Assembly (NCBI GenBank): GCA_946404035.1
Contig: CAMJCC010000002.1
Coordinates: 1-60,497 of the forward strand
DNA length: 60,497 bases
DNA from: an uncultured Clostridia bacterium
GTDB taxonomy: Bacteria; Bacillota; Clostridia; Oscillospirales; CAG-272
Reading direction: 5' to 3'
Positions within the stretch are counted from its first letter, which is position 1, and every line of letters begins with the position of its first letter. This document shows positions 1 to 60,497 of this stretch, piece after piece. Position numbers and translations under genes: made by a program. The notes below the pieces were generated by a model. That model was given only the letters and a program-made list of their open reading frames with translations. It had not been told where the DNA came from and made no database searches.

Positions 1-614
1 TCGGGGAGGACGGCGCGACCCACCAGTGCTGCGAGGACTTCGCCCTGATGCGCGTGATCCCCGGGATGACGGTGATCTGTCCTGCCGACGGACCCGAGAC
101 CTATCTCGCTGTCGAAGCGGCGCTGAAATGGGACGGCCCCGTCTACCTCCGCTTCGGACGTTACGCCGTTCCCGAGGTGACCGCGGGTGATAACGTCGCC
201 CCGTTCGAGATCGGGCGCGGGCGTCTGCTCCGGGAGGGCAAGGACGTCACGATCGTGGCGATCGGCTATATGGTGCACCTCGCACTGGAAGCCGCCGATC
301 TGCTCGCCGCCGAGGGAATTTCGGCGGAGGTGATCGATATGCACACCTTAAAGCCCCTCGATACGGAACTACTCGTTAAGTCGGCGGAAAAGACCGGCGC
401 CGTCGTCACGGCGGAGGAGCACAATATCATCGGCGGGCTGGGATCCGCCGTCGCCGAGGCGCTCTCCGAGAATTGCCCCGTCCCGTTTGAACGGGTCGGC
501 GTGCGCGATACTTTCGGGCGCAGCGGCAAGGTGCCGCAGCTGCTCGAACTCTACGGACTGACCTCCGCCGAGATCGTCGCCAAAGCCAAAGCCGCGATCG
601 CAAGGAAAAAGTAA
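1..614 (+). CDS. Transketolase, C-terminal subunit (5' partial; reading frame enters from the window edge)
   Basis: The frame from nt 3 reads GEDGATHQ..., the transketolase pyrimidine-binding motif. It continues MRVIPGMTVICPADGPE...VYLRFGR and a C-terminal domain. Stop codon at 612-614. Confidence 0.9.
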   Translation, partial: GEDGATHQCCEDFALMRVIPGMTVICPADGPETYLAVEAALKWDGPVYLRFGRYAVPEVTAGDNVAPFEIGRGRLLREGKDVTIVAIGYMVHLALEAADLLAAEGISAEVIDMHTLKPLDTELLVKSAEKTGAVVTAEEHNIIGGLGSAVAEALSENCPVPFERVGVRDTFGRSGKVPQLLELYGLTSAEIVAKAKAAIARKK

Positions 615-628
615 AAAGAGAAAACGAA

Positions 629-660
629 GCGCCCGCGCGAAACCGCGCGGGCGCTTTTCT
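629..660. terminator. GC-rich hairpin plus T-run after the transketolase gene
   Basis: gcgcccgcgcg-aaac-cgcgcgggcgc followed by ttttct. Confidence 0.7.
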
Positions 661-674
661 GTTGTCGGGGTCAC

Positions 675-1751
675 TTAAATCCCGTAGATCTTTTTCAGGA
701 CCGGCGTCAAAGCCAGCGCCATCTTGCGCATCCCGAGATCGTTCGGGTGACACCACTCGACGGTGCATTCGTCCTCGAGGTCCCCCGCGAAGATCGTGTA
801 GCCGTCGACGAAGTAGACGTTCTTGTCGCCCGAGGCGACCGCGTCGCGCCAGACGCTCTCAATGTAGTCGCGGCGGATCTTGCGGTGCCAGCCGTGCGTG
901 CCGGGGGCGGTCATAAAGACGAAGGGAAGGGTGGGGTTTTTGTCCCGGACGGCGCGATACAGGTTCGGGAGGGTCGCTTGCAGGTGTTCAAGCGAGGGGG
1001 CGTTGTGGTCGTAGTCGGACACGAAACACGACATTTCAAGCCCCGCCATATAGTCGACGAGTTCGGGCTCGCCCTTCGCCGCGCCGGCGAAACCGAGGTT
1101 GATAAAGTCGAGGTTCAGGTACTTGGAGAGGATCGCCTGGTAGGTCAGCCCGGGACGAGAGGCGCAGGCGCCCTCGGTGATGCTGCTGCCGTAGAAAACG
1201 GCGGGCAGGGGGTTCACGTAGGGGATGCCGCCGGACAGAGTGGAACCCTTTTTCAGACCGATCCAGAGGTTCTTGACCGTCCCGTAGGGCGGAAAGTTCA
1301 AGGTCAGGTGGCGCTCGGTCTCCTCCCCGAGTTCGACGATCCCGGCAAAATCGTGTTCCCCGAGTTTGCTCGTCGGGGGCATAAAGGGATTGATAAACAC
1401 CGTTTCGCCGTTCGCGCGGTTCTCGTACAGGTCGAACCCCTGCGCGCCGGAGAGCGGCATGTGCGGCATCACGCCGATCTTGTAATGGGTCTCGCAGAGC
1501 AGGGCGACGTAGGGGGAGTTGGTCGAGAAGCGGACGCGCCCGCCCGCGGGACGGAGGTTCAGATCGTCCACTTTCCCGCCGACGCGTTTACCTACGTCGA
1601 ACGGGAAGCGGTGAAAAGGGGAGGAGGCGTCGGTCGGGTCGCACAGTCCGTAGATCGAGACGGGTGCCTGTCGCACGTCGTACCAGACGAGATCCTCGCG
1701 GTTGACGTCGTCGGGGATCTTGAAATTGCTGTCGATTTCGGTGATATTCAT
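675..1751 (-). CDS. SGNH/GDSL-family hydrolase (carbohydrate-esterase-like)
   Basis: Block I FYGSSITEG and block V CHPNDLG. The preferred start is MNITEIDS (ATG at 1751), not the longer ORF-track start. Confidence 0.75.
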   Translation of the reverse strand: MNITEIDSNFKIPDDVNREDLVWYDVRQAPVSIYGLCDPTDASSPFHRFPFDVGKRVGGKVDDLNLRPAGGRVRFSTNSPYVALLCETHYKIGVMPHMPLSGAQGFDLYENRANGETVFINPFMPPTSKLGEHDFAGIVELGEETERHLTLNFPPYGTVKNLWIGLKKGSTLSGGIPYVNPLPAVFYGSSITEGACASRPGLTYQAILSKYLNLDFINLGFAGAAKGEPELVDYMAGLEMSCFVSDYDHNAPSLEHLQATLPNLYRAVRDKNPTLPFVFMTAPGTHGWHRKIRRDYIESVWRDAVASGDKNVYFVDGYTIFAGDLEDECTVEWCHPNDLGMRKMALALTPVLKKIYGI

Positions 1752-1810
1752 ATCGGGTCCTTTCGGAAAAACGTTCGGATAAAGTGTAGCACAAGACGTG
1801 TCTCTTGTCA

Positions 1811-1840
1811 AGAAAAACGCGCCCGGAAATTCCGGGCGCG
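1811..1840 (-). terminator. Intrinsic terminator downstream of the SleB-like gene
   Basis: cgcgcccgga/tccgggcgcg hairpin followed by a T-run on the minus strand. Confidence 0.65.
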
Positions 1841-1845
1841 GCGCC

Positions 1846-2724
1846 TTATGAGAAAAAACGGTGATGACCGACCGTAAACAGGTACGGTCTGTTGTTCTCT
1901 ATCCAGTATGAGGTCGCTTTAGTCGGTTCGTAGAAGAAGAGCGCGCGGTCGGATACCGTGTACCCCTCGAGACAGATCTTTGCCGCGACGGTCGAGATCC
2001 AGTAGGGGGCGGCGTAGACCGTGCCGTTTGCGACCGGGGTGAACTGCACGCCGTCCTTGCGGTCGAAGATCACGCCCCAGATGGTGTTTGGAAAGGCGGT
2101 CGAGCGCACGCGGTTCAGGATCACGTTCCCGACGGCGATCTGCCCGGCGAGCGGCTCTCCCCGGCTCTCCGCCGAGATGATGTGCGAGAGCCAGTACAGC
2201 GCGTCGGGGTCGTAGACGGCGTCGCCCGGGAGGGGAGGGGTAAAGGCGCCGGAGAGCGTGACCGACGCTATCGCGGGGGTGTAGACGATATTCATCCCGG
2301 TCAGTTTCCGCGCGGTTTCAAGCGGGATATAGAGGTCGCCGTCCGAGAGCACGGCGACGGGATGCGGGTCGTAAAAGACCCGACCGTTTACCGTGAGGTA
2401 GGTCGCGCCGCTCCAAGCAGAGACCGAAAGCCCCGGGGCGTCGAGCGTCCAACCGTCGGCGGCGTTCTTCACCCGACAGTCGGCGTACAGGTCGGCAAGT
2501 TCGGCGACGGGGAGATAGGGCGTGTCGCCGATCAGCCGCCCGTTCATGGCGAGCCGCGCCCGACCGAGGCGGACGGTCAGCGGCTTGTGCGCGGAGAGGG
2601 CACGGTCGGGGACGGCGTAGGCGGGGAGGGTTTTCTCCCCCGCGGCGAGGGCGGGCAGAGCGAGCGCAAAGCAGAAGAGAAGAGAGAAGAGCAGCGAAAA
2701 GACGCGCAAAAGACGAGGGGGCAT
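1846..2724 (-). CDS. Secreted cell-wall hydrolase, SleB/Hydrolase_2 family, with an N-terminal stalk domain
   Basis: Signal peptide MPPRLLRVFSLLFSLLFCFALALPALAAG. C-terminal ISAESRGEPLAGQIAVGNVILNRV...VQFTPV is the typical SleB catalytic-domain signature. Start taken at ATG 2724. Confidence 0.8.
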   Translation of the reverse strand: MPPRLLRVFSLLFSLLFCFALALPALAAGEKTLPAYAVPDRALSAHKPLTVRLGRARLAMNGRLIGDTPYLPVAELADLYADCRVKNAADGWTLDAPGLSVSAWSGATYLTVNGRVFYDPHPVAVLSDGDLYIPLETARKLTGMNIVYTPAIASVTLSGAFTPPLPGDAVYDPDALYWLSHIISAESRGEPLAGQIAVGNVILNRVRSTAFPNTIWGVIFDRKDGVQFTPVANGTVYAAPYWISTVAAKICLEGYTVSDRALFFYEPTKATSYWIENNRPYLFTVGHHRFFS

Positions 2725-2927
2725 CCTATGTATTTCCTTTCCCGGGGAACGCCGGCATTTCCCGTATCGCGTTTTCTTTCCGGCAGTTCCAGTATACACC
2801 GGACCGCGCCGTTTTCGCAAGGAACAATAACCGGAAAGAAAGGAAAGAAAACTCAAGCGGTACCGGAAAAAATAAGGACCGCCCCCCGGTCGGGGGACGG
2901 TCGTTTTCGTCGGTCGTTTGAAACGCG

Positions 2928-4760
2928 TCAGACCGAGCGCAATTCTTTCGGCAGATCGCCGTAGAGGTAGAGCGAACCGCAGATCAAGACCATCTTGCGG
3001 CGCCCTTTCGCCCGCTCGATCGCCTCGGTCAGCGTATCGCACGCCTCGCCCGCGATCCCGAGTTCCGCCGCCCGGATGGCAAGGTCCGCGGCGGGGAGGG
3101 CGCGGGGATTGTTCTGCACCGTCGTGAAGAGGAATTCGCGGCCCGGTTCGGCAAGCAGTTTGAGCGAGGGGGCGATATCCTTGTCCTTCATACAGGCGAA
3201 GACGACGGTCATCTCGCGGCGGGGAAAATAGCGGTCGAGCGAGGCGTTCAGCGCGCGGATCCCGTTGGGATTGTGTCCGCCGTCGTAGAGGATGATCGGG
3301 TCGCGGGAGAGCAGTTCCAGCCGACCCGGATGACGGGCGGCGGCGATCCCGGAGGCGACGGCGTCGGGCGCGATCCCGAGCCGGAGCGCGACCTCCGCCG
3401 CAAGGCAGGCGTTCTCGATCTGGTGGATGCCGCCGAGCGACGGGGCAAGATCCAGACCGTTATAGGTGAAACGCTCGAAGACCTCGTCAAACTCACCCGG
3501 CGCGGGCGGGTCGATGAAGACGGGGGTCACGCCGACCTCCGCCGCGCGACAGCGGATGGCGCGCTCGGCGTCGGGGGACTGCGGAGCCGAGAAGACCAGC
3601 CCCGTTTCGCACGCCGCCTTGATGATCTTGCTCTTGGTCACGGCGATCTTTTCGATCGTGTCGCCGAGGTATTCGACGTGGTCGAGGTCGATCCTGGTCA
3701 AGATCGCCGCGACGTTGCCCGGGATGACGTTGGTCGCGTCGAACTCGCCGCCAAGCCCGGTTTCGAGTACGACGTAATCGACCGCCCTCTCCGCAAAGTA
3801 GAGGAACGCGACCGCCGTCCAGATCTCGAACTGCGTCGGGGCCTCGTGAAGCGTCGCTTCGGTCTCTTTTGCCGCGGCTTCGACCCGCCCGAGCAGACGG
3901 TCGAGGTCTGCGTCCCCGATCGGTTCGCCGTTCAGGGCGATGCGCTCGTTCACCCGCACCAGATTGGGCGAAGTGTAGAGCCCGACCGAATAACCCGCTT
4001 TTTCAAGGATCGCCGCAAGGTACGCGGCGACCGATCCCTTGCCGTTGGTGCCGGCGATATGCAGGAAGCGAAGATCCTTTTCGGGGTTGCCGAGCAGGGA
4101 GAGCAGGTCGCTTTCACGCTCCAGTCCCAGCCGGGAGACCGTCTGAAAACTGTTGGCGTAGATCTTGAAATCGCCGGTCGCCGTCGGCTCGGTCGCGCGG
4201 TAGACGCCGCGCCGGTCTTTCGCCCGCTGCGAGAGGGCGCGCAGAAACGCCGGAAGCCCGTAGCGGCAGACGAGGAAGAGCGCGGCCACCCGGATCGGAT
4301 AGTTGACCAGGGCATTGATGGTCCGGGTGTAGAGCGCGGCGGCGTAGGACGGGGCGTACCCCATGATCTTGAAGACCGCCGACATCAGAAACACGTCCAC
4401 GCCCGCCCCGAGGACGAACAGGGTCAGACAGATCAGGGGGAGCGTCGGACGGCGGCGGTAGAGAAAGAGCCCGAGGACCAGCCCCGACGTCACTTTACAG
4501 GCGAGGATCAGCGGGTTCATCCCCGTCGTGACGAGCGACCCGATCAGGTCGGCGAGCCCGTAGCAGACGCCGGAATAGAGGGGACCCGCCAGTATCCCGA
4601 CCAGAGCGACCGGGAGAAACCCGAGCTCGACCCGGAACATCGTGTTCGCGGGACTGTACCCGAGAAAGCGGCAGAGCACGATGGACAGCGCCGTCATCAC
4701 GGCGGTCAGCGTGATCTTCTCGAGAGGGGAAAGACGGATCTCGGACGGTTGTTTTTGCAT
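2928..4760 (-). CDS. folC: Fusion protein: N-terminal ECF-type folate S-component (FolT-like, about 190 aa, multi-TM) plus C-terminal folylpolyglutamate synthase/dihydrofolate synthase (FolC)
   Basis: The N-terminal part carries TM helices (LTAVMTALSIVLCRF..., LGFLPVALVGILAGP...). It is followed by the Mur-ligase P-loop HIAGTNGKGS and FolC-like VLETGLGG, DHVEYLG and YDGGHNP motifs. Start at MQKQPSEI with an AGGAGG ribosome-binding site (RBS). Confidence 0.85.
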   Translation of the reverse strand: MQKQPSEIRLSPLEKITLTAVMTALSIVLCRFLGYSPANTMFRVELGFLPVALVGILAGPLYSGVCYGLADLIGSLVTTGMNPLILACKVTSGLVLGLFLYRRRPTLPLICLTLFVLGAGVDVFLMSAVFKIMGYAPSYAAALYTRTINALVNYPIRVAALFLVCRYGLPAFLRALSQRAKDRRGVYRATEPTATGDFKIYANSFQTVSRLGLERESDLLSLLGNPEKDLRFLHIAGTNGKGSVAAYLAAILEKAGYSVGLYTSPNLVRVNERIALNGEPIGDADLDRLLGRVEAAAKETEATLHEAPTQFEIWTAVAFLYFAERAVDYVVLETGLGGEFDATNVIPGNVAAILTRIDLDHVEYLGDTIEKIAVTKSKIIKAACETGLVFSAPQSPDAERAIRCRAAEVGVTPVFIDPPAPGEFDEVFERFTYNGLDLAPSLGGIHQIENACLAAEVALRLGIAPDAVASGIAAARHPGRLELLSRDPIILYDGGHNPNGIRALNASLDRYFPRREMTVVFACMKDKDIAPSLKLLAEPGREFLFTTVQNNPRALPAADLAIRAAELGIAGEACDTLTEAIERAKGRRKMVLICGSLYLYGDLPKELRSV

Positions 4761-4822
4761 AAAAAAAGTCCTCCTTCGCAAAATCATCTCGTTCTGCGCG
4801 GAGGATCATACCCGGGCGCCGA

Positions 4823-4927
4823 ACAGCGGGATGCGGGCGGTTCACTGTGACGGCGAAAACCGTTCTTCGTCCGCCCGGCAACTCCCCGTCCCGGCGGCAC
4901 TCGACACGAACCGACCTACTCTGTCTG
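4823..4927 (-). promoter_or_regulatory. THF (tetrahydrofolate, class I) riboswitch in the folT-folC leader, with an SD-sequestering helix downstream
   Basis: The minus-strand RNA reads ACAGAGUAGGUCGGUUCGUGUCGAG...GGGACG...ACGAAG...GUGAACCGCC-CGCAUCCCGCUGU. This matches the conserved AGAGUAG, UUCGCGUUAAG-like, GGGAUG-like, ACGAAG and GCAUCCGCU segments of the E. siraeum THF aptamer as I recall it. P2 shows compensatory pairing (GGUCGGUUC/GAACCGCC). Downstream, UCCUCC...GGAGGA can pair and occlude the RBS. Confidence 0.75.
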
Positions 4928-4939
4928 CGTTTTTTGTAT

Positions 4940-4968
4940 ATTGTAGCACGCCCCGTCGGTTTTTGCAA
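4940..4968 (-). promoter_or_regulatory. Sigma-A-type promoter for folT-folC
   Basis: On the minus strand: TTGCAA, 17-nt spacer, TACAAT, just upstream of the riboswitch. Confidence 0.65.
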
Positions 4969-5028
4969 GAGGGGAAAGAACATTTTCGGAAAAAACCGGG
5001 CGGATTTTTTGAAAGTTCCCGCGAGCGA

Positions 5029-5057
5029 TTGACAAAAATATTGAATAGTGTTATAAT
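5029..5057 (+). promoter_or_regulatory. Sigma-A-type promoter for the wzz/BY-kinase pair
   Basis: TTGACA, 17-nt spacer, TATAAT, with TG one nt upstream of the -10 (extended -10). Confidence 0.7.
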
Positions 5058-5137
5058 ACGGTTGGTCGAGTATGAGTACCGCCGCGCACCGAGCGGGCGG
5101 CTCGTCATGATAAGAACACAGAAACGGAGAAACGGTT

Positions 5138-5935
5138 TTGAACACAACGAATGCAAACAAAGAGGAAAAGGCGATCACCGTAGCCGACCTCTGGCGGGTC
5201 TTTCTCACGGCGCTTCCGCTGATGATCATCGCGGCGGTCCTGATCGTCGGGATCGGGTACGCGTACCGGAAAATGACCTATCATCCGCAGTATACCTCAA
5301 AGGGATCGTTCCTCGTGCTGCGAGACCGCACGCAGACGGGGGAGAACCTCAACACCGGCAGTGAAACGCAGCTTGCCCTCCTGCTCCTCGAGACCTGCCA
5401 CCAGGTCGTGGAAAGCGACGGCGTGCGCGAACAGACGGCGGAAAAACTGAAAGAAGAGGGACGGAACGTGACGGCGGGAAGCCTCAAAGCGGCGCTTAAG
5501 GTCACGACCACCGAACAGTCGCTCATCATGACCATCCGCGCCACCTCCGCCGACAAAACGTTGGCGAAGCGGATCCTCGAGGTCTTTATGGAGACGGCGA
5601 AAGACAAGGTCGATATCCTGATCACCAACGGCAACGAGTTTATGTCGTATTGCGACGAGCCGAGCGACGCCGTCCTGTCCAGCAGTTTCGGGATGTTCAA
5701 GATCGTGCTGATCGGGATCCTCGGTGCGTTCGCCGTCTACGGCGTGTACCTGATCATCGATATCCTCGACGACCGCATCCGGACCGGCGAGGACATCTCC
5801 GACGTCGCCGGCTTGACCCTGCTCGGGATCATCCCCGACGCCAACTCCTCCGAACGGAAATACTCCTACAAATACGGAAGAAGATACGGCAAACAGTACG
5901 GCGGCGCGTCCGGCGCAGAGAAAAAGGAGGGCTGA
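5138..5935 (+). CDS. Wzz/CpsC/YwqC-type polysaccharide co-polymerase (BY-kinase transmembrane modulator)
   Basis: Two TM segments flank an extracellular domain. It lies directly upstream of the kinase. TTG start. It has an unusual Tyr-rich C-terminal tail, KYSYKYGRRYGKQY. Confidence 0.75.
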   Translation: MNTTNANKEEKAITVADLWRVFLTALPLMIIAAVLIVGIGYAYRKMTYHPQYTSKGSFLVLRDRTQTGENLNTGSETQLALLLLETCHQVVESDGVREQTAEKLKEEGRNVTAGSLKAALKVTTTEQSLIMTIRATSADKTLAKRILEVFMETAKDKVDILITNGNEFMSYCDEPSDAVLSSSFGMFKIVLIGILGAFAVYGVYLIIDILDDRIRTGEDISDVAGLTLLGIIPDANSSERKYSYKYGRRYGKQYGGASGAEKKEG

Positions 5936-5939
5936 AACA

Positions 5940-6629
5940 ATGAACGTGACCTTCCGTTTTCCTCTTGAGGACAACTACTTCATCAACGAGGCGTTCAACG
6001 CCCTGTCGATCAATCTTCGCTTCTCGGGTCCCGACCGCAAGGTCATCACGATGACCAGCTGCTTTGAGAACGAGGGCAAGTCGTTTACGGTCCTGCAGCT
6101 CGCCAAGCACCTCTGCCAGGACGGCAAACGCGTGATCGTGATCGACGCCGATATGAGAAAGTCGCAGATGGTCGCCAAGTACACCGACCTCTCGGGCATC
6201 AAGGGTCTTTCCGAGGTGCTCTCCGAGATGGCGACGCTCGACGAGGTGCTCTACCACGTCGACAACATCCCCGGGATGGACATCGTCTTCTCGGGCGACT
6301 ATCCCCCGAACCCCTGCGTTTTGCTCGGCAACCACCGCTTTAACGACCTGATCGCGCAGTTCCGCGAACAGTACGACTACGTGCTGATCGACAACGCGCC
6401 GCTGGTCCCGGTGGTCGACGCGATCCTGTGCGCGAAGATCTCGGACGGCGTGGTGCTGGTCGTCAACCGCGGCAAAGTGCGGCAGAAAGTCCTGCGTACG
6501 GTGTGCGGACAGATCGAGCAGAGCGGCACCGAGCTGATCGGCGTCATTTTGAACGACAACGGCAAAAGAAAATCGATCCTCGGTCTGAAACGCAGACCGA
6601 AGAACGAGATCGGCAAATACTATAAGTGA
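5940..6629 (+). CDS. CpsD/CapB/YwqD-type protein-tyrosine kinase (BY-kinase)
   Basis: Walker A SCFENEGKSFT, Walker A' VIVIDADMR, Walker B VLIDNAPL. GGAGGG RBS. Confidence 0.85.
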   Translation: MNVTFRFPLEDNYFINEAFNALSINLRFSGPDRKVITMTSCFENEGKSFTVLQLAKHLCQDGKRVIVIDADMRKSQMVAKYTDLSGIKGLSEVLSEMATLDEVLYHVDNIPGMDIVFSGDYPPNPCVLLGNHRFNDLIAQFREQYDYVLIDNAPLVPVVDAILCAKISDGVVLVVNRGKVRQKVLRTVCGQIEQSGTELIGVILNDNGKRKSILGLKRRPKNEIGKYYK

Positions 6630-6646
6630 CCGACCCGAAAAAACGA

Positions 6647-6676
6647 CCCCGGCGCAAAACGCGCCGGGGCTTTTTT
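6647..6676. terminator. Bidirectional terminator between the convergent kinase gene and pcrA
   Basis: ccccggcgc-aaaac-gcgccgggg hairpin flanked by an A-run and a T-run. Confidence 0.75.
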
Positions 6677-9083
6677 ATAGCGGTTTCAGTTTGGCGTAGG
6701 TGCCCATCAGTTTCTTTGTCGTGCCGTTGTCGAACCTGACTTCAAAGAGGACGTCGCCCCCCATCTCGCGGGAGGAGATCACGGTCCCCGCGCCGAAAAC
6801 GGCGTGGGCGACGCGGGTCCCGTCGGCGAACCGGGTCACGCCGTAACCGGCGGGACGGTCGGCGGGCTTTTGCGCCGGACGGCGGAAAGGCGAGGCGGGC
6901 GAACTGCTCCCGACGGGGGAGAGGGGAACGGGGCGGGACGCGGGGCGCGGCGAGCCGAAGCCGCCGCTTCTCTTCGAGCCGCTCTCGCGCTCGGTCAGGT
7001 CGGCGGGAATCTCGTCGGAGATGAAGCGGGACAGGCGGTTGCAGACCGTTTTGCCGTACAGCATCCGCTCGTTCGTGTGCGTGACCCAGAGCCGGTCTTT
7101 TGCCCGGGTGACGGCGACGTAGGCGAGCCGCCGCTCCTCGTTCATTTCGGAGGGGTTATAGATCGACTGCGTGCTGGGGAAGACCCCCTCTTCCGCGCCG
7201 GCGAGGAACACCTCGGGGAACTCCAGCCCTTTCGCGCTGTGGATGGTCATCAGAACGACCGCGTCGGCGTTCTCGTCGTACTTGTCGACGTCGGAGATCA
7301 GGGCGACCTCCTCGAGGAAACCGACCAGGGTCGGGGAGGCGGCGCGGCTCTCGTATTCGACGGCGGCGGATACGAACTCGTTCACGCTGTCGATCCGGGT
7401 CTTCGCGACCTCGCCCTCGGCTTCCAGCATCGCCTTGTAACCCGTGCGCTCGAATACCTCCTCGATCAAGACCGAGGGCTTCATCTCCGCGCGGCGGAGT
7501 TGGTCGATCATATCGGTGAACGCGACCAGTCGCTCGGACGCTTTGGCAAGTTCGGGATACTCGGCGCCGTGCCGCATGACCTCCATCATCGGGATCTCTT
7601 TTTCTCTTGCGATCGCGGCGATCGCCTCGACGGTCCCCGCGCCGATCTTGCGCTTCGGCTCGTTGATGACGCGGCGCAGCCGCTGATCGTCGGCGTCGGA
7701 CAATACCAGGGTCAGGTACGCTACGACGTCCCGGATCTCCTTGCGGTCGTAGAAACGCTGGGAACCGAGGACGCGGTAGGGGATGCCGCTCTTGGCGAAC
7801 CCGCTTTCGAGCGAGCGGGAGAGTTCGTTCAGCCGGTAGAGCACGGCGAAATCGCGGTAGCGGCGACCCGCCCGGACGACCTGGCGCATCACGGTGTCGG
7901 TGATGAAGCGCGCCTCGTCGTTCTGGTCGGCGCAGGCGTGGACCACGATAGGGTCGCCCTCTTTTTGGTCGCACCAGAGGACCTTCTCGTGGCGGTCGCG
8001 GTTGTGGCTGATGACGGCGTTCGCCGCCGACAGGATGGTTTTGGTACTGCGGTAGTTCTGCTCGAGCTTGACGACCTTTGCGTCGGGGTAGTTGCGGTCG
8101 AAAGAAAGGATGTTTTCGACCGTCGCGCCGCGAAAGCGGTAGATGCTCTGGTCGTCGTCGCCGACCACCATCACGTTGCGGTAGCCGCCCGAGAGCAGTT
8201 CGGTCAGACGGAATTGCGCGGGGTTGGTGTCCTGGTACTCGTCGACCGAAACGTAACGGAACTTGGTCTGATAGAAGCGGAGCGCCTCCGCGTCCTTTTC
8301 CAGCAGTTCGACGGTCTTCATGATGATGTCGTCGAAATCGAGCGCGTTGTATTCGAGCAGCGTCGCCTGGTACGCGCGATAGATCTTCGCGATATCGCGG
8401 CGCTTGGGGTCGCCCTTGGTGTCGGGGGCGTACTCTTCGGGGGGGATCAGTTTGTCCTTCGCCGCGCTGATCTCGTTGGCGACCGTCCGGACGGGCAGCG
8501 CCTTTTCGTCGACGTTCAGTTCTTTCATCACGTCGAGCAGCAGCCGGCGTTTATCGTCGGTGTCGTAGATCGAGAAGCCGGGGCGGTAGCCGACCAGCTC
8601 CCCGTAGCGGTGCAGGATGCGCACGCAGATCGAGTGGAAGGTCCCCGCCCAGATCTCCTCGGAGACGGCGGGGTCGCGCAGCGCGGCGACGAGCCGTTCC
8701 TTGATCTCGCGCGCCGCCTTGTTGGTGAACGTGATGGCGAGCATGCCCCACGGGGGACAGGGTTCGGTGATGAATTCGGGCAGGATGTCGGTCTCGATGA
8801 CCCCGCTCGGCAGAGCGAGCGCCGCCTCCATCGCCGAAACGTCCCCCTCGGTCACTCCGTCGGGGACGCGGTCGGAGAGGTAGGCGTTGCCGAACTTGAT
8901 GATGTGGGTGATGCGGTTGACGAGCACGGTGGTCTTTCCGCTGCCGGCGCCGGCAAGGACCAGGAGGGGGCCGTTGACCGTGACCACCGCCTCCCGCTGT
9001 TTATCGTTCAGTTTTTCGGAGAGCACCTTGTCGAATAAACGGCGTTTTGCCGCCAGGTACCGCCGCCCGAGTTCCGTATCCAT
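6675..9083 (-). CDS. pcrA: ATP-dependent DNA helicase PcrA (UvrD/Rep superfamily 1)
   Basis: AGAGSGKT Walker A, VDEYQDTN motif II, and VTRAKDRL near the C-terminus. 802 aa. Confidence 0.92.
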   Translation of the reverse strand: MDTELGRRYLAAKRRLFDKVLSEKLNDKQREAVVTVNGPLLVLAGAGSGKTTVLVNRITHIIKFGNAYLSDRVPDGVTEGDVSAMEAALALPSGVIETDILPEFITEPCPPWGMLAITFTNKAAREIKERLVAALRDPAVSEEIWAGTFHSICVRILHRYGELVGYRPGFSIYDTDDKRRLLLDVMKELNVDEKALPVRTVANEISAAKDKLIPPEEYAPDTKGDPKRRDIAKIYRAYQATLLEYNALDFDDIIMKTVELLEKDAEALRFYQTKFRYVSVDEYQDTNPAQFRLTELLSGGYRNVMVVGDDDQSIYRFRGATVENILSFDRNYPDAKVVKLEQNYRSTKTILSAANAVISHNRDRHEKVLWCDQKEGDPIVVHACADQNDEARFITDTVMRQVVRAGRRYRDFAVLYRLNELSRSLESGFAKSGIPYRVLGSQRFYDRKEIRDVVAYLTLVLSDADDQRLRRVINEPKRKIGAGTVEAIAAIAREKEIPMMEVMRHGAEYPELAKASERLVAFTDMIDQLRRAEMKPSVLIEEVFERTGYKAMLEAEGEVAKTRIDSVNEFVSAAVEYESRAASPTLVGFLEEVALISDVDKYDENADAVVLMTIHSAKGLEFPEVFLAGAEEGVFPSTQSIYNPSEMNEERRLAYVAVTRAKDRLWVTHTNERMLYGKTVCNRLSRFISDEIPADLTERESGSKRSGGFGSPRPASRPVPLSPVGSSSPASPFRRPAQKPADRPAGYGVTRFADGTRVAHAVFGAGTVISSREMGGDVLFEVRFDNGTTKKLMGTYAKLKPL

Positions 9084-9223
9084 ACCGTCCCGTCGCTTTC
9101 TTTTCGGCTTTTCTCCTCATTATACCATATTTGCCGTCGTTTGGCAAGGGAGGGGAAAAAAGAAAAAGAAAAAAGCGGGGCTGGAACGGCGTTCTTTTGC
9201 AGCGAAAAAAACCGTTTCTCCCG

Positions 9224-9252
9224 TTGCATTCCCGCGCGCGCTATGTTATAAT
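9224..9252 (+). promoter_or_regulatory. Sigma-A-type promoter for the DUF1538/P-II operon
   Basis: TTGCAT, 17-nt spacer, TATAAT, with an upstream TG (extended -10). Confidence 0.65.
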
Positions 9253-9303
9253 GGTTTTATACGAGTATTCGGGCGGAAAAAGTCCGGGAAGAGAGGTGCG
9301 GCG

Positions 9304-10827
9304 GTGATCACGGTCCTTGTGCGCAAACTGCGCGAGTCGCTCGTTTCTGTCTTTCCCGTCGCGCTGATCGTTCTGATCCTCTCGCTTTTCCCCCTGGTCA
9401 CGCTCTCCTCCCGCGAGGTGACCGCGTTCCTTATCTGCGCCGTCGTGATGGTCGTCGGGATCGGGCTTTTCGGGATGGGGGCGGAGATGGCGATGTCCCC
9501 GATGGGCGAGCAGATAGGTTCCGGTCTGACCCGTTCGCGGAACCTGCCGCTTCTGCTTTCCGCCGCGTTCGTGATGGGGCTTTGCATCACGGTGGCGGAA
9601 CCCGACCTTTCGGTCCTCGCCGCGCAGGTGCGCGAGGTCGTGTCGGACAAACTGCTGGTCTTTTCGGTCGGGTGCGGGGTCGGCGTCTTTCTTCTGCTCT
9701 CGGTCCTGAGGATGATCTTCCGCGTCAACCTGTCCAATCTTTTGTTTTACTCCTACCTCGCCCTCTTTATGCTGACGGCGCTGGTGTTGGTCTACGGGGA
9801 CGGGGACTTTCTCGCGCTGGCGTTCGACGCGGGCGGCGTCACGACGGGACCCGTCACGGTGCCGTTTCTGATGGCTCTCGGTGTCGGGATCGCCGGTACG
9901 CTGGGCGGCAAGCACGCAAACGAAAACAGTTTCGGGATGATCGCCCTCTCCTCGGTCGGTCCGATGATCGTGGTCGCCGCCCTCGGGATCGGCGCGCGGG
10001 GCGGGCTCGCCTACGCGCTCCCCGACTATTCGATGGAAAGCAAACTCGGCGCGGGGATCCTCCGCGTCCTCCTGTCGACCGGGCGGGACGTCGGGATCGC
10101 CGTGGTCCTGATCGTTCTGTTCTTTACGGTCCTCGACCGCGTCTTCCTGCGTCTTCCGAAAAAGACGCTGATCCGCATCGCGGTCGGGATCGCGTACACC
10201 TTTGCCGGGCTGGTCCTCTTCCTCTCGGCGGCGACCGTCGGCTTTATGCCGGTCGGGTTCGCCCTGGGGCGGGGGATGGCGGAACGCCCGGCGCTTCTCC
10301 TCGCCTTCTCGTTTTTGCTCGGGGCGGTGGTCGTACTCGCCGAGCCGGCGGTGTTGGTCCTGAACCGGCAGGTCGAGCAGGTCACGGGCGGCACGGTCGA
10401 AAAACGCTCGATGATGATCGCGCTCTCCTGCGGCGTCGGGCTCTCGATCGGTCTTTCGATGCTCCGCATCTGGCTCGGGTTCAGCATCCTGTGCTACCTG
10501 ATCCCCGGCTATCTGCTCTCGCTCGGGCTCTCGTTCTTCGTCCCGAAACTCTATACCGCGATCGCCTTTGACTCCGGCGGGGTCGCGTCGGGTCCCCTGA
10601 CCTCGACCTTCATCCTCCCGTTCGCCGTCGGGGCTTGCACCGTTTTGCAGGGAGAGGGGAAGATCCTTTCCGACGCGTTCGGGATCGTCGCGATGGTCGC
10701 GATGACCCCGCTCATCACCATCCAGCTGCTTGGCTTCCGCGCCATTCTGGCGGGCAAGATCCGCGACCGGAGCTCGATGCGCCGGATCCTCGACGCCGCC
10801 GACGAAGAGATCATCCGGTTCATGTAA
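9304..10827 (+). CDS. DUF1538-family polytopic membrane protein (internally duplicated)
   Basis: About 12 predicted TM helices. Two half-repeats each contain FDAGGVTTGPVTVPF / FDSGGVASGPLTSTF, the signature I associate with DUF1538. GTG start chosen downstream of the promoter; the start is uncertain. Confidence 0.7.
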   Translation: MITVLVRKLRESLVSVFPVALIVLILSLFPLVTLSSREVTAFLICAVVMVVGIGLFGMGAEMAMSPMGEQIGSGLTRSRNLPLLLSAAFVMGLCITVAEPDLSVLAAQVREVVSDKLLVFSVGCGVGVFLLLSVLRMIFRVNLSNLLFYSYLALFMLTALVLVYGDGDFLALAFDAGGVTTGPVTVPFLMALGVGIAGTLGGKHANENSFGMIALSSVGPMIVVAALGIGARGGLAYALPDYSMESKLGAGILRVLLSTGRDVGIAVVLIVLFFTVLDRVFLRLPKKTLIRIAVGIAYTFAGLVLFLSAATVGFMPVGFALGRGMAERPALLLAFSFLLGAVVVLAEPAVLVLNRQVEQVTGGTVEKRSMMIALSCGVGLSIGLSMLRIWLGFSILCYLIPGYLLSLGLSFFVPKLYTAIAFDSGGVASGPLTSTFILPFAVGACTVLQGEGKILSDAFGIVAMVAMTPLITIQLLGFRAILAGKIRDRSSMRRILDAADEEIIRFM

Positions 10828-10837
10828 GGAGGTTGCC

Positions 10838-11302
10838 GTGAACGAACAAGAGCAAAAGAAGCGGCGCTCCGACCGCACCGAGAAAAAGAACGGACGCGCC
10901 AAGCGCGACGACGCGCTGAAAGCCCCGAAAAAACTCAAACTGCTGTTCACCGTGGTCGACCGTAAAAAGGCGGAACTCTACGCCGACCTGATCGGCGCGT
11001 ACAGCGTCAATCTGCAGGTACTGCTCGCGGGCGAGGGAACGGCGAAGACCGAGACCCTGCGCCTGCTCGGTCTTGACGATACGGCGCGCGCCGTCATCGT
11101 CAGCGTGATCCGCGACGACCTTGCCCCCGCGATCTTCGATATGCTGGAGGACAAGTTCAAGACGGTCCGGGGCGGGAAAGGGATCGCGTGGTCGGTCCCG
11201 ATGACCTCCGCCGTCGGGGTCGCGATCTATCAGTTTTTGTCCGATTACCGCGAGGGACGCGAGGATCCCGTCCGAGCGAACGAAAGGGGAAAGAGCGAAT
11301 GA
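10838..11302 (+). CDS. P-II-like signal-transduction-fold protein with a Lys/Arg-rich N-terminal extension
   Basis: GTG start 7 nt after AAGGAGG. Core KLLFTVVDRKKAELYADLI...AVIVSVIRDD...GKGIAWSVPM resembles P-II-like partners of DUF1538 proteins. Confidence 0.6.
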   Translation: MNEQEQKKRRSDRTEKKNGRAKRDDALKAPKKLKLLFTVVDRKKAELYADLIGAYSVNLQVLLAGEGTAKTETLRLLGLDDTARAVIVSVIRDDLAPAIFDMLEDKFKTVRGGKGIAWSVPMTSAVGVAIYQFLSDYREGREDPVRANERGKSE

Positions 11303-11664
11303 ACTTCTCGCACGAGTGTATCGTCTGTATCGTGAATACCGGCTTCTCGGACGCCGTGATGGACGCGGCGCGCGAGTTCGGCGCCCGCGGCGGGACCGTC
11401 ATCCACGGACGCGGAACGGCGAGCCAGGAGACGGAACGCTTCTTCGGGATCAGCATCCAGCCCGACAAGGAACTGGTCCTGATTCTGGTCCCGCACGACC
11501 TGACCGATCCCATTCTGCACGCCCTTTATCGCGCCGTCGGGCTGAAAACCCCCGGGCAGGGGATCGCTTTCGCCCTACCCGTCGACCAGGTCGTCGGACT
11601 GTCGACCCTCTCGCTCTCGGAGAACAGCGAGATACCGACCGAGCCCGGGACCCCCGAAAAATGA
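11299..11664 (+). CDS. P-II-family nitrogen-regulator-like protein
   Basis: CIVCIVNTGFSDAVMDAAREFGARGGTVIHGRG...ELVLILVPHD...GIAFALPV. Its start overlaps the stop codon of the previous gene (ATGA). Confidence 0.65.
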   Translation: MNFSHECIVCIVNTGFSDAVMDAAREFGARGGTVIHGRGTASQETERFFGISIQPDKELVLILVPHDLTDPILHALYRAVGLKTPGQGIAFALPVDQVVGLSTLSLSENSEIPTEPGTPEK

Positions 11665-11691
11665 TCATAACGCAAAAGGAGATATAACGCA

Positions 11692-12243
11692 ATGTACTAC
11701 CGTCTGAAAGTGGCAGGCGTGGAACGCGACCTGCCGATCTGCCCCCTGAATGACAAACTCTCGATCGGCGCGTTCGTGATGTTCGGCGACGTCGAGTTGA
11801 CCGAGGCGTGCGCCGCCGCGCTGATCAAGCTCGCGCCCGAGCACGACGCGATCATCACCGCCGAGTCCAAGGGCATCCCGCTGGTCTACGAGATGACCCG
11901 GATGCTGGGGCGCAACCGCTACCTGCTCGCGCGCAAGATGCCGAAACTCTATATGCGCGATATCAAGAAGTTCGAGGTGAAGTCCATCACCACGGCGGCG
12001 CAGCAGACCCTGTACCTCGACGGCAACGACGTCGAGTGGATGAGGGGGAAAAAGATCCTGATCGTCGACGACGTCATCAGCACCGGCGCCTCTCTTTCGG
12101 CTCTGGAGCACCTCGTCGTTTCCTCCGGCGGGATCGTCGCCGGACGGATGGCGGTGCTCGCCGAGGGCGACGCCATCGAGCGCAAGGACATCACGGTGCT
12201 GGGGAAACTCCCGCTCTTCACCCCGGACGGCAAAGAGATCTGA
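11692..12243 (+). CDS. Phosphoribosyltransferase-family protein (adenine/purine PRTase-like)
   Basis: PRPP-binding loop KILIVDDVISTGAS. AGGAG RBS. Confidence 0.75.
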   Translation: MYYRLKVAGVERDLPICPLNDKLSIGAFVMFGDVELTEACAAALIKLAPEHDAIITAESKGIPLVYEMTRMLGRNRYLLARKMPKLYMRDIKKFEVKSITTAAQQTLYLDGNDVEWMRGKKILIVDDVISTGASLSALEHLVVSSGGIVAGRMAVLAEGDAIERKDITVLGKLPLFTPDGKEI

Positions 12244-12252
12244 CCGCGTACG

Positions 12253-12732
12253 ATGGCGGACGCGAAACTGACGTCGCTCCTGTATCTCGAGCGCGACGGC
12301 AAGTACCTGATGCTGCACCGCGTCAAGCGCGAGCACGATGAGAACGCGGGCAAGTGGATCGGGGTCGGCGGAAAATTCGAAGAGGGCGAGAGCCCGGAAG
12401 AGTGCGTGATCCGCGAGGCAAGGGAGGAGACGGGACTGACCGTTTCCTCCCCCGTCCCCCGCGGGATCGTTACCTTTGTGTCGGACGAGTTCGGGACGCA
12501 GTATATGCACCTCTTTACCGCCGACCGCTTCACGGGCACGCTCCTCGACTGCGACGAGGGGGAACTCGCGTGGGTCGACAAGAGCCGCGTTCCCGATCTG
12601 CCGCTCTGGGAGGGGGACCGCGTCTTTCTCCGTCTGCTCTCCGAGGGGGCGCCGTTCTTCCTTTTGAAACTGGTGTACCGGGGCGATACGCTCACGCGCG
12701 CGGTGCTGAACGGGCGCGAACTGACGATCTGA
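12253..12732 (+). CDS. NUDIX hydrolase (MutT/8-oxo-dGTPase-like)
   Basis: Nudix box GGKFEEGESPEECVIREAREETGL. Confidence 0.85.
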   Translation: MADAKLTSLLYLERDGKYLMLHRVKREHDENAGKWIGVGGKFEEGESPEECVIREAREETGLTVSSPVPRGIVTFVSDEFGTQYMHLFTADRFTGTLLDCDEGELAWVDKSRVPDLPLWEGDRVFLRLLSEGAPFFLLKLVYRGDTLTRAVLNGRELTI

Positions 12733-12808
12733 GGGACGCCAAACGACAATATTTTTCCCGTTTTTTGGGGCAAAACCGCACGAAAAATAAAAAATCTTAA
12801 AAAAATAC

Positions 12809-12837
12809 TTGACAGATTATAAAAAAAAGGATAAAAT
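12809..12837 (+). promoter_or_regulatory. Strong sigma-A-type promoter of the giant-protein operon
   Basis: TTGACA (12809-12814), exact 17-nt spacer, TAAAAT (12832-12837), inside an AT-rich gap. Confidence 0.75.
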
Positions 12838-12889
12838 AGATTAGGAATTCGGATCGTATCCTTTTGGATACTTTCAAGACAATCTCATA

Positions 12890-12968
12890 ATATGTTAAAA
12901 GGGCAAAGCCACTGCGAAGTGGCGACGCAAAGCTAAAGGGACTCTATGAGTCAGCCAGTTGCAGCAGT
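12890..12968 (+). promoter_or_regulatory. c-di-GMP-I (GEMM) riboswitch aptamer
   Basis: AAAGGGCAAAGCCACU-GCGA-AGUGGCGACGCAAAGCUAAAGGGACUCUAUGAGUCAGCCAGUUGC. It aligns with Vc2 GGGCAAACC-AUUC-GAAA-GAGUGGGACGCAAAGCC... as I recall it. Shared elements are the GGCAAA, a P1 hairpin capped by a GNRA loop (GCGA), the invariant GACGCAAAGC junction, a second hairpin, and a CAGCCAGUUGC 3' strand. Confidence 0.75.
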
Positions 12969-12994
12969 GCAACGCGGCTGGCTTTTGTTATTTT
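12952..12994 (+). terminator. Intrinsic terminator (expression platform) overlapping the 3' strand of the aptamer
   Basis: CAGCC-AG-UUGCA-GCAG-UGCAA-CGC-GGCUG followed by GCUUUUGUUAUUUU. Its 5' arm is the same nucleotides as the aptamer's closing 3' segment. Confidence 0.7.
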
Positions 12995-13030
12995 CGGGCG
13001 CGCCGCGGCCGGACGAAAGGAGGGGAAAAG

Positions 13031-13996
13031 ATGAAAAAGATCGACAGATCGACGATGACGGTCATCCGTTTCGCGATCCCTCTTTGTCTTTCTTTTCTGA
13101 TCGTCGTCGGCGTCGTTCTGGTCGCCGTCCTGCACCCCTCGCTCGGCTGGTTCTCGGAAACCGAAAACCTGATGGTCGGGGGGATGAGCGTGGTCACCTC
13201 CACCGACGACTGCGATCTTCTGATCGAACGGGGGATCGAATACGACAGTAAAAAGGGTCCGAACCCGCCGTTGAGCAACCTCCCGCTCTATCCCGGGATC
13301 GTGGGGTTGAAGACCTTTTTCAGCGGCACCGGTTTTGACCTCGTAGCCGTTTCCACCGATACGTCGCCTAGTCTGGCGTTCGAGTTGGTGAACGAGTTGG
13401 TCCGTCCCGAGTTCGACGAGGACGTGAACGGCTCGGTCAATACCCGGTACCTGATGCCGGGCGCGTACGGAACGCTGAGCTTTTATATCCGTCCGTTCGA
13501 CGGGGTCGATCGGGTGGCGAAGACGTTTACGATCTCGCTGGCGGGGTATACCGCCATTGAGAGCGAGGGGGATTACGAGATCCAGCCCGTCACGTCCCAG
13601 AGCACGCTCGACCTGCTGAAAGGGCATATCCTCTTTTTCACCGGGCGGACGGAGGTAAACGACGCGTACCGGTACAGCGGACTGATCCGGGAGAGCTTCG
13701 TTTACGACACCGCCGAGCACGAAGTCTACGATGCGGAGAATAACCTCTACAAAGTCACCATTTATTGGGAGTGGCCCGAGACCTACCTCGACATCTCCCG
13801 CAAAACGTCAACCGAACTCGTGACCGATAAGTATCCCGTTGAGCTGACCGAGTACGTTTCCGGTAACCCCGAGTTCTTCTTCGCCATCAACCAGACGAGC
13901 GAAGAAGAGCGCGAACGCAGCGAGGGTTACGACGACGGCGACCAGAAGATCGGTAACCAGGTGCATTTCGTTTCGGTGACCGTTCAGGTAAACTGA
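13031..13996 (+). CDS. Secreted or anchored protein A (321 aa) with a TasA/camelysin-like (SipW-type) N-terminal motif; function unknown
   Basis: AGGAGGGG RBS. N-terminal TM/h-region followed by LGWFSETENLMVGGMSV (compare AYFSDKE...GTLDL of camelysin/TasA). Later LMPGAYGTLSFYIRP resembles the PGD-x...F-x-V strand of TasA-like jelly-rolls. Confidence 0.7.
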   Translation: MKKIDRSTMTVIRFAIPLCLSFLIVVGVVLVAVLHPSLGWFSETENLMVGGMSVVTSTDDCDLLIERGIEYDSKKGPNPPLSNLPLYPGIVGLKTFFSGTGFDLVAVSTDTSPSLAFELVNELVRPEFDEDVNGSVNTRYLMPGAYGTLSFYIRPFDGVDRVAKTFTISLAGYTAIESEGDYEIQPVTSQSTLDLLKGHILFFTGRTEVNDAYRYSGLIRESFVYDTAEHEVYDAENNLYKVTIYWEWPETYLDISRKTSTELVTDKYPVELTEYVSGNPEFFFAINQTSEEERERSEGYDDGDQKIGNQVHFVSVTVQVN

Positions 13997-14036
13997 CCGT
14001 CCGGGCGGACGATCGAAAAGAAAGGAGGCGAGAGCC

Positions 14037-14822
14037 GTGGAAGAAAGACCCGTGCGCGAGAACAGATCCGTTCTGCGCAAACTCGTTCCCATCGCGATCA
14101 CGATGGCGGCGCTTCTGTTGGCGCTCGCTTTGCCGGTCATGTCCTGGTTCATCACGAGTAAGAAACTGCTGGCGTACGCGCCGGTCACCTCCCCCGAGGC
14201 GCTCTATATCGGAGCGGGGCACCGGGATATCAGCAATGGTACTTTCGAGGATATCCGATACCTGTATTTCGACGGGATCAACGTCGCCGACGAATACTCC
14301 GACTACGTATTCTGCGTATACGGGACGGCGATCTCGGGTTTCTATCTGCAGCTCGGGTTCACGACCAACAACCAGTTCGTCTACGAGATCTACGTCGCGT
14401 CCGAGAGCGAGACCCCGCCGCCCGACCCGGCTACCGACTACGTGGACTACATCGTTCACGACGGTTCCAACAAGCACTACTACTACACCATCGATAACAC
14501 GGTCAACGGCGGCGATCCCATCTCCGGCACCTACCTGAACCTGGACACGACGGAGTATGCGACGAGCGGCCAGATGCTGGCAAACGAAAGCCGCGTGTCG
14601 CACGACTACGGCGAATACACCAATATCAATCGCTTCGCCAAGGCGCTCTACTGGCAGACCGACAGTGCGATCGACGGGGACACGCCGGAACTTGAGGGCG
14701 ACCAGACCTACGATTTCGTCGTCTATTTCATCCTGCGCGTCAATACGAACGGAAAGACGTCGAACGACCGCGAGACCGATATCCTCTGCATCTCGGTAAA
14801 ATCCGTCACCGTCGTCGACTGA
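14037..14822 (+). CDS. Secreted or anchored protein B (261 aa), function unknown
   Basis: GTG start 8 nt after AAAGGAGG. N-terminal TM followed by MSWFITSKKL. 40 nt downstream of gene A. Confidence 0.65.
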   Translation: MEERPVRENRSVLRKLVPIAITMAALLLALALPVMSWFITSKKLLAYAPVTSPEALYIGAGHRDISNGTFEDIRYLYFDGINVADEYSDYVFCVYGTAISGFYLQLGFTTNNQFVYEIYVASESETPPPDPATDYVDYIVHDGSNKHYYYTIDNTVNGGDPISGTYLNLDTTEYATSGQMLANESRVSHDYGEYTNINRFAKALYWQTDSAIDGDTPELEGDQTYDFVVYFILRVNTNGKTSNDRETDILCISVKSVTVVD

Positions 14823-14855
14823 CGGACGGGACCGTCATAGGAAAGGAGAGAGAGC

Positions 14856-15845
14856 ATGAAACCGAAAACAACGGTGAAAACGGAACGAACGGCGTGTCCG
14901 CAGCAAAAAGGCGACACGCGGCGTTTTGCCGTTATGCGGGTCGCGATCCTGCTCCTCATCCTTTCGCTGCTCGTCACCTCCGGGATCCTCACCTACGCCA
15001 AGTTCACGAACAGTTTGTACGCGCAGCGGACCGTCGCGGCGTACGACGCGGTGGGCGAACGTTTCTCCTCCAACTATCTGGTGGCGGGCGGCGGCGTTCG
15101 TACCGTTTCGGTCGCCTCGGCGCAAGAAACGCCGATCGCGATCGTGACCGTCTGCAACTACGAACAGGGCAAGCAGATGTATCCCAACACGCTGGATATC
15201 GATTACACGGTCACGCTGGAATTGGTCAAACTCAGCGGGGTGTCGTACGTTCCGGCGACCGCGGGTGAAGTCGGCGCCCACCAGATCACGGTCTCTCACG
15301 GCGGGCAAACCGTCTATCTGAACAGCGGAAATCTGAGCGACGACGAAACGTTTTCCGGCACGCTCTACGCCGACTACGGCGCCACGTCCGACGCCTACAC
15401 GGTGTCGTTCGAGCCGTATCAGAACCAGATCTTCCTCAGGATGACGGTGGTACCGGATGAAAATCTTGCTCTGTCGGACCTGATCGGGGTCCTGAAATCC
15501 GAGATCAAGATGGCGGGCGCGTCGAGTTCCTGGACGGGTTCGTTCCAGGACGCCACGGGGAACGCCCCCTCCTCCTACGACGGTTTCAACTACCGCGTGA
15601 ACGGGGTCGGAAGCGGGACCTTTACCCTGCGGTGGGACGCGACCAAGGTCGGGCTGAGCGATATGTCCCGTATGACCCTGCTCTCCATCCCGGGAGCAAC
15701 GGAGGACGGCAGCTCCATCACTTTCCCGGTCGACGCCGAGGACGTGAACCTGTACGACCTGCAATTCTATAAGATCAATATCACGAGCGAAACGTGGGAC
15801 GTGATGACGTCGAGCGTCGTCATCTACGAATTCGTCGCCTCCTGA
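14856..15845 (+). CDS. Secreted or anchored protein C (329 aa), function unknown
   Basis: GGAAAGGAG RBS. N-terminal TM followed by LTYAKFTNSLYA and ...ERFSSNYL. 33 nt downstream of gene B. Confidence 0.65.
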   Translation: MKPKTTVKTERTACPQQKGDTRRFAVMRVAILLLILSLLVTSGILTYAKFTNSLYAQRTVAAYDAVGERFSSNYLVAGGGVRTVSVASAQETPIAIVTVCNYEQGKQMYPNTLDIDYTVTLELVKLSGVSYVPATAGEVGAHQITVSHGGQTVYLNSGNLSDDETFSGTLYADYGATSDAYTVSFEPYQNQIFLRMTVVPDENLALSDLIGVLKSEIKMAGASSSWTGSFQDATGNAPSSYDGFNYRVNGVGSGTFTLRWDATKVGLSDMSRMTLLSIPGATEDGSSITFPVDAEDVNLYDLQFYKINITSETWDVMTSSVVIYEFVAS

Positions 15846-15870
15846 TCAGGATAATCGAGAGGGAAAAGAT

Positions 15871-18800
15871 ATGCAAACGAGAAGAGAAAAAAGGAAGATC
15901 GCGTTACGCGCCGTGCTCTGGGCATGGGGCATCGTCCTCTCATGCCTTTTCGTGTTTCTCTCTGCCCGTACCGACCGCGTCGTCGCGGCGGAGCCCGAGC
16001 CGAGCACCATCGAGATCGGTTCGGTCGAGGATTTTGCCGCGTACAGTCTGGGTTACTCGACCGATGCTTACCACCCGAAAGATACCCTGGTCATCTCGCT
16101 CCAGTCCGGTCTTGCCATTACCGACAACAACTTTATCAGTCTCGGGACCGAGAGCCGTCCCTTTGCCGGGACCCTGCAGATACCGGAGGGCGGTATCGAC
16201 ACATTCTATCTCTACGAATGTCCGCTCTTCAATTACGTGACGACCGACCTGACCATCACGGGCGGCGGAACGGTCAAGATCCAGCGTGAAGAACTGACCG
16301 AACCCATCCCCTCCGGCGTTCTGACCAGCGGCGCGCTCTTTGCAAACCACGTCGTCGCCGGAACCAACGCGGCGAACTGGTCGATCTCTTTCGAGGGCGC
16401 CACCGCGTCGTCTTTCGGGGGGCTGATCGGTTCCATCGCCGACGGCTGTGACGTGACGGTCACCTTTACGAACGCCACCAACGTCCCGGCGATCGGATCG
16501 GGGAATATCGGTCTGATCTGCGGCACGCTGGGCGACGGCGCCTCGCTTGCCGTGACGACGGCGGGCTCGGGCTCCTCCGTTTCGGTCTCGTCGACCGGGG
16601 GACACGCCGGCGGTATCGTCGGTAAGATGGGCAACGACGCGATCCTGACCCTGAACTCCGCGAACAACTCCCGCGTGACGAACGTATCGACCTCCTACGG
16701 CTCGGGTTACGCCGGCGGGATCGTCGGCTACGTTTCCGGCGTGACCACGTCGACCGGGATCAAACGCGGCGCCGGGGTCGTCGACTATACCGTTTCGGGT
16801 CAAGTGACCGGCGGCGCCGGCGCGGGCGGGCTCTTCGGCTACTACCGCTCGAACAGCGACGGCGTTTCGTTCACGCTTCAGAACACCTACAATATCGCCA
16901 GCGGGACGCGGGTCTCCTCCTCCGGGAACACCGGGGGCGTGTTCGGCTATCTGCTGAACTACGGCAACAGTTTCGCTTTCGACGGAAACGCGACGGGCAG
17001 CGAAGTGTTCACCGTTACCCTCGCCGGCGGGACCGCCCGCGGCGGCGTTGCCGGTAAGTATTCGACCGACGCGCTGTCGAACGTCCTGTCGATCACGAAC
17101 ACGAATTTCACGATCACCGCCAACGCCGGCAACACGGCGAGCCGGACCATCGGCGGTCTTGTCGGACAGGTCGCCGACGCATCCCCGTACGCGCCGGCGT
17201 ATATCAGTATCAACGGTACCAACGTCATCACGTCGGACGGCACCGGGGACGGGAACGCCCCCGGCGGCGGTCTTGTCGGCGACGCCGGTACGGGCGGCAG
17301 CTTCATCGACGTTTCGGGCAACGTGACCGTTTCGGGACGGTTCTACGCGGGCCTTGTCGCAAAACTTTCGGAGGGCGTGCTCCGCATCGCGGGCACGACC
17401 GACCTTTCGGCGTTCCGCCGGCACGGCGGCAGCGGCGACCTCACGGCGGGCACCATCGTACAGACCCGCGGCAGATCGCTCATCTACTCGCTCGGAAGCG
17501 GAGAGGGCGACGGCTGGGTACTGAAACGCAACACGTCATTCAACAATATGATCGACGACGTGAACACGTGGGGCGAGGTGCTTCGCCTCGACGGGACCAC
17601 GCTGACCGAGAGCGGACTGTTCACCGTTGATCCGTCGGCGCATACCGTCACCGTGAAGAGCGGCGTCACCGAGATCAACGACGAGGCCGGTTTTGCGAAG
17701 ACCGCCCTGAATATCCAGCTCGGAACCGCGGCGGGAAAGGGCGCGCTGCTCTTTGAGACGTCGAACCAATCCGCCACGCTCCTTGGCGCGACCCTGACGC
17801 TCGGGGCAGATATCGACCTGACGGGGACCGGACTGACCGGGATGACGCGCGACGACGGCGGAGAAGTGACCATCGCGCAGAATAAAAAAGTAATGATGCC
17901 GACCTCCGCCGCCTTTACCGGCACCTTCAACGGGAACGGTCACACCCTGACCGTCGCCACCGGAGAGGTGTGGGGGCTGACCTCCTCGGGAGCCTCGCTT
18001 CCCGCCTCCTCCACGGAGGGGATGATCCGGCGTCACCGGTTCATCGGTTTGTTTGCGAACACCGACGGGGCGACGTTCTCCAACCTGACGCTGAACGGAT
18101 ATTATCATTTCATTCTGGATATCGATCCCACCTATATCGGCGGTCTGTCCGCCTATTCGACGGGCGGTCTGGATCTGACCGGCGTGACCGTGTCCGGGCT
18201 CTCGTTTGATTATTACCTCGGCGCGAGCTATACGGCGTATATCGGCGGAGCGGTCGCCTACGCCCTCGGCGACGGTCTTGACGTTTCGGTCACGGGCGGC
18301 AGTTACCGTCCGACGATGACCGATACCTCCGCGGCCGGCAGGACGAGCGGATCCGCCGGGGACAAGATCTCCTACGTCGGCGGCGTGATCGGCTTTGTCA
18401 ACGAGGGAACGGGGCAATCGATCGAATTCGACGATACCACGATCGGGATCACCTTTACCAAGACGGTGAACACCCAACGCGAGCCGTATTTCGGCGCGGC
18501 GATCGGGGCGACCTCGAACCAGGCGTACGTCAAGGATAACCGCACGATCACCCTGACCGACGTCGACGTGATGATGAGCGCGAACGCGGCGGCGGCGGCA
18601 GGCAAGGAGTACGGCGGTATCCTCGGGACTTCGTGGCTCTCCGCCGACGTTACGATCGACGGCGTGGACGTCGTATCCGCCTCGATCACCGAGAGCAATT
18701 CCGCGGCGACCAACTTCGGCGGACTGGTCCACACGGCGACGGGGCACTGGGACGTTCAGGACCTCACCGTGACGAGCGCCAACTTCGACGTGACGGCGAC

Positions 18801-21800
18801 CGGCTCCACCTTCGGGATGATCGCGAACCGGGCATACTCGACCCTGCTCTCGAACGAAACGGCGCTTTACCTGGAACTCGACGACGCGAACTACGATATC
18901 GACGCCGTGACCTTTACCGGATCGACCGGGAACTTCTCCTCGTTCGACGAGGTCGTGGCGAACACCCGTTTCAATACCAGGGATATCGTCCGGAACGGCA
19001 ACGCGGTCGTTTCGATCAAGACGAGTGGCAACGTCGTCAACACGACCGGCAGCCAGAATACCTATCTGAACAAGACGGCGTACGGTCAATCGGCCGTCGG
19101 CGCCGCCAATCCCGACGCGCGCTATTACTACAACGTCGCGCACGCGGTCACCAATATCGGGACCGATCCCAAATACAACCTCTACGCATGGAGCGTCAAG
19201 CAGTACGCGCACTCCACGCTTTCCGCGTGGTTCGGGTCCCCGTCGTCCACCTTTGCGGGGACGATCGACCTGACCGGGATCTCCTACTATCCCGTCGACC
19301 TGTCGGCCAACGTGACCTTCTCGTCGGCAACGGTCAAACTGGATAATATCAAAATGGAAGGGTTCGTCAAAAAAGGGTATTCGGGCGACGGTTCCAGCCG
19401 CACGACGCGCTCGGCGAGCCAGCACTATCTGATGCACGCCGCGCTGTTTTTGAACGCGACCGGCGATATCACCGCGACCGGAAGCCCGGCGGGACTGAAA
19501 TTGCAGGGCAACGTGCCGAAGATCTCGAACGATATCTGCGGGTTCCTGGTCGCCGGAACGTTCGGCGGTACCGATAACCCCAGCCCGACCGTACTGGACG
19601 TGACCGACCTGGTGCTCGACGGCGTGTACGTATCGAACGGCGACAACCACTTTACCGACACGACCTACGCGCCGCTTCTGGTCAATAAAGCAAGCCGGAA
19701 CACGACGGTCACGCTGGACGGCGTGACCGCGCCGAACTACGGCTCGGATCTTGCCGCGTCCAGTCTGCTCGGCGATATGGGCAACTCGACGGCGCACGGC
19801 GTTCATCTGACGTTCACCCGCATCGTCCTCGACGGACGGAAAAGTACTTCGACCGACCTCACCGCGTCGGTCTCCCAAGCTCTGGACGACGCTTACGACA
19901 CGTCGAGGTCGATCTTCAGCCGCGCCACCCTGCTCAACAGTTTCCTGTACGCGGGCGAGAGCTCCGGTACCTACACCTTTACGATCGACGAGGACTGGGA
20001 CACTTCCACCGGCGATCCGATCCACCACGTCACCTACGGCTACGAGATCACGACCTCGCTCGAACACGCGGGCAAGCAGAACATGTACAGCGGCTCGACC
20101 ACGATCTTTACCGATCCCTCGGCCCACGACAACGACGATCCGGACAGCGTTTACGATTTCACGGCGTACTTCCAGCGCTACGTTTACGTCGCCACCAATC
20201 CGGCGGAATACAAACACGAACTGGCGGTCAACATCACCTACTCCTCGACCATTTCGGGCTTCGGCAAATACGATCAGCCGTTTCTGATCGACAGCGGCGA
20301 GAAACTGAAGATCATCGCCAAGATCATCAAGGGCGACGACGTGACGAGTTCGGTGAAGATCAATCTGCCGGGCGACCTCACGGGTTACAACTACCAGACG
20401 ACGGGATACGGGGAATACCTGTATTCTTTCAGCACGTCGACCTACACGTCCTCCGACGGCGGCGCTCCGTCGATGGTCAACGCGAACGTCCGACGGTATC
20501 TTGCCGGGGCGTACTATGCGATCACCGAAGATATCACGCTGTCCTCCGACTACGAGGCGCTCGGACAGACCACCGCCGCCAACCCCGAATACGCCTTCCA
20601 CGGCGTGATCCTCGGTTCCGGCGGCGCGATCCGGAAGATCACCAACACGTCGACCCAGCCGCTGGTCTACTCTTCGGTCGGCAGCGTGTTCAAGGACCTC
20701 GTGGTCCACGTGGCGACCGACGTCAGCGGATCGCACGAGATCCGGCTTTCTTCCGACAATACCACCTATCAGTACGCCAGCGGGCAGACCTCCTACGGCG
20801 CTCTGGTGCGGCAGGTCCTCGGCGGCGACAACGTGATCGACGACGTGAAAGTCACCTTTGACACGTCGGCCGAGACCGCCGTCACTTTCGCGTACGAGGC
20901 GAGCGGATCGAACCGCGACCGGCTGATCCCGATCGGCGGCTATATCGGCACGCTGGTCAACGGCGGCGTGATCTTCCGCAACGTGACGAGCGCATACGTC
21001 GGATTGACCGCGGCGACGACCGCAAACGTCACGGACGCCGGTTACCTCTACGTCAACCCGATCATCGGGCGCGTGCTCGCCGGCTACGCGTTCCGCGAGG
21101 CGGACGATTACGCCGTGACGTCGGCGTTCTCGAACGGGACCAAGAACTACGTTCTGTCGGATCTTGACGACGGACTTGCAAAACTTTCGATCACCAATTC
21201 GTCCAGCCAGTACACCATCACGGTGCCGAACGGGCAGGCGATGTACGTCCTCGGCGCGATCGTCAACAGCGGCGCCGCCTCGGCGAACTACAACGCGTCG
21301 ACCGAACAGGCGTACGACGGCATGGGCGACGAAGCGAACGACACGTTCTGGCAGGCGTACCGCATCTGCACCGCGACCCGCGCCGGCGCGACCTACGACT
21401 ACGTCGGAACGCTCAATCCGGCGTCCGATCCGGAGAGCGCCGCTTGCGCCGACTATACGGCGGCGGGACTTGACCGCTACGATATGAACGGCACCCACTC
21501 CGTGACCAAGAAGAGCGGCGAGACCGTCACGCTTCCGAACGGGGACCTGAAAGGGATCCCGTATATCATCCGTACCTATACCGCGAAGAACGGGAACGTT
21601 TACTACGCTCGCACTCTGACCCGCCGTACCAACAACAAGATCTCGATCACGAACAATATCGACGTCGCCGCCGGGTTCCGCGGGATCGGCAGCATCTATA
21701 CCGACGCAACGTCCTACGGGAGCGACCGGGTGCATCTCGGGATCGATACGATGTACGGCAGTACGGGAAGCACGACCATCACCCTGCACATGACGTTTAA

Positions 21801-24800
21801 CGAATACGACGCGTCGGTCACGTCCTACCGCGCCGTGAACGCCAATACGCACATTCCCTACGAGGCGGCGGTGCCCTTCGGCAGCAACGCCGGGTTCGGT
21901 CTCTTCAACCGGCTGTATCAGACAGGGTCGACCAACTATATCGAGAACTTTACCCTCTCGGGCGACTTGTATTACGGGCTGCGGGACGTGTCCGACGGCA
22001 GCGCCCTGAATTTGACGTACGACAACCTCTCGTCGACTTCGATCCTGAACGTCGGCGCGCTTGCCGGAACGGTCTACACCAACAACACGTCCTCTTTCCA
22101 GACCAGTTTGCGGGTCCGCAACGTGACGATCACGGGTCTTACGGTCACGGGACCGAAGTATGCCGGAGGGTTGGTCGGCTGCTTTGCGAACACAGTGGCA
22201 AATGCCGACGCAAAATACAAAAGCTACGTCACGAATTGCCCGGTTTCGACCACGACGATCACGGCAGGGCAGGCGGCGGGCAGTTATTTCGGCTACGCCA
22301 ACGTCGCCGGCAACCAGTCCAGCGCCAGCTCGGCGCGCCTCATCATCTCGGGCGATACGACGCTGGAGAACGGCGTGTCACGGAAGACGACGATCGCCCC
22401 GACGGCGATCACCGTCACCGGTTCCTGCCCGGCGGGAACGTGGCTGGAACGTATCAGCCCCACCGCGGGCGGCGTGATCGGCTGCGCCGACGTCGCGTTT
22501 GCTGTCAGCGGGAACTACTTCCTCGTCATTCAGCATATCAAGGTCGTCGGCGGCACCATCACCGCGGCGAGATCGAGCGTGACCGACTTTGGAACGAGAT
22601 CCAAGACGGGTCTGCCGTCCGCGGCGGGGATCATCGGTAAGATCCGTGCCGGCAGAACTTCGGTGACCGACTGCGAGGTCCTGCACGTCGACCTCAACTC
22701 CGACGTGACGGGCGGCGTGCTCGGATACGCCGTCATTCCGAAAAACTCGTCCTACGACTTCGAGCGGATCCTGATCGACGGCGACAAGGGCAACTCGACC
22801 GTCGCCGCCATGACGGCGCGGGTGCACGCGGGCGGTATCGTCGGCGAGTACTACTCCAAGAACCCCTCGAACTATACGTTCGCGGATCTTACCATCAGAA
22901 ACTACTCGTTCGTTTCCGAGTACGTCGGCGATTACGGAACGGCGGGCGGCGTCATCGGCCACACCTATATCGAGGCGAGCAACAATAAGGCGTTCCAGTT
23001 CCGCAATATCGAGGTGACCGGCTGTACGATGACGGTGGATACCACGGGCGTGAACTATACCAAGCACAAGGGCGTCGGCGGTCTTTTCGGCGCGCTCCAG
23101 GGCAACAGCAACAACGCGAAGTACACCGGGTACAACTTCCTCGTGAACAACGTCACCTTTGCGGGTTCCGGGACCGCGAACGCGGGCGCCGTCGTCGGCA
23201 ACAATATCAGCAACACGGCGAGGATCCAACTGGTCGGCGTCAGCGCGGACGTGGATCCGGGGACCAAGACGCTTACCTGGACCGAAAACAACAACAGCGG
23301 CTATTCCGCCTACGCCAACTACTCGCAGGCGACGGCCAATACGGCTTTCACCGCGCTGAGCGGCGCGGGAATGGCCGCGGTCGCCGCACCGTACGCCACG
23401 GTGAACCCCGTCTGTACGATCGGGGGACTGAAGATCGTCGGCGACGGCGTCTCGGACGAGATCGCAAACCTGCCGATCCAGTCGATCCTTGCCGGTTACG
23501 CGGCAGACAGCAAGCGGTACGCGTACGCCGCCTCCGCCTACTACACGGGCGGTTCGGGCATCACCAACTACACGGCGTTCAACAACGCGAAGTCGGGCGC
23601 GATCATCATGTTCTCCGACGAGGCGTACGGCTACGACGGCGACGACGATTTCCCCGTGATCCTGATCGAAACGACCAACGAGGACGATTCGCACAGACTG
23701 ATCAACAGTTACATCCGGCTGCTCACCAACACCACGTTCAACTTCGGGACCGACGTCGCCGGACAGTTCGAGGTCGCCATCTACAAGATGGCGTACGACG
23801 ACGAGAACGAAGTCTTCGTCCTGTCCAGCGGCGACGCGAGCTTGAAACGGACGGGCGGCAAGTTCCGGATGATCAACTCGGCGTACGACAGCGGTAAAGC
23901 GCAATGCTCGCTGATCGACGTGCGGTTCTTCGACCCGTCCGACGGGACGACGGTGGCGTACCATCTGTATATCCCGGTCTTCATCAAAAAGGTCCTGACC
24001 TTTGATTTCGACGTGGCGGCGCTGAGCGGCACCAACTACCTCGAGGGGCAGTACACCTCTCTCTTCGGTCAGCGTCTGATCGCAAACGTCGGCGCGCCGA
24101 TCACGCTCTACTTCCGCTACACCTACTCGCGGACCGCCGCCGAATGGGAATCCGCCATCAACAACGGTGAGCCGCTGCTCCGGCACTACGGCAAGAAACT
24201 GATCCTGCACAAGGCGAACAACAACGAGATCTTAAAGGATTTCGACGAGGGCAAACAGACCGAGACCATCCTGGTCCTGGTGGACAAGAACGACGGCGGA
24301 AGACCCTATTACGCCAAACTCAGCGACGCGCTCTCGGACGACGTCATCGACCTGTCGGTCTTCCAGTCGTCGATGAGGATCGACGGGAACGGGGACTACG
24401 TCTTCTCGGGCGCCTACTTCATCCCGCTCGACTTCTCGGATATGCTCTCCTATACCGCCTCGGTCGCGGTCGACGGATCGCTCGTCGCCTGCACACCCTC
24501 CGAAGCGACGGTCCGGACGTGGCAGGGCTACCGCCTTGCTACCTCCGCCGAACTGGCAAACGGCGGGATCGATAAATACGCGCTCTCGGCGTCTGTTTCC
24601 GCCGACGGGACGTACGTCCGCTGCCCCGTCGAGGGCGCACAGATCGTGATCTCGGGTTACGGCTACTGCCGTGCGACCGCCGCCCAACTGGAGGACAACG
24701 GGACCGATAAGTACGCGATCACGGCGTCGGTTTCGGGCGAGGGGACCTACGTCGCCTGCGCCGCCGGATCCGCGATGGTCCGGGTGTACGGGCAGGGTTA

Positions 24801-26301
24801 CCGTTCCGCCACCGACGAGGAACTCGGGGACAACGAGATCGACAAGTACACCGTTACGGTCGACGCGATCCCCGGCGGCGAACTCGTCGAAAAGTATTAC
24901 CTCTCGATCTTCACCGACGACGGCGAGGACCTCGAAGAGGAAGGAGAGGGCGAAGAGGGCGAAGAAGGCGAAGAAGAGGAAGACAAGGGTTACGATCTCT
25001 TCCATTACTTCTACGTCACCACGCCCCAGTCGCTCAACGACGGCGTGACCTATCCGGCGCGCGTTATGGATCCGAGCGATCTGTCCGCAATGATCCACCT
25101 GGTCATGGGGAAGATCTTCGACCACTCCGATCTGACCATCGTATCGACCTCGCGATACGGTTCTGCTGTGCTGATGACGAGCGGCGGCAACGACGCTCTG
25201 ATCGTTTCGATGTCGGTGCAGATCGGCCTTTCGGAAAGTCTCGGGGCTTTGCGTAACGAGGTGAAGGGCTACGTCGCCGCCACCGGCTTCTATCAGAGTT
25301 TCCTGGTCTACCTGACGCGCAACGAGGGAAGTTCGCAGACCAAAGCGATCCTCGGCAATCCGACGGCGTCGGGCGGTTACGCGGTCGACTACGTGATGAA
25401 CGGGGAGGCCGACGTCGCGCTCGGCAATTACGCGAACGCCAATATCCACGTGACGCAGATCTATGCGGAGTTCGTGACGGGCAACCTCGGTCCCGCGTTC
25501 GCGGGCGAGGGCAACTACGTCGTCGAGATCAACGCCGAGGTCATGCTGGAATATCTGCAGGCGGGTGCGGTGCTGGCACAGTTCCCGGGCAGAAACGGCA
25601 ATGACGATGACGGCGTGACCCTGTCCGCGTCCTCCAACATCGCGTTCTCCGCCGCGGCGACGTCGTACAGTAAGAACTCGATCAACCGCGAAGAGGATAG
25701 TCCCGTGCGTTCCTATTACTCCGAAGCCGAGGTCGACAACGCGACCATCGCCCTCCAGCCTTTCGGCGACAGACAGGGCGACTACACCCCGTACGGTATC
25801 AACGCGCTGAACGACCCGCCCGAAACGCTCGAGATCTTCGCGACGATGGACTTTACCCCGATCTATCGGCAGGTGAACGGACACTATACCAGCGCGGTCG
25901 TTACCGCCACCCTGCGGCAGAAGCAGAACGACGGTTCCTACTCCGAATACGATCTCACGGATATCGACCAATATATCACGTCGTTCTCCGTCGGCGAGTA
26001 CGAGGCGACGACCACAGGGGAGCATCCGAAGTCCTATTCCGTCACCATCCCCGCCGGCAGTACGACCGTCGGCGCCGTTTCGATCGAGTTCCCGCACATC
26101 TACTTCTCGGTCAAGACGTTCCCGCCCGGATCCGATCCGGAATTCGAGGGCTTCTATTACGGCAACTACCGTCTGACCGTGACCATCGTTCTGCTGGACG
26201 AACACGGCGACGAGATCGCGGCGTCCAAGGCGTCCGACTACGTGATCTACACCAACGCAAAGGTCCGTCCGAGTTACATTCCCGCCGTCGTCGGACCGTG
26301 A
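15871..26301 (+). CDS. Giant (3,476 aa) secreted GLUG-motif / beta-solenoid-like repeat protein with no recognisable cell-wall anchor
   Basis: Uninterrupted 10.4-kb ORF 25 nt after gene C. Signal peptide ...LSARTDRVVA|AEP. About 30 G-G-[ILV]-[IVF]-G motifs by eye (HAGGIVGK, YAGGIVGY, GAGGLFGY, TIGGLVGQ, YAGGLVGC, TAGGVIGH, GVGGLFGA...). A triplicated 45-aa module and an acidic E/G tract lie near the C-terminus. Confidence 0.9.
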   Translation: MQTRREKRKIALRAVLWAWGIVLSCLFVFLSARTDRVVAAEPEPSTIEIGSVEDFAAYSLGYSTDAYHPKDTLVISLQSGLAITDNNFISLGTESRPFAGTLQIPEGGIDTFYLYECPLFNYVTTDLTITGGGTVKIQREELTEPIPSGVLTSGALFANHVVAGTNAANWSISFEGATASSFGGLIGSIADGCDVTVTFTNATNVPAIGSGNIGLICGTLGDGASLAVTTAGSGSSVSVSSTGGHAGGIVGKMGNDAILTLNSANNSRVTNVSTSYGSGYAGGIVGYVSGVTTSTGIKRGAGVVDYTVSGQVTGGAGAGGLFGYYRSNSDGVSFTLQNTYNIASGTRVSSSGNTGGVFGYLLNYGNSFAFDGNATGSEVFTVTLAGGTARGGVAGKYSTDALSNVLSITNTNFTITANAGNTASRTIGGLVGQVADASPYAPAYISINGTNVITSDGTGDGNAPGGGLVGDAGTGGSFIDVSGNVTVSGRFYAGLVAKLSEGVLRIAGTTDLSAFRRHGGSGDLTAGTIVQTRGRSLIYSLGSGEGDGWVLKRNTSFNNMIDDVNTWGEVLRLDGTTLTESGLFTVDPSAHTVTVKSGVTEINDEAGFAKTALNIQLGTAAGKGALLFETSNQSATLLGATLTLGADIDLTGTGLTGMTRDDGGEVTIAQNKKVMMPTSAAFTGTFNGNGHTLTVATGEVWGLTSSGASLPASSTEGMIRRHRFIGLFANTDGATFSNLTLNGYYHFILDIDPTYIGGLSAYSTGGLDLTGVTVSGLSFDYYLGASYTAYIGGAVAYALGDGLDVSVTGGSYRPTMTDTSAAGRTSGSAGDKISYVGGVIGFVNEGTGQSIEFDDTTIGITFTKTVNTQREPYFGAAIGATSNQAYVKDNRTITLTDVDVMMSANAAAAAGKEYGGILGTSWLSADVTIDGVDVVSASITESNSAATNFGGLVHTATGHWDVQDLTVTSANFDVTATGSTFGMIANRAYSTLLSNETALYLELDDANYDIDAVTFTGSTGNFSSFDEVVANTRFNTRDIVRNGNAVVSIKTSGNVVNTTGSQNTYLNKTAYGQSAVGAANPDARYYYNVAHAVTNIGTDPKYNLYAWSVKQYAHSTLSAWFGSPSSTFAGTIDLTGISYYPVDLSANVTFSSATVKLDNIKMEGFVKKGYSGDGSSRTTRSASQHYLMHAALFLNATGDITATGSPAGLKLQGNVPKISNDICGFLVAGTFGGTDNPSPTVLDVTDLVLDGVYVSNGDNHFTDTTYAPLLVNKASRNTTVTLDGVTAPNYGSDLAASSLLGDMGNSTAHGVHLTFTRIVLDGRKSTSTDLTASVSQALDDAYDTSRSIFSRATLLNSFLYAGESSGTYTFTIDEDWDTSTGDPIHHVTYGYEITTSLEHAGKQNMYSGSTTIFTDPSAHDNDDPDSVYDFTAYFQRYVYVATNPAEYKHELAVNITYSSTISGFGKYDQPFLIDSGEKLKIIAKIIKGDDVTSSVKINLPGDLTGYNYQTTGYGEYLYSFSTSTYTSSDGGAPSMVNANVRRYLAGAYYAITEDITLSSDYEALGQTTAANPEYAFHGVILGSGGAIRKITNTSTQPLVYSSVGSVFKDLVVHVATDVSGSHEIRLSSDNTTYQYASGQTSYGALVRQVLGGDNVIDDVKVTFDTSAETAVTFAYEASGSNRDRLIPIGGYIGTLVNGGVIFRNVTSAYVGLTAATTANVTDAGYLYVNPIIGRVLAGYAFREADDYAVTSAFSNGTKNYVLSDLDDGLAKLSITNSSSQYTITVPNGQAMYVLGAIVNSGAASANYNASTEQAYDGMGDEANDTFWQAYRICTATRAGATYDYVGTLNPASDPESAACADYTAAGLDRYDMNGTHSVTKKSGETVTLPNGDLKGIPYIIRTYTAKNGNVYYARTLTRRTNNKISITNNIDVAAGFRGIGSIYTDATSYGSDRVHLGIDTMYGSTGSTTITLHMTFNEYDASVTSYRAVNANTHIPYEAAVPFGSNAGFGLFNRLYQTGSTNYIENFTLSGDLYYGLRDVSDGSALNLTYDNLSSTSILNVGALAGTVYTNNTSSFQTSLRVRNVTITGLTVTGPKYAGGLVGCFANTVANADAKYKSYVTNCPVSTTTITAGQAAGSYFGYANVAGNQSSASSARLIISGDTTLENGVSRKTTIAPTAITVTGSCPAGTWLERISPTAGGVIGCADVAFAVSGNYFLVIQHIKVVGGTITAARSSVTDFGTRSKTGLPSAAGIIGKIRAGRTSVTDCEVLHVDLNSDVTGGVLGYAVIPKNSSYDFERILIDGDKGNSTVAAMTARVHAGGIVGEYYSKNPSNYTFADLTIRNYSFVSEYVGDYGTAGGVIGHTYIEASNNKAFQFRNIEVTGCTMTVDTTGVNYTKHKGVGGLFGALQGNSNNAKYTGYNFLVNNVTFAGSGTANAGAVVGNNISNTARIQLVGVSADVDPGTKTLTWTENNNSGYSAYANYSQATANTAFTALSGAGMAAVAAPYATVNPVCTIGGLKIVGDGVSDEIANLPIQSILAGYAADSKRYAYAASAYYTGGSGITNYTAFNNAKSGAIIMFSDEAYGYDGDDDFPVILIETTNEDDSHRLINSYIRLLTNTTFNFGTDVAGQFEVAIYKMAYDDENEVFVLSSGDASLKRTGGKFRMINSAYDSGKAQCSLIDVRFFDPSDGTTVAYHLYIPVFIKKVLTFDFDVAALSGTNYLEGQYTSLFGQRLIANVGAPITLYFRYTYSRTAAEWESAINNGEPLLRHYGKKLILHKANNNEILKDFDEGKQTETILVLVDKNDGGRPYYAKLSDALSDDVIDLSVFQSSMRIDGNGDYVFSGAYFIPLDFSDMLSYTASVAVDGSLVACTPSEATVRTWQGYRLATSAELANGGIDKYALSASVSADGTYVRCPVEGAQIVISGYGYCRATAAQLEDNGTDKYAITASVSGEGTYVACAAGSAMVRVYGQGYRSATDEELGDNEIDKYTVTVDAIPGGELVEKYYLSIFTDDGEDLEEEGEGEEGEEGEEEEDKGYDLFHYFYVTTPQSLNDGVTYPARVMDPSDLSAMIHLVMGKIFDHSDLTIVSTSRYGSAVLMTSGGNDALIVSMSVQIGLSESLGALRNEVKGYVAATGFYQSFLVYLTRNEGSSQTKAILGNPTASGGYAVDYVMNGEADVALGNYANANIHVTQIYAEFVTGNLGPAFAGEGNYVVEINAEVMLEYLQAGAVLAQFPGRNGNDDDGVTLSASSNIAFSAAATSYSKNSINREEDSPVRSYYSEAEVDNATIALQPFGDRQGDYTPYGINALNDPPETLEIFATMDFTPIYRQVNGHYTSAVVTATLRQKQNDGSYSEYDLTDIDQYITSFSVGEYEATTTGEHPKSYSVTIPAGSTTVGAVSIEFPHIYFSVKTFPPGSDPEFEGFYYGNYRLTVTIVLLDEHGDEIAASKASDYVIYTNAKVRPSYIPAVVGP

Positions 26302-26360
26302 TCCGGCCCCGACCGACGTTCCCACCATTTTCCCGGTGCAAACCACCTTTCATACCGGAG

Positions 26361-26390
26361 AAAAACCGCAAAAAACCGCAAAAAACCGCA
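26361..26390. repeat. Three perfect tandem copies of AAAAACCGCA
   Basis: Read directly, between the giant-gene stop and its terminator. Confidence 0.9.
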
Positions 26391-26404
26391 CCCCCGCAAA
26401 CGGC

Positions 26405-26439
26405 GGGCGCCCGGAACATTCCGGGCGCCCGTTGTTTTT
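26405..26439 (+). terminator. Intrinsic terminator of the giant-protein operon
   Basis: gggcgcccggaa/ttccgggcgccc hairpin followed by gttgttttt. Confidence 0.8.
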
Positions 26440-26454
26440 CTTATCCGCCGACCG

Positions 26455-26493
26455 AATAAAAAAGCCCCGGAGCGATCCGGGGCTTTTCGTTTT
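26455..26493. terminator. Bidirectional terminator (also serves the convergent GGGtGRT operon)
   Basis: A-run, gccccgg-agcgat-ccggggc, then ttttcgtttt. Confidence 0.75.
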
Positions 26494-26501
26494 ACGGGAA
26501 A

Positions 26502-27506
26502 TTACTTGTTCTTCTGGCTCTCCTCGACGGCGACCGCAACGGCGACCGTCGCGCCGACCATCGGGTTGTTGCCCATACCGATCAGACCCATCATCTCGAC
26601 GTGCGCCGGAACAGAAGAGGAACCCGCGAACTGCGCGTCGCTGTGCATCCGTCCCATCGTGTCGGTCATACCGTAGCTGGACGGACCGGCGGCCATGTTG
26701 TCGGGGTGCAGGGTCCTGCCCGTACCGCCGCCCGAGGCGACCGAGAAGTACTTGACGCCGTTTTCGACGCACCATTTCTTGTAGGTGCCGGCGACGGGGT
26801 GCTGGAAGCGGGTCGGGTTGGTCGAGTTACCGGTGATCGAAACGCCGACGTGCTCGAGTTTCATGATCGCCACGCCCTCCGGCACGTTGTCGGCGCCGTA
26901 GCAGCGGACGTTGGCGCGGGGTCCCTGCGAGTAGGCGGTCTTCGACACGACCTTGACCTCTTCGGTGTAGGGGTCGAACTCGGTCTTGCAGTAGGTGAAG
27001 CCGTTGATGCGGGAGATGATGAACGCGGCGTCCTTGCCGAGACCGTTCAGGATGACCTGCAGGGGGTTCTTACGCACTTTGTTCGCGTTCAGCGCGATCT
27101 TGATCGCGCCCTCCGCGGCGGCAAAGGACTCGTGACCCGCGAGGAAGCAGAAGCAGCTGGTCTCCTCGGAAAGCAGCATCGCGCCGAGGTTGCCGTGGCC
27201 GAGACCGACCTTGCGGTTCTCGGCGACCGAACCGGGGATGCAGAACGCCTGCAGACCGATACCGATCGCGGCGGCGGCGTCAGACGCCTTTTTGCAGCCC
27301 TTTTTCAGGGCGATGGCGGCGCCGACGGTGTACGCCCAGACGGCGTTCTCAAAGCAGATCGGCTGGGTCTCGCGGACGATCTTGTCGCAGTCGATGCCGG
27401 CGGCAAGGGTGATGTCGCGGCACTCCTCGATCGAGTTGATGCCGTACTCTTTCAGGGCGGCGTTGATCTTGTCAACTCTTCTTTCGTATCCTTCAAACAA
27501 TGCCAT
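26502..27506 (-). CDS. GGGtGRT-family protein (conserved, function unknown)
   Basis: Contains the eponymous SGGGTGRT motif (FSVASGGGTGRTLHP). 334 aa. Confidence 0.8.
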   Translation of the reverse strand: MALFEGYERRVDKINAALKEYGINSIEECRDITLAAGIDCDKIVRETQPICFENAVWAYTVGAAIALKKGCKKASDAAAAIGIGLQAFCIPGSVAENRKVGLGHGNLGAMLLSEETSCFCFLAGHESFAAAEGAIKIALNANKVRKNPLQVILNGLGKDAAFIISRINGFTYCKTEFDPYTEEVKVVSKTAYSQGPRANVRCYGADNVPEGVAIMKLEHVGVSITGNSTNPTRFQHPVAGTYKKWCVENGVKYFSVASGGGTGRTLHPDNMAAGPSSYGMTDTMGRMHSDAQFAGSSSVPAHVEMMGLIGMGNNPMVGATVAVAVAVEESQKNK

Positions 27507-27520
27507 ATCGCTCGTCCTCC

Positions 27521-28234
27521 TTATTTCTTCCGGGGGTCGATATAGGTGACCGCGTCGGCAAATCTGCCGTAGGTGCCGATCGACTTGTTATATGCGGTGG
27601 TGGGGTCGTCGCCGCGCTTGATGAAATCGGTCATCTTGCCGAGCGAAACGAACTCGTATCCGATCACCTGGTTGTCGGCGTCAAGCGCCATCCGGGTGAC
27701 GTAGCCCTCCGCCATCTCAAGGTAACGCACGCCTTTCGCCTTGGTGCCGTACATGGTACCGACCTGCGAGCGGGTCCCCTTGCCGAGGTCCTCGAGCCCC
27801 GCGCCGATGACGAGGCCGCCCTCGGAGAACGCAGACTGGGTCCGCCCGTAGACGATCTGCAAAAACAGTTCGCGCATCGCGGTGTTGATCGCGTCGCAGA
27901 CCAGGTCGGTGTTCAGCGCCTCGAGGATGGTCTTGCCGGGCAGGATCTCTGCCGCCATCGCGGCGGAGTGGGTCATACCGGAGCAACCGACGGTCTCGAC
28001 TAGCGCCTCTTCGATGATGCCCTTTTTGACGTTCAGGGTCAGTTTGCAGGCGCCCTGCTGGGGAGCGCACCAACCGATACCGTGGGTCAGACCCGAGATG
28101 TCGGTCACCTCTTTCGCCTGGACCCATTTTCCCTCTTCGGGAAGCGGGGCGGGACCGTGATCCGGACCCTTGGCGACGGTGCACATCGCGGCGACGTCGC
28201 TTGACATCGCGTATTCACACTTGCTCATGTTCAA
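27521..28234 (-). CDS. NifU/IscU-N-terminal-like iron-sulfur scaffold-like protein
   Basis: GIGWCAPQQGACKLTL...VGCSGMTHSAAMAAE pattern resembling NifU-like proteins. Adjacent to the GGGtGRT gene. Confidence 0.6.
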   Translation of the reverse strand: MNMSKCEYAMSSDVAAMCTVAKGPDHGPAPLPEEGKWVQAKEVTDISGLTHGIGWCAPQQGACKLTLNVKKGIIEEALVETVGCSGMTHSAAMAAEILPGKTILEALNTDLVCDAINTAMRELFLQIVYGRTQSAFSEGGLVIGAGLEDLGKGTRSQVGTMYGTKAKGVRYLEMAEGYVTRMALDADNQVIGYEFVSLGKMTDFIKRGDDPTTAYNKSIGTYGRFADAVTYIDPRKK

Positions 28235-28266
28235 CTCTCCTTTTCGTTTGATCCGATCCGACGGCG

Positions 28267-28827
28267 TCAGGCGATGATCTCGCCCTCGGTCGCGCCGAAC
28301 GCGGCGTTGGACTCGTCGGTATCAATGTGCATAGCGGGGGAAAACTTCGGGCTGACGCGGACCACCACGTCGTCGAAGATCAGGGGACGGAGCCCGTTGA
28401 CCTTGACTTTGACGATCTGCTTGTCCGCAAGACCGAATTCCGCGGCGGTCTCGGGGGTTAAGTGGATGTGACGCTTCGCCGCGATCACGCCCTCCGAGAT
28501 CTCGATCTCGCCGCACGGCCCGATCAGTTTGCACGCGCCGCTGCCGGCGATGTCGCCGCTCTCGCGGATGGGCGCTTTCACGCCGATGGTGCGCGCGTCG
28601 GTCAGCGAAAGTTCGACCTGATCGGCGCTCCGTTCGGGACCGAGGATGCTCGCGGAGAGCTGTCCGCGTTCACCGACGACCGTGACCTTTTCCTCGCAGG
28701 CGAACTGCCCGGGCTGGGAGAGGTCCTTTTTCTTGGTCAGCTGGTGACCGGCGCCGAACAAGATGTCGACGTCCCGGCGGGTGAGATGAACGTGACGCGC
28801 GGAGGTTTCCACAATAATCTTTGCCAT
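28267..28827 (-). CDS. pduL: Phosphate propanoyl/acetyltransferase PduL
   Basis: Duplicated PduL signature: ETSARHVHLTRRDVDILFG and IAAKRHIHLTPETAAEFG. Start at MAKIIVE with a GGAGAA RBS. Confidence 0.8.
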   Translation of the reverse strand: MAKIIVETSARHVHLTRRDVDILFGAGHQLTKKKDLSQPGQFACEEKVTVVGERGQLSASILGPERSADQVELSLTDARTIGVKAPIRESGDIAGSGACKLIGPCGEIEISEGVIAAKRHIHLTPETAAEFGLADKQIVKVKVNGLRPLIFDDVVVRVSPKFSPAMHIDTDESNAAFGATEGEIIA

Positions 28828-28993
28828 TGTTTGTTCTCCTTTATCTACTCGTATTTTTCTTCCGGCGAATATTATACCATAACGAAAGAAAAAAGTAAAT
28901 GCGCAGAAAAGATAATCTCGCGTCGGAATAAAAACAAATCTTCGGCAAAAACTATCAAAACGAAAAAAACTGACGGGCAAGGGGGATACGCGG

Positions 28994-29722
28994 ATGGGGA
29001 AGACCGAAAACGGGGAGACCGAAAAGAAAAGCGGGCAAAAGGAGCAAAGCGACCTTCTGCCGGGGGGCGGAGGGGTCGCGGCGGAGAACGGGCGCGAGTG
29101 TTTCTACTGCCTGAACGTGATCGGGCAGATCGAGGGGCATTACGTCCAGGAAAGCAACCAGAAGACCACAAAATACGAGCATCTGATCCCGCTGCTCTTC
29201 GCCCTGGAGGAGGACGAGCGGATCGACGGGATCCTGATCCTGCTCAACACGATGGGCGGGGACGTCGAGGCGGGGCTCGCCATCTCGGAGGTGATCGCCT
29301 CGCTCGACAAGCCGACCGTTTCGGTGGTGCTGGGCGGCGGACATTCCATCGGCGTCCCGCTCGCCGTGTCGGCGAAACGGTCGTTCATCGTCCCCTCCGC
29401 CACCATGACCGTCCATCCCGTCCGCACGACCGGAACGGTCATCTCGGCGCCGCAGAGTTTCGAGTATCTTCGCGATATGCAGGAGCGGATCGTCCGGTTC
29501 GTCGTCGAGCATTCGCGGGTCGAGCGCGCCCGCTTCGAGGAGGTCATGATGCGCACCGACCAGATGGCGAACGACATCGGCTCGGTCCTGGACGGCGAGG
29601 CGGCGGTCGCCTGCGGTCTGATCGACGGGATCGGCGGGATCCGGGAGGCGCTTGCCGCCCTGCGCGAGATGGCGGGGATCCCCGCGCCGCCGCCCCGGCG
29701 CGATCACTCTCCGACCGCCTGA
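28994..29722 (+). CDS. ClpP-family / TepA-like (translocation-enhancing) protein
   Basis: ILILLNTMGGDVEAGLAISEVI...VVLGGGHSIGVPLAV...ATMTVHPV, a ClpP/crotonase-fold TepA-like pattern. Confidence 0.7.
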   Translation: MGKTENGETEKKSGQKEQSDLLPGGGGVAAENGRECFYCLNVIGQIEGHYVQESNQKTTKYEHLIPLLFALEEDERIDGILILLNTMGGDVEAGLAISEVIASLDKPTVSVVLGGGHSIGVPLAVSAKRSFIVPSATMTVHPVRTTGTVISAPQSFEYLRDMQERIVRFVVEHSRVERARFEEVMMRTDQMANDIGSVLDGEAAVACGLIDGIGGIREALAALREMAGIPAPPPRRDHSPTA

Positions 29723-29793
29723 TCATCCTGTCACGCAACGAGTGACAAAAAGGAAAAAGGTAAACGGATAAATAACAACGGAAGAAAACGCAC

Positions 29794-29839
29794 AATAAGG
29801 TCTGTGATTTGGAAAATCGCGGACCTTATTTCTTTTTTC
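29794..29839 (+). terminator. Weak hairpin plus T-run after the tepA-like gene
   Basis: aataaggtc ... gaccttatt (large loop) followed by tcttttttc. Confidence 0.4.
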
Positions 29840-29843
29840 GGCG

Positions 29844-29852
29844 TGCTATAAT
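29844..29852 (+). promoter_or_regulatory. Extended -10 promoter (TGcTATAAT) ahead of the phage-like block
   Basis: TGCTATAAT read directly. There is no good -35. It is followed immediately by a GTCACGC-N12-GCGTGAC inverted repeat. Confidence 0.5.
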
Positions 29853-29993
29853 AGTCACGCAACAGGTGAAAAGCGTGACGCCTGACGCATCGATCGCCGC
29901 CGCAGGACACGGCAGGTACAGACCGCTTTGGTTTCTTTTGGACCGGGTAGTCGGCGGGGCGATCCCAAAAAAGACGAGGGGAGGGGAAACGGG

Positions 29994-30368
29994 ATGACCG
30001 AGGAGCCGGGGATCGGCGCGACGTGTCCCGCCGACGCACCGGAGCGGCTGATCCGCTATTTCCGGGAGAGCGCCGCCGGGGGAGAGCTGCCCACCTTTTC
30101 GGGTGCGGCGGAGTTGCTCGGGGTCGACGTTGCGACGCTCGGGGAGTGGAAAGAAAACGATCCGGCGTTTGCCCGCGCCTACGCGGAGTGCCGCGCGGTC
30201 CTTGCCGACCATCTGCTCCGGCAGGGGCTGCAGAAACGCTACGACGCCTCGCTCGTCAAATTCCTGCTCCCCTCTTTCGGGGTGGGGACCGACGGGGACG
30301 AGGGACCCGACGAACTCTCGGTGAAGATCGAGGTCCTCGAGGGAGGGATCCCGAAAAATGCCGTCTGA
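29994..30368 (+). CDS. Putative terminase small subunit (HTH)
   Basis: Position immediately upstream of and overlapping terL. The ...FSGAAELLGVDVATLGEWKENDPAFARAY... pattern is typical of small terminases. Confidence 0.6.
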   Translation: MTEEPGIGATCPADAPERLIRYFRESAAGGELPTFSGAAELLGVDVATLGEWKENDPAFARAYAECRAVLADHLLRQGLQKRYDASLVKFLLPSFGVGTDGDEGPDELSVKIEVLEGGIPKNAV

Positions 30369-31734
30369 GGGCGTCCGTTTCAAGGTGACGCCGCGGCAGA
30401 GGGCGTTCATTGCGGCGCCCGAGCGGGAGGTCCTGTTCGGCGGGGCGGCGGGGGGAGGCAAGTCGTTCGGGCAACTGATCGACGCCTTCCTCTACGCGCT
30501 GAAATACCCGCGTTCCAAACAGCTGATCCTGCGCCGTACCTACCCCGAACTCGAAAAGTCGCTCATCCGGGTCAGCCAGGCGATCTTCCCCCGTTCGGTC
30601 TATACCTACAACGGGAGCAGCCACGTCGGGCGCTTCAAAAACGGCTCGCTGATCGACTTCGGTTATTCGGCGAGCGAGGCGGACGTCTTTCAGTACCAAT
30701 CGGCGGAATACGACGTCATCCGCTTTGACGAACTGACCCACTTTACCGAGTTCCAGTACGTCTATATGCTCTCCCGGCTCCGGGGGGTCAACGGCTACCC
30801 GAAGCAGATCAAGGCGAGCACCAATCCGGGCGGGATCGGTCACGCTTGGGTGAAGGAACGGTTCGTCGATCCCTCGCCCCCCGATACGTCCTTTATCGGC
30901 GAGGACGGGGGAAGCCGGATCTTCCTCCCCGCCAAGATCGACGACAATCCCTTTCTCACTCGGGCGGACCCCGCGTACAGGGAGCGCCTCCTCGCTCTGC
31001 CGGAGGATCAGAAACGCGCGCTCCTCTACGGGGACTGGAACCTGCTGGAGGGCAGGTTCTTCCGGGAGTTCCGCTATGATCTGCACACCGCGGATCCATT
31101 CCCGATCCCGGCGCATTGGCGGAAATACCGGACACTCGACTACGGACTTGACCGGCTCGCCTGTCTTTGGGCGGCACTCGATCCCGACGGCAACGTCTGG
31201 ATCTATCGGGAGGTCTGCCGCTCCGATCTCATCATCTCGGACGCCGCCCGCGCCATCCTCTCGGCGGAGGGAGAGGGGGAGAGGATCTACGCGACCCTCT
31301 CGCCCCCGGACCTCTTCGCCCGGAGCCAGGAGAGCGGACGCTCGCGCGCCCTGCTTTTCGCGGAGTACGGCGTGCATCTGACCAAGACCGAAAACGATCG
31401 GGAAACGGGCTGGCTCGCGGTCAAGGAACTGTTGAAAGAGGAGGGGGACCGTCCGCCCCGGCTCCGGATCTTCCGGACCTGTACCGAACTGATCCGGTGC
31501 CTTTCCATGATCGAGTGCGATCCGGCGCGACCGGGGGACGTGCGGAGCGAACCTCATCGCCTGACCCACGCCCCCGACGCGCTCCGGGGCTTCGCGATCT
31601 ATTACGCGCGCCCCGATCCGGCGGAGGAGCGCGTCCGGCAACGGCGCTGGACGCCCGATCAGTGGGAGGACTACGAAAACGCCGACCCGGCGGGGCGGGA
31701 ATACCTGCTTCGCCGGTACGGCAGACCCGAGTAA
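30358..31734 (+). CDS. Terminase large subunit
   Basis: Walker A FGGAAGGGKSF, Walker B/coupling VIRFDELTHF, and a C-terminal nuclease-like region. 458 aa. Confidence 0.88.
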   Translation: MPSEGVRFKVTPRQRAFIAAPEREVLFGGAAGGGKSFGQLIDAFLYALKYPRSKQLILRRTYPELEKSLIRVSQAIFPRSVYTYNGSSHVGRFKNGSLIDFGYSASEADVFQYQSAEYDVIRFDELTHFTEFQYVYMLSRLRGVNGYPKQIKASTNPGGIGHAWVKERFVDPSPPDTSFIGEDGGSRIFLPAKIDDNPFLTRADPAYRERLLALPEDQKRALLYGDWNLLEGRFFREFRYDLHTADPFPIPAHWRKYRTLDYGLDRLACLWAALDPDGNVWIYREVCRSDLIISDAARAILSAEGEGERIYATLSPPDLFARSQESGRSRALLFAEYGVHLTKTENDRETGWLAVKELLKEEGDRPPRLRIFRTCTELIRCLSMIECDPARPGDVRSEPHRLTHAPDALRGFAIYYARPDPAEERVRQRRWTPDQWEDYENADPAGREYLLRRYGRPE

Positions 31735-31755
31735 AAAGCAAAGGAGAATACGAAT

Positions 31756-33528
31756 TTGAAAATTGAGGAAGGCGTTTCCCGGCTCTCCTTTTTCTCCTCG
31801 CTCTACGAGGAGGCGAAGGAACGGCTCTCCGGGATCGGCGAGGCGCTCGAAAGACACGAAATGCAGTACCGGGGCGACGACAGGATCGACGGCTCGGCGG
31901 AGCGGGCGAGCGCCGTCCGGAACATCACCTACGAGATCGTCGAGAGCCAGGTGTCCTCCGATATCCCGCAGCCGAAAGTCACGGCGGCAAAGTACAGCGA
32001 GGAGCGCGAACGGCTCGCCCACGCGATCGAGCGGCTCTGCGTTTCGGTGCGGGACGAGCTGCCGTTCGAGGAAATGAACGACCTGGACGAACGCTTCACC
32101 TACGTCTACGGCGGGAGCGTGTGGCTGGTCGAATGGGAGGAGGACGAAAGGGGACGCGGCGGCGTCCGCGTCGAGTGCATCTCCCCCCGCGATTTCTTCC
32201 CGCAGCCCGAACTTTGCCGCATCGAGGATATGGAATACTGCTTCTTCCGTTTCGACACGACCCGCGAGGAGATCTGCCGCCGCTACGGCATCAGTCCCGA
32301 GGTCGCGCGCGAGGCGGAACGCGAGGGGTCGTCCGAGGGGATCGGCGAGACCGTGACCGTCGTGGTCTGCTACTACCGCGGCGAGGACGGCGAGATCTGC
32401 CGCTTCGCCTTTTCGGGCGACGCGGTGCTCGAGGACGCCGTCGGCTACTTCCGGCGGAGGATCGGGGACCGGCACGCCGACGCCGAGCGCGTTTCGCGAC
32501 CGGTTCCCCTGACGTCGGGGGACGAGATCCGCCCCGTCACGGCGTACCTGCGAGAGGACGGGAGCGTCGGGCGCGTCCCGACCGTGCTCCCGTACTACGA
32601 GATCCGGGAGTTCCCGATCGTCATCCGGCGGAACACCGCCGCCGAACGCCGCCTGCTCGGTCAGTCGGATTGCGGTTTTATCCGCCCGCAGCAGCAGGCG
32701 ATCAACAAGGTCGAGTCCCGCATCCTGCAAAAGCTGATGCGCGGGTCGGTCACTCCCATCGTTCCCGAGGACGCGCAGATCTCGGTCAACAACAGCGTCT
32801 TCGGTCAGGTGATCCGTCTCCGACCCGGCGAAAGTGCCGCGCAATATGGAAAAGTTGACACCACCCCCGATATCTCGCGCGACGTTCTGGAGGCCGAGCG
32901 GCTCTACGATCAGGCAAAGCGGATCGTGGGCATCTCGGACACCTATCAGGGGATGGATACCAACGTCGGCAATATCTCCGGGGTCGCAAGACAGCTCCAG
33001 GTCTCGCAGACGGCGGGACGGCTGGAGAGCAAGCGGCGGATGAAGAACGCCGCCTACGCGAAACTCGACCGGCTGATCTTTCTCTACTACCTCTCCTACG
33101 CCGACGAGGCGCGCGATCTGAGTTACCTCGACGCGTGGGGAAGGGAACAAAACGTCAGTTTCAACCGCTACGATTTCTACCGTTTCGATCCCGCGCGCGG
33201 CGTCTGGTGCGTGGACGACCGCTTCCTCTTCTCCGCCGATCTCGGACAGGGGGCGCAGGTCGGGCGCGAGGCGCTCTGGGAGCGCAACCTCGCCAATTTG
33301 CGGGCGGGAACGCTCGGCGACCCGACCGACCCCGGCACGCTGCTCCGCTACTGGCAGCAGCAGGAGAGGGCGCACTACCCGTTCGCACGGGATCAGGTCG
33401 AATACTTCCGGGGTTTTACGAAAGGAAAGGAGGTGGAACGGGATGAGCGTCAGATCGCTCCTTTCGACGATCTTCGGGTCGAGCCGGAAAACGACGACGG
33501 CGTCGACCGACCTGAGCAAGCGTCTTGA
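31756..33528 (+). CDS. Putative portal protein
   Basis: 590 aa, directly after terL (synteny and size). TTG start after AAGGAGAA. Confidence 0.6.
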   Translation: MKIEEGVSRLSFFSSLYEEAKERLSGIGEALERHEMQYRGDDRIDGSAERASAVRNITYEIVESQVSSDIPQPKVTAAKYSEERERLAHAIERLCVSVRDELPFEEMNDLDERFTYVYGGSVWLVEWEEDERGRGGVRVECISPRDFFPQPELCRIEDMEYCFFRFDTTREEICRRYGISPEVAREAEREGSSEGIGETVTVVVCYYRGEDGEICRFAFSGDAVLEDAVGYFRRRIGDRHADAERVSRPVPLTSGDEIRPVTAYLREDGSVGRVPTVLPYYEIREFPIVIRRNTAAERRLLGQSDCGFIRPQQQAINKVESRILQKLMRGSVTPIVPEDAQISVNNSVFGQVIRLRPGESAAQYGKVDTTPDISRDVLEAERLYDQAKRIVGISDTYQGMDTNVGNISGVARQLQVSQTAGRLESKRRMKNAAYAKLDRLIFLYYLSYADEARDLSYLDAWGREQNVSFNRYDFYRFDPARGVWCVDDRFLFSADLGQGAQVGREALWERNLANLRAGTLGDPTDPGTLLRYWQQQERAHYPFARDQVEYFRGFTKGKEVERDERQIAPFDDLRVEPENDDGVDRPEQAS

Positions 33529-34168
33529 GGGGAAAAACCGCTCGCTCACCTACGGCGAGTGGGTCAGCCGGTACGGCGAAAACGAAACCGGCGACAAACT
33601 GAAAAGCGCCCGCACGAAACTGGCGAAAAGCGACCCCGATTACGGCGCGGCGGCGGAAACGCTCTCCGACCGGGGACTATCCGAAACGGGGTACGCGAGC
33701 TATCTGCGCGAGCGGAACAAAGCGGCGTACCGCGCCGCAAAAGAGAAAGCGGACGCAGCGGGCGAAGAGCGCGCGAAAAACGACCGCAGCGGGTATCTTT
33801 CCTACCTTGAAAACTGGGAGGCGGAGCAGGACAGATTGATGCAGAAGACCCTGACCGCCTTATCCGAGAGCAAGACGTCCGGGATAGACGCCGCCTACGC
33901 CGACGCGCTCTCCGCGGGGCTTACCGACGAGAGGGCAAGGATCGTGTCCCGGCTCGCCCCCTCGGTCGCACGGTACGGGATGCGTCGGCTCCGCGAGGGG
34001 GTCGCGGGGGTCCTCTACGTCAGCGTGACGGCGGGGCTCTCGGGCGCCGAAGCGGAACTGTTGGCGCGCGCCTGCGGGATCTCGCGGGCGGACGCCGAAA
34101 AACTGCGGCAAACGGTCGACACGTCGTTCACGGGCAAAACCGTCGTCGGCACGGACCGTTGGGAATGA
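33443..34168 (+). CDS. Phage-like hypothetical protein (head-morphogenesis position)
   Basis: Strong RBS AAGGAGGTGG before the ATG. It overlaps the portal 3' end by 86 nt. Confidence 0.55.
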   Translation: MSVRSLLSTIFGSSRKTTTASTDLSKRLEGKNRSLTYGEWVSRYGENETGDKLKSARTKLAKSDPDYGAAAETLSDRGLSETGYASYLRERNKAAYRAAKEKADAAGEERAKNDRSGYLSYLENWEAEQDRLMQKTLTALSESKTSGIDAAYADALSAGLTDERARIVSRLAPSVARYGMRRLREGVAGVLYVSVTAGLSGAEAELLARACGISRADAEKLRQTVDTSFTGKTVVGTDRWE

Positions 34169-34198
34169 TCCGAATAGAAAACGAGGGGAGGTGATCGG

Positions 34199-34333
34199 AT
34201 GAAGAACGGGAACACGGAACAGAAAAAGAACCCCTACGCCACCAACCGCGGCGGGAGGATCCAGGCGCCGAACGTCGAACGCGAAAAGCCGACGGCGACG
34301 GTGATCCGCCCCGCGGGCGACGGCAGAGCGTAA
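34199..34333 (+). CDS. Small basic hypothetical protein (44 aa)
   Basis: GAGGGGAGGTGA RBS plus ATG. Reads MKNGNTEQKKNPYATNRGGRIQ... Below the ORF-track length cutoff. Confidence 0.35.
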   Translation: MKNGNTEQKKNPYATNRGGRIQAPNVEREKPTATVIRPAGDGRA

Positions 34334-34357
34334 ACCAAGCGACGAAAGGAAAACGAC

Positions 34358-34855
34358 ATGAACGAAAACGAAACCAAACGGGAGCCCGAGGAAACCGCGC
34401 TCCCCGCGACGCCGGAAGAGGTCCCCGCGCAAGCACAGGCGAGCGCGACCGACGAGGCACCGGGCGACCCCGCGCCGAAAGACCCCGCCGAAGCGGAGGA
34501 CGACGAGATCTACCGCAAGCAGGCGGAGGAGGACCTCGCCGCCCTGATCCGGCTGGATCCCGAGGCGGCGAACTACCGCCATCTCGGGGAGATGCCCGGG
34601 GCGCTCCGCTTTGCCGAACTCCGGGGGCTGGGGCTCTCGGTCGAGGAGGCGTATTACGCCGTCCGGGGCTCTTTCGGTGAAAAATCCTCCCCCGACCGGG
34701 GCGGACGGGCGCACCTGCACGGTTCGGTGCCGGGACGCGCCGCGGCGGGCGGCATCGGGATGACCGTCGGCGAGATCGAGCAAGCCAGGCGGCTTTTCCC
34801 GGGTCTTCCCGACCGCGAGATCGCGTCGCTGTGGCGCCGCGTGAACGAAAACTGA
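34358..34855 (+). CDS. Putative scaffolding-like protein (acidic N-terminus)
   Basis: Position before the capsid gene. Low-complexity acidic, Pro/Ala/Glu-rich N-terminus. Confidence 0.45.
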   Translation: MNENETKREPEETALPATPEEVPAQAQASATDEAPGDPAPKDPAEAEDDEIYRKQAEEDLAALIRLDPEAANYRHLGEMPGALRFAELRGLGLSVEEAYYAVRGSFGEKSSPDRGGRAHLHGSVPGRAAAGGIGMTVGEIEQARRLFPGLPDREIASLWRRVNEN

Positions 34856-34880
34856 AAAACCAAGAAAGGACAGAGAAAGC

Positions 34881-35294
34881 ATGTACAAACTCGTAAAGAT
34901 CCTCTCAGGACGGGGCAACGAAGCGGAGAGCCGCACCGTTACGGTGACGGCGCTCTCGGCGGCGATCGCCGCCGGCACTCCCGTCAACATCGCGGCGGGG
35001 GTCGTGACCCCCCTGACCAACTCCACCACCGTCCTCGCGACCCATATCGTCGAGCGGGCGGCGGCGTCCGGGGCGACCTCGGTCTTGGTGACCGACCTGC
35101 TTCCCGGGATGGTGTTCGAAGCGCCGCTGACCGCCGCCATCGGTTCGATGAAGGTCGGCGGGGAATACAAGATCTCCGCGTCGGGCGTTTCGGCGACCGC
35201 GGTCGCCAGCTCGGTGCGCGGCGCCATCCTCTTCGATCCCGCCGGGGCGGCGGCGTCGGGGGACAAGGTCCTCGTGACCTTCCCGCTCGCCTGA
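34881..35294 (+). CDS. Phage-like hypothetical protein (head-decoration position)
   Basis: 137 aa, Ala/Ser/Thr/Val-rich, immediately upstream of the capsid gene. Confidence 0.45.
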   Translation: MYKLVKILSGRGNEAESRTVTVTALSAAIAAGTPVNIAAGVVTPLTNSTTVLATHIVERAAASGATSVLVTDLLPGMVFEAPLTAAIGSMKVGGEYKISASGVSATAVASSVRGAILFDPAGAAASGDKVLVTFPLA

Positions 35295-35323
35295 ACCGAA
35301 TTTGACAGAAAGGAAAGAAACGA

Positions 35324-36388
35324 ATGTCGATCGTATACGCGAAATCTTCGGGTCTGGTGAACGCCCAGATCGGGAAACTCGAGACCCCGATCAAAATGAT
35401 CATCGAGCACGAGTCGGACAACCTCACCAAGCAGGGGGGCGTCCGCGACTGGCTCTTCAACGTTGAAAGCTCCGACCGGTTCGGAGAGACCGTCGTCGGT
35501 CAGAACGAGTTCGGCGTCTTCACCTCGGTCGAGGAGGGCGCCGGCGCCGAGAACGACGATATGGCGGAGACCTACAAGAAGTTCATCGAACACATCCAGT
35601 TCATGAAGGAGTTCACCGTCACCGCCGAGATGATGGAGGACGCCCGCTACGGGGTCGCCGCCGACGCCAAGCGCCGCGCCGAGAACTTTACCCGCGCCTA
35701 CTTCAAGACGCAGAACAAGATCTGCGAGTACGCGCTCGCCAACGGCACGGCGTCGTCCGGCACCTTTGCGAAAGCGAAACTCGACCTGACCACCCCCGAC
35801 GGCTACCCGCTGTTCAGCTCCTCGCACGTGTGGGGCGGTCAGCGCGCGTCGGGCACGCAGGCGAACTACTTTTACGGCGACGTCTTCAACTACACCGACG
35901 CCAACTCCAACCGCGTCGCCTCGACTGCGGTCTTCGAGGAGGCGCTCGCCTCCCTTGCCGTGAAGCTCCGCAATATGAAAGACGAGAACGGCGAACCCCT
36001 CGGCTACACCGCCGACACCCTGATCCTGCCCGGCAACCGTCCCGCCGCCGAAATGATCGCCAAGAAGGTCTGCGGCTCCGACGGCGCGCTCGGCAACGGC
36101 TACAACGACATCAACCTGCACTACGGGAACTGGAACGTCGTGATCCTGCCCGGCTGGCAGACGTCCGACGACCGCTGCATGATCATGTCGAGCGAGGCGA
36201 ACAAGAACCTGGCGGGCAACCTCTTCTTCAACCGGATCCCCCTGACCGTCACCAACTGGGTGGACAACCACACCGGCAACTATATCTGGAACGGCAGATG
36301 CCGCTTCGGGGTCGGGTTCGGCACCTACAAGCACATCCTGCTCGCCGTCGACAGCGCGAGCTCGGTCTCGGGAGCGACCGCGATATGA
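35324..36388 (+). CDS. Putative major capsid protein
   Basis: 354 aa in the canonical position after scaffold-like genes. GAAAGGAAAG RBS. Confidence 0.6.
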   Translation: MSIVYAKSSGLVNAQIGKLETPIKMIIEHESDNLTKQGGVRDWLFNVESSDRFGETVVGQNEFGVFTSVEEGAGAENDDMAETYKKFIEHIQFMKEFTVTAEMMEDARYGVAADAKRRAENFTRAYFKTQNKICEYALANGTASSGTFAKAKLDLTTPDGYPLFSSSHVWGGQRASGTQANYFYGDVFNYTDANSNRVASTAVFEEALASLAVKLRNMKDENGEPLGYTADTLILPGNRPAAEMIAKKVCGSDGALGNGYNDINLHYGNWNVVILPGWQTSDDRCMIMSSEANKNLAGNLFFNRIPLTVTNWVDNHTGNYIWNGRCRFGVGFGTYKHILLAVDSASSVSGATAI

Positions 36389-37245
36389 CGGTCGGGGAGT
36401 TGCAGGCGGAGGTCGCCTATCTCGGATTTGAGACCCGGCTGAACGACGAGCCGATCCGCCGCGGGTTCATCCCGGCGCTCAACCGCGGGATCGCGGAACT
36501 CGACGTATTTCTGCCGCGGACGGCGCGCGTCACCTTTTACCACCGTCCCCCCGCCGATCTGCTCCCCTCTTTCTCCCCGATCCGGAAAAGCCCGGGGGAG
36601 ATCGTCACGGTCTCCCTCCCGGACACGACCCGGTCGTTTTCCGCCCGGGTCTCGGGGTCGGGGACCCTGACCCTCCGGGACGGATCCGGGGACGCGAGTT
36701 TCCCCTTTTCGACCGGGCGACGGACGGCGACCTTTTGCCGCGGGGTCACGGGGAGCGGCACGCTCTGTCTTTCGGGCGACGGGGAGTGCGACCTGCTTTC
36801 GGTGCGCGCCCTCGATCACGACGCCGCCGACGGGCTGTTTGACGAAACGGGGATGCTCGCCTACCGCGTGCGCGACGCGCGGCCGGACTTCGGGTCGTTC
36901 GCGCCCCCGTTCGTCGAGTATCGCGGCGCGCCCTACGCCGGAGAATACCGGACGGCGGACGGGATGCTCCTGCTTCCGGCGACGGCGCCGGAGGGGGAGT
37001 ACACGGCGGTGATCCGGCTCCTGCCTCCCCGGCTCTCGGAGGAGGACGGGAGCGACGCCGAGATCCCGCTCGACGGCTCGCTTATCGCGATGCTCCCCGA
37101 GCTGATCGCCTCGTTCCTCTGGCTTGACGACGCGCCCGACAAGGCGCGGTTCTACTACGAAGCGTACCTGCGCAAAAACGCCGCGTTCCGCGCCTCGCAC
37201 AGACGCCCGGACCGCGACCTCTCGGTGCGCGGGAACGGCTGGTAA
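36385..37245 (+). CDS. Phage-like hypothetical protein (head-tail connector position)
   Basis: ATGA start/stop overlap with the capsid gene. The remainder of track ORF 35830-37245 upstream of this ATG is an alternate frame inside the capsid gene. Confidence 0.55.
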   Translation: MTVGELQAEVAYLGFETRLNDEPIRRGFIPALNRGIAELDVFLPRTARVTFYHRPPADLLPSFSPIRKSPGEIVTVSLPDTTRSFSARVSGSGTLTLRDGSGDASFPFSTGRRTATFCRGVTGSGTLCLSGDGECDLLSVRALDHDAADGLFDETGMLAYRVRDARPDFGSFAPPFVEYRGAPYAGEYRTADGMLLLPATAPEGEYTAVIRLLPPRLSEEDGSDAEIPLDGSLIAMLPELIASFLWLDDAPDKARFYYEAYLRKNAAFRASHRRPDRDLSVRGNGW

Positions 37246-37257
37246 GGGGGTGGTCGG

Positions 37258-39960
37258 ATGGCTCGTGTGATCCATCGCCGGGTCGGCGCCTCCTCCGGCT
37301 TCGACCCCTCGGGCGAGGGCGGCAGACCCGTCGAAGCGCGGAACCTCTTCCGCGACTATTCGGTCGCGGGCGGACCCGCCTGGCGGACCGTGCCGGGGTT
37401 CCGGCTCCACGCAAGTTTTTCGGGCAAGATCAACGGGATCTTCCCGTGGGGCGCGGGGGTCCTGCGCGCGGACGAAACGCCCTGCCTGCTCTGGCTGGTG
37501 CACGCCGGGACCGCCCTCTACCTCGTCCGGTCGGACGACGGGACCAAGCGCGAGATCTCCGGCGTGACCCCGGCGGATCACGAGAGCCGGGGCTGCTTTT
37601 TCGACGGGTGGTTCTATCTTCTGGACGGGACCAACTTCGTCCGGGTCCGCTCTGCCCCGCAGGAAAACGCCGACCCGGTCCTCTACGGCGAGACGGTCGG
37701 CGGATACGTCCCGACTTGTTATCTCAACGGCGAGCCCTACGAGCCGGCGAACCTCCTGACGGGCACCTACCGGATCGCGGCGGACCTGTCGGATCCTGCC
37801 GGCTCGGCGGGGACCGACTTCCGCTACGGGCGCGCGGGCAGGGAGGGGGAGGCGATCCTGCTCTCGGCGTCCGACGCCGCGGGGGAGGTCTATCTGCCCG
37901 AAACGGTCTCCCTTGACGGCGCGACCCTGCGCCTGACCGAGATCGGCGCGCACGCGTTCGACGGGAACCTGACCGTGACGGGCGTGGTCTGTCCCGACGG
38001 GATCACGTGCATCGGCGCCTCGGCGTTCCGGGGCTGCACGGCTCTTACCGCCTTTTCGGGCGGCGGGGAACTGACCCGGATCGGGTTAAGCGCGTTCCGC
38101 GGCTGTACCTCGCTTGCCACCGTCGTCTTCCCGGGGACGCTCAAACTGGTGCAGAGCTACGCCTTTTACGATTGCCCGTCGCTCTCCGCCCTCCACTACG
38201 GGGGCGACGATTTTGCCTCCGAGGTCGGCGTTTCGATCCTCGGGAACGCGTACCTTTCCGCGCTCACGCCGATCAACGGCTCGGACGGCGCGTCGGAGTT
38301 CGGGGACGCCTACACGCTGGCGCTGGACGCACCGGCGGACCAGGTGGTCGGGGTCACGTTCAACGGCGACCTGATCTGGACCAACCGGGGCGATCCGATC
38401 TACTCGGTCAAGACCCGGAGCGGGAAAGCCGTTTCGGTCACGGTCAAGACCACCGACAAACGCAAACTCAGCGGCGGGCGTCTTGTCGTGACGGTATCCG
38501 CGCCCTCCCGCCGCGCGGGGACCGAGACCGTGTCCGACGCCCTGCCCCGGTACGTCGGGGAGATCCCCGACCTGATCCGGCGCTGCCGGCTGATCACCGT
38601 CTTTGACGGGCGGCTGTTCCTGTCGGGCAATCCCGACGTTCCCGACACGGTCTTCTACTCCTGCCGGAGCGCCGCCGGGTCGATGGAGGGGGGATATTAC
38701 GGCGTCTATCAGTATTTCCGCGACGGAGCGGGGCGCGACGCCGTCGCCTCGCTCGTCGCCGGGCCCGACGCGCTGACCGTCTTCACGACCGGGGAGGGGC
38801 GCGGCGGCGTGTTCCGCCACGTGGCGAACTCCACCGGGGATGACCAACTCCCCCGGATCTACCCGCGCGAGAGCGGCAACGACCTGCCCGGCGCGGTCGG
38901 GGACGCGATCCTCTACCGCGACGCGCCGGTCTTCGTCACGTCGAGCGGGATCTGGAGCGTGCTTGCGAGCGGTCTTCGCTACGAGCGCAGCACCGTCTGC
39001 CGCTCCGAGGCGATCGCCTCGCTTTTCCCGGTCGATCCCGCGTCGGTGCGGCTCGCCGTCTGGGACGGCTATCTTGCGGTCTTCCTCCCCGGCGGGGAGG
39101 TGTTGCTCGGCGACGGGCGGCAGAGGAGGGAACAGCCCTCCGAGGGGACCGGGTTCGAGTGGTGGCGGCTCTCGGGGATCGGCGGGCATACCGACGACCA
39201 CGCGGTCTACCGCTTTTCGTCCGCGCTCCCCTCGGGCGCATTCGCGCTCGGGGTCGCGCTCGCGCCACCCGAGTTGCAGGATATCGAGGCGCAGGGGACG
39301 GTCGTCGACGAGGCGGGCGTTCTCTCGGTCACGGTCGGCTCGGCGCGCTACGCCGTCTACGGCGGGCGTGAGATGGCGGGCGGCACGCTCGCCCCGCCCT
39401 GTGCCGTTGCGGCGCAGGGAGAGGAACTGTTCTTCGGGACCGAAACGGGCGGACTTTACCGCTTCAATACCGACAAGCGCGGCGTTCCGCCCACGTCGGA
39501 ACTCTCCGGGATGACGGCGGACGACGTCGCCCGCTACCGCCGGGAGCATCCCGGCGAGATCGCGCCCGAATGGTACGAGTTCGCGGGGCATCCCATCCCG
39601 GTCACGCTGCAGACGGCGTCGGACGACGGCGGGCTGCCCACCGGTCGGAAAAACACGGTCGCGGGGTCGGCGTTCCTCGACCTTGACCGGCTGCCGCGCT
39701 CGGCGTTTTTCCTGACCGTGCAAAGCGACGGGAAAACCCCCGCCGAGACCTTTTCGGTCAACGCGGGCGGCGCGGACTTTACCTCCGTCGACTTTTCGGC
39801 GTTCTCGTTCTCGCCCTGCGGGGAGGGAACGGCGACCTTCCGGGAAAAGTGCCGCCTCTGGCACCGCAAACGCTACCTGATCCGAAGCGAGGCGCTCCAC
39901 GCTCCGCTCTCGGTGCGCGCGATCCTCTACCGGGCGGAGGACGCCGGAAAGGTCAAATAA
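37258..39960 (+). CDS. 900-aa BspA-type leucine-rich-repeat (LRR_5) protein; tail or receptor-binding candidate
   Basis: Repeats ...TEIGAHAFDGNLTVTGVVCPDGITCIGASAFRGCTALTAF...LTRIGLSAFRGCTSLATVVFPGTLKLVQSYAFYDCPSL... Confidence 0.75.
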   Translation: MARVIHRRVGASSGFDPSGEGGRPVEARNLFRDYSVAGGPAWRTVPGFRLHASFSGKINGIFPWGAGVLRADETPCLLWLVHAGTALYLVRSDDGTKREISGVTPADHESRGCFFDGWFYLLDGTNFVRVRSAPQENADPVLYGETVGGYVPTCYLNGEPYEPANLLTGTYRIAADLSDPAGSAGTDFRYGRAGREGEAILLSASDAAGEVYLPETVSLDGATLRLTEIGAHAFDGNLTVTGVVCPDGITCIGASAFRGCTALTAFSGGGELTRIGLSAFRGCTSLATVVFPGTLKLVQSYAFYDCPSLSALHYGGDDFASEVGVSILGNAYLSALTPINGSDGASEFGDAYTLALDAPADQVVGVTFNGDLIWTNRGDPIYSVKTRSGKAVSVTVKTTDKRKLSGGRLVVTVSAPSRRAGTETVSDALPRYVGEIPDLIRRCRLITVFDGRLFLSGNPDVPDTVFYSCRSAAGSMEGGYYGVYQYFRDGAGRDAVASLVAGPDALTVFTTGEGRGGVFRHVANSTGDDQLPRIYPRESGNDLPGAVGDAILYRDAPVFVTSSGIWSVLASGLRYERSTVCRSEAIASLFPVDPASVRLAVWDGYLAVFLPGGEVLLGDGRQRREQPSEGTGFEWWRLSGIGGHTDDHAVYRFSSALPSGAFALGVALAPPELQDIEAQGTVVDEAGVLSVTVGSARYAVYGGREMAGGTLAPPCAVAAQGEELFFGTETGGLYRFNTDKRGVPPTSELSGMTADDVARYRREHPGEIAPEWYEFAGHPIPVTLQTASDDGGLPTGRKNTVAGSAFLDLDRLPRSAFFLTVQSDGKTPAETFSVNAGGADFTSVDFSAFSFSPCGEGTATFREKCRLWHRKRYLIRSEALHAPLSVRAILYRAEDAGKVK

Positions 39961-40014
39961 ACGCCCCACCAAAAGAAAGGAGTGCTCCCCGCCGGGGGCG
40001 GGGAGCGGACGAAT

Positions 40015-40689
40015 ATGCCGATCGCACAACTGACCGAAAACGAAATGACGGCGCAGGGGGTGGTTTCGCTCCCCAACCGCCCGAACGGCGACCCCGCCTC
40101 GGGCGGAGAGGCGCTCTCCGCCGCCGCGCTGAAGGAGCGGTTCGACCGTCTTCCGCGCTATATCGCCGCACGGCTGAACGCCGTGATCGCGGCGCTGAAC
40201 GCCGACCCCGCGGACGACGAGGGGGCGATCGCGGGGATGATCCGCACCGGGCTGTTCCCCGGGGAAAACGACGGGCACACCTTAGCTGACCTGTTTACCG
40301 ACATTCTGAACGGCGACCTCGCGGGGTACCTGTCGGTCGGGAACGGGTCGCTGACCGAGGGGCTTGCGCGTAAGGAGGACACCTTTCTCGTGTCGACCTG
40401 CTCGGACGATACCCTGACCCCGTCGGACCAGGTGGAATACCGCTGCGGCACGCTCTCGGAACTCTCGCTCTCGCTGCCCGAAAACCCCTCCCCGACCTTC
40501 TGCTGCGCGATCGTCTTCGACACGCCGGAGGGGAACGGGAGCGCCTCGCTCGACTACCCGGAGGGGATCCGCTGGTCGGGCGACGATATCGCGGACGGGG
40601 AACTGCTGCTCTTCGGGGAGCGGCACTACACCGTCTTCCTCTGGTACGACGGGGCGTGGGAGGCGACGGTGCGGGGGGTGGATCTGTGA
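40015..40689 (+). CDS. Phage-like hypothetical protein (tail-fibre-like N-terminus)
   Basis: LSAAALKERFDRLPRYIAARLNAVI resembles N-termini of phage fibre or minor structural proteins. Confidence 0.5.
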   Translation: MPIAQLTENEMTAQGVVSLPNRPNGDPASGGEALSAAALKERFDRLPRYIAARLNAVIAALNADPADDEGAIAGMIRTGLFPGENDGHTLADLFTDILNGDLAGYLSVGNGSLTEGLARKEDTFLVSTCSDDTLTPSDQVEYRCGTLSELSLSLPENPSPTFCCAIVFDTPEGNGSASLDYPEGIRWSGDDIADGELLLFGERHYTVFLWYDGAWEATVRGVDL

Positions 40690-42161
40690 GCCGGTTGCAG
40701 CGGCTGATCCGGGTGCTCGCCTGCCGGACCGGGCTCCGGACGGGAAACGGCGTTCGAACGACGGGCGACCTCCCCCTGACGGGGCAGGGGACCTTCGGCG
40801 GTTTCCCGCTCCCCGATTACGGCGTCTACGGCGCTGCGAGGGTAAACGGTACGCCCACGCCGGGGACGCCCGCCGAGCCGAGTTTCGTCGGCGAGGCGAC
40901 TTTGCCCGACGGCACGGCGGCTCTTTCGCTGGTTTTCACGACGGCGGGACCCGACGGGACGGCAGATCGGCGCACCGCGACCTTTCCCGGGGTCGAGCCG
41001 CTCCGCGCCGCCTCCGGGGTATCTGACGAGATCAGCTTCAAAGACGGAAAACTGATCCGCCGGATCGGGGTCTGCACCGATCCCGTCCCCCAGTCCGGGC
41101 TGGATACCTCGTACGGAAGCGGGTATCCCTCGGTCGGGATGCTGATCGGGGACGGGACGACCGTCCCGGACGCCCCGCATCTTCTGTCGACCCATTGGAG
41201 GGAGGTCCGCAGCAGCAACCTCGTCTTCGGCACCGACGTCGGGATGGCGATGCGCCTCGGGATGATCTACGTCAACCTGCCGCGCTCGCTTTACCGCAAA
41301 TACGTCAAGGGATGCGTCGGGGAAACGGAGGAGAGCGGCGACGCGCTTTTGCCGTCGGTCGATCCCGGTACGTACCGCTGCGATTTTTTCGACGGGACCA
41401 GCCGCGTGTTCACCCTGACTTCTCCGATGAACGGCGTCGAATACTGCCGCGACGTCCTTGCCGTTTCGCGGAGCGGGGCGGTGTTGAAACGCAAAACGGC
41501 GCTCTACGCGTTCACGGGGGAGGAGGAGCCGACCGTCCGGACCAATTACGGCTCGACCGGCAAAACGCTGTTCCTCTTTGACAAGGAGGACTTCGGCGCG
41601 GACCCCGACGGGGACGAGCCGCTCTCGTCGCACTTCCTTTATGCGGATACGACCCCGACCAAAATGATCCGCAACTACGCGAACACTCCCGCGTTCTGCG
41701 ACGACGGCGACCTCTGGTATTTCTACGTTCCCGGGGTATCGACCCTCGCGGATTTCCAGGCGTATTTATCCGACCTTGCGGAAACGGAGGAACCGGCGAC
41801 CCTGGTCTACCCCGTGGCGGAGCCGGACGAGATCACGCTGTCTTCCTACGCCGCAGACACCGGAACGGTATCGACCGTCCCGCTTCTTCCCGGGATCACC
41901 GACGACGAGGCGTTCGACGGGGAGGACGGGCTGACCCTGATCCCCGCGATGCGGGAGTTTCTTGCCGACGAGAGAAACGCGGGGCGGGAGGTACGGTTCT
42001 ACTACGTTCTGCCCGCCGCCGAGGTGACCGAGACCGCCCTGACCCTCCCGGTCTTACACGCGGGAGAGGGGTCGACGACCTTCACCGCCGCGTCGGCGGA
42101 GCCGGGCGGGGTCGCCCCCGTTTCGGGATACTTTACCGCCCTGGCGGAAGACACACCCTGA
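40686..42161 (+). CDS. Phage-like hypothetical structural protein (491 aa)
   Basis: GTG start overlapping the previous stop codon (GTGA). Long intact ORF. Confidence 0.5.
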   Translation: MSRLQRLIRVLACRTGLRTGNGVRTTGDLPLTGQGTFGGFPLPDYGVYGAARVNGTPTPGTPAEPSFVGEATLPDGTAALSLVFTTAGPDGTADRRTATFPGVEPLRAASGVSDEISFKDGKLIRRIGVCTDPVPQSGLDTSYGSGYPSVGMLIGDGTTVPDAPHLLSTHWREVRSSNLVFGTDVGMAMRLGMIYVNLPRSLYRKYVKGCVGETEESGDALLPSVDPGTYRCDFFDGTSRVFTLTSPMNGVEYCRDVLAVSRSGAVLKRKTALYAFTGEEEPTVRTNYGSTGKTLFLFDKEDFGADPDGDEPLSSHFLYADTTPTKMIRNYANTPAFCDDGDLWYFYVPGVSTLADFQAYLSDLAETEEPATLVYPVAEPDEITLSSYAADTGTVSTVPLLPGITDDEAFDGEDGLTLIPAMREFLADERNAGREVRFYYVLPAAEVTETALTLPVLHAGEGSTTFTAASAEPGGVAPVSGYFTALAEDTP

Positions 42162-42171
42162 AAGGAGAGTT

Positions 42172-42441
42172 ATGAACGAATACAGATTGACGGATGAGGG
42201 ACGGCTCGAGAGCTTTTCGGGCAGGGTCCTTCGCCACGACGGTCGGGTCTACGTCAACCCGAAACAGGAGGTTTTGCGGGCGGCGGGGTACAAACCCCTC
42301 CTCCGCGACCCCGTCCCGGCGGACGCCGGGCAAAAGGACGAACGGGGGACCCCCGTCGTCTACGCGCCGGTCTATACCGACGTCGGCGACGCGATCCGGC
42401 TCTCGTACGAAAGGGGGGACTATCCCGATGATGAAGATTAA
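42172..42441 (+). CDS. Hypothetical protein (89 aa)
   Basis: AAGGAGAG RBS plus ATG. Confidence 0.5.
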   Translation: MNEYRLTDEGRLESFSGRVLRHDGRVYVNPKQEVLRAAGYKPLLRDPVPADAGQKDERGTPVVYAPVYTDVGDAIRLSYERGDYPDDED

Positions 42442-42823
42442 GACCGTCGGGGACAGCTACGCCCTGATCTCGGGCGCCGCCGACCCCGGCGAGAACGGAC
42501 GTATCCCGCTTCGGGTCGCGGGGGAGGGGATCGCGGCGCTGTCCGTAAACGGGCGCGGCTTTCCGCTCATTGACGGGGTCGCGCGCGTGCCGGTCACGGC
42601 GTTTGCGACCGGCTCCAACCGCATCTCGCTCCGCAAAGCCGACGGACGGACCGTCCCCTGCGCGGGGATCCGGCTGACCGGCGGACTGTTTTCCCCCGAG
42701 CGGGCGGAGATCGGGGACGTCGTCGCCGCGTGCGACAAACGCTTTTCCGCGCTCGACGCCGCCGTCAAAGAACTGACTGCCCGCGTAAGATCCCTTGAGG
42801 AAGAATTCGGGATCCTCCCGTAA
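42428..42823 (+). CDS. Hypothetical protein (131 aa) with a C-terminal coiled-coil
   Basis: The start overlaps the previous gene's 3' end. C-terminus LDAAVKELTARVRSLEEEFG. Confidence 0.5.
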   Translation: MMKIKTVGDSYALISGAADPGENGRIPLRVAGEGIAALSVNGRGFPLIDGVARVPVTAFATGSNRISLRKADGRTVPCAGIRLTGGLFSPERAEIGDVVAACDKRFSALDAAVKELTARVRSLEEEFGILP

Positions 42824-42838
42824 CAGAAAGGAAACGAT

Positions 42839-43489
42839 ATGAAAACAACCGAAAAAACCGCGCGCTTCGCCGCCCGTCTGGCGGTCTTTGCCCTCTTGCT
42901 CGCTCTGCTCTTCGCCGTTCCCTTGACGGCGTTCTGCGCCGCCCCGGAAAACGACGAAACGGCGACGGAGGTCACGGAGACCGACGCGGGGGCGGATGCG
43001 AATTTTGCCGAAACGGTCAGCGATTTTCTCGACCGGCATACCGGCGAGATCTTCTCGGCGCTCTCTCTTGCCGGGACCGTTTTGCTCGCCTGGCTTGCCC
43101 GCCGGGGTCTTTTGCCCGCCGTCAAACGCGGACTGGACGGGCTCTCGCAGGGGGTCGAGCGGCTCTCCGATTGCGCCCGCGACGCGGGGGAACGCCAGAG
43201 CGGTCTGCTCTCGGATTTTCTCTCCGACGCCGAGCCGGTCTTGAAAGAACTCTCCGGGATGCGCGACCTGTTCTCCGCGCTCTCGGAGCGCACCGCCGAA
43301 CTGGAAAAGAAAACGGCGGAGGCGGCAAGCGATAACGAGAAACTGATGGCGCTGAACCGCGCGTCGCTCGAAATGCTGAAAGAGGTGTTCACGGCGGCGC
43401 GTCTGCCGGTCACGTCCAAGGAGGAGCTGTCCGCGATCTACCGCCGCGCGCTCGACGCCGTGGCGGACGAGGGGGAGGCGCCGTCGTGA
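42839..43489 (+). CDS. Membrane/secreted coiled-coil protein (216 aa)
   Basis: Signal peptide or TM (AVFALLLALLFAVPLTAFCAAP), a second TM, then a helical C-terminus. Confidence 0.55.
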   Translation: MKTTEKTARFAARLAVFALLLALLFAVPLTAFCAAPENDETATEVTETDAGADANFAETVSDFLDRHTGEIFSALSLAGTVLLAWLARRGLLPAVKRGLDGLSQGVERLSDCARDAGERQSGLLSDFLSDAEPVLKELSGMRDLFSALSERTAELEKKTAEAASDNEKLMALNRASLEMLKEVFTAARLPVTSKEELSAIYRRALDAVADEGEAPS

Positions 43490-43851
43490 CGCGCCGCCGG
43501 CTGGTGTTCCTTACGCTCGGATGGGCGGTGTCGACCCTGCCGGCGCTGGTCGCGACGCTGCGGTGGTTCCCGCTGTTCGTGTCCCGGGGAGAGGGGGAGC
43601 GGGCGATCTCGCTCCTCTCCTGCCTGCTCATCCTCGTCGCGCTGGTCCCGCTCCGGCGTGCGCTGGGCGCGTTTTTCCGCAATCTCACGGCGTGGAAGGT
43701 CTACCTCTTCCTGTTCGTGTTCTTTACCCTGACCGGGTCCATCGCGCATGAGGTGCGCTGCGTCGCCGCCGTCGGGCTGATCTCCTCGGTTCCCGGCAGC
43801 ATCCTGTTCGCCCTCGGGCGGGGAAGAGGGGAAGACCGTGACGGGCACTGA
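43486..43851 (+). CDS. Small polytopic membrane protein (121 aa, 3-4 TM; holin-like topology only)
   Basis: Hydrophobic segments. GTGA start/stop overlap with the previous gene. Confidence 0.5.
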   Translation: MTRRRLVFLTLGWAVSTLPALVATLRWFPLFVSRGEGERAISLLSCLLILVALVPLRRALGAFFRNLTAWKVYLFLFVFFTLTGSIAHEVRCVAAVGLISSVPGSILFALGRGRGEDRDGH

Positions 43852-44665
43852 TCTGCGGGGGTTCGGCGACCTCCGCTGGAAACGCGGCGCCGGCATCGTG
43901 ATCGGCGCCCTGACCTTCGTCGTGTCGATCCTGGTCTTCTTCACCGAGCCGTCGCTTTCCGCCAAGCCGGTGGAGAAGATCACGGTGCAGACGTCGGTCA
44001 CGATGTTCTGCATCTTCCTGATGTATACCTCGATGAGCGACGCGGGATGCCGCGCCGGGGAGGAGCGCGCGGAATATACGGCGGCGCGGGACGAATGGAC
44101 CGCGCTTGCCGACCGCGTGCGCCGCTCCGGGCGCCTCTCTGAACTCTCGGGCTTCTGTCGCCGTCTGGCGGTCGAGGAACGCGAGGAGGCGCGGGCGGAC
44201 CGGCTTGCCTCGGTCGGGCTGTCGCTCGCGGACTTTCACGCGATCACGTCCGACCCCGTCCGCTTCCGCGCTCTGCCGCGGCGTACCCGCCGCGCGATCC
44301 TGCGCGCCCGATCCGTGCGGCTGCTCCGGCTCCCGCCCGACCGTCTGCTCTCGTCCTCGGGGCGTGGGCGGCGGCGGATCGCCCCGGTCTCCCCGGGCGC
44401 GACGCGCACCCGTTCGACGGTCTTTGCGATGATCCCGTCGCTTGCCGGGACTTTTCTCACGGTCTCGGTGGCGTTTTCGGTCTCCGACGGGCTGACCGCG
44501 TCGACCGTCATCTCGGCGGCGTTCCGCCTGCTCGCCCTGCTCTGGACGGGGTTCCGGGGCTACGGGATGGGCTACCGCAGCGTCGTGCGCGACGGGGTCG
44601 CGGCGTGCAAGGCGCGCGCCGCGCTCCTGCTCCGGTTTTTGAACGAGGGCGACGGTGCGGAATGA
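43838..44665 (+). CDS. Membrane protein (275 aa) with an Arg-rich central region
   Basis: TM helices at the N- and C-termini. Overlaps the previous gene by 14 nt. Confidence 0.5.
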   Translation: MTGTDLRGFGDLRWKRGAGIVIGALTFVVSILVFFTEPSLSAKPVEKITVQTSVTMFCIFLMYTSMSDAGCRAGEERAEYTAARDEWTALADRVRRSGRLSELSGFCRRLAVEEREEARADRLASVGLSLADFHAITSDPVRFRALPRRTRRAILRARSVRLLRLPPDRLLSSSGRGRRRIAPVSPGATRTRSTVFAMIPSLAGTFLTVSVAFSVSDGLTASTVISAAFRLLALLWTGFRGYGMGYRSVVRDGVAACKARAALLLRFLNEGDGAE

Positions 44666-44756
44666 TTTTCCAGCCGCCGCTTCCTCCCGTCCGGGATTAA
44701 AACCGGCTTTCCCCGGCGATACTTTCGGTAGACCGAAACGAAAGGAAGTCGACGGG

Positions 44757-45533
44757 ATGAAGAACGGCGGAAAGGTCGAGATCAGCGGGCTGAACACCGC
44801 GACGCTCGAAACGCAGACGGACGGGGAGAAACGCGAACTCCTGATCGCGGCGCAGGCGGGCGACAAGGCGGCGCGCGACCGCCTGATCCTCGGCAATCTC
44901 CGGCTGGTTTTGTCGGTGATCCGCCGCTTTTCCTCGCGCAACGAGAACCCCGACGATCTGTTTCAGGTCGGCGTGATCGGGCTGATCAAGGCGATCGACC
45001 ACTTCAAACTCGACCTCGACGTCAAGTTCTCGACCTACGCCGTGCCGATGATCGTCGGCGAGATCCGGCGTTACCTGCGCGACAACAACAGCATCCGGGT
45101 CAGCCGCTCGACCCGCGACCTCGCCTACCGCGCGCTCTCGGTGCGCGAGGAACTCACCCGCAAGACCGAGCGCGAACCGACCGTCGAGGAGATCGCCAAA
45201 ACGCTCGGGGAGGACCCCGGGGCGGTGTCGCAGGCGATGGAGGCGATCGTCGAGCCCGTTTCGCTCTACGACGCGGTCTACGGCGACGGGGACGACGCGG
45301 TCTACGTCATCGACCAGTTGAAAGACGAGAGCGTTTCGGACGAGATCTGGATCGAGAACATCGCGCTCCGCGAGGCGATGGAGCGGCTGGGACAGCGGGA
45401 GCGCGACATCATCCGGATGCGTTTTTACCGCGGCAAGACCCAGATGGAGATTGCCGCCGAGATCGGGATCTCGCAGGCGCAGGTCTCGCGGCTGGAAAAG
45501 AGCGCGATCGAGCATATCCGCGCGAATATGTGA
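44757..45533 (+). CDS. sigG: Sporulation sigma factor SigG (forespore late sigma, sigma-70 group 3)
   Basis: Near-collinear with B. subtilis SigG as I recall it: KVEISGLNT..., GNLRLVLSVIRRF, DDLFQVGVIGLIKAIDHF, VKFSTYAVPMIVGEIRRYLRDNNSIRVSRS, GKTQMEIAAEIGISQAQVSRLEKSAI. Confidence 0.85.
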   Translation: MKNGGKVEISGLNTATLETQTDGEKRELLIAAQAGDKAARDRLILGNLRLVLSVIRRFSSRNENPDDLFQVGVIGLIKAIDHFKLDLDVKFSTYAVPMIVGEIRRYLRDNNSIRVSRSTRDLAYRALSVREELTRKTEREPTVEEIAKTLGEDPGAVSQAMEAIVEPVSLYDAVYGDGDDAVYVIDQLKDESVSDEIWIENIALREAMERLGQRERDIIRMRFYRGKTQMEIAAEIGISQAQVSRLEKSAIEHIRANM

Positions 45534-45539
45534 AAAGGG

Positions 45540-45594
45540 GAGGGGGCGTCAAAACGCCCCCTCAAAAAAATGCGGGCGTGCAACGCACGCCCGC
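45540..45594. terminator. Two GC hairpins between convergent sigG and the lipoprotein gene
   Basis: gagggggcg...cgccccctc and gcgggcgtgc-aac-gcacgcccgc. An A7/T7 run between them gives a clear minus-strand terminator. The plus-strand U-tract is poor. Confidence 0.6.
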
Positions 45595-45744
45595 AACGGG
45601 TATTCGGTCGGTCTTACAGAGAACCGAAACTGAATTCGTCTCAGCCGTCTTCGGCAAGGGTGCCGCCCGAGGTGATCAGCATATCCCGACCGAGGAGCAG
45701 GAGACGGATCTCTGCGGTCTCTCGCTCTCCTTTGACCGTTACGG

Positions 45745-47259
45745 TCAGTCGGCGGGTTTGAAGTAGACCGTGCCGGGGACGACGACGCCCTCGTCAAGGG
45801 TGATGTTCGTCACGGTGGGCGCGGCGTCCGGCACAACGTTCAGAACGAAGCCGTCGCCGCAGGTGAGATGCACGTCGTCGTAAACGACGTAGACCGCCTG
45901 TTCGCTGGTCAGGATGTTCTGCATCTTCATCTCGACGATCAGACTGTCGTTGTCGCTGAACGAGAGTTTGGTCGGGTCGTTGGGGTCGACGCTCATATTG
46001 TAGAGCGAGAGCCCGTTGATGCGCAGCCCGTGGTTGCGTTCCGCCCATTCGCTCTTTTCATCGTCCCAGGTGCCCTGCATACTGGTCTCGACCTTCCAGA
46101 TCCGGACGCCGTCGATGTAGAGTTCGGAGTAAGCGGACGGGATCGCCGCGTTGGCGCCGTTCTTGACTTTCGGGTAGGGGTGATCGTTGTCGAGCACGGT
46201 CTCCTGATGGAAGCGGAAGCCGATGCGGTGCCAGCCGTATTCGCCGATCACGGGGTAGGAAGCGGCGGTGACGTTCTCGTCAAGGGCGCCCTTGTAGTAG
46301 GGCTCGCCGAGACCGAGGTCGTAGATGCAGGCGTACGCGGGGGTAAGGAGCGGACGGTAGGTCGCAATGTACATGCCGCCGGCGTACGCGCAGTCGACCG
46401 ACGCGTCGTTGCGCGTGTAAAGACGGAACAGATCCTTGAACGTGCCCTGGTCGCCGTTCTTTTTCCGGAACGAGATCAGCGAGATGACTGAGGTCTGATC
46501 GTCGTCAAACACCTTTTTGACCGGATCGTAGAGTTTACCGTTGTAGTTGGCGAGCGTCGGGTTCCAGAGCAGCGAATACTCGAACCAGAGATCGTTGCCG
46601 TCGGCGTCGTTCTCGTCCGGATAGAAGTGCTTTTCGCCGCGGGCGTCCGCCGCGTAGGTCGAGATGTAGAAAGAGCCGGCGCCGTAGTTGGGATCGCCAT
46701 TGGACACGTTCTCCGCGGTCTTGGAGTTGTAGACCGTCGGCTGGAACGTGGTGTCCTCGTCAAAGGGCTGGTGGCAGTGCGAGCATTCGCCGTGACGGTG
46801 ACCGGTCTGGTTGAAGAGCGTCGCTTCACTGTCCACGATCCACTCGATATCGTGCTCGGTGGCGACGGGGTCGAGTTCGACCTTGGTCTCCTCGATGATC
46901 GCGTTGCACACGACGCAGTGATAGGACTTCGAGCCCTTGTCCGTGCAGGTCGGCTTCACGTCGACCGAGTACTCGCTCGCCGCGACGTGTCCCGCGGGAA
47001 GCACGACCTCGGTACCCGGGATGCTCTTGCCGCAGACGGTGCAGTGGATGGATTTCTGACCGTCGGTCGTGCAGGTCGCCACCGTGTCGATCGAATAATC
47101 GGACGCGGGGACGTGAGCGCAACCGGAGGAGGTGGTCGCGGCAGTGGTCAGGGCTGCCGTCGTGCTGTCATTCTTCTTGTCCTTGTTACAAGATGCGAAA
47201 GCGAAGACGCAAAGGATAAGACACAGGAGAAGCGCGAGGGAGACGGACAGTTTCTTCAT
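45745..47259 (-). CDS. Lipoprotein with N-terminal Cys-rich (CxxC) repeats and a large C-terminal beta-rich domain
   Basis: Lipobox LCVFAFASC after MKKLSVSLALLLC. Repeats read H-x-A-S-[DE]-YS-[IV]-D-...-TCT-[TD]-x-G-x-KS-x-HC-x-VC. Confidence 0.75.
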   Translation of the reverse strand: MKKLSVSLALLLCLILCVFAFASCNKDKKNDSTTAALTTAATTSSGCAHVPASDYSIDTVATCTTDGQKSIHCTVCGKSIPGTEVVLPAGHVAASEYSVDVKPTCTDKGSKSYHCVVCNAIIEETKVELDPVATEHDIEWIVDSEATLFNQTGHRHGECSHCHQPFDEDTTFQPTVYNSKTAENVSNGDPNYGAGSFYISTYAADARGEKHFYPDENDADGNDLWFEYSLLWNPTLANYNGKLYDPVKKVFDDDQTSVISLISFRKKNGDQGTFKDLFRLYTRNDASVDCAYAGGMYIATYRPLLTPAYACIYDLGLGEPYYKGALDENVTAASYPVIGEYGWHRIGFRFHQETVLDNDHPYPKVKNGANAAIPSAYSELYIDGVRIWKVETSMQGTWDDEKSEWAERNHGLRINGLSLYNMSVDPNDPTKLSFSDNDSLIVEMKMQNILTSEQAVYVVYDDVHLTCGDGFVLNVVPDAAPTVTNITLDEGVVVPGTVYFKPAD

Positions 47260-47559
47260 TTCTTCTTTTCCTTTCTTTTTTGGTCGTGCGTTCCGTTGGA
47301 CTTGAGAGCGATATGCGAGGCTTCCGTCCGACGAGGTCCGGAGCGATGAGGTCCGGATCAATTCCATTGTAGCATAGCGAAACCTTTGCCAACAATAGAG
47401 CGGATTGCCGAAAACTTGCCCTGGATTGACCTCGGCGCGAACCGGACGGCTTTCGCCGCGCGCTCCCGGGACGATATCCTCTCACTTCTATTTTACTGTG
47501 CGATATTGTCAAATAGCAATAATTATGTTGCTGAATAATAGCACTTTTTTGCTTTTTGA

Positions 47560-47600
47560 TCAAAAAACCCGGACGCCGTTCGGCGCCCGGGTTTTCCTGT
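47560..47600 (-). terminator. Terminator after the ANTAR gene (bidirectional shape)
   Basis: cccgggcgcc-gaac-ggcgtccggg followed by tttttt on the minus strand. Confidence 0.75.
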
Positions 47601-47613
47601 TTCGTCGCGGTTT

Positions 47614-48198
47614 TTAACCGTAGGTCTTGATGATCTCCTCCGCGACCTGGCGGCGGGAGATGCAGCGGTCCATCGCCTGTTTCTCTACGTAGCGGTGGGC
47701 GTTGGGTTCGGTCATCTTGAGTTCGCTGATGAGCAGCCATTTCGCCCGGTTGACCAACCGGATCTCGTTCATCTTTTCCTCGATCGAGAGGGTCTTTTTC
47801 TGGTTCTTGCGCAGCCCCTCGCGCGCGCTGATCAGCCAGTCGAGCGCGATCGAGAAGATCTGGCGGGAGAACGGCTTTTGCAGCAGGAACACGCCGTGTT
47901 CGGCGAGTTTTTCGTACGCCAGATCGTACTGTTCGGTCCTGGCCAAAAACAGGACGACCGAGTTGGTCGAGGCGACCGCGTCGATCGAGAAGCGGATGCC
48001 GATCTCGTCACCGACGGGGGAGTTCACCACGACGAAATCAAAATCGCGTTCGGCGATCGCCCGTTTGGCGACGCTGACGCTCGAGACCGTCTGTACCGGC
48101 GTGAAAGTAGGGACGGAGAAATAGTCCGACAGCGCGGCGTTGAACTTTTCGGACGTCGAGACGACCAGAACGCTGTACGACCGTTCGTTAAGATCCAA
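47614..48198 (-). CDS. ANTAR-domain response-regulator-like RNA-binding antiterminator
   Basis: Receiver-like N-terminus plus C-terminal ANTAR: RLVNRAKWLLISELKMTEPNAHRYVEKQAMDRCISRRQVAEEII. Confidence 0.85.
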   Translation of the reverse strand: MDLNERSYSVLVVSTSEKFNAALSDYFSVPTFTPVQTVSSVSVAKRAIAERDFDFVVVNSPVGDEIGIRFSIDAVASTNSVVLFLARTEQYDLAYEKLAEHGVFLLQKPFSRQIFSIALDWLISAREGLRKNQKKTLSIEEKMNEIRLVNRAKWLLISELKMTEPNAHRYVEKQAMDRCISRRQVAEEIIKTYG

Positions 48199-48243
48199 GT
48201 TCCGACCCTCCTTTCGTTATGATCCCGAACCCGTCGGGTCAGG

Positions 48244-49452
48244 TCAATCCTTGCAGTAAAGATCCGTGATCTCGGCGGGCAGGCATTCTTTGATCCACGC
48301 GTCGTTCCTCGCCGCCGCCTTGGCTTTCGCCTGCGTATCGGGCAGAGGGGTCAGCCCGGCGGTGGCTTTGCCGTCCGCGTGATAGAGGTTCAGATCGAGG
48401 GGCGCGGGGAGCGCTTTCCCGGTCTTGATGCCGCCAAGCGCCGCCCGGATCATCAGGGCGAACGCGATATACGGGTTTGCCGACGGGTCGGGCGAGCGGA
48501 GTTCGGCGCGGCGGAATTCCTTTTCTGCCGCGGGGATCCGCACCAGCTGCGAGCGGTTCTCGCGCGACCACGACACGTAGCGCGGCGCTTTCATCTGTCC
48601 GAGCCGCGCGTAGGAGCCCTCGGTCGGGTTGAGGAAGACCGTCATCGGGATGATCCTATCAAGGATCCCGGCGATCATATTCTCCTGCTTCTTCCCGTCG
48701 TCGGGGCGCACCGAGATGTTGATGTGGAACCCGTTGCCCGGCGCTCCCTCGAGGGGTTTGGGCGAGAAATCGGCGTAAAGACCGTTGCGGCGCGCGACGG
48801 TGCGCACCACGGTCTGAAAGGTCATCACGTTGTCGGCGGCGGTGAGCGCGTCGGTATAGCGGAAGTCGATCTCGTTCTGCCCGGGTCCCTCCTCGTGGTG
48901 GGAACTCTCGGGACGGATGCCCATCTGTTCCAGGGTCAGGCAGATCTCGCGCCGCACGTTCTCCCCCTTGTCCTCCGGGGCGATGTCCATATAGCCCGCC
49001 CGGTCATAGGGGATCTTCGTCGGGTCGTTCTTCTCGTCGAGCTCGAAGAGGTAGAACTCCTGTTCCGCCCCGAAATAGAAAGTGCAGCCCGCCGCTTTTG
49101 CGTCCTCGACCGCGTTCTTTAACAGCGTCCGGGTGTCGCAGGCGAACGGGGTCCCGTCGGGGTAGGAGATCGAGCAGAACATCCGCACCACCTTGCCGTG
49201 TTCGGGCCGCCACGGGAGCCAGGTCAGGGTGGCGGGATCGGGATGCAGAAAGAGGTCGGAGTGCGCCTCGTCCCCGAACCCGGCGATCGCCGACGCGTCG
49301 AAGGCGATGCCGTATTCAAAGGCGCGGGGAAGCTCCTCCGGCATGATCGAGATATTCTTCTGCTTTCCGAAGACGTCTGAGAAAGCGAGGCGGATAAACT
49401 TGACGTCCTCCTCCGCCACGTATTGCATGACCTCTTCTTTTGAGTAGTTCAT
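48244..49452 (-). CDS. glnA: Glutamine synthetase, type I (short form, 402 aa)
   Basis: FRLAFSDVFGKQKN, GAEQEFYLF, HHEEGPGQNEIDF, NGFHINIS, SWSRENRSQLVRIP motifs. Confidence 0.88.
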   Translation of the reverse strand: MNYSKEEVMQYVAEEDVKFIRLAFSDVFGKQKNISIMPEELPRAFEYGIAFDASAIAGFGDEAHSDLFLHPDPATLTWLPWRPEHGKVVRMFCSISYPDGTPFACDTRTLLKNAVEDAKAAGCTFYFGAEQEFYLFELDEKNDPTKIPYDRAGYMDIAPEDKGENVRREICLTLEQMGIRPESSHHEEGPGQNEIDFRYTDALTAADNVMTFQTVVRTVARRNGLYADFSPKPLEGAPGNGFHINISVRPDDGKKQENMIAGILDRIIPMTVFLNPTEGSYARLGQMKAPRYVSWSRENRSQLVRIPAAEKEFRRAELRSPDPSANPYIAFALMIRAALGGIKTGKALPAPLDLNLYHADGKATAGLTPLPDTQAKAKAAARNDAWIKECLPAEITDLYCKD

Positions 49453-49474
49453 TTTGCCCTCCCTGTATCTCATA

Positions 49475-50194
49475 TCAGTTCGCTACGTAAAGTCGTTTGT
49501 ACGGGTTGCTGCTGTCGGGGGTGACGACGGTAAAGGGCGCGTCCATCACCTGCTTCTCGTCAAGACCGAAGCGCGCGCAGTATTCCGAAACGTATCCCTT
49601 GATCTCGGAGAGGTCATTCGCCGTCGCTTCGCGCGCGGTCACCTGACCCGGGAACTCAATCCCCTTGCAATCCGAGCGCAGGATCATCTTTCCCCCGTGC
49701 ATACCGGTGCAGGGGAAGTTGCCGACGATGCGCCGTTCCGCGTCCGAAAGCCCGAGCACGACGATCACGCCGCCCGCCTGGTACTCGCCGAGAAAGCTCC
49801 CGGCGCAGCCGCCGATAACGATCACGGGGACCTTTTCCTCGTACGCTTTCATGTGGATCCCGGCGCGGTAGCCGGCGTCGCCCTTGACGTAGATCCGACC
49901 GCCCCGCATCGCGTAGCCGACGGCGTCCCCGACGTTGCCGCGGATGACGATCTCGCCCGCGTTCATCGTGTCGCCGACCGCGTCCTGCGCGTTGCCGTCG
50001 ACCTCGATCTTCGCCCCGTTCAGGTAGGCGCCCAGCGCGTTGCCCGGGACCCCGTCGATCTTGACCGTGACGTCCGACATCCCGGCGCAAAGGAACCGCT
50101 GCCCGAGGCAGCCGGTGAGCGAAACGGTCTTCCCGCCCGCCCGGATCGCCTCGTTTAGGGCGCGAAATCCGAGTTCGCTCGCGTTTATTTTCAT
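49475..50194 (-). CDS. GltB C-terminal (GXGXG) domain protein of split glutamate synthase
   Basis: Beta-helix repeats GNAQDAVGDTMNAGEIVIRGNVGDAVGYAMRGGRIYVKGDAGYRAG. Confidence 0.8.
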   Translation of the reverse strand: MKINASELGFRALNEAIRAGGKTVSLTGCLGQRFLCAGMSDVTVKIDGVPGNALGAYLNGAKIEVDGNAQDAVGDTMNAGEIVIRGNVGDAVGYAMRGGRIYVKGDAGYRAGIHMKAYEEKVPVIVIGGCAGSFLGEYQAGGVIVVLGLSDAERRIVGNFPCTGMHGGKMILRSDCKGIEFPGQVTAREATANDLSEIKGYVSEYCARFGLDEKQVMDAPFTVVTPDSSNPYKRLYVAN

Positions 50195-50195
50195 A

Positions 50196-51425
50196 TTATA
50201 CCACACCCCCGAACTTTTTTCTACGGTTTTCGCGTGAAAAGATCAAATTGGAAGCAACTTTTTTCGTCAGGTCGAAATCGACGGTGTCGAGCGGGGTCTT
50301 TTCCCGGATCAGGGAAGTGTAGATCCCGGCGCGCTCGGTTTCCCCGATCAGGATATAGCCGCGGAGCAGTCCGTCCTTTGTAAAGAACCGCTTGATCCCG
50401 TTTTCGTTCTTCTCTTCGGTCATCTCGCCGTCGTAGGCGCCGGCGGTCATCACGTGCAGCCCGAAGAAGCCGATCGAGTTCATCGGGATCGCGTTTGCGT
50501 AACTCGCCTCGCCCCCCGCCATATTGACCCCGGCGGCGTGCCCCTGCAGATACGCGTTCGGCAGGATCGCGATCACGCGGTTAAGCCCGATCGAGGCGTC
50601 GTATCCCTCGGCGCAGTCGCCCGCGGCGTATACCCCGGGGACGCTCGTCTGCATCTTCCCGTCCACCACGATCCCGCGGTTGACGGTCCCGCCCGCGTTC
50701 TTTACGAGGTCGGTATTCGCCCGGACCCCGACCGCCAGCACCAGAACGTCGAACTCCACGGTCTTCCCGCTCTTCATCGTCGCGGTGTTACGGTCGAACC
50801 TGACCGCCGTATCGCCGAGCAGGAACCCGATCCCGTTTTCTTCGAGGTGCTTCTGCACGAACGCGGCGCAATCCGTATCGAGGATGCTGGACAGCACCCG
50901 GTCGGCAAGGTCGCAGACCGTGATCCGACCGACCCGTTCTTTGATCCCCTCGGCGCATTTCAGCCCGATCAGCCCCGCGCCGACGATCAGCACCCGCGCG
51001 TCCCTGTCCAGTTCTTTTTCCAGCGCCAAAGCGTCGTCCAGGGTCATAAAGCTGAACTTCTTTTCGACCGTGTCAAGCCCCTCGAACGGCGGGACGAACG
51101 GGCGAGAACCCGCGGCGACGCAGAGCGCGTCGTAGGGAAGCGCCCCGCCCCCCGCGAGCGCGACCGTTTTCTTTTCCGGGTCGACCGAGACCGCGCGGTC
51201 GAAGATCACCCGGCAGCCGGTTTTCTCGTAGAAGTCGGCGGGACGGTAGTTCATCTTGTCAAGGGTGGTCTTGCCCTCGAGGTAGTAGGAGATCAGGGGA
51301 CGCCCGTAGACCGGGTGCTTCTCCTCCGAGATCACGGTGATCTCGCCGTCCGTATCGGACGAGCGGATCCCCTCGATGCAGCCGACGGCGGCGGTGCCGT
51401 TCCCGACGATCACGTAGCGTTTCAT
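50196..51425 (-). CDS. FAD/NAD(P)-dependent pyridine-nucleotide-disulfide-family oxidoreductase (electron-input subunit)
   Basis: VIVGNGTAAVG and VLIVGAGLIGLK dinucleotide folds, plus AAGDCAE. Confidence 0.8.
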   Translation of the reverse strand: MKRYVIVGNGTAAVGCIEGIRSSDTDGEITVISEEKHPVYGRPLISYYLEGKTTLDKMNYRPADFYEKTGCRVIFDRAVSVDPEKKTVALAGGGALPYDALCVAAGSRPFVPPFEGLDTVEKKFSFMTLDDALALEKELDRDARVLIVGAGLIGLKCAEGIKERVGRITVCDLADRVLSSILDTDCAAFVQKHLEENGIGFLLGDTAVRFDRNTATMKSGKTVEFDVLVLAVGVRANTDLVKNAGGTVNRGIVVDGKMQTSVPGVYAAGDCAEGYDASIGLNRVIAILPNAYLQGHAAGVNMAGGEASYANAIPMNSIGFFGLHVMTAGAYDGEMTEEKNENGIKRFFTKDGLLRGYILIGETERAGIYTSLIREKTPLDTVDFDLTKKVASNLIFSRENRRKKFGGVV

Positions 51426-51862
51426 TCTCCGTCGCCCCTTTCTTCGTACACGATGGCTTTGTTCGGGCATCCCGTCACGCAGGCGGGCGCGCCGCACGCG
51501 TTTTCAAGGCAGAGTTCGCATTTCTGCATCGTTCCGTTTTCCCCCGGAGCCAGAGCGCCGTAGGGGCAGACCAGAACGCAGGTCAGGCACCCGACGCATT
51601 TGGTGCGGTCGATCCTGACCACGCCGTCCTTTTTGCTGATCGCCCCCGCGATGCAGCTTTTGACGCAGAGCGGATCGGTGCAGTGGCGGCAGGACACGGC
51701 AAAGGTGATCTTGTCGTCCCCCTCGACGTGGATGCGCGGAAAGATCTTCTTGTCTTTTAAGGCGAACGCCATATCGGAAAGACCCGAATTGGCGAACGCA
51801 CAGTTGTATTCGCAGAGATGGCAGCCGAGGCACCATTCTTCGTTGACGTAAACTCGTTTCAT
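51422..51862 (-). CDS. 4Fe-4S di-cluster ferredoxin-domain protein
   Basis: CLGCHLCEYNC, CRHCTDPLC, CVGCLTCVLVCP, CELC...C clusters. Confidence 0.8.
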   Translation of the reverse strand: MKRVYVNEEWCLGCHLCEYNCAFANSGLSDMAFALKDKKIFPRIHVEGDDKITFAVSCRHCTDPLCVKSCIAGAISKKDGVVRIDRTKCVGCLTCVLVCPYGALAPGENGTMQKCELCLENACGAPACVTGCPNKAIVYEERGDGE

Positions 51863-51867
51863 CTTCT

Positions 51868-53373
51868 TTACTCTCCCGCGTGCGCGATCCCGAGGATGGA
51901 CAGTTCTTTTTCGTTCAGCCCGACGCCGCGAAGCATCAGACGGTTGCCGCGCAGCGCCTCGATCGAGTTGATGCCCATGCCGCCCATGATCTCCATGATC
52001 TCGTGCCGCCACGCGGTCATCAAATTGATAAGACGCTCCGAGCCGATGTCGGGGTTCAGCCGTTTGACCAGGTCGGGACGTTGGGTCGCGATGCCCCAGT
52101 TGCACTTGCCCGACTGGCAGGTGCGGCAGAGATGGCACCCGAGAGCGAGCAGGGCGGCGGTCGCGATATAGCAGGCGTCGGCGCCCAGCGCGACGGCCTT
52201 GACCACGTCGGCGGCGCTGCGGATCGAGCCCCCCGCGACAAGAGATACGTTGTTGCGGATCCCCTCGTCGCGCAGCCGCTGATCCACCGCGGCGAGCGCC
52301 AGTTCGATCGGGATGCCGACGTTGTCCCGGATCCTGGTCGGCGCGGCGCCGGTACCGCCGCGGAAACCGTCGATCGCGATGACGTCCGCACCGCTGCGTG
52401 CGATCCCGCTGGCGATGGCGGCGATGTTGTGGACGGCGGCGACCTTGACGATCACCGGCTTCTCGTAGCGCGTCGCCTCTTTGAGCGAAAAGACCAACTG
52501 GCGGAGGTCCTCGATCGAGTAGATATCGTGGTGCGGCGCGGGCGAGATGGCGTCGGAGCCCTCCGGGATCATCCGCGTCCGCGACACGTCCCCGACGATC
52601 TTCGCGCCGGGAAGATGCCCGCCGATACCCGGCTTTGCGCCCTGACCCATCTTGATCTCGATGGCGGCGCCGGCGTTCAGGTAATCTTCGTGCACGCCGA
52701 AGCGGCCCGACGCGACCTGTACCACGGTGTTCGCGCCGTACTGATAGAAATCTTCGTGCAGTCCGCCCTCGCCGGTATTGTAGAGAATACCGAGCTCGGT
52801 CGCGGCGCGCGCGAGCGAGGCGTGGGCGTTGTAGCTGATCGAGCCGTAGCTCATCGCCGAGAACATCACCGGCATCGCCAGCTCGATCTGCGGCGGGAGC
52901 GCGCAGTCCAGTTTCCCGTCCGGCGTCCGTCCGATCTTATCCGGCTTCTTACCGAGAAAGACGCGGGTCTCCATCGGCTCGCGGAGCGGGTCGATCGGCG
53001 GATTGGTCACCTGCGACGCGTTGATCAGGATCTTGTCCCAGTAGACCGGCAGGGGAGCGGGGTTGCCCATCGAGGACAGCAGCACGCCGCCGCTGTTCGC
53101 CTGTTTGTAGACCTCGCGGATGGTGTCGTTTTTCCAGTTGGCGTTCTCACGCAGAGTGCAGTCGCTCTTCACGATCTTCAGCGCCCGCGTCGGGCAGAGA
53201 GCGACGCACCGCTGGCAGTTGACGCACTTGCTCTCGTCCGAGACCATCGCGCCGCGTTCGGTGCTGAAACCGTGCACTTCGTTTGCGCATTGCCGCTCGC
53301 ACACGCGGCAGGCGATGCAGCGATCCTTGTCGCGGATCACTTCAAATTCGGGATAGATAAATTCAACGCCCAT
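51868..53373 (-). CDS. Glutamate synthase FMN-binding (GltB central) domain protein with an N-terminal 2x[4Fe-4S] domain
   Basis: CIACRVCERQC / CVNCQRCVALCP, then GEGG, AKPGIGGHLPG, DGFRGGTGAAP, GGSIR motifs. Confidence 0.88.
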   Translation of the reverse strand: MGVEFIYPEFEVIRDKDRCIACRVCERQCANEVHGFSTERGAMVSDESKCVNCQRCVALCPTRALKIVKSDCTLRENANWKNDTIREVYKQANSGGVLLSSMGNPAPLPVYWDKILINASQVTNPPIDPLREPMETRVFLGKKPDKIGRTPDGKLDCALPPQIELAMPVMFSAMSYGSISYNAHASLARAATELGILYNTGEGGLHEDFYQYGANTVVQVASGRFGVHEDYLNAGAAIEIKMGQGAKPGIGGHLPGAKIVGDVSRTRMIPEGSDAISPAPHHDIYSIEDLRQLVFSLKEATRYEKPVIVKVAAVHNIAAIASGIARSGADVIAIDGFRGGTGAAPTRIRDNVGIPIELALAAVDQRLRDEGIRNNVSLVAGGSIRSAADVVKAVALGADACYIATAALLALGCHLCRTCQSGKCNWGIATQRPDLVKRLNPDIGSERLINLMTAWRHEIMEIMGGMGINSIEALRGNRLMLRGVGLNEKELSILGIAHAGE

Positions 53374-53374
53374 C

Positions 53375-54469
53375 TCAATACGCTCCTTCCTTGACCGAAA
53401 CGATCACCGGTTCGCCGCCCGAGGGCGCCCAGATCTTCTCGGCTCCGGGATCCATCGCCCGGATCGCCGCCTCTTCGCTCGCGACGTAGACGCGGTCGTC
53501 CTTTTCGCCGACCACCATCGACCGCAGCTTCAGTCGGTCGTTCAGCGCCATCAGCCCGCCGGTGAAGCCCAGCACGATCGAGAACGGACCCGTCACGAGC
53601 AAACTCGGGAACACCGTACGCAGGTAGTGCAGTTTCTTCTTTTCGTATTCGTCGGTCTTCTTTTCGATCGTGCTCCAGAAAGGCGCCGCGATCACGTTCG
53701 CCGCCTCCTCGAGCGTCAGTCCCTGCACGCGCGTTAAATAATCCAGAATGTAGGTGATGACCTCGGTATCGGTCTGTAAGGTGCATTTGTAACCGAACAT
53801 CTCGATAAACCGACGGTTGGCGTCGTAGGACGAGATCTCGCCGTTGTGGACGATCGAATAGTCGAGCAGGGCAAAGGGATGCGCGCCGCCCCACCAGCCG
53901 GGGGTGTTGGTCGGATATCTGCCGTGCGCCGTCCAGCTGTAGCCCTCGTACTCGTCGAGCCGGTAGAAGACGCCGACGTCCTCGGGAAAGCCGACCGCCT
54001 TGAAGGTCCCCATGTTCTTTCCGCTTGAAAAGACGTACGCGCCCGGAAGTTCGGTGTTTATCTTCATCACCGTCCGCGCGACGAACTCCTTTTCGTCGAG
54101 CTGAAGATCGGCGAGCACGGACTTGAGCGGCGTGACGAAATAGCGCCAGATGATCGGCTCGTCGGTGATCTCCGGGATCTTCCGCGTCGGGATGATCTCG
54201 TCTTTCACCACTTCAAACCCCTCTTTCAGGAGCGCCTCGCACGCCTTTCGGGTGTCCCTGCAGTCGAAGAAGAGGTGCAGGGCGTAGAGATCCCGGTATT
54301 CGGGATAGATCCCGTAACCGGCAAATCCGCCGCCAAGCCCGTTCGAGCGGTCGTGCATCGGCTTCATCGCCCGGACGATCGTCTCTCCCGTCATGCGTTT
54401 TCCCTCCCGCGAGATCACCGCCGCGATGGCGCAGCCCGAGGGGATCCTGATACTGCCTTCCCGTTCCAT
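53375..54469 (-). CDS. Class-II (Ntn) glutamine amidotransferase domain protein of split glutamate synthase
   Basis: Nucleophile context IPSGCAIAAVI. HGRYPTNTPG..., HNGEISSY. Confidence 0.85.
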   Translation of the reverse strand: MEREGSIRIPSGCAIAAVISREGKRMTGETIVRAMKPMHDRSNGLGGGFAGYGIYPEYRDLYALHLFFDCRDTRKACEALLKEGFEVVKDEIIPTRKIPEITDEPIIWRYFVTPLKSVLADLQLDEKEFVARTVMKINTELPGAYVFSSGKNMGTFKAVGFPEDVGVFYRLDEYEGYSWTAHGRYPTNTPGWWGGAHPFALLDYSIVHNGEISSYDANRRFIEMFGYKCTLQTDTEVITYILDYLTRVQGLTLEEAANVIAAPFWSTIEKKTDEYEKKKLHYLRTVFPSLLVTGPFSIVLGFTGGLMALNDRLKLRSMVVGEKDDRVYVASEEAAIRAMDPGAEKIWAPSGGEPVIVSVKEGAY

Positions 54470-54480
54470 TTTACGTTTCC

Positions 54481-54551
54481 TTTCCGAAAATGAAAAAAGG
54501 AAAGGCGCCCGTTTTTGCGTGAAGATAACTTCCGCAAAAATGAACGCCTTT
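54481..54551 (-). terminator. Leader terminator/attenuator-like hairpin of the GOGAT-GS-ANTAR operon
   Basis: The minus-strand RNA reads AAAGGCG-UUCA-UUUUUGCGGAAG-UUAU-CUUCACGCAAAAA-CGGG-CGCCUUU followed by CCUUUUUUCAUUUUC. It starts a few nt after the predicted transcription start site (TSS). Confidence 0.6.
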
Positions 54552-54566
54552 GCTCATTTTTTTGCA

Positions 54567-54595
54567 ATTATAGCACACGAGCGCACGCTTGTCAA
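54567..54595 (-). promoter_or_regulatory. Consensus sigma-A promoter for the minus-strand nitrogen operon
   Basis: On the minus strand: TTGACA, 17-nt spacer, TATAAT. Confidence 0.75.
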
Positions 54596-54653
54596 GACCC
54601 GAGCCGCTCTTTTTGCCGATTTTCGATTTTTTGAAAAATTTGCGAAAAAGGGA

Positions 54654-54682
54654 TTGACAAACGGCGACGGCGGGTGTATAAT
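54654..54682 (+). promoter_or_regulatory. Consensus sigma-A promoter for the GS-III/amt/asnB genes
   Basis: TTGACA (54654-59), 17-nt spacer, TATAAT (54677-82). Confidence 0.75.
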
Positions 54683-54702
54683 GCATCTCGTTAAAGGCAA
54701 TG

Positions 54703-54744
54703 GCGTCTTTGAGCGATGGGCTCAAAGGCGCGATTTTCTTTATT
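54703..54744 (+). terminator. Leader terminator/attenuator upstream of the GS-III gene
   Basis: 12-bp stem GCGUCUUUGAGC/GCUCAAAGGCGC with loop GAUGG, followed by GAUUUUCUUUAUU. Confidence 0.65.
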
Positions 54745-54829
54745 GACAAGTCCATATTTCGGAAGGCAACGGGGTCTTTCATGTGTTGAACGTGAAAGGC
54801 GCCGCTGTCCGGTTTTTAAGGAGGAAAAC

Positions 54830-56926
54830 ATGAAATCGGTAAGCGAAACTTTCGGCAGCATGGTCTTTGACGACAGAGTGATGCGGGCGACCCTCTCCGC
54901 CAAGGTGTACGCGTCGTTGAAGAAGACGATCGACGAGGGCGAAACGCTGGATATCGGCGTCGCCAACGCGGTCGCGCAGGCAATGAAGGATTGGGCGGTC
55001 GAACGCGGCGCCACGCACTTTACGCATTGGTTCCAGCCGCTGACCGGCATCACCGCCGAAAAGCACGACAGCTTTATTTCTCCCTCGCCCGACGGCAGCG
55101 TGATCATGGAGTTCTCGGGCAAGGAGCTCATCAAGGGCGAGCCCGACGCGTCTTCCTTCCCGTCCGGCGGTCTTCGCGCGACCTTCGAGGCGCGGGGCTA
55201 CACCGCCTGGGACCCGACCTCCTACGCGTTTATTAAAGGAAAGACGCTCTGCATCCCGACCGCGTTCTGCTCCTACGGCGGACACGCGCTGGATAAGAAG
55301 ACGCCGCTGCTCCGCTCGATGGAAGCCCTGAATAAACAGGCGCTCCGCATCCTGCGGCTGTTCGGCAACGACACGGCGAAATGCGTGCGCAGTTCGGTCG
55401 GTCCCGAGCAGGAATACTTCCTCATTACCAAAGAGATGTACGACGCGCGCCCCGACCTCCGCTTCTGCGGCAGGACCCTCTTCGGCGCGAAGCCCCCGAA
55501 AGGGCAGGAGATGGACGACCACTACTTCGGTGCCATCAAGCCGAAGGTCGCCGAATTCATGGAGGACCTGAACGAGGAACTCTGGAAACTCGGCATCATG
55601 GCGAAGACCGAACATAACGAGGTCGCCCCGGCACAGCACGAGTTGGCGCCCATCTACACCACCACCAACGTCGCGACCGACCACAACCAGCTGACGATGG
55701 AGATGATGCAGAAGGTCGCGTCGCGTCACGGGCTGGTCTGCCTGCTCCACGAGAAACCCTTTGCCGGCGTGAACGGCAGCGGCAAGCACAACAACTGGTC
55801 CATCGCGACAAACGACGGTCAGAACCTGCTCTCTCCGGGCGAAACGCCCTACGAGAACGCACAGTTCCTCTTGTTCCTGTGCGCCGTCATCAAGGCGGTC
55901 GACGACTACCAGGATCTGCTCCGCATCTCGGTCGCGACGGCGGGCAACGACCATCGGCTGGGCGCGAACGAGGCGCCCCCGGCGGTGATCTCGATGTTCC
56001 TCGGCGACGAACTGACGGCGGTGCTCGACGCGATCGAAAACGACGCGCCGTACAAGGGAGCCGAGAAGACCCAGATGAAACTCGGCGTGCACGTTCTGCC
56101 GAAATTCAACCGCGACACCACCGACCGCAACCGTACCTCTCCGTTCGCCTTTACCGGCAACAAGTTCGAGTTCCGTATGCTCGGCTCGTCGAACAGCATC
56201 GCCTGCGCGAACATCATGCTGAACTCCGCCGTCGCCGAGAGTTTGAAGATCTACGCCGACAAACTCGAGGGAGCGAAGGACTTTGAAGCCGCGCTCCACG
56301 ACCTGATCAAGGAAACGATCAAGGAACACAAGCGCATCATCTTCAACGGCAACGGCTACGACGACGCTTGGATCAAGGAGGCGACCGAGGTCCGGGGGCT
56401 CAAGAACTACCGCACCACCCCCGACTGTATGCCGCACCTGCTCGACAAGAAGAACGTCGATATGCTGACGAGCCACAAGGTCTTCTCGGTCGAGGAACTG
56501 AGATCCCGCTGCGACATCATGCTCGAAAACTACTGCAAGACCGTCGTGATCGAGGCGAATACCATGATCGATATGGCGAAGACCGAGATCGCACCCGCAG
56601 TCGAGCGCTTTTCCGCCGATCTGGCGAAGAACGTCGCGGCGAAGAAAGCCGTCGCTCCGACGCTCGCCTGTGCCTACGAGACCGGGCTGATCTCCAAACT
56701 GTCCGATCTTACCGACCGGATCGTTTCGGCGGTCTCCGAGTTGCAGAGCGCGGTCATCGCCCTGCACGACTGCGACGGCGTCGAAGAGGAAGCGTATGCG
56801 ATCCGCGACGACGTGCTGCAGAAGATGTGCGCGCTCCGGCTCGCCTGCGACGAGGCGGAAACGCTGACCGAAAAGAAATACTGGCCCTATCCGACCTACG
56901 CCGACATTCTGTTCAGCGTCAGGTAA
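54830..56926 (+). CDS. glnN: Glutamine synthetase, type III (698 aa)
   Basis: Length and motifs typical of GS-III: [74 protein letters not shown]. Confidence 0.88.
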
Positions 56927-56956
56927 CGCTTATGATTTAGACAAGGAGATATTCCC

Positions 56957-58711
56957 ATGACACCCCAAGAGATCGTAACGCTCGTCAAAGAAACCGCAAC
57001 CAAGGAAGTGTTCGGCGTCTGGTTTTTGATCGGAGCCGCGTTGGTCTTCTTTATGCAGGCAGGGTTCGCGATGGTCGAGACCGGCTTCACCCGCGCAAAG
57101 AATGCCGGCAATATCATCATGAAGAACCTGATGGACTTCTGCATCGGGACCGTGGTCTTCGTCCTGCTCGGTTTCTCCCTGATGATGGCGGAGGATTACG
57201 TCCTCGGGGTGATCGGCGTCCCGAACCTGAAGATCCTGACCGATTTCGGCGCCTTCCTCCGGGACGGCAACGCGCCCTCCTTCGTCTTCAACCTCGTTTT
57301 CTGCGCGACCGCCGCGACCATCGTTTCGGGCTCGATGGCGGAGCGCACCAAATTCCTCTCCTACTGCATCTATTCCGGCGTGATCTCGCTGTTCGTCTAT
57401 CCGATCGAGGCGGGATGGGTCTGGAACGAGGCGGGCTGGCTCGTGAAACTCGGTTTCCACGACTTCGCCGGCTCCGCCGCCATCCACTCGGTCGGCGGCG
57501 TGACCGCCCTGATCGGTGCGATCCTGGTCGGTCCGCGGCTCGGTAAATACCTCAAGGACGGCGCGGGCAAGGTGACCAAGGTCAACGCCATCCCCGGCCA
57601 TTCGATCACGCTGGGCGCGCTCGGATGCTTCGTCCTCTGGTTCGGCTGGTACGGCTTCAACGGCGCCGCCGCCTGGGACGGGAACTCGCTGGCTTCGATC
57701 TTCGTGACCACGACGGTCGCTCCGGCGGTCGCCACCTGCACCACGATGATCTACACCTGGATCAAGAACGGCAAACCCGACGTTTCGATGTGCCTGAACG
57801 CATCGCTCGCGGGACTGGTCGGGATCACGGCGGGATGCGACGCGCTGAACGCCGTCGGGGCGACCGTGGTCGGGATCGTGTCCGGCTTGCTCGTGGTCTT
57901 CGTCGTCGAGTTCCTTGACCTGAAACTCCATATCGACGATCCGGTCGGCGCCGTCGGCGTCCACCTGGCAAACGGCGTCTGGGGCACCATCGCTGTCGGT
58001 CTGCTCGCCGACCCCGCCGCTCCGGCAGGACTGAAAGGTCTGTTCTACACCGGCAGCTTCCGTCTGCTCGGCGTGCAGTTGCTCGGCATCACGGCGATCC
58101 TCGCGTGGACGGCTCTCTTGATGACGGCGACCTTCCTGATCTTAAAAAAGACCGTCGGGCTCCGCGTTTCGGCGGAGGAGGAGATCAAGGGGCTTGACAA
58201 GACCGAGCACGGTCTGCCCAGCGCCTACGCCGATTTCGTCCCCGCGGTGGAGAGCTTGGACTACGGCTTCGGCGGTGCCGTCGCCGTTTCGGGCGAGACC
58301 CCGGTCTCCGAGGCGATCCCGGTCAAGCGCGTGCCGTCGTTCGACGAAACGCAGCCCAAATTCACCAAGATCGAGATCATCTGCAAGGAGCCGCGCTTTG
58401 AAGCTCTGAAAGCCGCGATGATGGACGTCGGGATCACCGGTATGACGGTCTCGCACGTGCTGGGCTGCGGCGCGCAGAAGGGACAGCCCGAATACTACCG
58501 CGGCGTCCCGGTCGAAGCGACCTTGCTCCCGAAGATCCAGGTCGATATCGTGGTCAGTAAAGTGCCGGTCCGCACGGTCATCGAGACCGCGAAAAAGGTG
58601 CTTTACACCGGGCATATCGGCGACGGCAAGATCTTCGTCTACGACGTCGAGAACGTGGTGAAGGTCCGCACCGGCGAGGAGGGCTACGACGCTCTCCAGG
58701 ACGTGGAGTGA
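56957..58711 (+). CDS. amt: Ammonium transporter (Amt) fused to a C-terminal P-II (GlnK/GlnB-like) domain
   Basis: The Amt core has FAMVETGFTRAKN, AGSAAIHSVGG, FGWYGFNG and HLANGVWG. After a linker, the last 115 aa or so read KIEIICKEPRFEALKAAMMDVGITGMTVSHVLGCG...GDGKIFVYDVENVVKVRTGE, a P-II fold signature. Confidence 0.88.
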   Translation: MTPQEIVTLVKETATKEVFGVWFLIGAALVFFMQAGFAMVETGFTRAKNAGNIIMKNLMDFCIGTVVFVLLGFSLMMAEDYVLGVIGVPNLKILTDFGAFLRDGNAPSFVFNLVFCATAATIVSGSMAERTKFLSYCIYSGVISLFVYPIEAGWVWNEAGWLVKLGFHDFAGSAAIHSVGGVTALIGAILVGPRLGKYLKDGAGKVTKVNAIPGHSITLGALGCFVLWFGWYGFNGAAAWDGNSLASIFVTTTVAPAVATCTTMIYTWIKNGKPDVSMCLNASLAGLVGITAGCDALNAVGATVVGIVSGLLVVFVVEFLDLKLHIDDPVGAVGVHLANGVWGTIAVGLLADPAAPAGLKGLFYTGSFRLLGVQLLGITAILAWTALLMTATFLILKKTVGLRVSAEEEIKGLDKTEHGLPSAYADFVPAVESLDYGFGGAVAVSGETPVSEAIPVKRVPSFDETQPKFTKIEIICKEPRFEALKAAMMDVGITGMTVSHVLGCGAQKGQPEYYRGVPVEATLLPKIQVDIVVSKVPVRTVIETAKKVLYTGHIGDGKIFVYDVENVVKVRTGEEGYDALQDVE

Positions 58712-58717
58712 CGCGCC

Positions 58718-60301
58718 ATGTGTTCGATATTCGGATATTGCGGCCCCATACCGGACAGAGCCGCGTTTGACAGGGCGTTTTCTGAAACCGTATCGCGCGG
58801 TCCGGACGACAGTCGCGTGATGCAGGCGGGAGACGGGCTCATGGCTTTCCACCGTCTCTCGATCATGGGGCTCACGCCCGAAGGCATGCAGCCGTTCACT
58901 CTGAACGGCTGCAAAGCCGTATGTAACGGAGAGCTTTACGGTTTTACGCGCGAGCGCGCGCGACTGATCGAAAAGGGGTATAAGTTCCAGAGCGACAGCG
59001 ACTGCGAGATCCTGCTCCCGATGTACTTCGAGTACGGGACCGACCTCTTTTCAAAACTCGACGCCGAGTTTGCCTGCGTGATCTTCGACGGTCGGACAGG
59101 GGAATGGATCGCCGCCCGCGACCCGATCGGGATCCGCCCGCTCTACTACGGGTACGACAAAAACGGGACGATCCTCTTCGCGAGCGAGGCGAAGAACCTT
59201 GTGGGGCTGACGGCAAAGATCCTGCCGTTCCCGCCGGGGCACTACTACAAGGGCGGACGGTTCGTCCGCTACGCCGATCCCGCAAAGGTCGACAAGGTCC
59301 TCTCCGACGACGTCGAAACGGCGTGCAAAAACATCCGCGAGAAGCTGATCGCCGGGGTGGAAAAACGGCTGATCTCCGACGCAAAGGTCGGGTTCCTGCT
59401 CTCGGGAGGGCTCGACAGTTCGCTGGTCTGCGCGATCGCACAGAAAAAGTGCAGTCATCCCATCAAGACCTTTGCGATCGGGATGAGCGAGGACGCGATC
59501 GACCTCAAGTACGCGCGACAGGTCGCCGACTACATCGGGGCGGACCACACCGAGGTCTATATGACCCCGGACGACGTGATCGGCTCTCTTGAAACGGTGG
59601 TCCGGCTGCTCGGTACTTTCGACATCACCACGATCCGCGCCAGTATGGGGATGTACCTGGTCTGCCGTGCCATCCACGAGACCACCGATCTCAGGGTGCT
59701 GCTCACCGGCGAGATCTCGGACGAGCTCTTCGGCTACAAGTACACCGACTTCGCGCCCGACGCCGCGGCGTTCCAAGCCGAAGCCGAAAAGCGGATCTCG
59801 GAACTCCACATGTACGACGTTCTGCGCGCCGACCGCTGCATCTCGGTCAACTCGCTCGAGGCGCGGGTCCCGTTCGGGGATCTCGATTTCGTCAAATACG
59901 TGATGGCGCTGGACCCCGCGATCAAGATGAACGTGTACGGAAAAGGGAAGTATCTGCTCCGGCATGCGTTCGAGGGGCTCGGGTATCTGCCCGACGCGAT
60001 CCTCTGGCGCGAGAAAGCGGCGTTCTCGGACGCGGTCGGTCACTCGATGGTCGACGACCTGAAAGAATACGCCGAGCGTGTCTACACGGACGAAGAGTTC
60101 GACGTGCGTCGGCAAAAGTACGACTACGCGCGCCCCTTTACCAAGGAAGCGCTCCTCTACCGCGAACTGTTTGAAAAGTACTATCCCGGACAGGCAGAGA
60201 TGATCGCCGGCTTCTGGATGCCGAACAAGAGCTGGAAAGGCTGCGACGTGAACGACCCGTCGGCGCGTGTGCTGGCAAACTACGGCGACAGCGGAAAATA
60301 A
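58718..60301 (+). CDS. asnB: Asparagine synthase (glutamine-hydrolysing)
   Basis: N-terminal MCSIFGY nucleophile. SGGLDSS PP-loop. Confidence 0.9.
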
Positions 60302-60324
60302 ATCACGACAAGGAGATAAAGACC

Positions 60325-60497
60325 ATGGAAAAGAGAGAACAACTTTACGAGGGCAAGGCGAAAAAGGTCTTCAAAACCGACGATCCCGAGAAACTGATCG
60401 TTTCCTACAAGGACGACGCGACGGCGTTCAACGGACTGAAAAAGGGGACCATTCAGGGCAAGGGCGTCATCAACAACCAGATGAGCAACCGGCTGAT
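60325..60497 (+). CDS. purC: Phosphoribosylaminoimidazole-succinocarboxamide synthase (3' partial)
   Basis: [37 protein letters not shown] is a typical PurC N-terminus. It runs off the window end. Confidence 0.85.

What the first reader, a model, noticed from the sequence alone, without database searches (positions are those of the whole stretch)
12809..26439. c-di-GMP-riboswitch-gated operon: three TasA/camelysin-signal-like proteins plus an anchorless 3,476-aa GLUG-repeat giant protein
One consensus promoter (TTGACA-17-TAAAAT), a GEMM-I aptamer and an overlapping intrinsic terminator precede four genes. The genes are separated by only 40, 33 and 25 nt and are closed by a strong terminator, so this is a single regulated unit of about 13.6 kb. 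The three small products each have one N-terminal hydrophobic helix immediately followed by an aromatic-Phe-Ser/Thr motif (LGWFSETEN, MSWFITSKK, LTYAKFTNS). That motif resembles the AYFSD/AWFTD signature of SipW-processed TasA/camelysin fibre proteins. The fourth product is a giant secreted beta-solenoid-like protein without LPXTG, SLH or other recognisable anchor. The window contains no signal peptidase (SipW), sortase, dedicated secretion gene, GGDEF/EAL gene or glycosyltransferase. The combination suggests a second-messenger-controlled extracellular fibre or matrix/adhesion system. In it the giant protein could be displayed or tethered by TasA-like subunits rather than by a covalent wall anchor. 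I do not recognise this gene architecture as a described system.
Basis: partly seen in the sequence, partly recalled or inferred. Interest (0 to 1): 0.85.

Follow-up and report, generated by a model that had tools for sequence, protein, structure and literature searches.

The report
c-di-GMP-switched giant surface-protein cassette
A c-di-GMP-sensing RNA switch controls a conserved, completely unannotated four-gene cassette in uncultured rumen Clostridia, made of three small exported proteins with a shared TasA-style N-terminal signal plus a 3,476-residue secreted giant; it looks like a new kind of surface fibre or adhesin system.

Summary
A near-consensus promoter, an RF01051 c-di-GMP-I aptamer (59 bits) and an overlapping terminator precede four tightly packed genes, which end at a strong terminator.

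The cassette order g1-g2-g3-giant is kept in every related locus that has enough sequence (about 28). These come from rumen and gut Clostridia, Oscillospiraceae and "Bacilli" MAGs. The g1 family alone has 749 clusters at 50% identity. None of the four proteins hits Pfam or NCBIfam.

The aptamer is present in 14 of 28 loci. Five more loci have GGDEF/EAL genes next door.

The three small proteins are not paralogues and are not detectably TasA-fold. Foldseek and hhalign were both negative, and g3 is a two-domain Ig-like protein. They do share one N-terminal signal: a TM helix, small residues at -3 and -1, and F/Y at +2. For g3 this signal aligns in register with the TasA SipW cleavage site.

A SipW-type (ER/archaeal) signal peptidase cluster, also containing a membrane AAA+ ATPase, a DUF2357-like protein and an EAL protein, sits beside such cassettes in other genomes. 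It was found beside them in 10 of 11 loci retrieved using the peptidase alone. The window itself has no such cluster.

The "GLUG" label is motif-level only. My best reading is a c-di-GMP-ON, SipW-processed surface assembly that displays a giant beta-helical adhesin. That makes it a new variant of a known kind, built from new protein families.

The parts
12809..12837 (+). sigma-70-type promoter TTGACA-17-TAAAAT
   Evidence: 11/12 match. Promoters matching 10-12 of 12 lie upstream of the aptamer in 10 of 13 related loci.
12892..12966 (+). c-di-GMP-I (GEMM-I) riboswitch aptamer
   Evidence: RF01051, 59.1 bits against a gathering score of 35. In 13 orthologous aptamers, 95.9% of cells are paired and 7 pairs have compensatory changes; 0 of 500 shuffles reach that.
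12948..12994 (+). Expression platform: intrinsic terminator hairpin (12948-12984) plus U-rich tail. Its 5' arm overlaps the 3' strands of the aptamer.
   Evidence: Fold -23.4 kcal/mol, z -3.95. In the ligand-free MFE the terminator replaces the second aptamer helix. The same layout occurs in L003, L005, L007, L008, L014, L015 and L021.
13031..13996 (+). g1: 321-aa exported protein. TM helix, then S-L-G|W40-F41 (predicted cleavage), then a beta-rich domain ending in a GYDDGDQxIG motif.
   Evidence: ORF and RBS. Family alignment A1. AF2 pLDDT 85.9. The profile finds 749 clusters at 50% identity.
14037..14822 (+). g2: 261-aa exported protein. TM helix, then V-M-S|W37-F, then the conserved AYAPVxSPEALYIGAGH.
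   Evidence: Alignment A4 of 20 syntenic homologues. W37 is invariant and position -1 is always A, S or G.
14856..15845 (+). g3: 329-aa exported protein. TM helix, then T-Y-A|K-F-T-N-S (TasA-like cleavage pattern), then a conserved AQRTVAAY..G.RFSSNYL segment and two Ig-like beta-sandwich domains.
   Evidence: Alignment A2. AF2 pLDDT 88.2. Foldseek best hits are FimH, CupB6 and FocH, E 1e-5 to 7e-4, TM 0.22-0.30. hhalign is in register with the TasA cleavage site.
15871..26301 (+). g4: 3,476-aa secreted giant. It has a Sec signal peptide (..RVVA|AEPEP) and a conserved N-terminal domain. Two blocks of GG[hydrophobic]2G coils (residues 183-467 and 2099-2404) suggest a beta-helix. There are three ~45-aa tandem repeats (nt 24529-24930), an acidic E/G linker (nt 24916-24990) and a C-terminal domain of about 440 aa. 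It has no wall or membrane anchor.
   Evidence: Translation. Motif and hydropathy scan. Conserved N-terminus in 19 homologues. Weak Pectate_lyase_5 hit on the L025 homologue. No Pfam, NCBIfam or PDB hit.
26398..26447 (+). Operon terminator (18-bp, 12 G-C stem plus T-run).

Best explanation
This is a c-di-GMP-induced cell-surface assembly operon of an uncultured high-GC rumen or gut Clostridia bacterium.

Transcription starts at a strong sigma-70-type promoter. In the 186-nt leader (from the predicted transcription start, about 12845, to the g1 ATG) a c-di-GMP-I aptamer and an intrinsic terminator compete for the same bases. I infer that ligand binding keeps the aptamer folded, blocks the terminator and lets RNA polymerase read into the four genes. 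That would make it an ON switch.

g1, g2 and g3 are three unrelated beta-sandwich proteins. They enter the Sec pathway with one shared class of N-terminal signal: a long hydrophobic helix, small residues at -3 and -1, and W/x then F/Y at +1 and +2. I infer that a SipW-type (ER/archaeal-type) signal peptidase encoded elsewhere in the genome cleaves them. The predicted sites are G39|W40 in g1, S36|W37 in g2 and A48|K49 in g3.

Cleavage would expose conserved N-terminal segments that are disordered in the monomer models. I infer, by analogy to TasA and BsaA donor-strand exchange and to chaperone-usher pilins, that these segments mediate subunit-subunit assembly into a short heteromeric stalk or base. 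The Sec-secreted, anchorless 3,476-aa beta-helical giant g4 would be held and displayed by this structure as an adhesin or matrix protein. Likely targets are plant fibre or other cells when c-di-GMP is high.

Shown: the RNA elements, the operon, the strict four-gene synteny, the shared signal pattern, and the genomic coupling to c-di-GMP enzymes and SipW-type peptidase clusters.
Inferred: the ON logic, the cleavage, the assembly mode and the adhesive role.
For: RNA elements:
- Aptamer at 59.1 bits, with covariation across 13 orthologues.
- The terminator overlaps the aptamer's 3' strands, here and in 7 other loci.
- Consensus-like promoters recur upstream of the aptamers.

Synteny and family size:
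- The order g1-g2-g3-g4 is found in every locus retrieved via g1 or via g3 that has enough sequence. This includes members at only E~1e-27 to the g1 profile.
- The g1 family has 749 clusters at 50% identity.

c-di-GMP link:
- The aptamer is present in 14 of 28 loci, scattered over the cassette tree.
- GGDEF and/or EAL genes are adjacent in L001, L010, L012, L014, L015, L020, L021, L023 and L032.

Shared signal:
- hhalign between the three families aligns only the N-terminal TM-plus-motif region, probability 67-80%.
- Position -1 is G/A in 30/30 g1, A/S/G in 20/20 g2 and A in 36/38 g3. Position -3 is S in 28/30, V/T/A in 20/20 and T/S/V in 37/38. Position +2 is F in 30/30, F/L/Y in 20/20 and Y/F in 38/38.
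- The TasA site T-W-A|A-F-N-D has the same pattern (mature N-terminus verified). The only g3-TasA hhalign hit is in that register.
- TIGR04088 gives weak hits in 3 of 38 g3 relatives.

SipW-type peptidases:
- They score 62-72 bits on TIGR02228, above the cutoff of 51.85, and have invariant Ser, His and Asp.
- They lie beside the cassette in two separate clades.
- A search with the peptidase alone returned 11 loci. Ten carry type A or type B cassette genes or WF-signal proteins within 6 kb.

Models:
- The conserved post-cleavage segments have pLDDT below 50 in otherwise confident models.
- g3 resembles two-domain pilus tip adhesins.
- g4 has a Sec signal and no anchor.
Against: - There is no SipW-type peptidase in the 60-kb window, and the rest of the genome is unseen.
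- TIGR04088 is not met at its cutoff by any cassette protein.
- The hydrophobic helices are long (about 25 aa). AF2 extends the g3 helix through the motif, which also fits uncleaved signal anchors.
- The g1 fold has no significant match. The TM-scores for g3 are low (0.22-0.30) and generic Ig proteins score similarly.
- I could not compute or test any interaction between g1-g3 and g4.
- Half of the cassettes lack the aptamer.
- The ON/OFF logic is inferred from secondary structure only.
Confidence: 0.55

Rival explanations
1. Membrane-anchor platform. g1-g3 are not cleaved. They are bitopic (N-in, C-out) membrane proteins, and the conserved W-F/Y-F residues are interfacial aromatic anchors. 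Together they form a membrane-tethered docking or export platform that holds the giant protein at the cell surface.
For: The hydrophobic segments are long. AF2 gives a continuous helix over residues 6-38 in g1 and 21-55 in g3. There is no signal peptidase gene in the window. TIGR04088 is not met. N-terminal regions, including the h-region, are about 59% identical between g1 and the unrelated 286-aa proteins of relatives. That degree of conservation is unusual for a signal peptide that is simply discarded.
Against: Position -1 is invariantly small and position -3 is small or aliphatic in three unrelated families. The pattern is in register with the TasA cleavage site. A SipW-type peptidase cluster lies repeatedly next to such cassettes.
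Confidence: 0.2
2. True TasA/camelysin homologues. g1-g3 are divergent TasA-fold jelly-roll subunits that polymerise into TasA-type fibres and tether the giant protein.
For: The signal pattern resembles that of TasA and CalY. An 'xMPGAYGTLTFYLRP' strand in g1 is reminiscent of the TasA 'LKPGD..F.F.N' strand (this comparison is from my memory of TasA, not a test). SipW association holds. TasA fibre 8aur appears in the g1 Foldseek list.
Against: There is no Peptidase_M73/TasA Pfam hit for any member. hhalign of the g1 profile against TasA gives probability 0.06%. The 8aur hit has E 0.21 and TM 0.19-0.24, which is not significant. g3 is a two-domain Ig-like protein with no TasA among its top 50 matches. 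The three mature domains are not related to one another.
Confidence: 0.1
3. Secreted enzyme or toxin with accessory factors. g4 is a giant beta-helical polysaccharide lyase/hydrolase or a contact-dependent effector, not an adhesin. g1-g3 would be its export, maturation or immunity-type accessories.
For: A g4 homologue gives a weak Pectate_lyase_5 hit. The habitat is the rumen. g4 has no anchor. Different giant-protein cassettes replace each other at the same chromosomal site, which suggests diversifying selection.
Against: No catalytic or toxin domain was detected in g4. Elsewhere, c-di-GMP ON control typically accompanies adhesins, pili and matrix proteins (established knowledge, not tested here). 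The small proteins are exported beta-sandwich proteins rather than cytoplasmic immunity proteins.
Confidence: 0.1
4. Cargo of the neighbouring prophage or another mobile element, for example a tail-fibre-like or superinfection-exclusion module.
For: A prophage-like block (small terminase, large terminase, portal, BspA-LRR protein) starts about 3.5 kb downstream, at 29.9 kb.
Against: Housekeeping genes (PRTase and NUDIX upstream, GGGtGRT and a NifU-like gene downstream) flank the cassette. A relative has the same PRTase-NUDIX junction with a different cassette and no phage genes. Other loci have unrelated chromosomal flanks.
Confidence: 0.03

Closest known systems
Bacillus subtilis tapA-sipW-tasA biofilm fibre operon (TasA donor-strand-exchange fibres; PMC9674648, PMC10151520)
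   Same: Exported subunits have a signal with small residues at -3 and -1 and an aromatic residue at +2 (TasA is T-W-A|A-F-N-D). The conserved N-terminal segment is unstructured in the monomer. The system depends on, or is associated with, an ER/archaeal-type signal peptidase (SipW). The overall role is matrix or adhesion.
   Different: sipW is not in the operon or the window. The mature domains show no detectable TasA homology or fold. There are three unrelated subunits plus a 3,476-aa giant. Control is by a c-di-GMP riboswitch rather than SinR/Spo0A.
Clostridium perfringens sipW-bsaA-bsaB-bsaC operon (PMC7395162; bioRxiv 10.1101/2024.11.04.621531)
   Same: This is a clostridial operon that combines small SipW-processed fibre subunits with a larger Sec-signal cargo protein (BsaC, a vWA protein). 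No sortase is needed for polymerisation. Subunits are proposed to be membrane-held until SipW cleaves them.
   Different: BsaA and BsaB are TasA-like, while g1-g3 are not detectably so. The cargo here is five times larger and beta-helical. No vWA domain is present. No isopeptide-forming residues were tested. The peptidase is unlinked in this genome. Regulation is by riboswitch.
c-di-GMP riboswitch-controlled adhesin or pilus genes of Firmicutes (C. difficile pilA1, CD2831, CD3246; B. thuringiensis Bc2-cap).
   Same: A c-di-GMP aptamer sits in the 5' leader with a transcription terminator and switches a surface adhesin or pilus gene on when c-di-GMP is high.
   Different: Those targets are sortase-anchored (LPXTG) adhesins or type IV pilins. 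Here the proteins have no LPXTG and no prepilin motif, and all four families are unannotated.
Giant c-di-GMP-controlled adhesins of Gram-negatives (LapA/LapD/LapG; V. cholerae FrhA/CraA, PMC6890996 by title)
   Same: A repeat-rich adhesin of more than 3,000 aa has its surface display governed by c-di-GMP.
   Different: Those adhesins are T1SS substrates retained in an outer-membrane pore and released by proteolysis, with post-translational control. Here the giant protein is Sec-dependent, the host is a monoderm, and control is transcriptional through a riboswitch.
Chaperone-usher tip adhesins (FimH, FocH, CupB6)
   Same: The g3 model is a two-domain beta-sandwich protein. Its best Foldseek hits are these adhesins (E 1e-5 to 7e-4, probability up to 1.00).
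   Different: TM-scores are only 0.22-0.30. TCR, Fab and other two-Ig-domain proteins score similarly. There is no chaperone or usher, and the host is Gram-positive-type.

Membership tests
c-di-GMP-I riboswitch (Rfam RF01051) | Covariance-model score at or above the gathering threshold (35 bits) | tested here: met
   59.1 bits, E 4.9e-9, full-length model match at 12892-12966.
c-di-GMP-I riboswitch (Rfam RF01051) | Helices supported by compensatory changes in orthologues | tested here: met
   In 13 orthologous aptamers, 95.9% of cells are paired, 7 pairs change on both sides and 0 of 500 shuffles reach the covariation score. Slid controls reach only 19-40% paired.
c-di-GMP-I riboswitch (Rfam RF01051) | Ligand binding and a ligand-dependent change in termination | not testable with these tools
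   Only the structural competition between aptamer and terminator was computed.
TasA/camelysin (Peptidase_M73, TasA jelly-roll fold) | Sequence match to the family model or to TasA | tested here: not met
   No Pfam hit at E<=1 for g1-g3 or for 30 g1 relatives. The g1, g2 and g3 profiles find no TasA chain among PDB sequences. hhalign of the g1 profile against TasA gives probability 0.06%.
TasA/camelysin (Peptidase_M73, TasA jelly-roll fold) | TasA-like fold of the mature domain | tested here: not met
   For g1, 8aur_A ranks 16th with E 0.21 and TM 0.19/0.24. For g3, no TasA appears in the top 50 and the model has two Ig-like domains. g2 was not modelled.
SipW-dependent-type signal peptide proteins (NCBIfam TIGR04088) | HMM score above the curated cutoff | tested here: not met
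   No hit for the four window proteins at E<=1. Only 3 of 38 g3 relatives give weak hits, best E 0.02. There are none in the L020, L025, L029 or L030 proteins.
SipW-dependent-type signal peptide proteins (NCBIfam TIGR04088) | Cleavage-site pattern: small -3 and -1, aromatic at +2, as in TasA T-W-A|A-F | tested here: met
   Column counts in A1, A4 and A2. The g3-TasA hhalign match is in register with the site, E 0.039. The mature N-terminus of TasA was verified against 8aur_A.
SipW-dependent-type signal peptide proteins (NCBIfam TIGR04088) | A cognate ER/archaeal-type signal peptidase (TIGR02228) encoded nearby | tested here: inconclusive
   Absent from the window. Present beside cassettes in L001, L010, L012, L023, L032 and L034. 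Cassette-type genes accompany 10 of 11 loci found with the peptidase alone.
SipW-dependent-type signal peptide proteins (NCBIfam TIGR04088) | Actual SipW-dependent cleavage | not testable with these tools
   Needs proteomics or genetics.
GLUG-motif proteins (Pfam PF07581) | Match to the GLUG HMM | tested here: not met
   No Pfam family at E<=1 for g4. There are only 16 GG[ILVFM][ILVFAM]G motifs, mostly at about 36-40-aa spacing.
Sortase-anchored (LPXTG) surface proteins or pili | C-terminal LPXTG-like motif plus a hydrophobic tail, and a sortase gene | tested here: not met
   No LP.T[GANS] or NP.TG and no C-terminal hydrophobic segment in g4. No sortase was found in the window ORFs scanned.
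Type IV pilins / pseudopilins | Short charged leader, then G|F/M-x-x-x-E before the hydrophobic helix | tested here: not met
   In g1-g3 the conserved motif follows the hydrophobic helix, and no G-F-x-x-x-E is present.

The most novel reading that the evidence does not exclude
The cassette would be the structural half of a previously unrecognised surface-assembly pathway of monoderm bacteria.

In this reading, a dedicated N-terminal sorting signal (TM helix, [S/T]-x-[G/A/S]|[W/x]-[F/Y]) marks many otherwise unrelated proteins. These include g1-g3, 286-392-aa S/T-rich candidate major subunits, and even 1,700-2,000-aa giants.

The marked proteins would be processed and assembled by a conserved machine made of two ER-type signal peptidases, a membrane-anchored McrB-like AAA+ ATPase and a DUF2357-like partner.

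The whole pathway would be wired to c-di-GMP through riboswitches and linked GGDEF/EAL enzymes. Interchangeable giant-protein cassettes would swap at fixed chromosomal sites.
Probability: 0.3. Interest if true: 0.9.

Novelty: new variant of a known kind. Interest (0 to 1): 0.72.

Why it matters
Attachment to plant fibre and to other cells is central to rumen and gut Clostridia. Almost nothing is known about how uncultured Oscillospiraceae-type bacteria attach.

This work defines a widespread four-gene module. The g1 family alone has 749 clusters at 50% identity. No database names any of the four protein families.

The module comes with a clear input signal (c-di-GMP, through an aptamer that can be tested in vitro). 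It also comes with a shared sorting signal whose predicted cleavage sites can be checked by mass spectrometry, and with a candidate processing cluster.

If the model is right, SipW/TasA-type assembly extends beyond TasA-fold proteins to the display of giant anchorless adhesins. It would also give four to seven new protein families a function, and it would supply a marker for c-di-GMP-controlled adhesion in rumen metagenomes.

Tried and rejected
- Pfam and NCBIfam on all four proteins and on 30 and 38 family members gave nothing meaningful.
- phmmer and profile searches against PDB sequences for g4, g1, g2 and g3 gave nothing.
- BLASTP among g1, g2 and g3 showed no paralogy.
- hhalign among the three family profiles aligned only the signal region.
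- Foldseek of the g1 model found no significant match, so I rejected the TasA-fold idea.
- The full-length g4 homology search timed out. The N-terminal 600 aa gave only 10 hypothetical hits.
- The search for related loci with the 38-sequence g3 alignment failed for lack of a conserved stretch. I repeated it with 15 sequences.
- Looking up the window's own g1 in the contig index returned nothing on record.
- An exact 30-mer from g3 was not found in GTDB representative genomes, so the species is not identified.
- My own covariance model found no cryptic aptamers in the riboswitch-less loci.
- Type B giants (L025, L026, L027) are not BLASTP-homologous to g4.
- I rejected prophage membership of the cassette on flank evidence.
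- I rejected type IV pilin and sortase-pilus readings on motif grounds.
Full report
**1. Observation.**
The scan of 12000-27500 finds one near-consensus promoter, TTGACA-17-TAAAAT, at 12809-12837. Rfam finds a full-length c-di-GMP-I aptamer at 12892-12966, scoring 59.1 bits against a gathering score of 35.

Directly overlapping the 3' part of the aptamer is a hairpin at 12948-12984 (-23.4 kcal/mol, z -3.95), followed by UUGUUAUUUU.

Four ORFs follow on the + strand:
- g1, 13031-13996. The real start is the ATG after a GGAGG site, not the upstream TTG.
- g2, 14037-14822.
- g3, 14856-15845.
- g4, 15871-26301 (3,476 aa).

The gaps are 40, 33 and 25 nt, and an 18-bp-stem terminator sits at 26398-26437.

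The only descriptive claim that fails a formal test is 'GLUG'. Pfam reports nothing for g4 even at E<=1. g4 does contain 16 GG[hydrophobic][hydrophobic]G motifs, 14 of them in two blocks with mostly 36-40-residue spacing.

**2. The window around it.**
Upstream lie a phosphoribosyltransferase and a NUDIX gene. Downstream on the other strand lie a GGGtGRT-family gene and a NifU-like gene.

Further away are a prophage-like block (small terminase, large terminase, portal, BspA-LRR protein) and a nitrogen-assimilation cluster.

No S26 peptidase, sortase, GGDEF/EAL or glycosyltransferase domain was found in the 34 window ORFs scanned. phmmer with SipW, GGDEF and EAL queries also found nothing in the window. 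The window is 62.6% G+C.

**3. The cassette is a conserved unit.**
g1 has 52 close clusters and g3 more than 155. All come from uncultured Clostridia and all are named 'hypothetical'.

Loci were fetched through g1 (L001-L005, L029, L030) or independently through g3 (L006-L026). They carry g1-g2-g3-giant in the same order whenever the contig is long enough. The giants are 3,271-3,494 aa.

The hosts are rumen and gut MAGs labelled Clostridia, Ruminococcus sp., Oscillospiraceae, Mageeibacillus, 'Bacilli bacterium' and one 'Acholeplasmatales' bin.

A profile of g1 searched against 1.84 billion representatives finds 749 clusters at E<=1e-3 and 516 at E<=1e-10. Two distant members, at E about 1e-27 to 1e-29, again sit in the four-gene cassette. 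This is a large, coherent and wholly unannotated system.

**4. The c-di-GMP link is real and old.**
The aptamer lies directly upstream of g1 in 12 loci. It lies further upstream in the same gene string in two more, L020 and L025.

Thirteen orthologous aptamers show clear covariation. 95.9% of cells are paired, seven pairs have compensatory changes, and 0 of 500 shuffles reach the score.

A clade-specific covariance model finds no hidden aptamers in the remaining loci. However, five of those loci (L001, L010, L012, L023, L032) have a GGDEF-EAL gene immediately upstream, and in all but L012 a GGDEF gene as well. L014, L015 and L021 have both the aptamer and a GGDEF gene. In L020 the aptamer is followed first by a stand-alone EAL gene.

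On a tree of concatenated g1+g2+g3, riboswitch-bearing loci are scattered over all major branches.

In the window and in seven other loci the 5' arm of the terminator is the 3' strand of the aptamer's second hairpin. A ligand-stabilised aptamer should therefore prevent termination. I infer an ON switch, but this is not shown.

Near-consensus promoters precede most aptamers. That fits a design in which a strong promoter is gated entirely by the riboswitch.

**5. What the three small proteins are.**
They are not paralogues. BLASTP finds nothing between them, and profile-profile comparison aligns only the N-terminal hydrophobic helix plus the motif after it (probability 67-80%).

Within each family the residues around the motif are fixed:

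| Family | -3 | -1 | +1 | +2 |
|---|---|---|---|---|
| g1 | S 28/30 | G/A 30/30 | W 30/30 | F 30/30 |
| g2 | V/T/A 20/20 | A/S/G 20/20 | W 20/20 | F/L/Y 20/20 |
| g3 | T/S/V 37/38 | A 36/38 | variable | Y/F 38/38 |

In g3, position +3 is T in 36 of 38. This is the -3/-1 rule of signal peptidases with an aromatic residue at +2, which is the pattern of the TasA site T-W-A|A-F-N-D.

I checked my recalled TasA sequence against PDB 8aur, whose chain starts at A28. The only hhalign match between the g3 profile and TasA puts SGILTYAKFTNSLY on VGGGTWAAFNDIKS, in register with that site. The match is weak (E 0.039). TIGR04088, the NCBIfam model for SipW-dependent signals, is touched weakly by 3 of 38 g3 relatives and by none of the window proteins.

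The mature domains give no support for TasA homology:
- The g1 model (pLDDT 85.9) has no significant PDB match. The TasA fibre ranks 16th with E 0.21.
- The g3 model (pLDDT 88.2) has two Ig-like sandwiches. Its best matches are the two-domain pilus tip adhesins FimH, CupB6 and FocH (E 1e-5 to 7e-4). TM-scores are low and generic two-Ig-domain proteins score similarly.
- In both models the highly conserved stretch just after the predicted cleavage site has pLDDT below 50. That is what one expects of a segment that only becomes ordered against a partner.

**6. The same signal marks other proteins, and a peptidase cluster travels with them.**
- Relatives of this organism carry 286-289-aa proteins whose first 58 residues are 59% identical to g1 but whose mature part is unrelated.
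- One of these (L027) sits at the same PRTase-NUDIX junction as the window cassette, behind the same aptamer. It is followed by a 292-aa 'VSLGWFSD' protein and a 2,033-aa giant that itself starts with '..TVTFAWLAG'. I call this a 'type B' cassette.
- Type B cassettes also lie just upstream of type A cassettes in L025 and L026.
- Extra S/T-rich '..YAWF[ST]M..' proteins lie between the aptamer and the cassette in L020, and upstream of the cassette in L029.
- In L001, L010, L012 and L023 the cassette is preceded by a gene for an ER/archaeal-type signal peptidase. It scores 62-72 bits on TIGR02228 against a cutoff of 51.85, and is second-best to the SipW model. Its Ser, His and Asp are invariant. 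These loci fall in two separate clades.
- I then searched GTDB genomes with the peptidase alone, with no cassette constraint, and retrieved 11 loci. In 10 of them the peptidase sits in a conserved cluster: [second SipW-like (in most)]-[McrB-like AAA+ ATPase]-[DUF2357-like protein]-[SipW-like]-[GGDEF-EAL (where the contig extends that far)]. The AAA+ ATPase has two N-terminal TM helices.
- Within 6 kb of that cluster lie type A genes (L031, L032, L034, L039), type B giants (L033, L035, L037, L040) or WF-signal proteins (L036, L038). Several of these sit behind c-di-GMP aptamers.

This is the strongest evidence that the shared signal is read by a SipW-type peptidase.

**7. The giant protein.**
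g4 has an ordinary Sec signal peptide (..RVVA|AEPEP) followed by an N-terminal domain that is conserved in all homologues. It does not carry the WF signal.

It has no other hydrophobic segment and no LPXTG. It is G/T/A/S/N-rich, with two blocks of GGxxG coils. One homologue gives a weak pectate-lyase-type hit. Together these suggest a beta-helix.

Near the C-terminus are three ~45-aa tandem repeats and an acidic E/G linker. I found no catalytic, toxin or wall-binding domain. How g4 stays on the cell is not shown. Its obligate linkage to g1-g3 is the reason to propose that they hold it.

**8. Comparison and verdict.**
In regulation the locus works like the c-di-GMP riboswitch-controlled adhesin and pilus genes of C. 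difficile and B. thuringiensis (recalled from the literature). In export and assembly logic it is closest to tapA-sipW-tasA and, even more, to C. perfringens sipW-bsaA-bsaB-bsaC. That operon combines small SipW-processed subunits with a larger cargo protein.

It is not a member of the TasA/camelysin, GLUG, LPXTG or type IV pilin families by any test I could run. I found no paper describing it.

I rate it a new variant of a known kind, built from new protein families. I give a 30% chance that, together with the AAA+/DUF2357/SipW cluster, it represents a distinct surface-assembly pathway.

It was right about the riboswitch, the operon, the missing anchor, the novelty and the SipW-type signal idea. 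It was wrong about TasA-like folds, about the three small proteins being of one kind, and about GLUG domains.

Noticed in passing
L027:9861-17898; also L025:776-7307, L026:1534-7457, L040:8957-12591: An alternative 'type B' cassette: a c-di-GMP-I aptamer, one or two ~290-aa WF-signal proteins, and a 1,670-2,030-aa giant that itself carries the WF-type N-terminus. In L027 it occupies exactly the PRTase-NUDIX site where the window has its four-gene cassette. This suggests cassette replacement at a fixed chromosomal site. The type B giants are not BLASTP-homologous to g4.
   Followed up: partly
L001:1-9752, L032:723-10480, L033-L040 (around position 6000 in each): A conserved cluster: [SipW-like]-[McrB-like AAA+ ATPase with two N-terminal TM helices]-[DUF2357-like protein of 480-1,300 aa]-[SipW-like, start overlapping the previous stop]-[GGDEF-EAL]. 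A membrane-anchored McrB-like ATPase flanked by signal peptidases is not what a restriction system looks like. It may be an assembly or export machine for the WF-signal proteins.
   Followed up: partly
L020:678-4607: Here the aptamer is followed by a stand-alone EAL protein (298 aa), a 263-aa TM protein and a 306-aa '..SYAWFSMNTQVTATGMQV' S/T-rich protein. After them, on the opposite strand, is a fragment of a similar gene that lacks its signal. All of this precedes the four-gene cassette. The same contig carries a second type A cassette (L019).
   Followed up: partly
window 4822-4925 (-) and 2928-4787 (-): A THF riboswitch (75.1 bits) lies upstream of a 619-aa ORF that fuses an ECF-transporter S component (FolT-like) to Mur-ligase M and C domains (FolC-like). 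This would be a folate uptake and polyglutamylation fusion under THF control.
   Followed up: partly
window 28994-45533 (+): A prophage-like block: ClpP-family protease, GP3-type small terminase, large terminase, SU10/P22-like portal, a 900-aa BspA-type LRR protein and many ORFs without a family.
   Followed up: partly
window 5138-6629 (+): A Wzz-like chain-length determinant and an AAA_31/ParA-type ATPase (CpsC/CpsD-like pair). This hints at a capsule or EPS locus a few kb upstream of the cassette.
   Followed up: no
window 24529-24990 (+), g4 residues 2887-3040: Three ~45-aa tandem repeats (Y[RC][LRS]AT..EL.[DN][GN].[IT]DKY..[ST].SV..[DE]GTYV.C) followed by an acidic E/G-rich linker (DDGEDLEEEGEGEEGEEGEEEEDKG) precede the last ~440 residues of the giant protein.
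   Followed up: no
window 16986-17062 (-): A weak hit of my own aptamer model (19.8 bits, E 0.033) inside g4 on the opposite strand, at 68% G+C. It is most likely chance.
   Followed up: no
window 47614-60301: A nitrogen-assimilation cluster: type I glutamine synthetase, GXGXG, oxidoreductase and glutamate-synthase subunits, type III glutamine synthetase, an Amt-PII fusion and asparagine synthase.
   Followed up: no

Follow-up and report, generated by a model that had tools for sequence, protein, structure and literature searches.

A predicted c-di-GMP riboswitch precedes a four-gene operon for three small proteins with TasA/SipW-style N-termini and a giant secreted protein

Results

A four-gene operon behind a c-di-GMP riboswitch

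The window, by which we mean the whole stretch of 60,497 nucleotides of DNA analysed here, contains three adjacent genes for small proteins, termed A, B and C, and directly downstream of them gene D, which encodes a giant protein (Table 1). A, B and C each carry a GGAGG-type ribosome-binding site 7-9 nt 5' of the start codon, and the genes follow each other closely, with gaps of 40 nt between A and B, 33 nt between B and C and 25 nt between C and D. The promoter-like site lies within an AT-rich gap after a NUDIX gene, the counts of terminators and promoters inside the operon are not above chance, and the gene after the terminator downstream of D is convergent. The ribosome-binding sites, the short gaps, the lack of excess internal signals and the strong terminator together identify A-B-C-D as one operon of four genes under a c-di-GMP riboswitch, with the giant secreted protein as its main product. 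A, B and C are real genes and not chance open reading frames, because GC3 (0.78-0.82) is far above GC2 (0.39-0.45) in all three and because their families are well populated, with 52 database clusters for A, 127 for B and at least 155 for C. A sequence-only reading of this DNA had described three open reading frames with ribosome-binding sites, a basic N-terminus, a hydrophobic helix and an aromatic motif, and all of this was confirmed on the plus strand. The strings quoted there were found as well, namely HPSLGWFSETENLMVGGMSV (A, residues 35-54), LPVMSWFITSKKLL (B), GILTYAKFTNSLYA...FSSNYL (C) and LMPGAYGTLSFYIRP (A, residues 141-155). The framing as a three-gene matrix operon had to be given up, since it had overlooked both D and the upstream riboswitch.

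Table 1. Features of the A-B-C-D operon and its leader. Arrows mark predicted cuts.
Feature	Position	Strand	Details
Promoter-like site, sigma-70-type	12809-12837	+	TTGACA-17-TAAAAT, 11/12 matches
c-di-GMP-I (GEMM-I) riboswitch aptamer	12892-12966	+	Rfam RF01051
Expression platform, intrinsic-terminator hairpin and U-run	12948-12994	+	RNA folds
Gene A	13031-13996	+	321 aa; ORF call
Putative signal peptide of A	residues 1-39 (13031-13147)	+	SLG↓WF
Gene B	14037-14822	+	261 aa, GTG start; ORF call
Putative signal peptide of B	residues 1-36	+	VMS↓WF
Gene C	14856-15845	+	329 aa; ORF call
Putative signal peptide of C	residues 1-48	+	TYA↓KFTNS
Gene D	15871-26301	+	3,476 aa; ORF call
Intrinsic terminator, strong, 18-bp stem	26398-26437	+	closes the A-B-C-D operon

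The leader matches RF01051 with 59.1 bits (gathering score 35, E = 4.9e-9), and the predicted aptamer ends 65 nt upstream of the start codon of A on the same strand. The 5' arm of the downstream terminator (AGUCAGCCAGUUGCA) is at the same time the 3' strand of the aptamer. Hence, ligand-bound aptamer and terminator are mutually exclusive, which implies an ON switch, and we infer that the operon is switched on at high c-di-GMP. The overlap of aptamer and terminator recurs in four related loci (L004, L008, L014 and L072), in which the 3' arm differs. Distribution was followed in 56 loci from GTDB species genomes (one genome per species), with metagenome loci in addition. Homologous aptamers are found upstream of gene A in 21 of these 56 loci, GGDEF/EAL genes in 18, and one or the other in 32.

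Signal-peptide-like N-termini on three different proteins

A, B and C each have exactly one hydrophobic segment, which is N-terminal and about 21-29 residues long. Before the aromatic motif that follows it, small residues occupy positions -3 and -1 in all 154 sequences of the three families. In the A family position -3 is S, A or T and position -1 is G or A in 33/33 sequences (pattern S-x-[GA]↓WF). B-family proteins have A or S at -1 in 90/90 and follow [VTAS]-x-[AS]↓W[FLY], likewise in 90/90, and those of the C family have A or G at -1 in 31/31 and follow [STV]-x-A↓x[YF]T[NS]S in 30-31 of 31. Proline is frequent at -4, and the anatomy of the sites agrees with that of TasA (TWA↓AFND). Thus, an n-h-c architecture is combined with small residues at -3 and -1 and an aromatic segment directly after a cut that is predicted from sequence. 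The conservation profile is uneven: conservation is weak in the n and h regions (0.32-0.43) and reaches 0.52-0.73 in the 17-27 residues past the site. This conserved segment has a pLDDT below 50 in monomer models of A and B that otherwise average 86-87. The donor strands of BsaA and TasA are likewise conserved yet disordered in monomer models (bioRxiv 10.1101/2024.11.04.621531, section 8; PMC9674648). Taken together, these patterns support the view that the N-termini of A, B and C have the character of cleavable signals in the TasA/SipW style, which all three proteins would lose by cleavage.

Beyond the N-termini the proteins differ. The body of A is beta-rich and carries the conserved motifs PGAYGTLTFY, GHILFF, LYWEWP and GYDDGDQ, in a family of 749 cluster representatives at E ≤ 1e-3. 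B shows the strongest conservation among the three proteins (20 invariant columns in 100 sequences) and is modelled by AF2 as a beta-sandwich. Many of its invariant residues are polar (E71, R74, E246 and D248), and H62 and H141 are nearly invariant. In C the segment after the predicted cut is conserved (AQRT..AAYD..RFSSNYL). The AF2 models of A (pLDDT 86, pTM 0.79) and B (pLDDT 87, pTM 0.77) contain continuous helices of 29-30 residues, and that of B passes through the WF motif. That the three proteins lack mutual similarity past their N-termini, as had been claimed from the sequence, is borne out for A versus B and A versus C, where hhalign aligns only helix and motif (79% and 58%). For B versus C the claim is less secure, with a weak match over 95 columns at 70% probability.

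Comparison with TasA and other known families

Searches of A, B and C against Pfam and NCBIfam (E ≤ 10) gave no relevant match, including to TIGR04088, TIGR04090 and Peptidase_M73, although a TasA control, whose sequence is validated by this very match, hit NF046066 at 514 bits. Among 48 diverse members of the A family no meaningful Pfam family appeared, and none matched the TasA/camelysin/BsaA models. The TIGR04088 check proposed in the sequence-only reading was also run on the first 58-75 residues of each of the three proteins; there was no match at E ≤ 10, and A-like paralogues (described below) were negative too, though TasA scored 38 bits in the same run (cut-off 19). When the profiles were aligned by hhalign to a single TasA sequence, the probabilities were 0.06% for A, 0.12% for B and 1.2% for C. 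With A, B, C and D as queries, sequence and profile searches of the PDB gave nothing or chance-level matches, and PADLOC matched none of A, B and C. Foldseek with the AF2 models of A and B, N-terminal helix included, found nothing in the PDB at E ≤ 0.001, and a weak topological likeness to TasA is possible. The TasA fibre 8aur_A ranked 23rd for A (E = 0.22, TM 0.19/0.24) and lay outside the top 50 for B. Non-significant beta-sandwich matches of A and B, to PapD-like proteins, EcpA, the GBS80 pilin, leukocidins and the VIP36 lectin, were set aside. A, B and C are not TasA/camelysin homologues; the membership ascribed to them earlier fails in family HMMs, in hhalign and, for A and B, in fold comparison.

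Two other classes of surface subunits were considered and rejected. Type IV pilins and pseudopilins are recognised by a class III signal (short basic leader, G↓F/M, Glu at +5), which A, B and C lack; a class III site would precede the hydrophobic helix, and the conserved site of these proteins comes after it. Sortase-dependent pilins or adhesins do not fit either, since LPxT[GASN] and a C-terminal hydrophobic segment are lacking in A, B, C and D.

The giant protein D and the conservation of the cassette

D is rich in G, T, A and S and begins with a predicted ordinary Sec signal peptide (..RVVA↓AEP). GGxxG motifs recur in it every 35-44 residues, mostly every 36-38, and this periodicity suggests that D may fold as beta-helix-like coils. 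Residues 2862-2995 comprise three tandem repeats of about 45 aa, and an acidic E/G tract is present at 3022-3038. LPXTG and a C-terminal transmembrane segment are lacking, and Pfam, NCBIfam and PDB sequence searches gave no match. Composition and repeats would be in line with an adhesin.

Every locus with enough sequence keeps the order A-B-C, and a homologue of D comes after C in all loci whose sequence extends that far. Each of the three small proteins is encoded once and in strict linkage with D. Carriers include isolates of Ruminococcus albus (KH2T6) and R. flavefaciens (YAD2003 and MC2020) as well as Christensenellales-type gut bacteria, and some MAGs with the label Acholeplasmatales or Bacilli have the cassette too. 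Protein C of the window shares 99% identity with the NCBI entry J6X72_07080 ('Clostridia bacterium'). A search with the last 600 aa of D returned 2 loci only, and nothing is conserved 3' of D; hence, there is no fifth gene. Literature searches found no description of the A-B-C-D cassette.

One related locus, L072, has flanks and a riboswitch about 80% identical to those of the window, followed by a different cassette. Nucleotide similarity to the window stops right after codon 41 (..SLGWF), and the giant protein of the alternative cassette carries the same N-terminal motif as A, B and C. A and the 288-aa variants P0042-P0052 are highly identical at their N-termini. A functional transmembrane helix was considered as the cause and was rejected; the identity is explained by the recombination breakpoint at codon 41. 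The exchange suggests that swapping of cassettes behind a conserved riboswitch and signal peptide is a possible mechanism of adhesin diversification.

Signal peptidases and the CoCoPALM module

The sequence-only reading had noted that no signal peptidase is encoded nearby, and this holds for the whole 60-kb window, in which tblastn and hmmsearch --max (every E > 3) found no S26 signal peptidase of any type. A cognate archaeal/ER-type peptidase in or beside the operon is likewise absent in the window. In relatives, SipW-type peptidases lie within 10 kb of the cassette in 11/56 loci, always inside a CoCoPALM McrBC-like module, and match TIGR02228 at 71.6 and 86.6 bits (cut-off 51.85). A narrower search by S26 alignment gave 5 loci, 4 of them already known. 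The neighbouring module consists of an A-like small protein, an S26 peptidase, a membrane McrB-like GTPase, a McrC-like protein and a second S26 peptidase. Its AAA subunit matches the PADLOC candidate defence family PDC-M26A. Of 80 loci anchored on this AAA protein, 79 contain S26, 62 have two S26 copies, and 48 encode a protein with an xxA↓WF signal. The A-like protein is a usual component of the module, and these A-like paralogues have textbook short signals that are predicted to be cleavable and carry the same motif. At least 7 cassette genomes, one of them closely related to the window (L096 with L009), have the module on other contigs. No CoCoPALM genes were found in the window by tblastn with the module proteins of L001. 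Since the A, B and C families are tied to TIGR02228 peptidases in relatives, the missing SipW-type peptidase is most likely encoded elsewhere in this genome. However, the S26 genes always travel with the McrBC-like module, so that the module's own A-like protein might be their only substrate.

Discussion

We consider it somewhat probable that SipW-processed A, B and C subunits assemble with the giant adhesin D or tether it. A, B and C would then be unrelated, strictly co-inherited exported partners of D with an accessory or structural role. Transcription would start from the promoter-like site and be gated by the c-di-GMP-I riboswitch, so that high c-di-GMP would turn the operon on. All four proteins would be exported through Sec, A, B and C with long TasA/SipW-style signal peptides that are cut after the small -1 residue (SLG↓WF, VMS↓WF and TYA↓KF). 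The cut would probably be made by a signal peptidase of the archaeal/ER (SipW) type whose gene lies elsewhere in the genome. The new N-termini could dock into partner subunits by donor-strand-like contacts, and the docked subunits might form a short heteromeric stalk or adaptor that holds D at the cell surface in c-di-GMP-induced sessile life. The donor-strand docking is pure analogy, because the model rests on monomer predictions.

The analogy comes from the SipW-dependent biofilm fibres of B. subtilis and C. perfringens, which assemble by N-terminal donor-strand exchange (PMC9674648; bioRxiv 10.1101/2024.11.04.621531). Similar to A-B-C-D, the tapA-sipW-tasA operon of Bacillus subtilis and the sipW-bsaA-bsaB-bsaC operon of Clostridium perfringens encode several exported subunits plus a larger partner (BsaC). 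In both kinds of system the signal peptides end in small -3/-1 residues and are followed by a conserved aromatic segment that is disordered in monomer models, LPXTG is absent, and archaeal/ER-type (SipW-type) peptidases are involved, in our case through their link to the A, B and C families in relatives. The differences are obvious. No sequence or fold homology of A, B or C to TasA or BsaA was detected, and neither the operon nor the window has a peptidase. The partner D has 3,476 aa and is not a 70-kDa vWA protein. A c-di-GMP riboswitch controls the operon, whose three small proteins are unrelated and in fixed order instead of being paralogues. Thus, of the TasA-like interpretation given to these genes before, the TasA/SipW-style signals with their conserved aromatic segment and the link to SipW-type peptidases in relatives stand, whereas homology to TasA/camelysin does not; the accompanying idea of several different subunits is plausible. 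Small subunits with an N-terminal assembly motif beside a large adhesin are also known from FimF/FimG/FimH of chaperone-usher pili and from minor pilins with PilY1/PilC of type IV pili. This likeness is an analogy only, as A-B-C-D shows no homology to them and lacks a prepilin-peptidase motif (G↓FxxxE), an usher and a chaperone.

With respect to regulation, GEMM riboswitches are known on CD2831, CD3246 and pilA1 of Clostridioides difficile, and the Bc2 riboswitch precedes the gene of a collagen-adhesion protein in Bacillus thuringiensis. As in the operon described here, a GEMM-type aptamer sits in the 5' leader with a terminator-based platform, and genes for attachment are predicted to come on when c-di-GMP is high. 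However, those genes encode sortase-anchored LPXTG adhesins or type IV pilins, neither of which is present in the A-B-C-D operon. The latter has instead three undescribed accessory proteins, and in relatives other cassettes are driven from this leader and signal peptide.

A different fate of the N-termini has to be weighed. A, B and C could be uncleaved bitopic membrane proteins (N-in, C-out), whose helices form a platform that exports, folds or tethers D and whose WF/YF residues are an interface aromatic belt. We regard this as unlikely. The long hydrophobic segments and the predicted helices of 29-30 residues, which in B run through the WF motif, fit uncleaved signal anchors as well, and aromatic residues at the end of a helix are typical of membrane interfaces; both observations count against processed subunits. 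So do the window without a peptidase and the failure of TIGR04088 to recognise the N-termini. An anchor of this kind would also suit a D that has none of its own (no LPXTG, no C-terminal transmembrane segment), and it would suit the MAGs labelled Acholeplasmatales or Bacilli, in which wall tethering may be impossible. A plain anchor, however, would not be expected to keep small -1/-3 residues in 154/154 sequences of three unrelated families, often with proline at -4. The A-like paralogues show the same motif behind short signals of the cleavable type, the recombination breakpoint lies exactly at the predicted site, and the families are linked to SipW-type peptidases, all of which argues for processing.

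Other readings concern what the exported proteins do. If A, B and C were secreted or surface proteins with separate activities, for example lectin-like modules or maturation factors of D, they would share an operon with D without building a filament or adaptor. B offers some grounds for this, since lectin-type jelly rolls (VIP36, TM 0.25) and carbohydrate-binding modules are among its weak best folds and since it has many invariant polar residues. All these fold matches are non-significant, however, and the N-terminal motif common to A, B, C, the A-like paralogues and the giant protein of the alternative cassette would be left unexplained, and we think such independent roles quite improbable. 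Still less probable in our view are divergent true members of the TasA/camelysin/BsaA family that polymerise into biofilm matrix fibres independently of D. The motif does resemble TWA↓AFND of TasA, hhalign sets SYA↓xYTNS of C in register with it, A contains a strand with PG that is reminiscent of the LKPGD strand in TasA, and the bodies are beta-sandwiches. Yet Pfam and NCBIfam gave no match despite a good TasA control, hhalign stayed at or below 1.2%, profile searches of the PDB were empty, and the TasA fibre reached only E = 0.22 and TM 0.19-0.24 for A, with B beyond the top 50. In addition, the presence of one copy each of A, B and C, in strict linkage with D, suits adaptors better than a bulk matrix polymer.

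The reading of A, B and C as processed partners of D may be extended to the CoCoPALM modules. The module found in relatives agrees with CoCoPALM in its McrB-like NTPase with N-terminal transmembrane segment and coiled-coil, its McrC-like DUF2357 protein and its signal-peptidase-family genes. The published description, in contrast, includes no A-like substrate, no A-B-C-D cassette and no riboswitches, the window has no module genes, and the functional link to the cassette comes from gene neighbourhood alone. It is a speculative and, as a whole, rather doubtful thought that A-B-C-D, the A-like proteins and CoCoPALM form an unrecognised Gram-positive machinery for surface filaments or adhesin display. 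An NTPase of restriction-system lineage would then help to polymerise or extrude SipW-processed subunits under control of a c-di-GMP riboswitch, and binding specificity would be varied by exchange of giant adhesin cassettes behind a leader and signal peptide that stay the same.

None of A to D belongs to a Pfam or NCBIfam family or has a solved relative, although the cassette occurs in 56 one-genome-per-species GTDB loci. With the same reserved confidence that we attach to the partner role of A, B and C, we see in it a surface-adhesion cassette, not described before, of Clostridia from rumen and gut. The carriers include cultivable fibre-degrading rumen bacteria and Christensenellales-type gut bacteria, and the way in which these adhere to plant particles or a host is a practical question. 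The locus offers a testable hypothesis, in which a c-di-GMP ON riboswitch drives a giant adhesin that is displayed by three partners with TasA-style processing signals. A, B and C are moreover a concrete candidate set of substrates for CoCoPALM modules, known so far by name only. If the CoCoPALM NTPases serve surface-fibre assembly, an engine of restriction systems would have been recruited for the biogenesis of the cell surface.

Results

The genes of the three small exported-type proteins A, B and C form one transcription unit with the gene of a giant protein, D, since a promoter and a riboswitch lie upstream, promoter-like and terminator-like sites between A and D are not more numerous than expected by chance and a terminator follows D. 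A sequence-only reading had described the three ORFs, which are indeed real and each preceded by a GGAGG-type ribosome-binding site, but had overlooked the riboswitch and gene D. Intergenic gaps are 40 nt (A/B) and 33 nt (B/C), and the codon-position GC of A, B and C is typical of coding sequence (GC3 about 0.8 in a 60% GC genome). Housekeeping genes flank the operon, with DUF1538, P-II, phosphoribosyltransferase and NUDIX genes upstream and GGGtGRT downstream. A prophage-like block (about 29800-45500, GC 0.65-0.69) begins about 3.5 kb past the operon. A THF riboswitch (4822-4925, minus strand; Rfam RF01831, 75 bits) precedes a 619-aa ORF (2928-4787, minus strand) encoding an ECF-transporter S component fused to a Mur-ligase-type, folylpolyglutamate synthase-like domain.

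Features of the operon and of the prophage-like block (window coordinates)
Feature	Position	Remarks
Near-consensus promoter	12809-12837	Upstream of riboswitch
c-di-GMP-I riboswitch	12892-12966	Rfam 59.1 bits, gathering score 35; 65 nt before A start codon
Gene A	13031-13996	
Gene B	14037-14822	GTG start
Gene C	14856-15845	
Gene D	15871-26301	3,476-aa ORF; start 25 nt past C
Strong terminator	26398-26437	After D; next gene convergent
Large terminase	30358-31734	Prophage-like block
Portal	31756-33528	Prophage-like block
BspA-type LRR protein, 900 aa	37258-39960	Prophage-like block

A scan with a B profile, using one genome per GTDB species, gave 56 loci, most of them in rumen and gut Clostridia including Christensenella-, Oscillospiraceae- and Ruminococcus-type MAGs; the isolates are R. 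flavefaciens YAD2003, R. flavefaciens MC2020 and R. albus KH2T6, and a few loci lie in MAGs labelled Acholeplasmatales or Bacilli. Gene order is A-B-C in every locus with enough sequence, and a D homolog lies 3' of C wherever sequence exists. The homologs of A, B and C, all from Clostridia MAGs, are unnamed or "hypothetical protein" and carry no Pfam domain apart from one stray match in a partial sequence. With the family A profile, 749 cluster representatives are recovered from 1.84 billion proteins (E <= 1e-3), and Pfam assigns no meaningful family to any of 48 diverse members. Conservation of B is very strong: 20 columns are invariant over 100 sequences, and two cysteines (C93, C251) are nearly so. 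The proposed lack of mutual similarity outside the N-termini held for A/B and A/C, which hhalign aligned over helix and motif only, but not entirely for B and C, which gave a weak 95-column match (70% probability) and may be remote homologs. Two complete A-B-C-D cassettes (L023 and L024) share one 47-kb contig (JAFTCT010000063.1, MAG RGIG3700), so a single genome can hold more than one giant-protein cassette.

D has no match in Pfam, NCBIfam or PDB sequences. G, T, A and S make up 41% of the protein, and its GGxxG motifs are spaced 35-44 residues apart (mostly 36-38), which suggests beta-helix-like coils; from these composition and repeat features we infer that D may be an adhesin. Its orthologs have ordinary Sec signal peptides, a conserved N-terminal domain and a conserved C-terminus, the latter with neither LPXTG nor TM segment, and no conserved gene lies 3' of D among the related loci. 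Tandem repeats, three in number and about 45 aa each (..DKY[AT].[ST][AV]..G.Y[VL].C..), and the acidic E/G low-complexity tract that follows them together span residues 2862-3038 (window 24454-24984) and divide the repeat-rich body of D from its conserved C-terminal ~440 aa.

The basic N-terminus and single, N-terminal hydrophobic segment ascribed to A, B and C are present in each, as are all peptide motifs quoted from them. In alignments anchored on the aromatic motif (33 A, 90 B and 31 C sequences), position -1 is G/A in 33/33 A, A/S in 90/90 B and A/G in 31/31 C, position -3 is S/T/A/V, and Pro at -4 is common (64/90 in B). The putative cut sites, or junctions, obey the (-3,-1) rule and mirror TasA TWA↓AFND, and the N-termini look like cleavable signals. 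Conservation is poor across their n and h regions (mean column identity 0.32-0.43); over the 17-27 post-site residues it reaches 0.52-0.73, which equals or exceeds the folded body (0.58-0.66). In B the stretch that directly follows the junction, LAAYAPISSPEALYIGAGH, contains proline and is very conserved. AF2 models of A (pLDDT 86, pTM 0.79) and B (pLDDT 87, pTM 0.77) drop below pLDDT 50 at residues 35-47 and 43-52, respectively, the latter being the start of the conserved B segment. The donor strands of BsaA/TasA, which are the residues just after the SipW cut, show the same low-confidence behavior in monomer predictions (bioRxiv 10.1101/2024.11.04.621531; PMC9674648). Many loci encode extra small secreted paralogs of A (A-like proteins) whose short signal peptides are of textbook type and share this junction, as in MKKLIPA..LLVSA..GTSTYA↓WFSMN. 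Locus L030 encodes, at 4789-7686 (minus strand), a 965-aa protein divergent from the cassette with a near-canonical TasA-type junction, PVTFA↓WFSDKST; an A-like ORF (7705-8553, minus strand) intervenes, preceded by a riboswitch on that strand (8610-8698).

The suggested TasA/camelysin kinship was not borne out. Neither whole A, B and C nor their N-terminal fragments matched Pfam or NCBIfam, including TIGR04088, whereas TasA, included as a control in that NCBIfam run, scored 514 bits with NF046066 and 38 bits with TIGR04088 (cut-off 19). Hhalign against TasA gave probabilities <= 1.2%, with C SYA↓xYTNS in register with TasA TWA↓AFNDIK. Foldseek with the A and B models against 350,542 PDB chains gave no hit at E <= 0.001; the TasA fiber 8aur_A ranked 23 for A (E = 0.22, TM 0.19/0.24). 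A, B and C are SipW-substrate-like in signal anatomy, with no demonstrable TasA/camelysin relatedness.

Locus L072 (9854-17898), from a related organism, corresponds in chromosomal position to window 12885-26301; it shares the flanking genes and the riboswitch, at ~80% nucleotide identity. The cassette itself differs. Its products are two proteins of 286 and 292 aa and a giant of 2,033 aa, and all three have an xxA↓W[FL] junction (TFA↓WL in the giant); nucleotide similarity to the window ends directly past codon 41 of A (..SLGWF). This natural experiment supports the view that signal and cassette body are modular.

In agreement with the sequence-only reading, the whole 60-kb window is free of signal peptidase genes. 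Of the 56 non-redundant loci, 11 have, no more than 10 kb upstream of A, peptidases of the archaeal/ER type that match TIGR02228 (71.6 and 86.6 bits, cut-off 51.85) and have a conserved Ser and His. Near cassettes they are always inside one module consisting of S26, a McrB-like NTPase (521 aa, membrane and coiled-coil), its McrC-like DUF2357 partner (~950 aa) and a second S26, frequently followed by GGDEF/EAL genes. The module fits the "CoCoPALM" systems, to which a McrBC census devotes a single paragraph, with a guess that the peptidases serve in pilus assembly (PMC11090510); the PADLOC entry for the NTPase is candidate PDC-M26A. This NTPase is found in at least 477 GTDB genomes. Among the 80 best NTPase loci (L074-L153; 54-68% identity to the L001 query), S26 occurs in 79, two S26 in 62, DUF2357 in 67, a protein with an xxA↓WF signal in 48 and a family-A HMM match in 42, usually a ~250-aa protein just upstream of the first S26. 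Locus L077 (7528-13681) is an example of the module.

At least 7 cassette genomes carry the module on other contigs; SRR10912538_bin.17 (L096 with L009), whose clade is the nearest to the window, is one of them. In R. albus KH2T6 and Tb.RUG.21 the module shares the cassette contig and lies beyond D, in KH2T6 by ~14 kb from where D is estimated to end. The simplest explanation of the "missing" SipW would be that this genome encodes the peptidase at another place, outside the window. Since S26 is always accompanied by the McrBC-like pair, its neighborhood-proven partner is the A-like protein, and a putative extension to A, B and C relies on the common junction motif and on adjacency.

The 3' strand of the riboswitch aptamer upstream of A, AGUCAGCCAGUUGCA, doubles as the 5' arm of a terminator hairpin (12948-12984), and after this hairpin comes UUUUGUUAUUUU. 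Because of this common strand, ligand-bound aptamer and terminator would be mutually exclusive, which implies that the leader is an ON switch for c-di-GMP. The overlap is repeated, with differing 3' arms, in four related leaders. With a covariance model derived from three such leaders, a riboswitch is placed upstream of A in 21/56 cassette loci; GGDEF/EAL genes are present in 18/56, and either feature in 32/56. The same model recovers 36 aptamers across 80 CoCoPALM loci, all on the module strand and some in tandem, so that cassette and module probably both belong to the c-di-GMP regulon. Several loci hold more than one aptamer, on the strand of the cassette or module genes; tandem c-di-GMP-I riboswitches occur at L039 (2563-2654 and 2689-2780) and L074 (5410-5502 and 5521-5616).

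Discussion

The model towards which we lean, with some reservation, is that high c-di-GMP lifts termination and that all four proteins would then be exported. SipW-type peptidases would cut A, B and C at the conserved junction, and the new conserved N-termini might dock into partner subunits, by analogy with donor strands. The docked proteins would form a heteromeric stalk or adaptor bearing D, possibly atop a fiber of the A-like protein. Alternatively, the helices might stay uncut and A, B and C might tether D to the membrane. The length of these helices, a D protein devoid of its own anchor and the cassettes in MAGs labelled Acholeplasmatales speak for such a tether, but it leaves both the invariant -3 and -1 positions and the L072 breakpoint unexplained, and we regard it as unlikely. 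Less likely still is that A, B and C are unrelated secreted activities, which we consider quite improbable, and true TasA homology with independent matrix fibers seems very improbable.

The literature searched contains no description of the proteins, of the A-B-C-giant order, of a cassette swap behind a common leader and signal peptide or of the CoCoPALM neighborhood link. The logic has precedents, both for SipW-style subunits that have a large partner and for adhesin operons under riboswitch control. It is nevertheless conceivable, if doubtful, that the cassette is a sign of surface-assembly machinery of a new class.

Follow-up and report, generated by a model that had tools for sequence, protein, structure and literature searches.

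A giant adhesin-like protein with no recognisable anchor is encoded with three conserved partners behind a c-di-GMP riboswitch in an uncultured Clostridia bacterium

We analysed a 60,497-nucleotide stretch of DNA (the window) from an uncultured Clostridia bacterium and found that a protein of 3,476 residues (the giant) is the last product of a four-gene cassette, in which it is preceded by three smaller genes of no known family (A, B and C) and by a class I cyclic di-GMP (c-di-GMP) riboswitch. Standing as they do behind this riboswitch, the four genes look like an undescribed means by which Gram-positive gut bacteria assemble or retain a giant adhesin. How very large adhesins of Gram-positive bacteria are held without sortase, S-layer or choline-binding attachment is poorly understood. 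Our best reading, to which we would give about an even chance of being right, is that the cassette directs the assembly of an adhesin or matrix, induced by c-di-GMP and independent of sortase, in the manner of the TapA-SipW-TasA system of Bacillus subtilis. The features on which the argument draws are listed in Table 1.

Table 1. Features of the four-gene cassette, by nucleotide position in the window
Feature	Position	Strand	Remarks
Sigma-70-like promoter, TTGACA-17-TAAAAT	12809..12837	+	11/12 consensus matches
c-di-GMP-I (GEMM-I, RF01051) aptamer	12892..12966	+	covariance model
Expression platform: terminator hairpin, then UUUUGUUAUUUU	12948..12996	+	RNAfold minimum-free-energy structure
Gene A, 321 aa	13031..13996	+	predicted cleavage ...HPSLG↓WFSETEN; no known family
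Gene B, 261 aa	14037..14822	+	predicted cleavage ...PVMS↓WFITSKK, then beta-sandwich domain; no known family
Gene C, 329 aa	14856..15845	+	predicted cleavage ...ILTYA↓KFTNS; no known family
Giant ORF, 3,476 aa	15871..26301	+	ATG start, intact reading frame
Signal-peptide-like N-terminus of giant, aa 1-40	15871..15990	+	putative cleavage VAA↓EP, read from sequence
Repeat block 1, aa 154-470	16330..17280	+	9 relaxed motifs, period ~36 aa
Repeat block 2, aa 792-919	18244..18627	+	4 motifs
Repeat block 3, aa 2062-2443	22054..23199	+	8 motifs
C-terminal third, aa 2481-3476	23311..26298	+	modelled as tandem Ig-like beta-sandwiches; no anchor motif
Three tandem Cys-containing units, 44-45 aa each	24484..24861	+	AlphaFold confidence <50 here
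Acidic low-complexity run, DDGEDLEEEGEGEEGEEGEEEEDKG	24916..24990	+	found in the window's giant only
Intrinsic-terminator-like hairpin closing the operon	26398..26437	+	18 bp, 12 G-C pairs

As the original prediction had it, the giant is encoded by a single ATG-initiated frame without a break. Its N-terminus, which had been called a signal peptide, runs from a basic segment (MQTRREKRK) through a hydrophobic stretch to VVAA-EPEPS and appears Sec-signal-like, and a K/R-rich segment followed by a hydrophobic one opens 13/13 aligned orthologues. The C-terminus had been predicted to carry no anchor. The last residues of the window's protein are ...YTNAKVRPSYIPAVVGP; no LPXTG occurs in the 13 orthologues, all of which stop 6 to 15 residues past a conserved YTNAK strand, and none of the 13 has a C-terminal hydrophobic segment or a charged tail. 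The internal LPGDLTG string remarked upon earlier is indeed present, at residues 1499 to 1505, and is not kept by the orthologues. Searches of Pfam and NCBIfam returned no SLH, CWB, Por or autotransporter domain in the giant (E ≤ 1), and no type V autotransporter, SLH, choline-binding, Por (T9SS) or LysM domain in the giant together with 12 orthologues. A lipoprotein anchor was rejected because the cysteine in the signal region of the window's protein (VLSC) is not kept in orthologues. The giant matched no PDB sequence and nothing in PHROGs, and we rejected a prophage or tail-fibre origin on the latter ground and because the prophage is missing from the syntenic loci; in the window, a prophage terminase lies at 30358, and minus-strand metabolic genes stand between the prophage and the cassette. 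Since no anchoring domain, autotransporter domain or enzyme family was found, the objections that any of these would have raised to the original prediction fall away, and the view that the giant is a secreted protein without a recognisable anchor is supported.

This same absence of any known kind of anchor is consistent with a quite different account, in which the giant is not retained and instead becomes a soluble or matrix exoprotein (acting as a biofilm scaffold, as an agglutinin or as a bacteriocin- or toxin-like effector), and A, B and C do not anchor it but help to secrete it as chaperones, accompany it as cofactors or protect it. All four products look secreted, their expression is linked to c-di-GMP as is that of matrix components, and TasA itself is a matrix protein that is not wall anchored (PMC9674648). 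However, neither the 13 orthologues nor the partners yielded a toxin, enzyme or immunity domain, and the Ig-like arrays at the C-terminal end of the giant (described below) resemble those of surface adhesins and pilins. We consider release distinctly improbable, although if “matrix” is taken to mean a co-polymer it overlaps with the assembly that we favor and differs from it only on whether the giant stays on the cell.

The giant is far from being peculiar to the window. A family search with its C-terminal 996 residues as the query yielded 921 clusters (50% identity) with an E cutoff of 1e-3 and 452 with a cutoff of 1e-30; the majority are 3.1 to 3.9 kaa long and match at their extreme C-terminus. 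Orthologues of 3,193 to 3,665 residues were intact in 20 fetched loci, the exceptions being split copies in L002 and L007. Because the ORF is whole in these 20 loci, the idea of a pseudogene was rejected, and the intact orthologues and shared C-terminal region suggest that the giant is under purifying selection. The order A-B-C-giant was found at 29/29 loci of a genome scan and at 5/5 metagenome loci with enough upstream sequence, in Oscillospiraceae, Ruminococcus, Huintestinicola butyrica and Collinsella, that is, in two phyla. It had been asked whether orthologues always sit behind genes A to C and a GEMM element. With respect to A to C the answer was yes at every one of these loci; with respect to GEMM it was no, the c-di-GMP-I riboswitch being present at 5 of about 29 (the window, L003, L004, L053 and L057). 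In place of the riboswitch, other loci (L056, L006, L010 and L001) have GGDEF/EAL genes next to the cassette. The further suggestion, that the small proteins transcribed with the giant are the obvious candidates for holding or assembling it, is backed by this invariant synteny, and the choice of A, B and C as the best such candidates is a supported one.

The repeats of the giant proved sparser than had been estimated by eye. In place of about 30 G-G-[ILV]-[IVF]-G motifs, we counted 13 strict ones (16 and 22 in relaxed forms); they fall into three blocks (spanning nt 16330-23199) and not at least four, and neighboring motifs are mostly 35 to 45 residues apart as opposed to 20 to 35. The enrichment is far above chance, given that shuffled sequences (n = 500) contained 0.17 ± 0.41 strict and 2.1 ± 1.4 relaxed motifs versus the 13 and 22 observed. 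In each repeat of ca. 36 residues, the G-G-(L/I/V)-(V/I/F)-G core is followed by a short hydrophobic-polar strand, and motifs of the form F-x-G-x-F-N-G-N-G-H-x-I and G-x-G-x-x-x-x-P-(Y/F)-x-I are found upstream of the cores; another conserved motif, FTGTFNGNGHTL (residues 682 to 693), lies ahead of the second block. Self-BLAST of the giant gave no significant internal repeats because these are too degenerate. Nor did the “GLUG-motif” label survive a formal search: the PF07581 HMM matches neither the giant (E ≤ 1) nor 12 orthologues (E ≤ 0.01). A repeated glycine motif of the G-L-x-G-like kind is certainly there, in the 13 strict and 22 relaxed copies, but the GLUG name is a likeness by eye, resting on what we take to be a resemblance to the repeats of GLUG proteins.

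Going by the 36-residue pattern, the three blocks probably form a beta-solenoid. Pectate lyases and many glycosidases usually adopt a right-handed beta-helix, and the repeats could on that precedent be a catalytic parallel beta-helix (of a polysaccharide lyase, glycosidase or protease), which would make the giant a secreted enzyme that has plant fibre or mucin as its substrate and Ig-like domains as carbohydrate-binding modules or spacers. The hosts are fibre-associated Clostridia of the rumen and gut, and glycoside hydrolases are among the neighbors of the cassette (a cellulase in L002, a rhamnosidase in L055 and a GH2 enzyme in L057). We find an enzyme difficult to reconcile with the remaining data, however. 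The neighboring hydrolases vary by locus and are not conserved, and conserved partners together with c-di-GMP control are atypical of CAZyme loci. Moreover, the Beta_helix, NosD and Pectate_lyase models of Pfam match neither the giant nor 12 orthologues, no lyase, hydrolase or peptidase model of Pfam or NCBIfam is matched across the 13 orthologues, and the PDB holds no sequence match. An enzymatic giant is, in our estimation, very unlikely.

The last 1,000 residues of the giant are modelled not as a beta-helix but as tandem Ig-like beta-sandwiches, closed by a conserved (V/I)YTNAK(V/I) strand. The AlphaFold model of residues 2481 to 3476 is of moderate confidence (pLDDT 66). Foldseek matched it to the Ig-like domains of PrgB (E 1.8e-12) and also to integrin alpha legs, to Cna, ClfB and SdrD, to Bap and to Gram-positive pilins; against the adhesins and pilins, E ranged from 1e-12 to 1e-5 with a probability of ~1.0 and TM-scores of 0.08 to 0.14, which are low because the relative orientation of the domains is not reproduced. 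These matches support the Ig-like fold class and not a subtype within it (DEv-IgG or CnaB-type). No adhesin domain of Pfam was detected in the giant or 12 orthologues. The Cys-containing unit in this region, of which the window's giant has three, is present as one copy in most aligned homologues.

The aptamer and the giant are separated by the three partner genes, with gaps of 40, 33 and 25 nt, and a Shine-Dalgarno-like sequence stands ahead of each of the four genes. Pfam, NCBIfam and PHROGs searches of A, B and C gave no match, and PDB profile searches with the alignments of A, B, C and the giant gave chance-level matches only (PduA, E 0.016; cowpea mosaic virus coat protein, E 1.2; and an archaeal “flagellin”, matched along the hydrophobic helix, E 0.24). 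The A and B families comprise at least 911 and at least 484 clusters, respectively (both at 90% identity), and among these there is no name or Pfam domain. AlphaFold rendered B (pLDDT 88.7) as an N-terminal helix, a flexible linker and a beta-sandwich. Foldseek found no PDB match for this model (best E 8.7e-3, probability 0.2, TM <0.3), and B is confidently modelled as a beta-sandwich without a PDB counterpart.

A and B resemble each other in the N-terminal region and nowhere else (hhalign probability 88%). Around the putative cleavage site, all 160 sequences (29 of A, 112 of B and 19 of C) have A, G or S at -1 and a small or aliphatic residue at -3, and 77/112 B sequences have Pro at -4. Directly after the site, A and B have an invariant W-F, with W-F-[TSA]-x-[NQ]-[KR] as the consensus of the mature N-terminus, and C has x-Y-T. 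These patterns suggest that A, B and C are cleaved by a type I signal peptidase. In the class III signal of type IV pilins, by comparison, a short leader that is charged and has G as its last residue is followed by F/M-T-L-x-E and by a hydrophobic helix; the signal precedes a hydrophobic stretch, whereas the conserved motif of A to C sits past one. As the alignments contain neither G↓(F/M)TLxE nor a conserved Glu5, and so no such signal, the identity of A to C as type IV pilins or pseudopilins was rejected.

Alternatively, A, B and C may never be cleaved and may instead be type II single-pass membrane proteins, whose beta-sandwich ectodomains would form a platform holding the giant, itself without an anchor of its own, non-covalently as a wall-spanning rod. 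Their hydrophobic N-terminal segments are long (a median of 20 to 21 uncharged residues), the modelled helix of B is unbroken from residue 11 to 43 and runs through the W-F motif, and most loci, the window included, have no dedicated peptidase beside the cassette. Yet a helix is the usual AlphaFold rendering of a signal peptide, and the (-3,-1) pattern, kept in 160/160 sequences of three unrelated families and joined by the Pro at -4 in B, fits the needs of a cleavage site and not those of a membrane anchor. In addition, an extended operon of 10 to 11 loci holds two SipW-type peptidases. We regard the membrane platform as unlikely. The SipW-type peptidases adjoin A and scored 82 to 93 bits with TIGR02228 at the four tested loci (cutoff, 51.85), and peptidase genes that are homologous to them or annotated as Peptidase_S26 occur in 11 related loci altogether. 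There is none within the 60-kb window, and none beside the cassette in L011, L017, L030, L050, L053, L055 or L057.

Homology of A and B to TasA was rejected, at the sensitivity reached, on the basis of three null results. Peptidase_M73 matched neither A, B and C nor 29 members of the A family; hhalign of the A family with TasA (using a sequence validated against 8AUR) gave a probability of 0.06%; and Foldseek of the B model did not retrieve the TasA jellyroll (5OF1/8AUR).

With regard to control, the GEMM element of the original prediction is a full-length c-di-GMP-I aptamer (model positions 1-87) that scores 59.1 bits (E 4.9e-9) where the gathering score is 35. In the RNAfold structure, the terminator uses the 3′ strand of helix P2 of the aptamer as its 5′ arm, and therefore aptamer and terminator exclude each other; this overlap is kept, with sequence changes, in the four leaders that were folded (the window, L053, L004 and L003). 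The riboswitch is predicted to be an ON switch. The promoter is a consensus match only, two such matches having been found in the region versus 1.2 expected.

We envisage that the cassette is transcribed as one unit from the promoter-riboswitch leader. At high c-di-GMP levels, the folded aptamer would sequester the terminator arm, permitting read-through and synthesis of the four proteins, all of which would be exported by Sec. A, B and C presumably then lose their signal peptides to a type I signal peptidase (of the SipW type in many related loci), which would expose the W-F N-termini of A and B and the x-Y-T of C. The giant would be an adhesin-like rod, with probable beta-solenoid blocks in its N-terminal two thirds and the Ig-like array in its C-terminal third. 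Because sortase, SLH, choline-binding and lipid anchors are all missing from it, we infer that it is held or polymerised outside the cell via A to C. The likeliest route would be through their exposed N-terminal segments, acting as do the N-terminal donor strands of TapA and TasA after SipW cleavage. A broader reading, which we offer tentatively and hold to be somewhat doubtful, is that the cassette represents an undescribed c-di-GMP-induced, sortase-independent surface-fibre or adhesin system of monoderm gut bacteria (Oscillospiraceae, Ruminococcus and Collinsella), built from SipW-processed W-F subunits by strand complementation. Three subunit families would then polymerise or dock to display or anchor a beta-solenoid/Ig-like giant of ca. 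3,500 residues, with c-di-GMP acting through the riboswitch or through neighboring GGDEF/EAL proteins, and the whole would correspond in function to chaperone-usher or TasA fibres while being made from unrelated folds.

The cassette is widespread in common taxa of the human gut and rumen, including the cultured Collinsella aerofaciens and Huintestinicola butyrica, and is without Pfam or NCBIfam coverage and without a name. If A, B and C truly assemble or tether the giant, they would define a new route of surface display and three new protein families, and would tie c-di-GMP to adhesion in gut commensals in a way that can be tested directly. The riboswitch-controlled version of the cassette offers a simple genetic handle.

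Several known systems share parts of this design. Bc2 is a c-di-GMP-I ON switch upstream of the Cap adhesin in Bacillus thuringiensis (PMC4933901). As in Bc2-Cap, a class I c-di-GMP aptamer occupies the 5′ leader of a large adhesin or adhesin-like gene, and the terminator/anti-terminator logic, with ligand favoring read-through, has been shown for Bc2 and is predicted for the window from structure alone. Cap is wall anchored and binds collagen, whereas the giant is without an anchor and shares its transcript with three partners of no known family. The Ig-like beta-sandwich arrays modelled in the giant are also a feature of the MSCRAMMs Cna, ClfB and SdrD, of Bap and PrgB, and of sortase pilins. 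Like LPXTG-anchored adhesins, the giant is large and, judging by its signal-like N-terminus, Sec exported; unlike them, it and its orthologues (13 in all) have no LPXTG, hydrophobic segment or charged tail, and its Ig-like part forms the C-terminal end of the protein and not a stalk above an anchor. GLUG-motif proteins include the streptococcal IgA1 proteases and many surface proteins of Firmicutes. With these (PF07581) the giant has in common repeats of ca. 36 residues centred on G-G-(L/I/V)-(V/I/F)-G, and it differs from them in being unmatched by the GLUG HMM and in having no peptidase domain.

The system after which our best reading is framed is TapA-SipW-TasA, alongside which CalY/camelysin and the SipW-BsaA pair of C. 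perfringens are named. The cassette departs from it in several respects: its proteins have no detected sequence or fold homology to TasA, it has three partner families as opposed to two, it includes a 3.5-kaa protein without counterpart in the tapA operon, its version in the window has no SipW gene, and it is controlled by c-di-GMP where the B. subtilis system is controlled by SinR. Nevertheless, archaeal/ER-type SipW-like genes lie inside the operon of 11 related loci, as they do in B. subtilis, and in both systems the signal peptide, a predicted one in the cassette, ends just ahead of a conserved, aromatic-containing N-terminal segment (...GTWA↓AFNDIK in TasA and ...S-L-G↓W-F-T-x-N in the cassette). 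TapA and TasA are alike in their N-terminal donor-strand segment (PMC9674648), and it is likewise in the N-terminal segment only that A and B of the cassette resemble each other. As with TapA-SipW-TasA, it is a function in matrix formation or adhesion that we propose for the cassette.

The gene for the giant secreted protein lies at the end of a four-gene cassette (A-B-C-giant), in which three small secreted proteins, A, B and C, are encoded directly upstream of it. The intergenic gaps are 40, 33 and 25 nt, a Shine-Dalgarno-like sequence precedes each of the four genes, and the genes beyond the terminator-like hairpin are on the opposite strand. Related loci from other genomes and metagenomes are given L numbers. 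HMMs iterated over the fetched loci placed A, B and C, in that order, immediately ahead of the giant wherever the upstream DNA reached far enough, Collinsella included, and the arrangement recurred in five more metagenomic contexts. Ruminococcus loci also carry extra A-like and A/B-hybrid-scoring paralogues up- or downstream of the cassette, which suggests that the subunit set can expand. Elsewhere in the window, a THF riboswitch precedes a fused gene (a pair also present in L053), and minus-strand GGGtGRT, NifU-like and PduL genes lie between the cassette and a prophage-like region.

Positions of features in the window and in related loci
Feature	Locus	Position (nt)	Strand	Remarks
Sigma-70-like promoter	window	12809-12837		upstream of A
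c-di-GMP-I aptamer	window	12892-12966		59.1 bits
Gene A	window	13031-13996
Gene B	window	14037-14822
Gene C	window	14856-15845
Giant ORF	window	15871-26301	+	ATG start, uninterrupted, 3,476 aa
Three Cys-containing 44-45-aa units	window	starting 24484		giant aa 2872-2997; window-specific expansion, low model confidence
Acidic GEE-rich run	window	ending 24990		giant aa 3016-3040; 9/18-nt tandem repeat, low model confidence
Terminator-like hairpin	window	26398-26437		18 bp; 3' of giant
Fused ECF-transporter S-component/folylpolyglutamate-synthase-like (Mur ligase) gene	window	2928-4787	-
THF riboswitch	window	4822-4925	-	75 bits; upstream of the fused gene
Prophage-like region	window	~30358-46000	+
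Terminase large subunit	window	30358-31734		prophage-like region
Portal	window	31756-33528		prophage-like region
BspA-type leucine-rich-repeat protein	window	37258-39960		900 aa; prophage-like region
Break in giant	L002	9986-10029		(TA)5 run
Break in giant	L007	14373-14431		~20-nt deletion
Region before A	L050	8783-8952		170 nt
GGDEF-EAL gene	L056	6647-8989		directly upstream of A
EAL gene	L006	1-564		heads extended operon
EAL gene	L010	2-391		heads extended operon
Three GGDEF/EAL genes	L001	4943-11850		after a 967-aa gene
Extended operon upstream of A	L007	167-6723		also L006, L010, L016, L021, L023, L024, L026, L027, L056; DUF2357 protein of 665-1080 aa and one or two SipW-type peptidases in this set
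Extra A-like and A/B-hybrid-scoring paralogues	L009	19191-20342
	L012	21312-22457
	L018	21123-22538
	L020	20494-21564, 4004-6755

N-terminal alignment against one genome per species returned 47 loci, 31 of which (L003 to L033) are clear giant orthologues, from uncultured Clostridia, Oscillospiraceae and Ruminococcus MAGs, cultured Huintestinicola butyrica, and Collinsella, including C. aerofaciens; the closest are 62-63% identical. The gene is complete and intact in 20 loci (3,193-3,665 aa). Searched exhaustively as a profile, the C-terminal third matched 921 representative clusters at E<=1e-3 (452 at E<=1e-30), and nearly all full-length matches were 3.1-3.9 kaa long, with the matched segment at the extreme C terminus. 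Given the intact loci and the shared C-terminal third, we ruled out a pseudogene or artefact. Only L002 (a Hadza-gut MAG) and L007 (cultured H. butyrica Sanger_06), apparently one lineage, have the gene split into two ORFs, which could reflect phase variation, culture-associated decay or assembly error. Searches of the giant against Pfam and NCBIfam gave zero matches, even at E<=1, and those against PDB sequences and PHROGs were empty. Together with the intact orthologues and many clusters, these empty searches show that the family is large and conserved but has no annotation at all. The GLUG assignment in the original prediction did not survive, since no Pfam family, GLUG included, matched any of 13 aligned orthologues.

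The glycine motifs themselves are enriched far above chance, although less numerous than the "about 30" first reported: there are 13 copies of strict G-G-[ILV]-[IVF]-G, and relaxed forms number 16 and 22, against shuffled-sequence expectations of 0.17 +/- 0.41 (strict) and 2.1 +/- 1.4 (relaxed). They fall into three blocks (aa 154-470, 792-919 and 2062-2443) rather than four, and neighboring motifs are usually 35-45 residues apart, not 20-35. This pattern, read from sequence, fits what is expected of a beta-solenoid. The blocks are conserved among the 13 orthologues, as are F-T-G-T-F-N-G-N-G-H ahead of block 2, T-G-C-G-T-Y-N-D-P-Y-x-I and Y-A-F-R-G-V-I-V-G in the region of aa 1463-1584, and the closing (V/I)-Y-T-N-A-K strand.

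G, T, A and S are abundant in the giant. Its N terminus runs from a K/R-rich head through some 20 hydrophobic residues to a VVAA|EPEPS site, and all 13 aligned orthologues start likewise; this is compatible with the classical signal peptide proposed, a label that comes from reading the sequence. The C-terminal 996 residues, modeled using 15 homologues, were mostly beta, with moderate confidence (pLDDT 66; individual domains, 70-88). Most aligned homologues have a single Cys unit and lack the acidic run. Foldseek matched this model to tandem Ig-like arrays, with PrgB at E 1.8e-12, and further to integrin alpha legs, Cna, ClfB, SdrD, Bap, and pilins of S. sanguinis and Actinomyces, all at probability ~1.0; global TM-scores were low because domain orientations differ. 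The predicted lack of an anchor held up: neither the model nor its Foldseek comparison contained an anchoring domain, the protein ends in ...YTNAKVRPSYIPAVVGP, LPXTG is present in 0 of 13 orthologues, nor do they conserve the internal LPGDLTG.

The partner families are no better annotated. At 90% identity, the A and B families comprise at least 911 and 484 clusters, respectively, none with a name or Pfam domain; A, B and C matched nothing in Pfam or NCBIfam, and profile searches against PDB sequences gave chance-level matches only. In profile-profile comparisons, C was unrelated to A and B, which have only an N-terminal region in common (probability, 88%): this opens with charged residues, continues uncharged for about 20 and closes with an invariant W-F. 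The residue at -1 from the W is A, G or S in 29 of 29 A and 112 of 112 B sequences; at -3, A sequences have S/C/T and B sequences V/A/S/T/G/I, with Pro at -4 in 77 of the 112 B sequences. An equivalent pattern precedes x-Y-T in all 19 C sequences. As the signal peptidase I (-3,-1) rule is kept without exception in all three families and two phyla, we infer cleavage, which would expose a W-F-[TSA]-x-[NQ]-[KR] N terminus. Were the stretch retained, A to C could be membrane anchored; the exceptionless rule argues for trimming. An AlphaFold2 model of B (120 homologues) was confident (pLDDT 88.7, pTM 0.76), with a helix (11-43), a low-confidence linker (46-50) and a beta-sandwich (55-257), and had no Foldseek relative in the PDB (best E 8.7e-3, probability 0.2).

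Signal peptidases also accompany the cassette in relatives. A conserved module upstream of A in 10 genome loci encodes a polytopic membrane protein of about 528 aa, a DUF2357 protein (665-900 aa), an S26 peptidase and two short proteins, 144 and 86 aa long, frequently with a second S26 peptidase and an additional A/B-like gene; L056 has a module of the same kind. All four module peptidases scored passed NCBIfam TIGR02228 (archaeal/ER-type; 82-93 bits, cutoff 51.85), the SipW model being their other strong match. DUF2357 is otherwise tied to nuclease-like proteins and is puzzling here. The window has none of the module genes, so that any need for them would have to be served from another part of the genome.

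A c-di-GMP-I riboswitch (GEMM element) is present in the window, L003, L004, L053 and L057 and was not found in about 24 other loci scanned, so orthologues do not always follow one; in L050, a 63%-identical cassette relative, the region before A gave no match at the gathering threshold. L053 is syntenic with the window, and because the neighborhood of L057 is different, the riboswitch moves together with the cassette. In the four leaders folded (window, L053, L004 and L003), one stretch (GAGUCAGCC...) serves both as the 3' strand of aptamer helix P2 and as the 5' arm of a strong hairpin with a U-tract behind it, so that a ligand-stabilized aptamer should block termination, a predicted ON switch. 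Experiments on Bc2, which precedes the Cap adhesin gene of B. thuringiensis, demonstrated such logic (PMC4933901). c-di-GMP enzyme genes adjoin the cassette in loci without the riboswitch: GGDEF-EAL in L056, EAL in L006 and L010, and three GGDEF/EAL genes in L001, there following a gene whose match to the giant is confined to the C-terminal third. The c-di-GMP link therefore recurs in three different forms.

In the best-supported picture, high c-di-GMP would permit leader read-through; four Sec substrates would then be made; A to C would be trimmed to their conserved N termini; and the giant, an adhesin-like rod without its own anchor, would be assembled or held through them. Three rival readings were judged less likely: membrane-anchored A to C, a fully released exoprotein and a giant enzyme. 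Proteins and elements of these kinds are known, whether giant Gram-positive adhesin-like proteins, c-di-GMP riboswitches or substrates of signal peptidases. No description of the giant family, of the three partner families or of their invariant association turned up in any of the libraries or in the literature searched. That the cassette is a truly new surface-assembly system is in our view rather doubtful. TasA homology of the partners was tested for and not found. The closest working analogy, by likeness and not by membership, is TapA-SipW-TasA, in which an N-terminal donor strand is released on cleavage by SipW and TapA is similar to TasA in its N-terminal donor-strand segment (PMC9674648).
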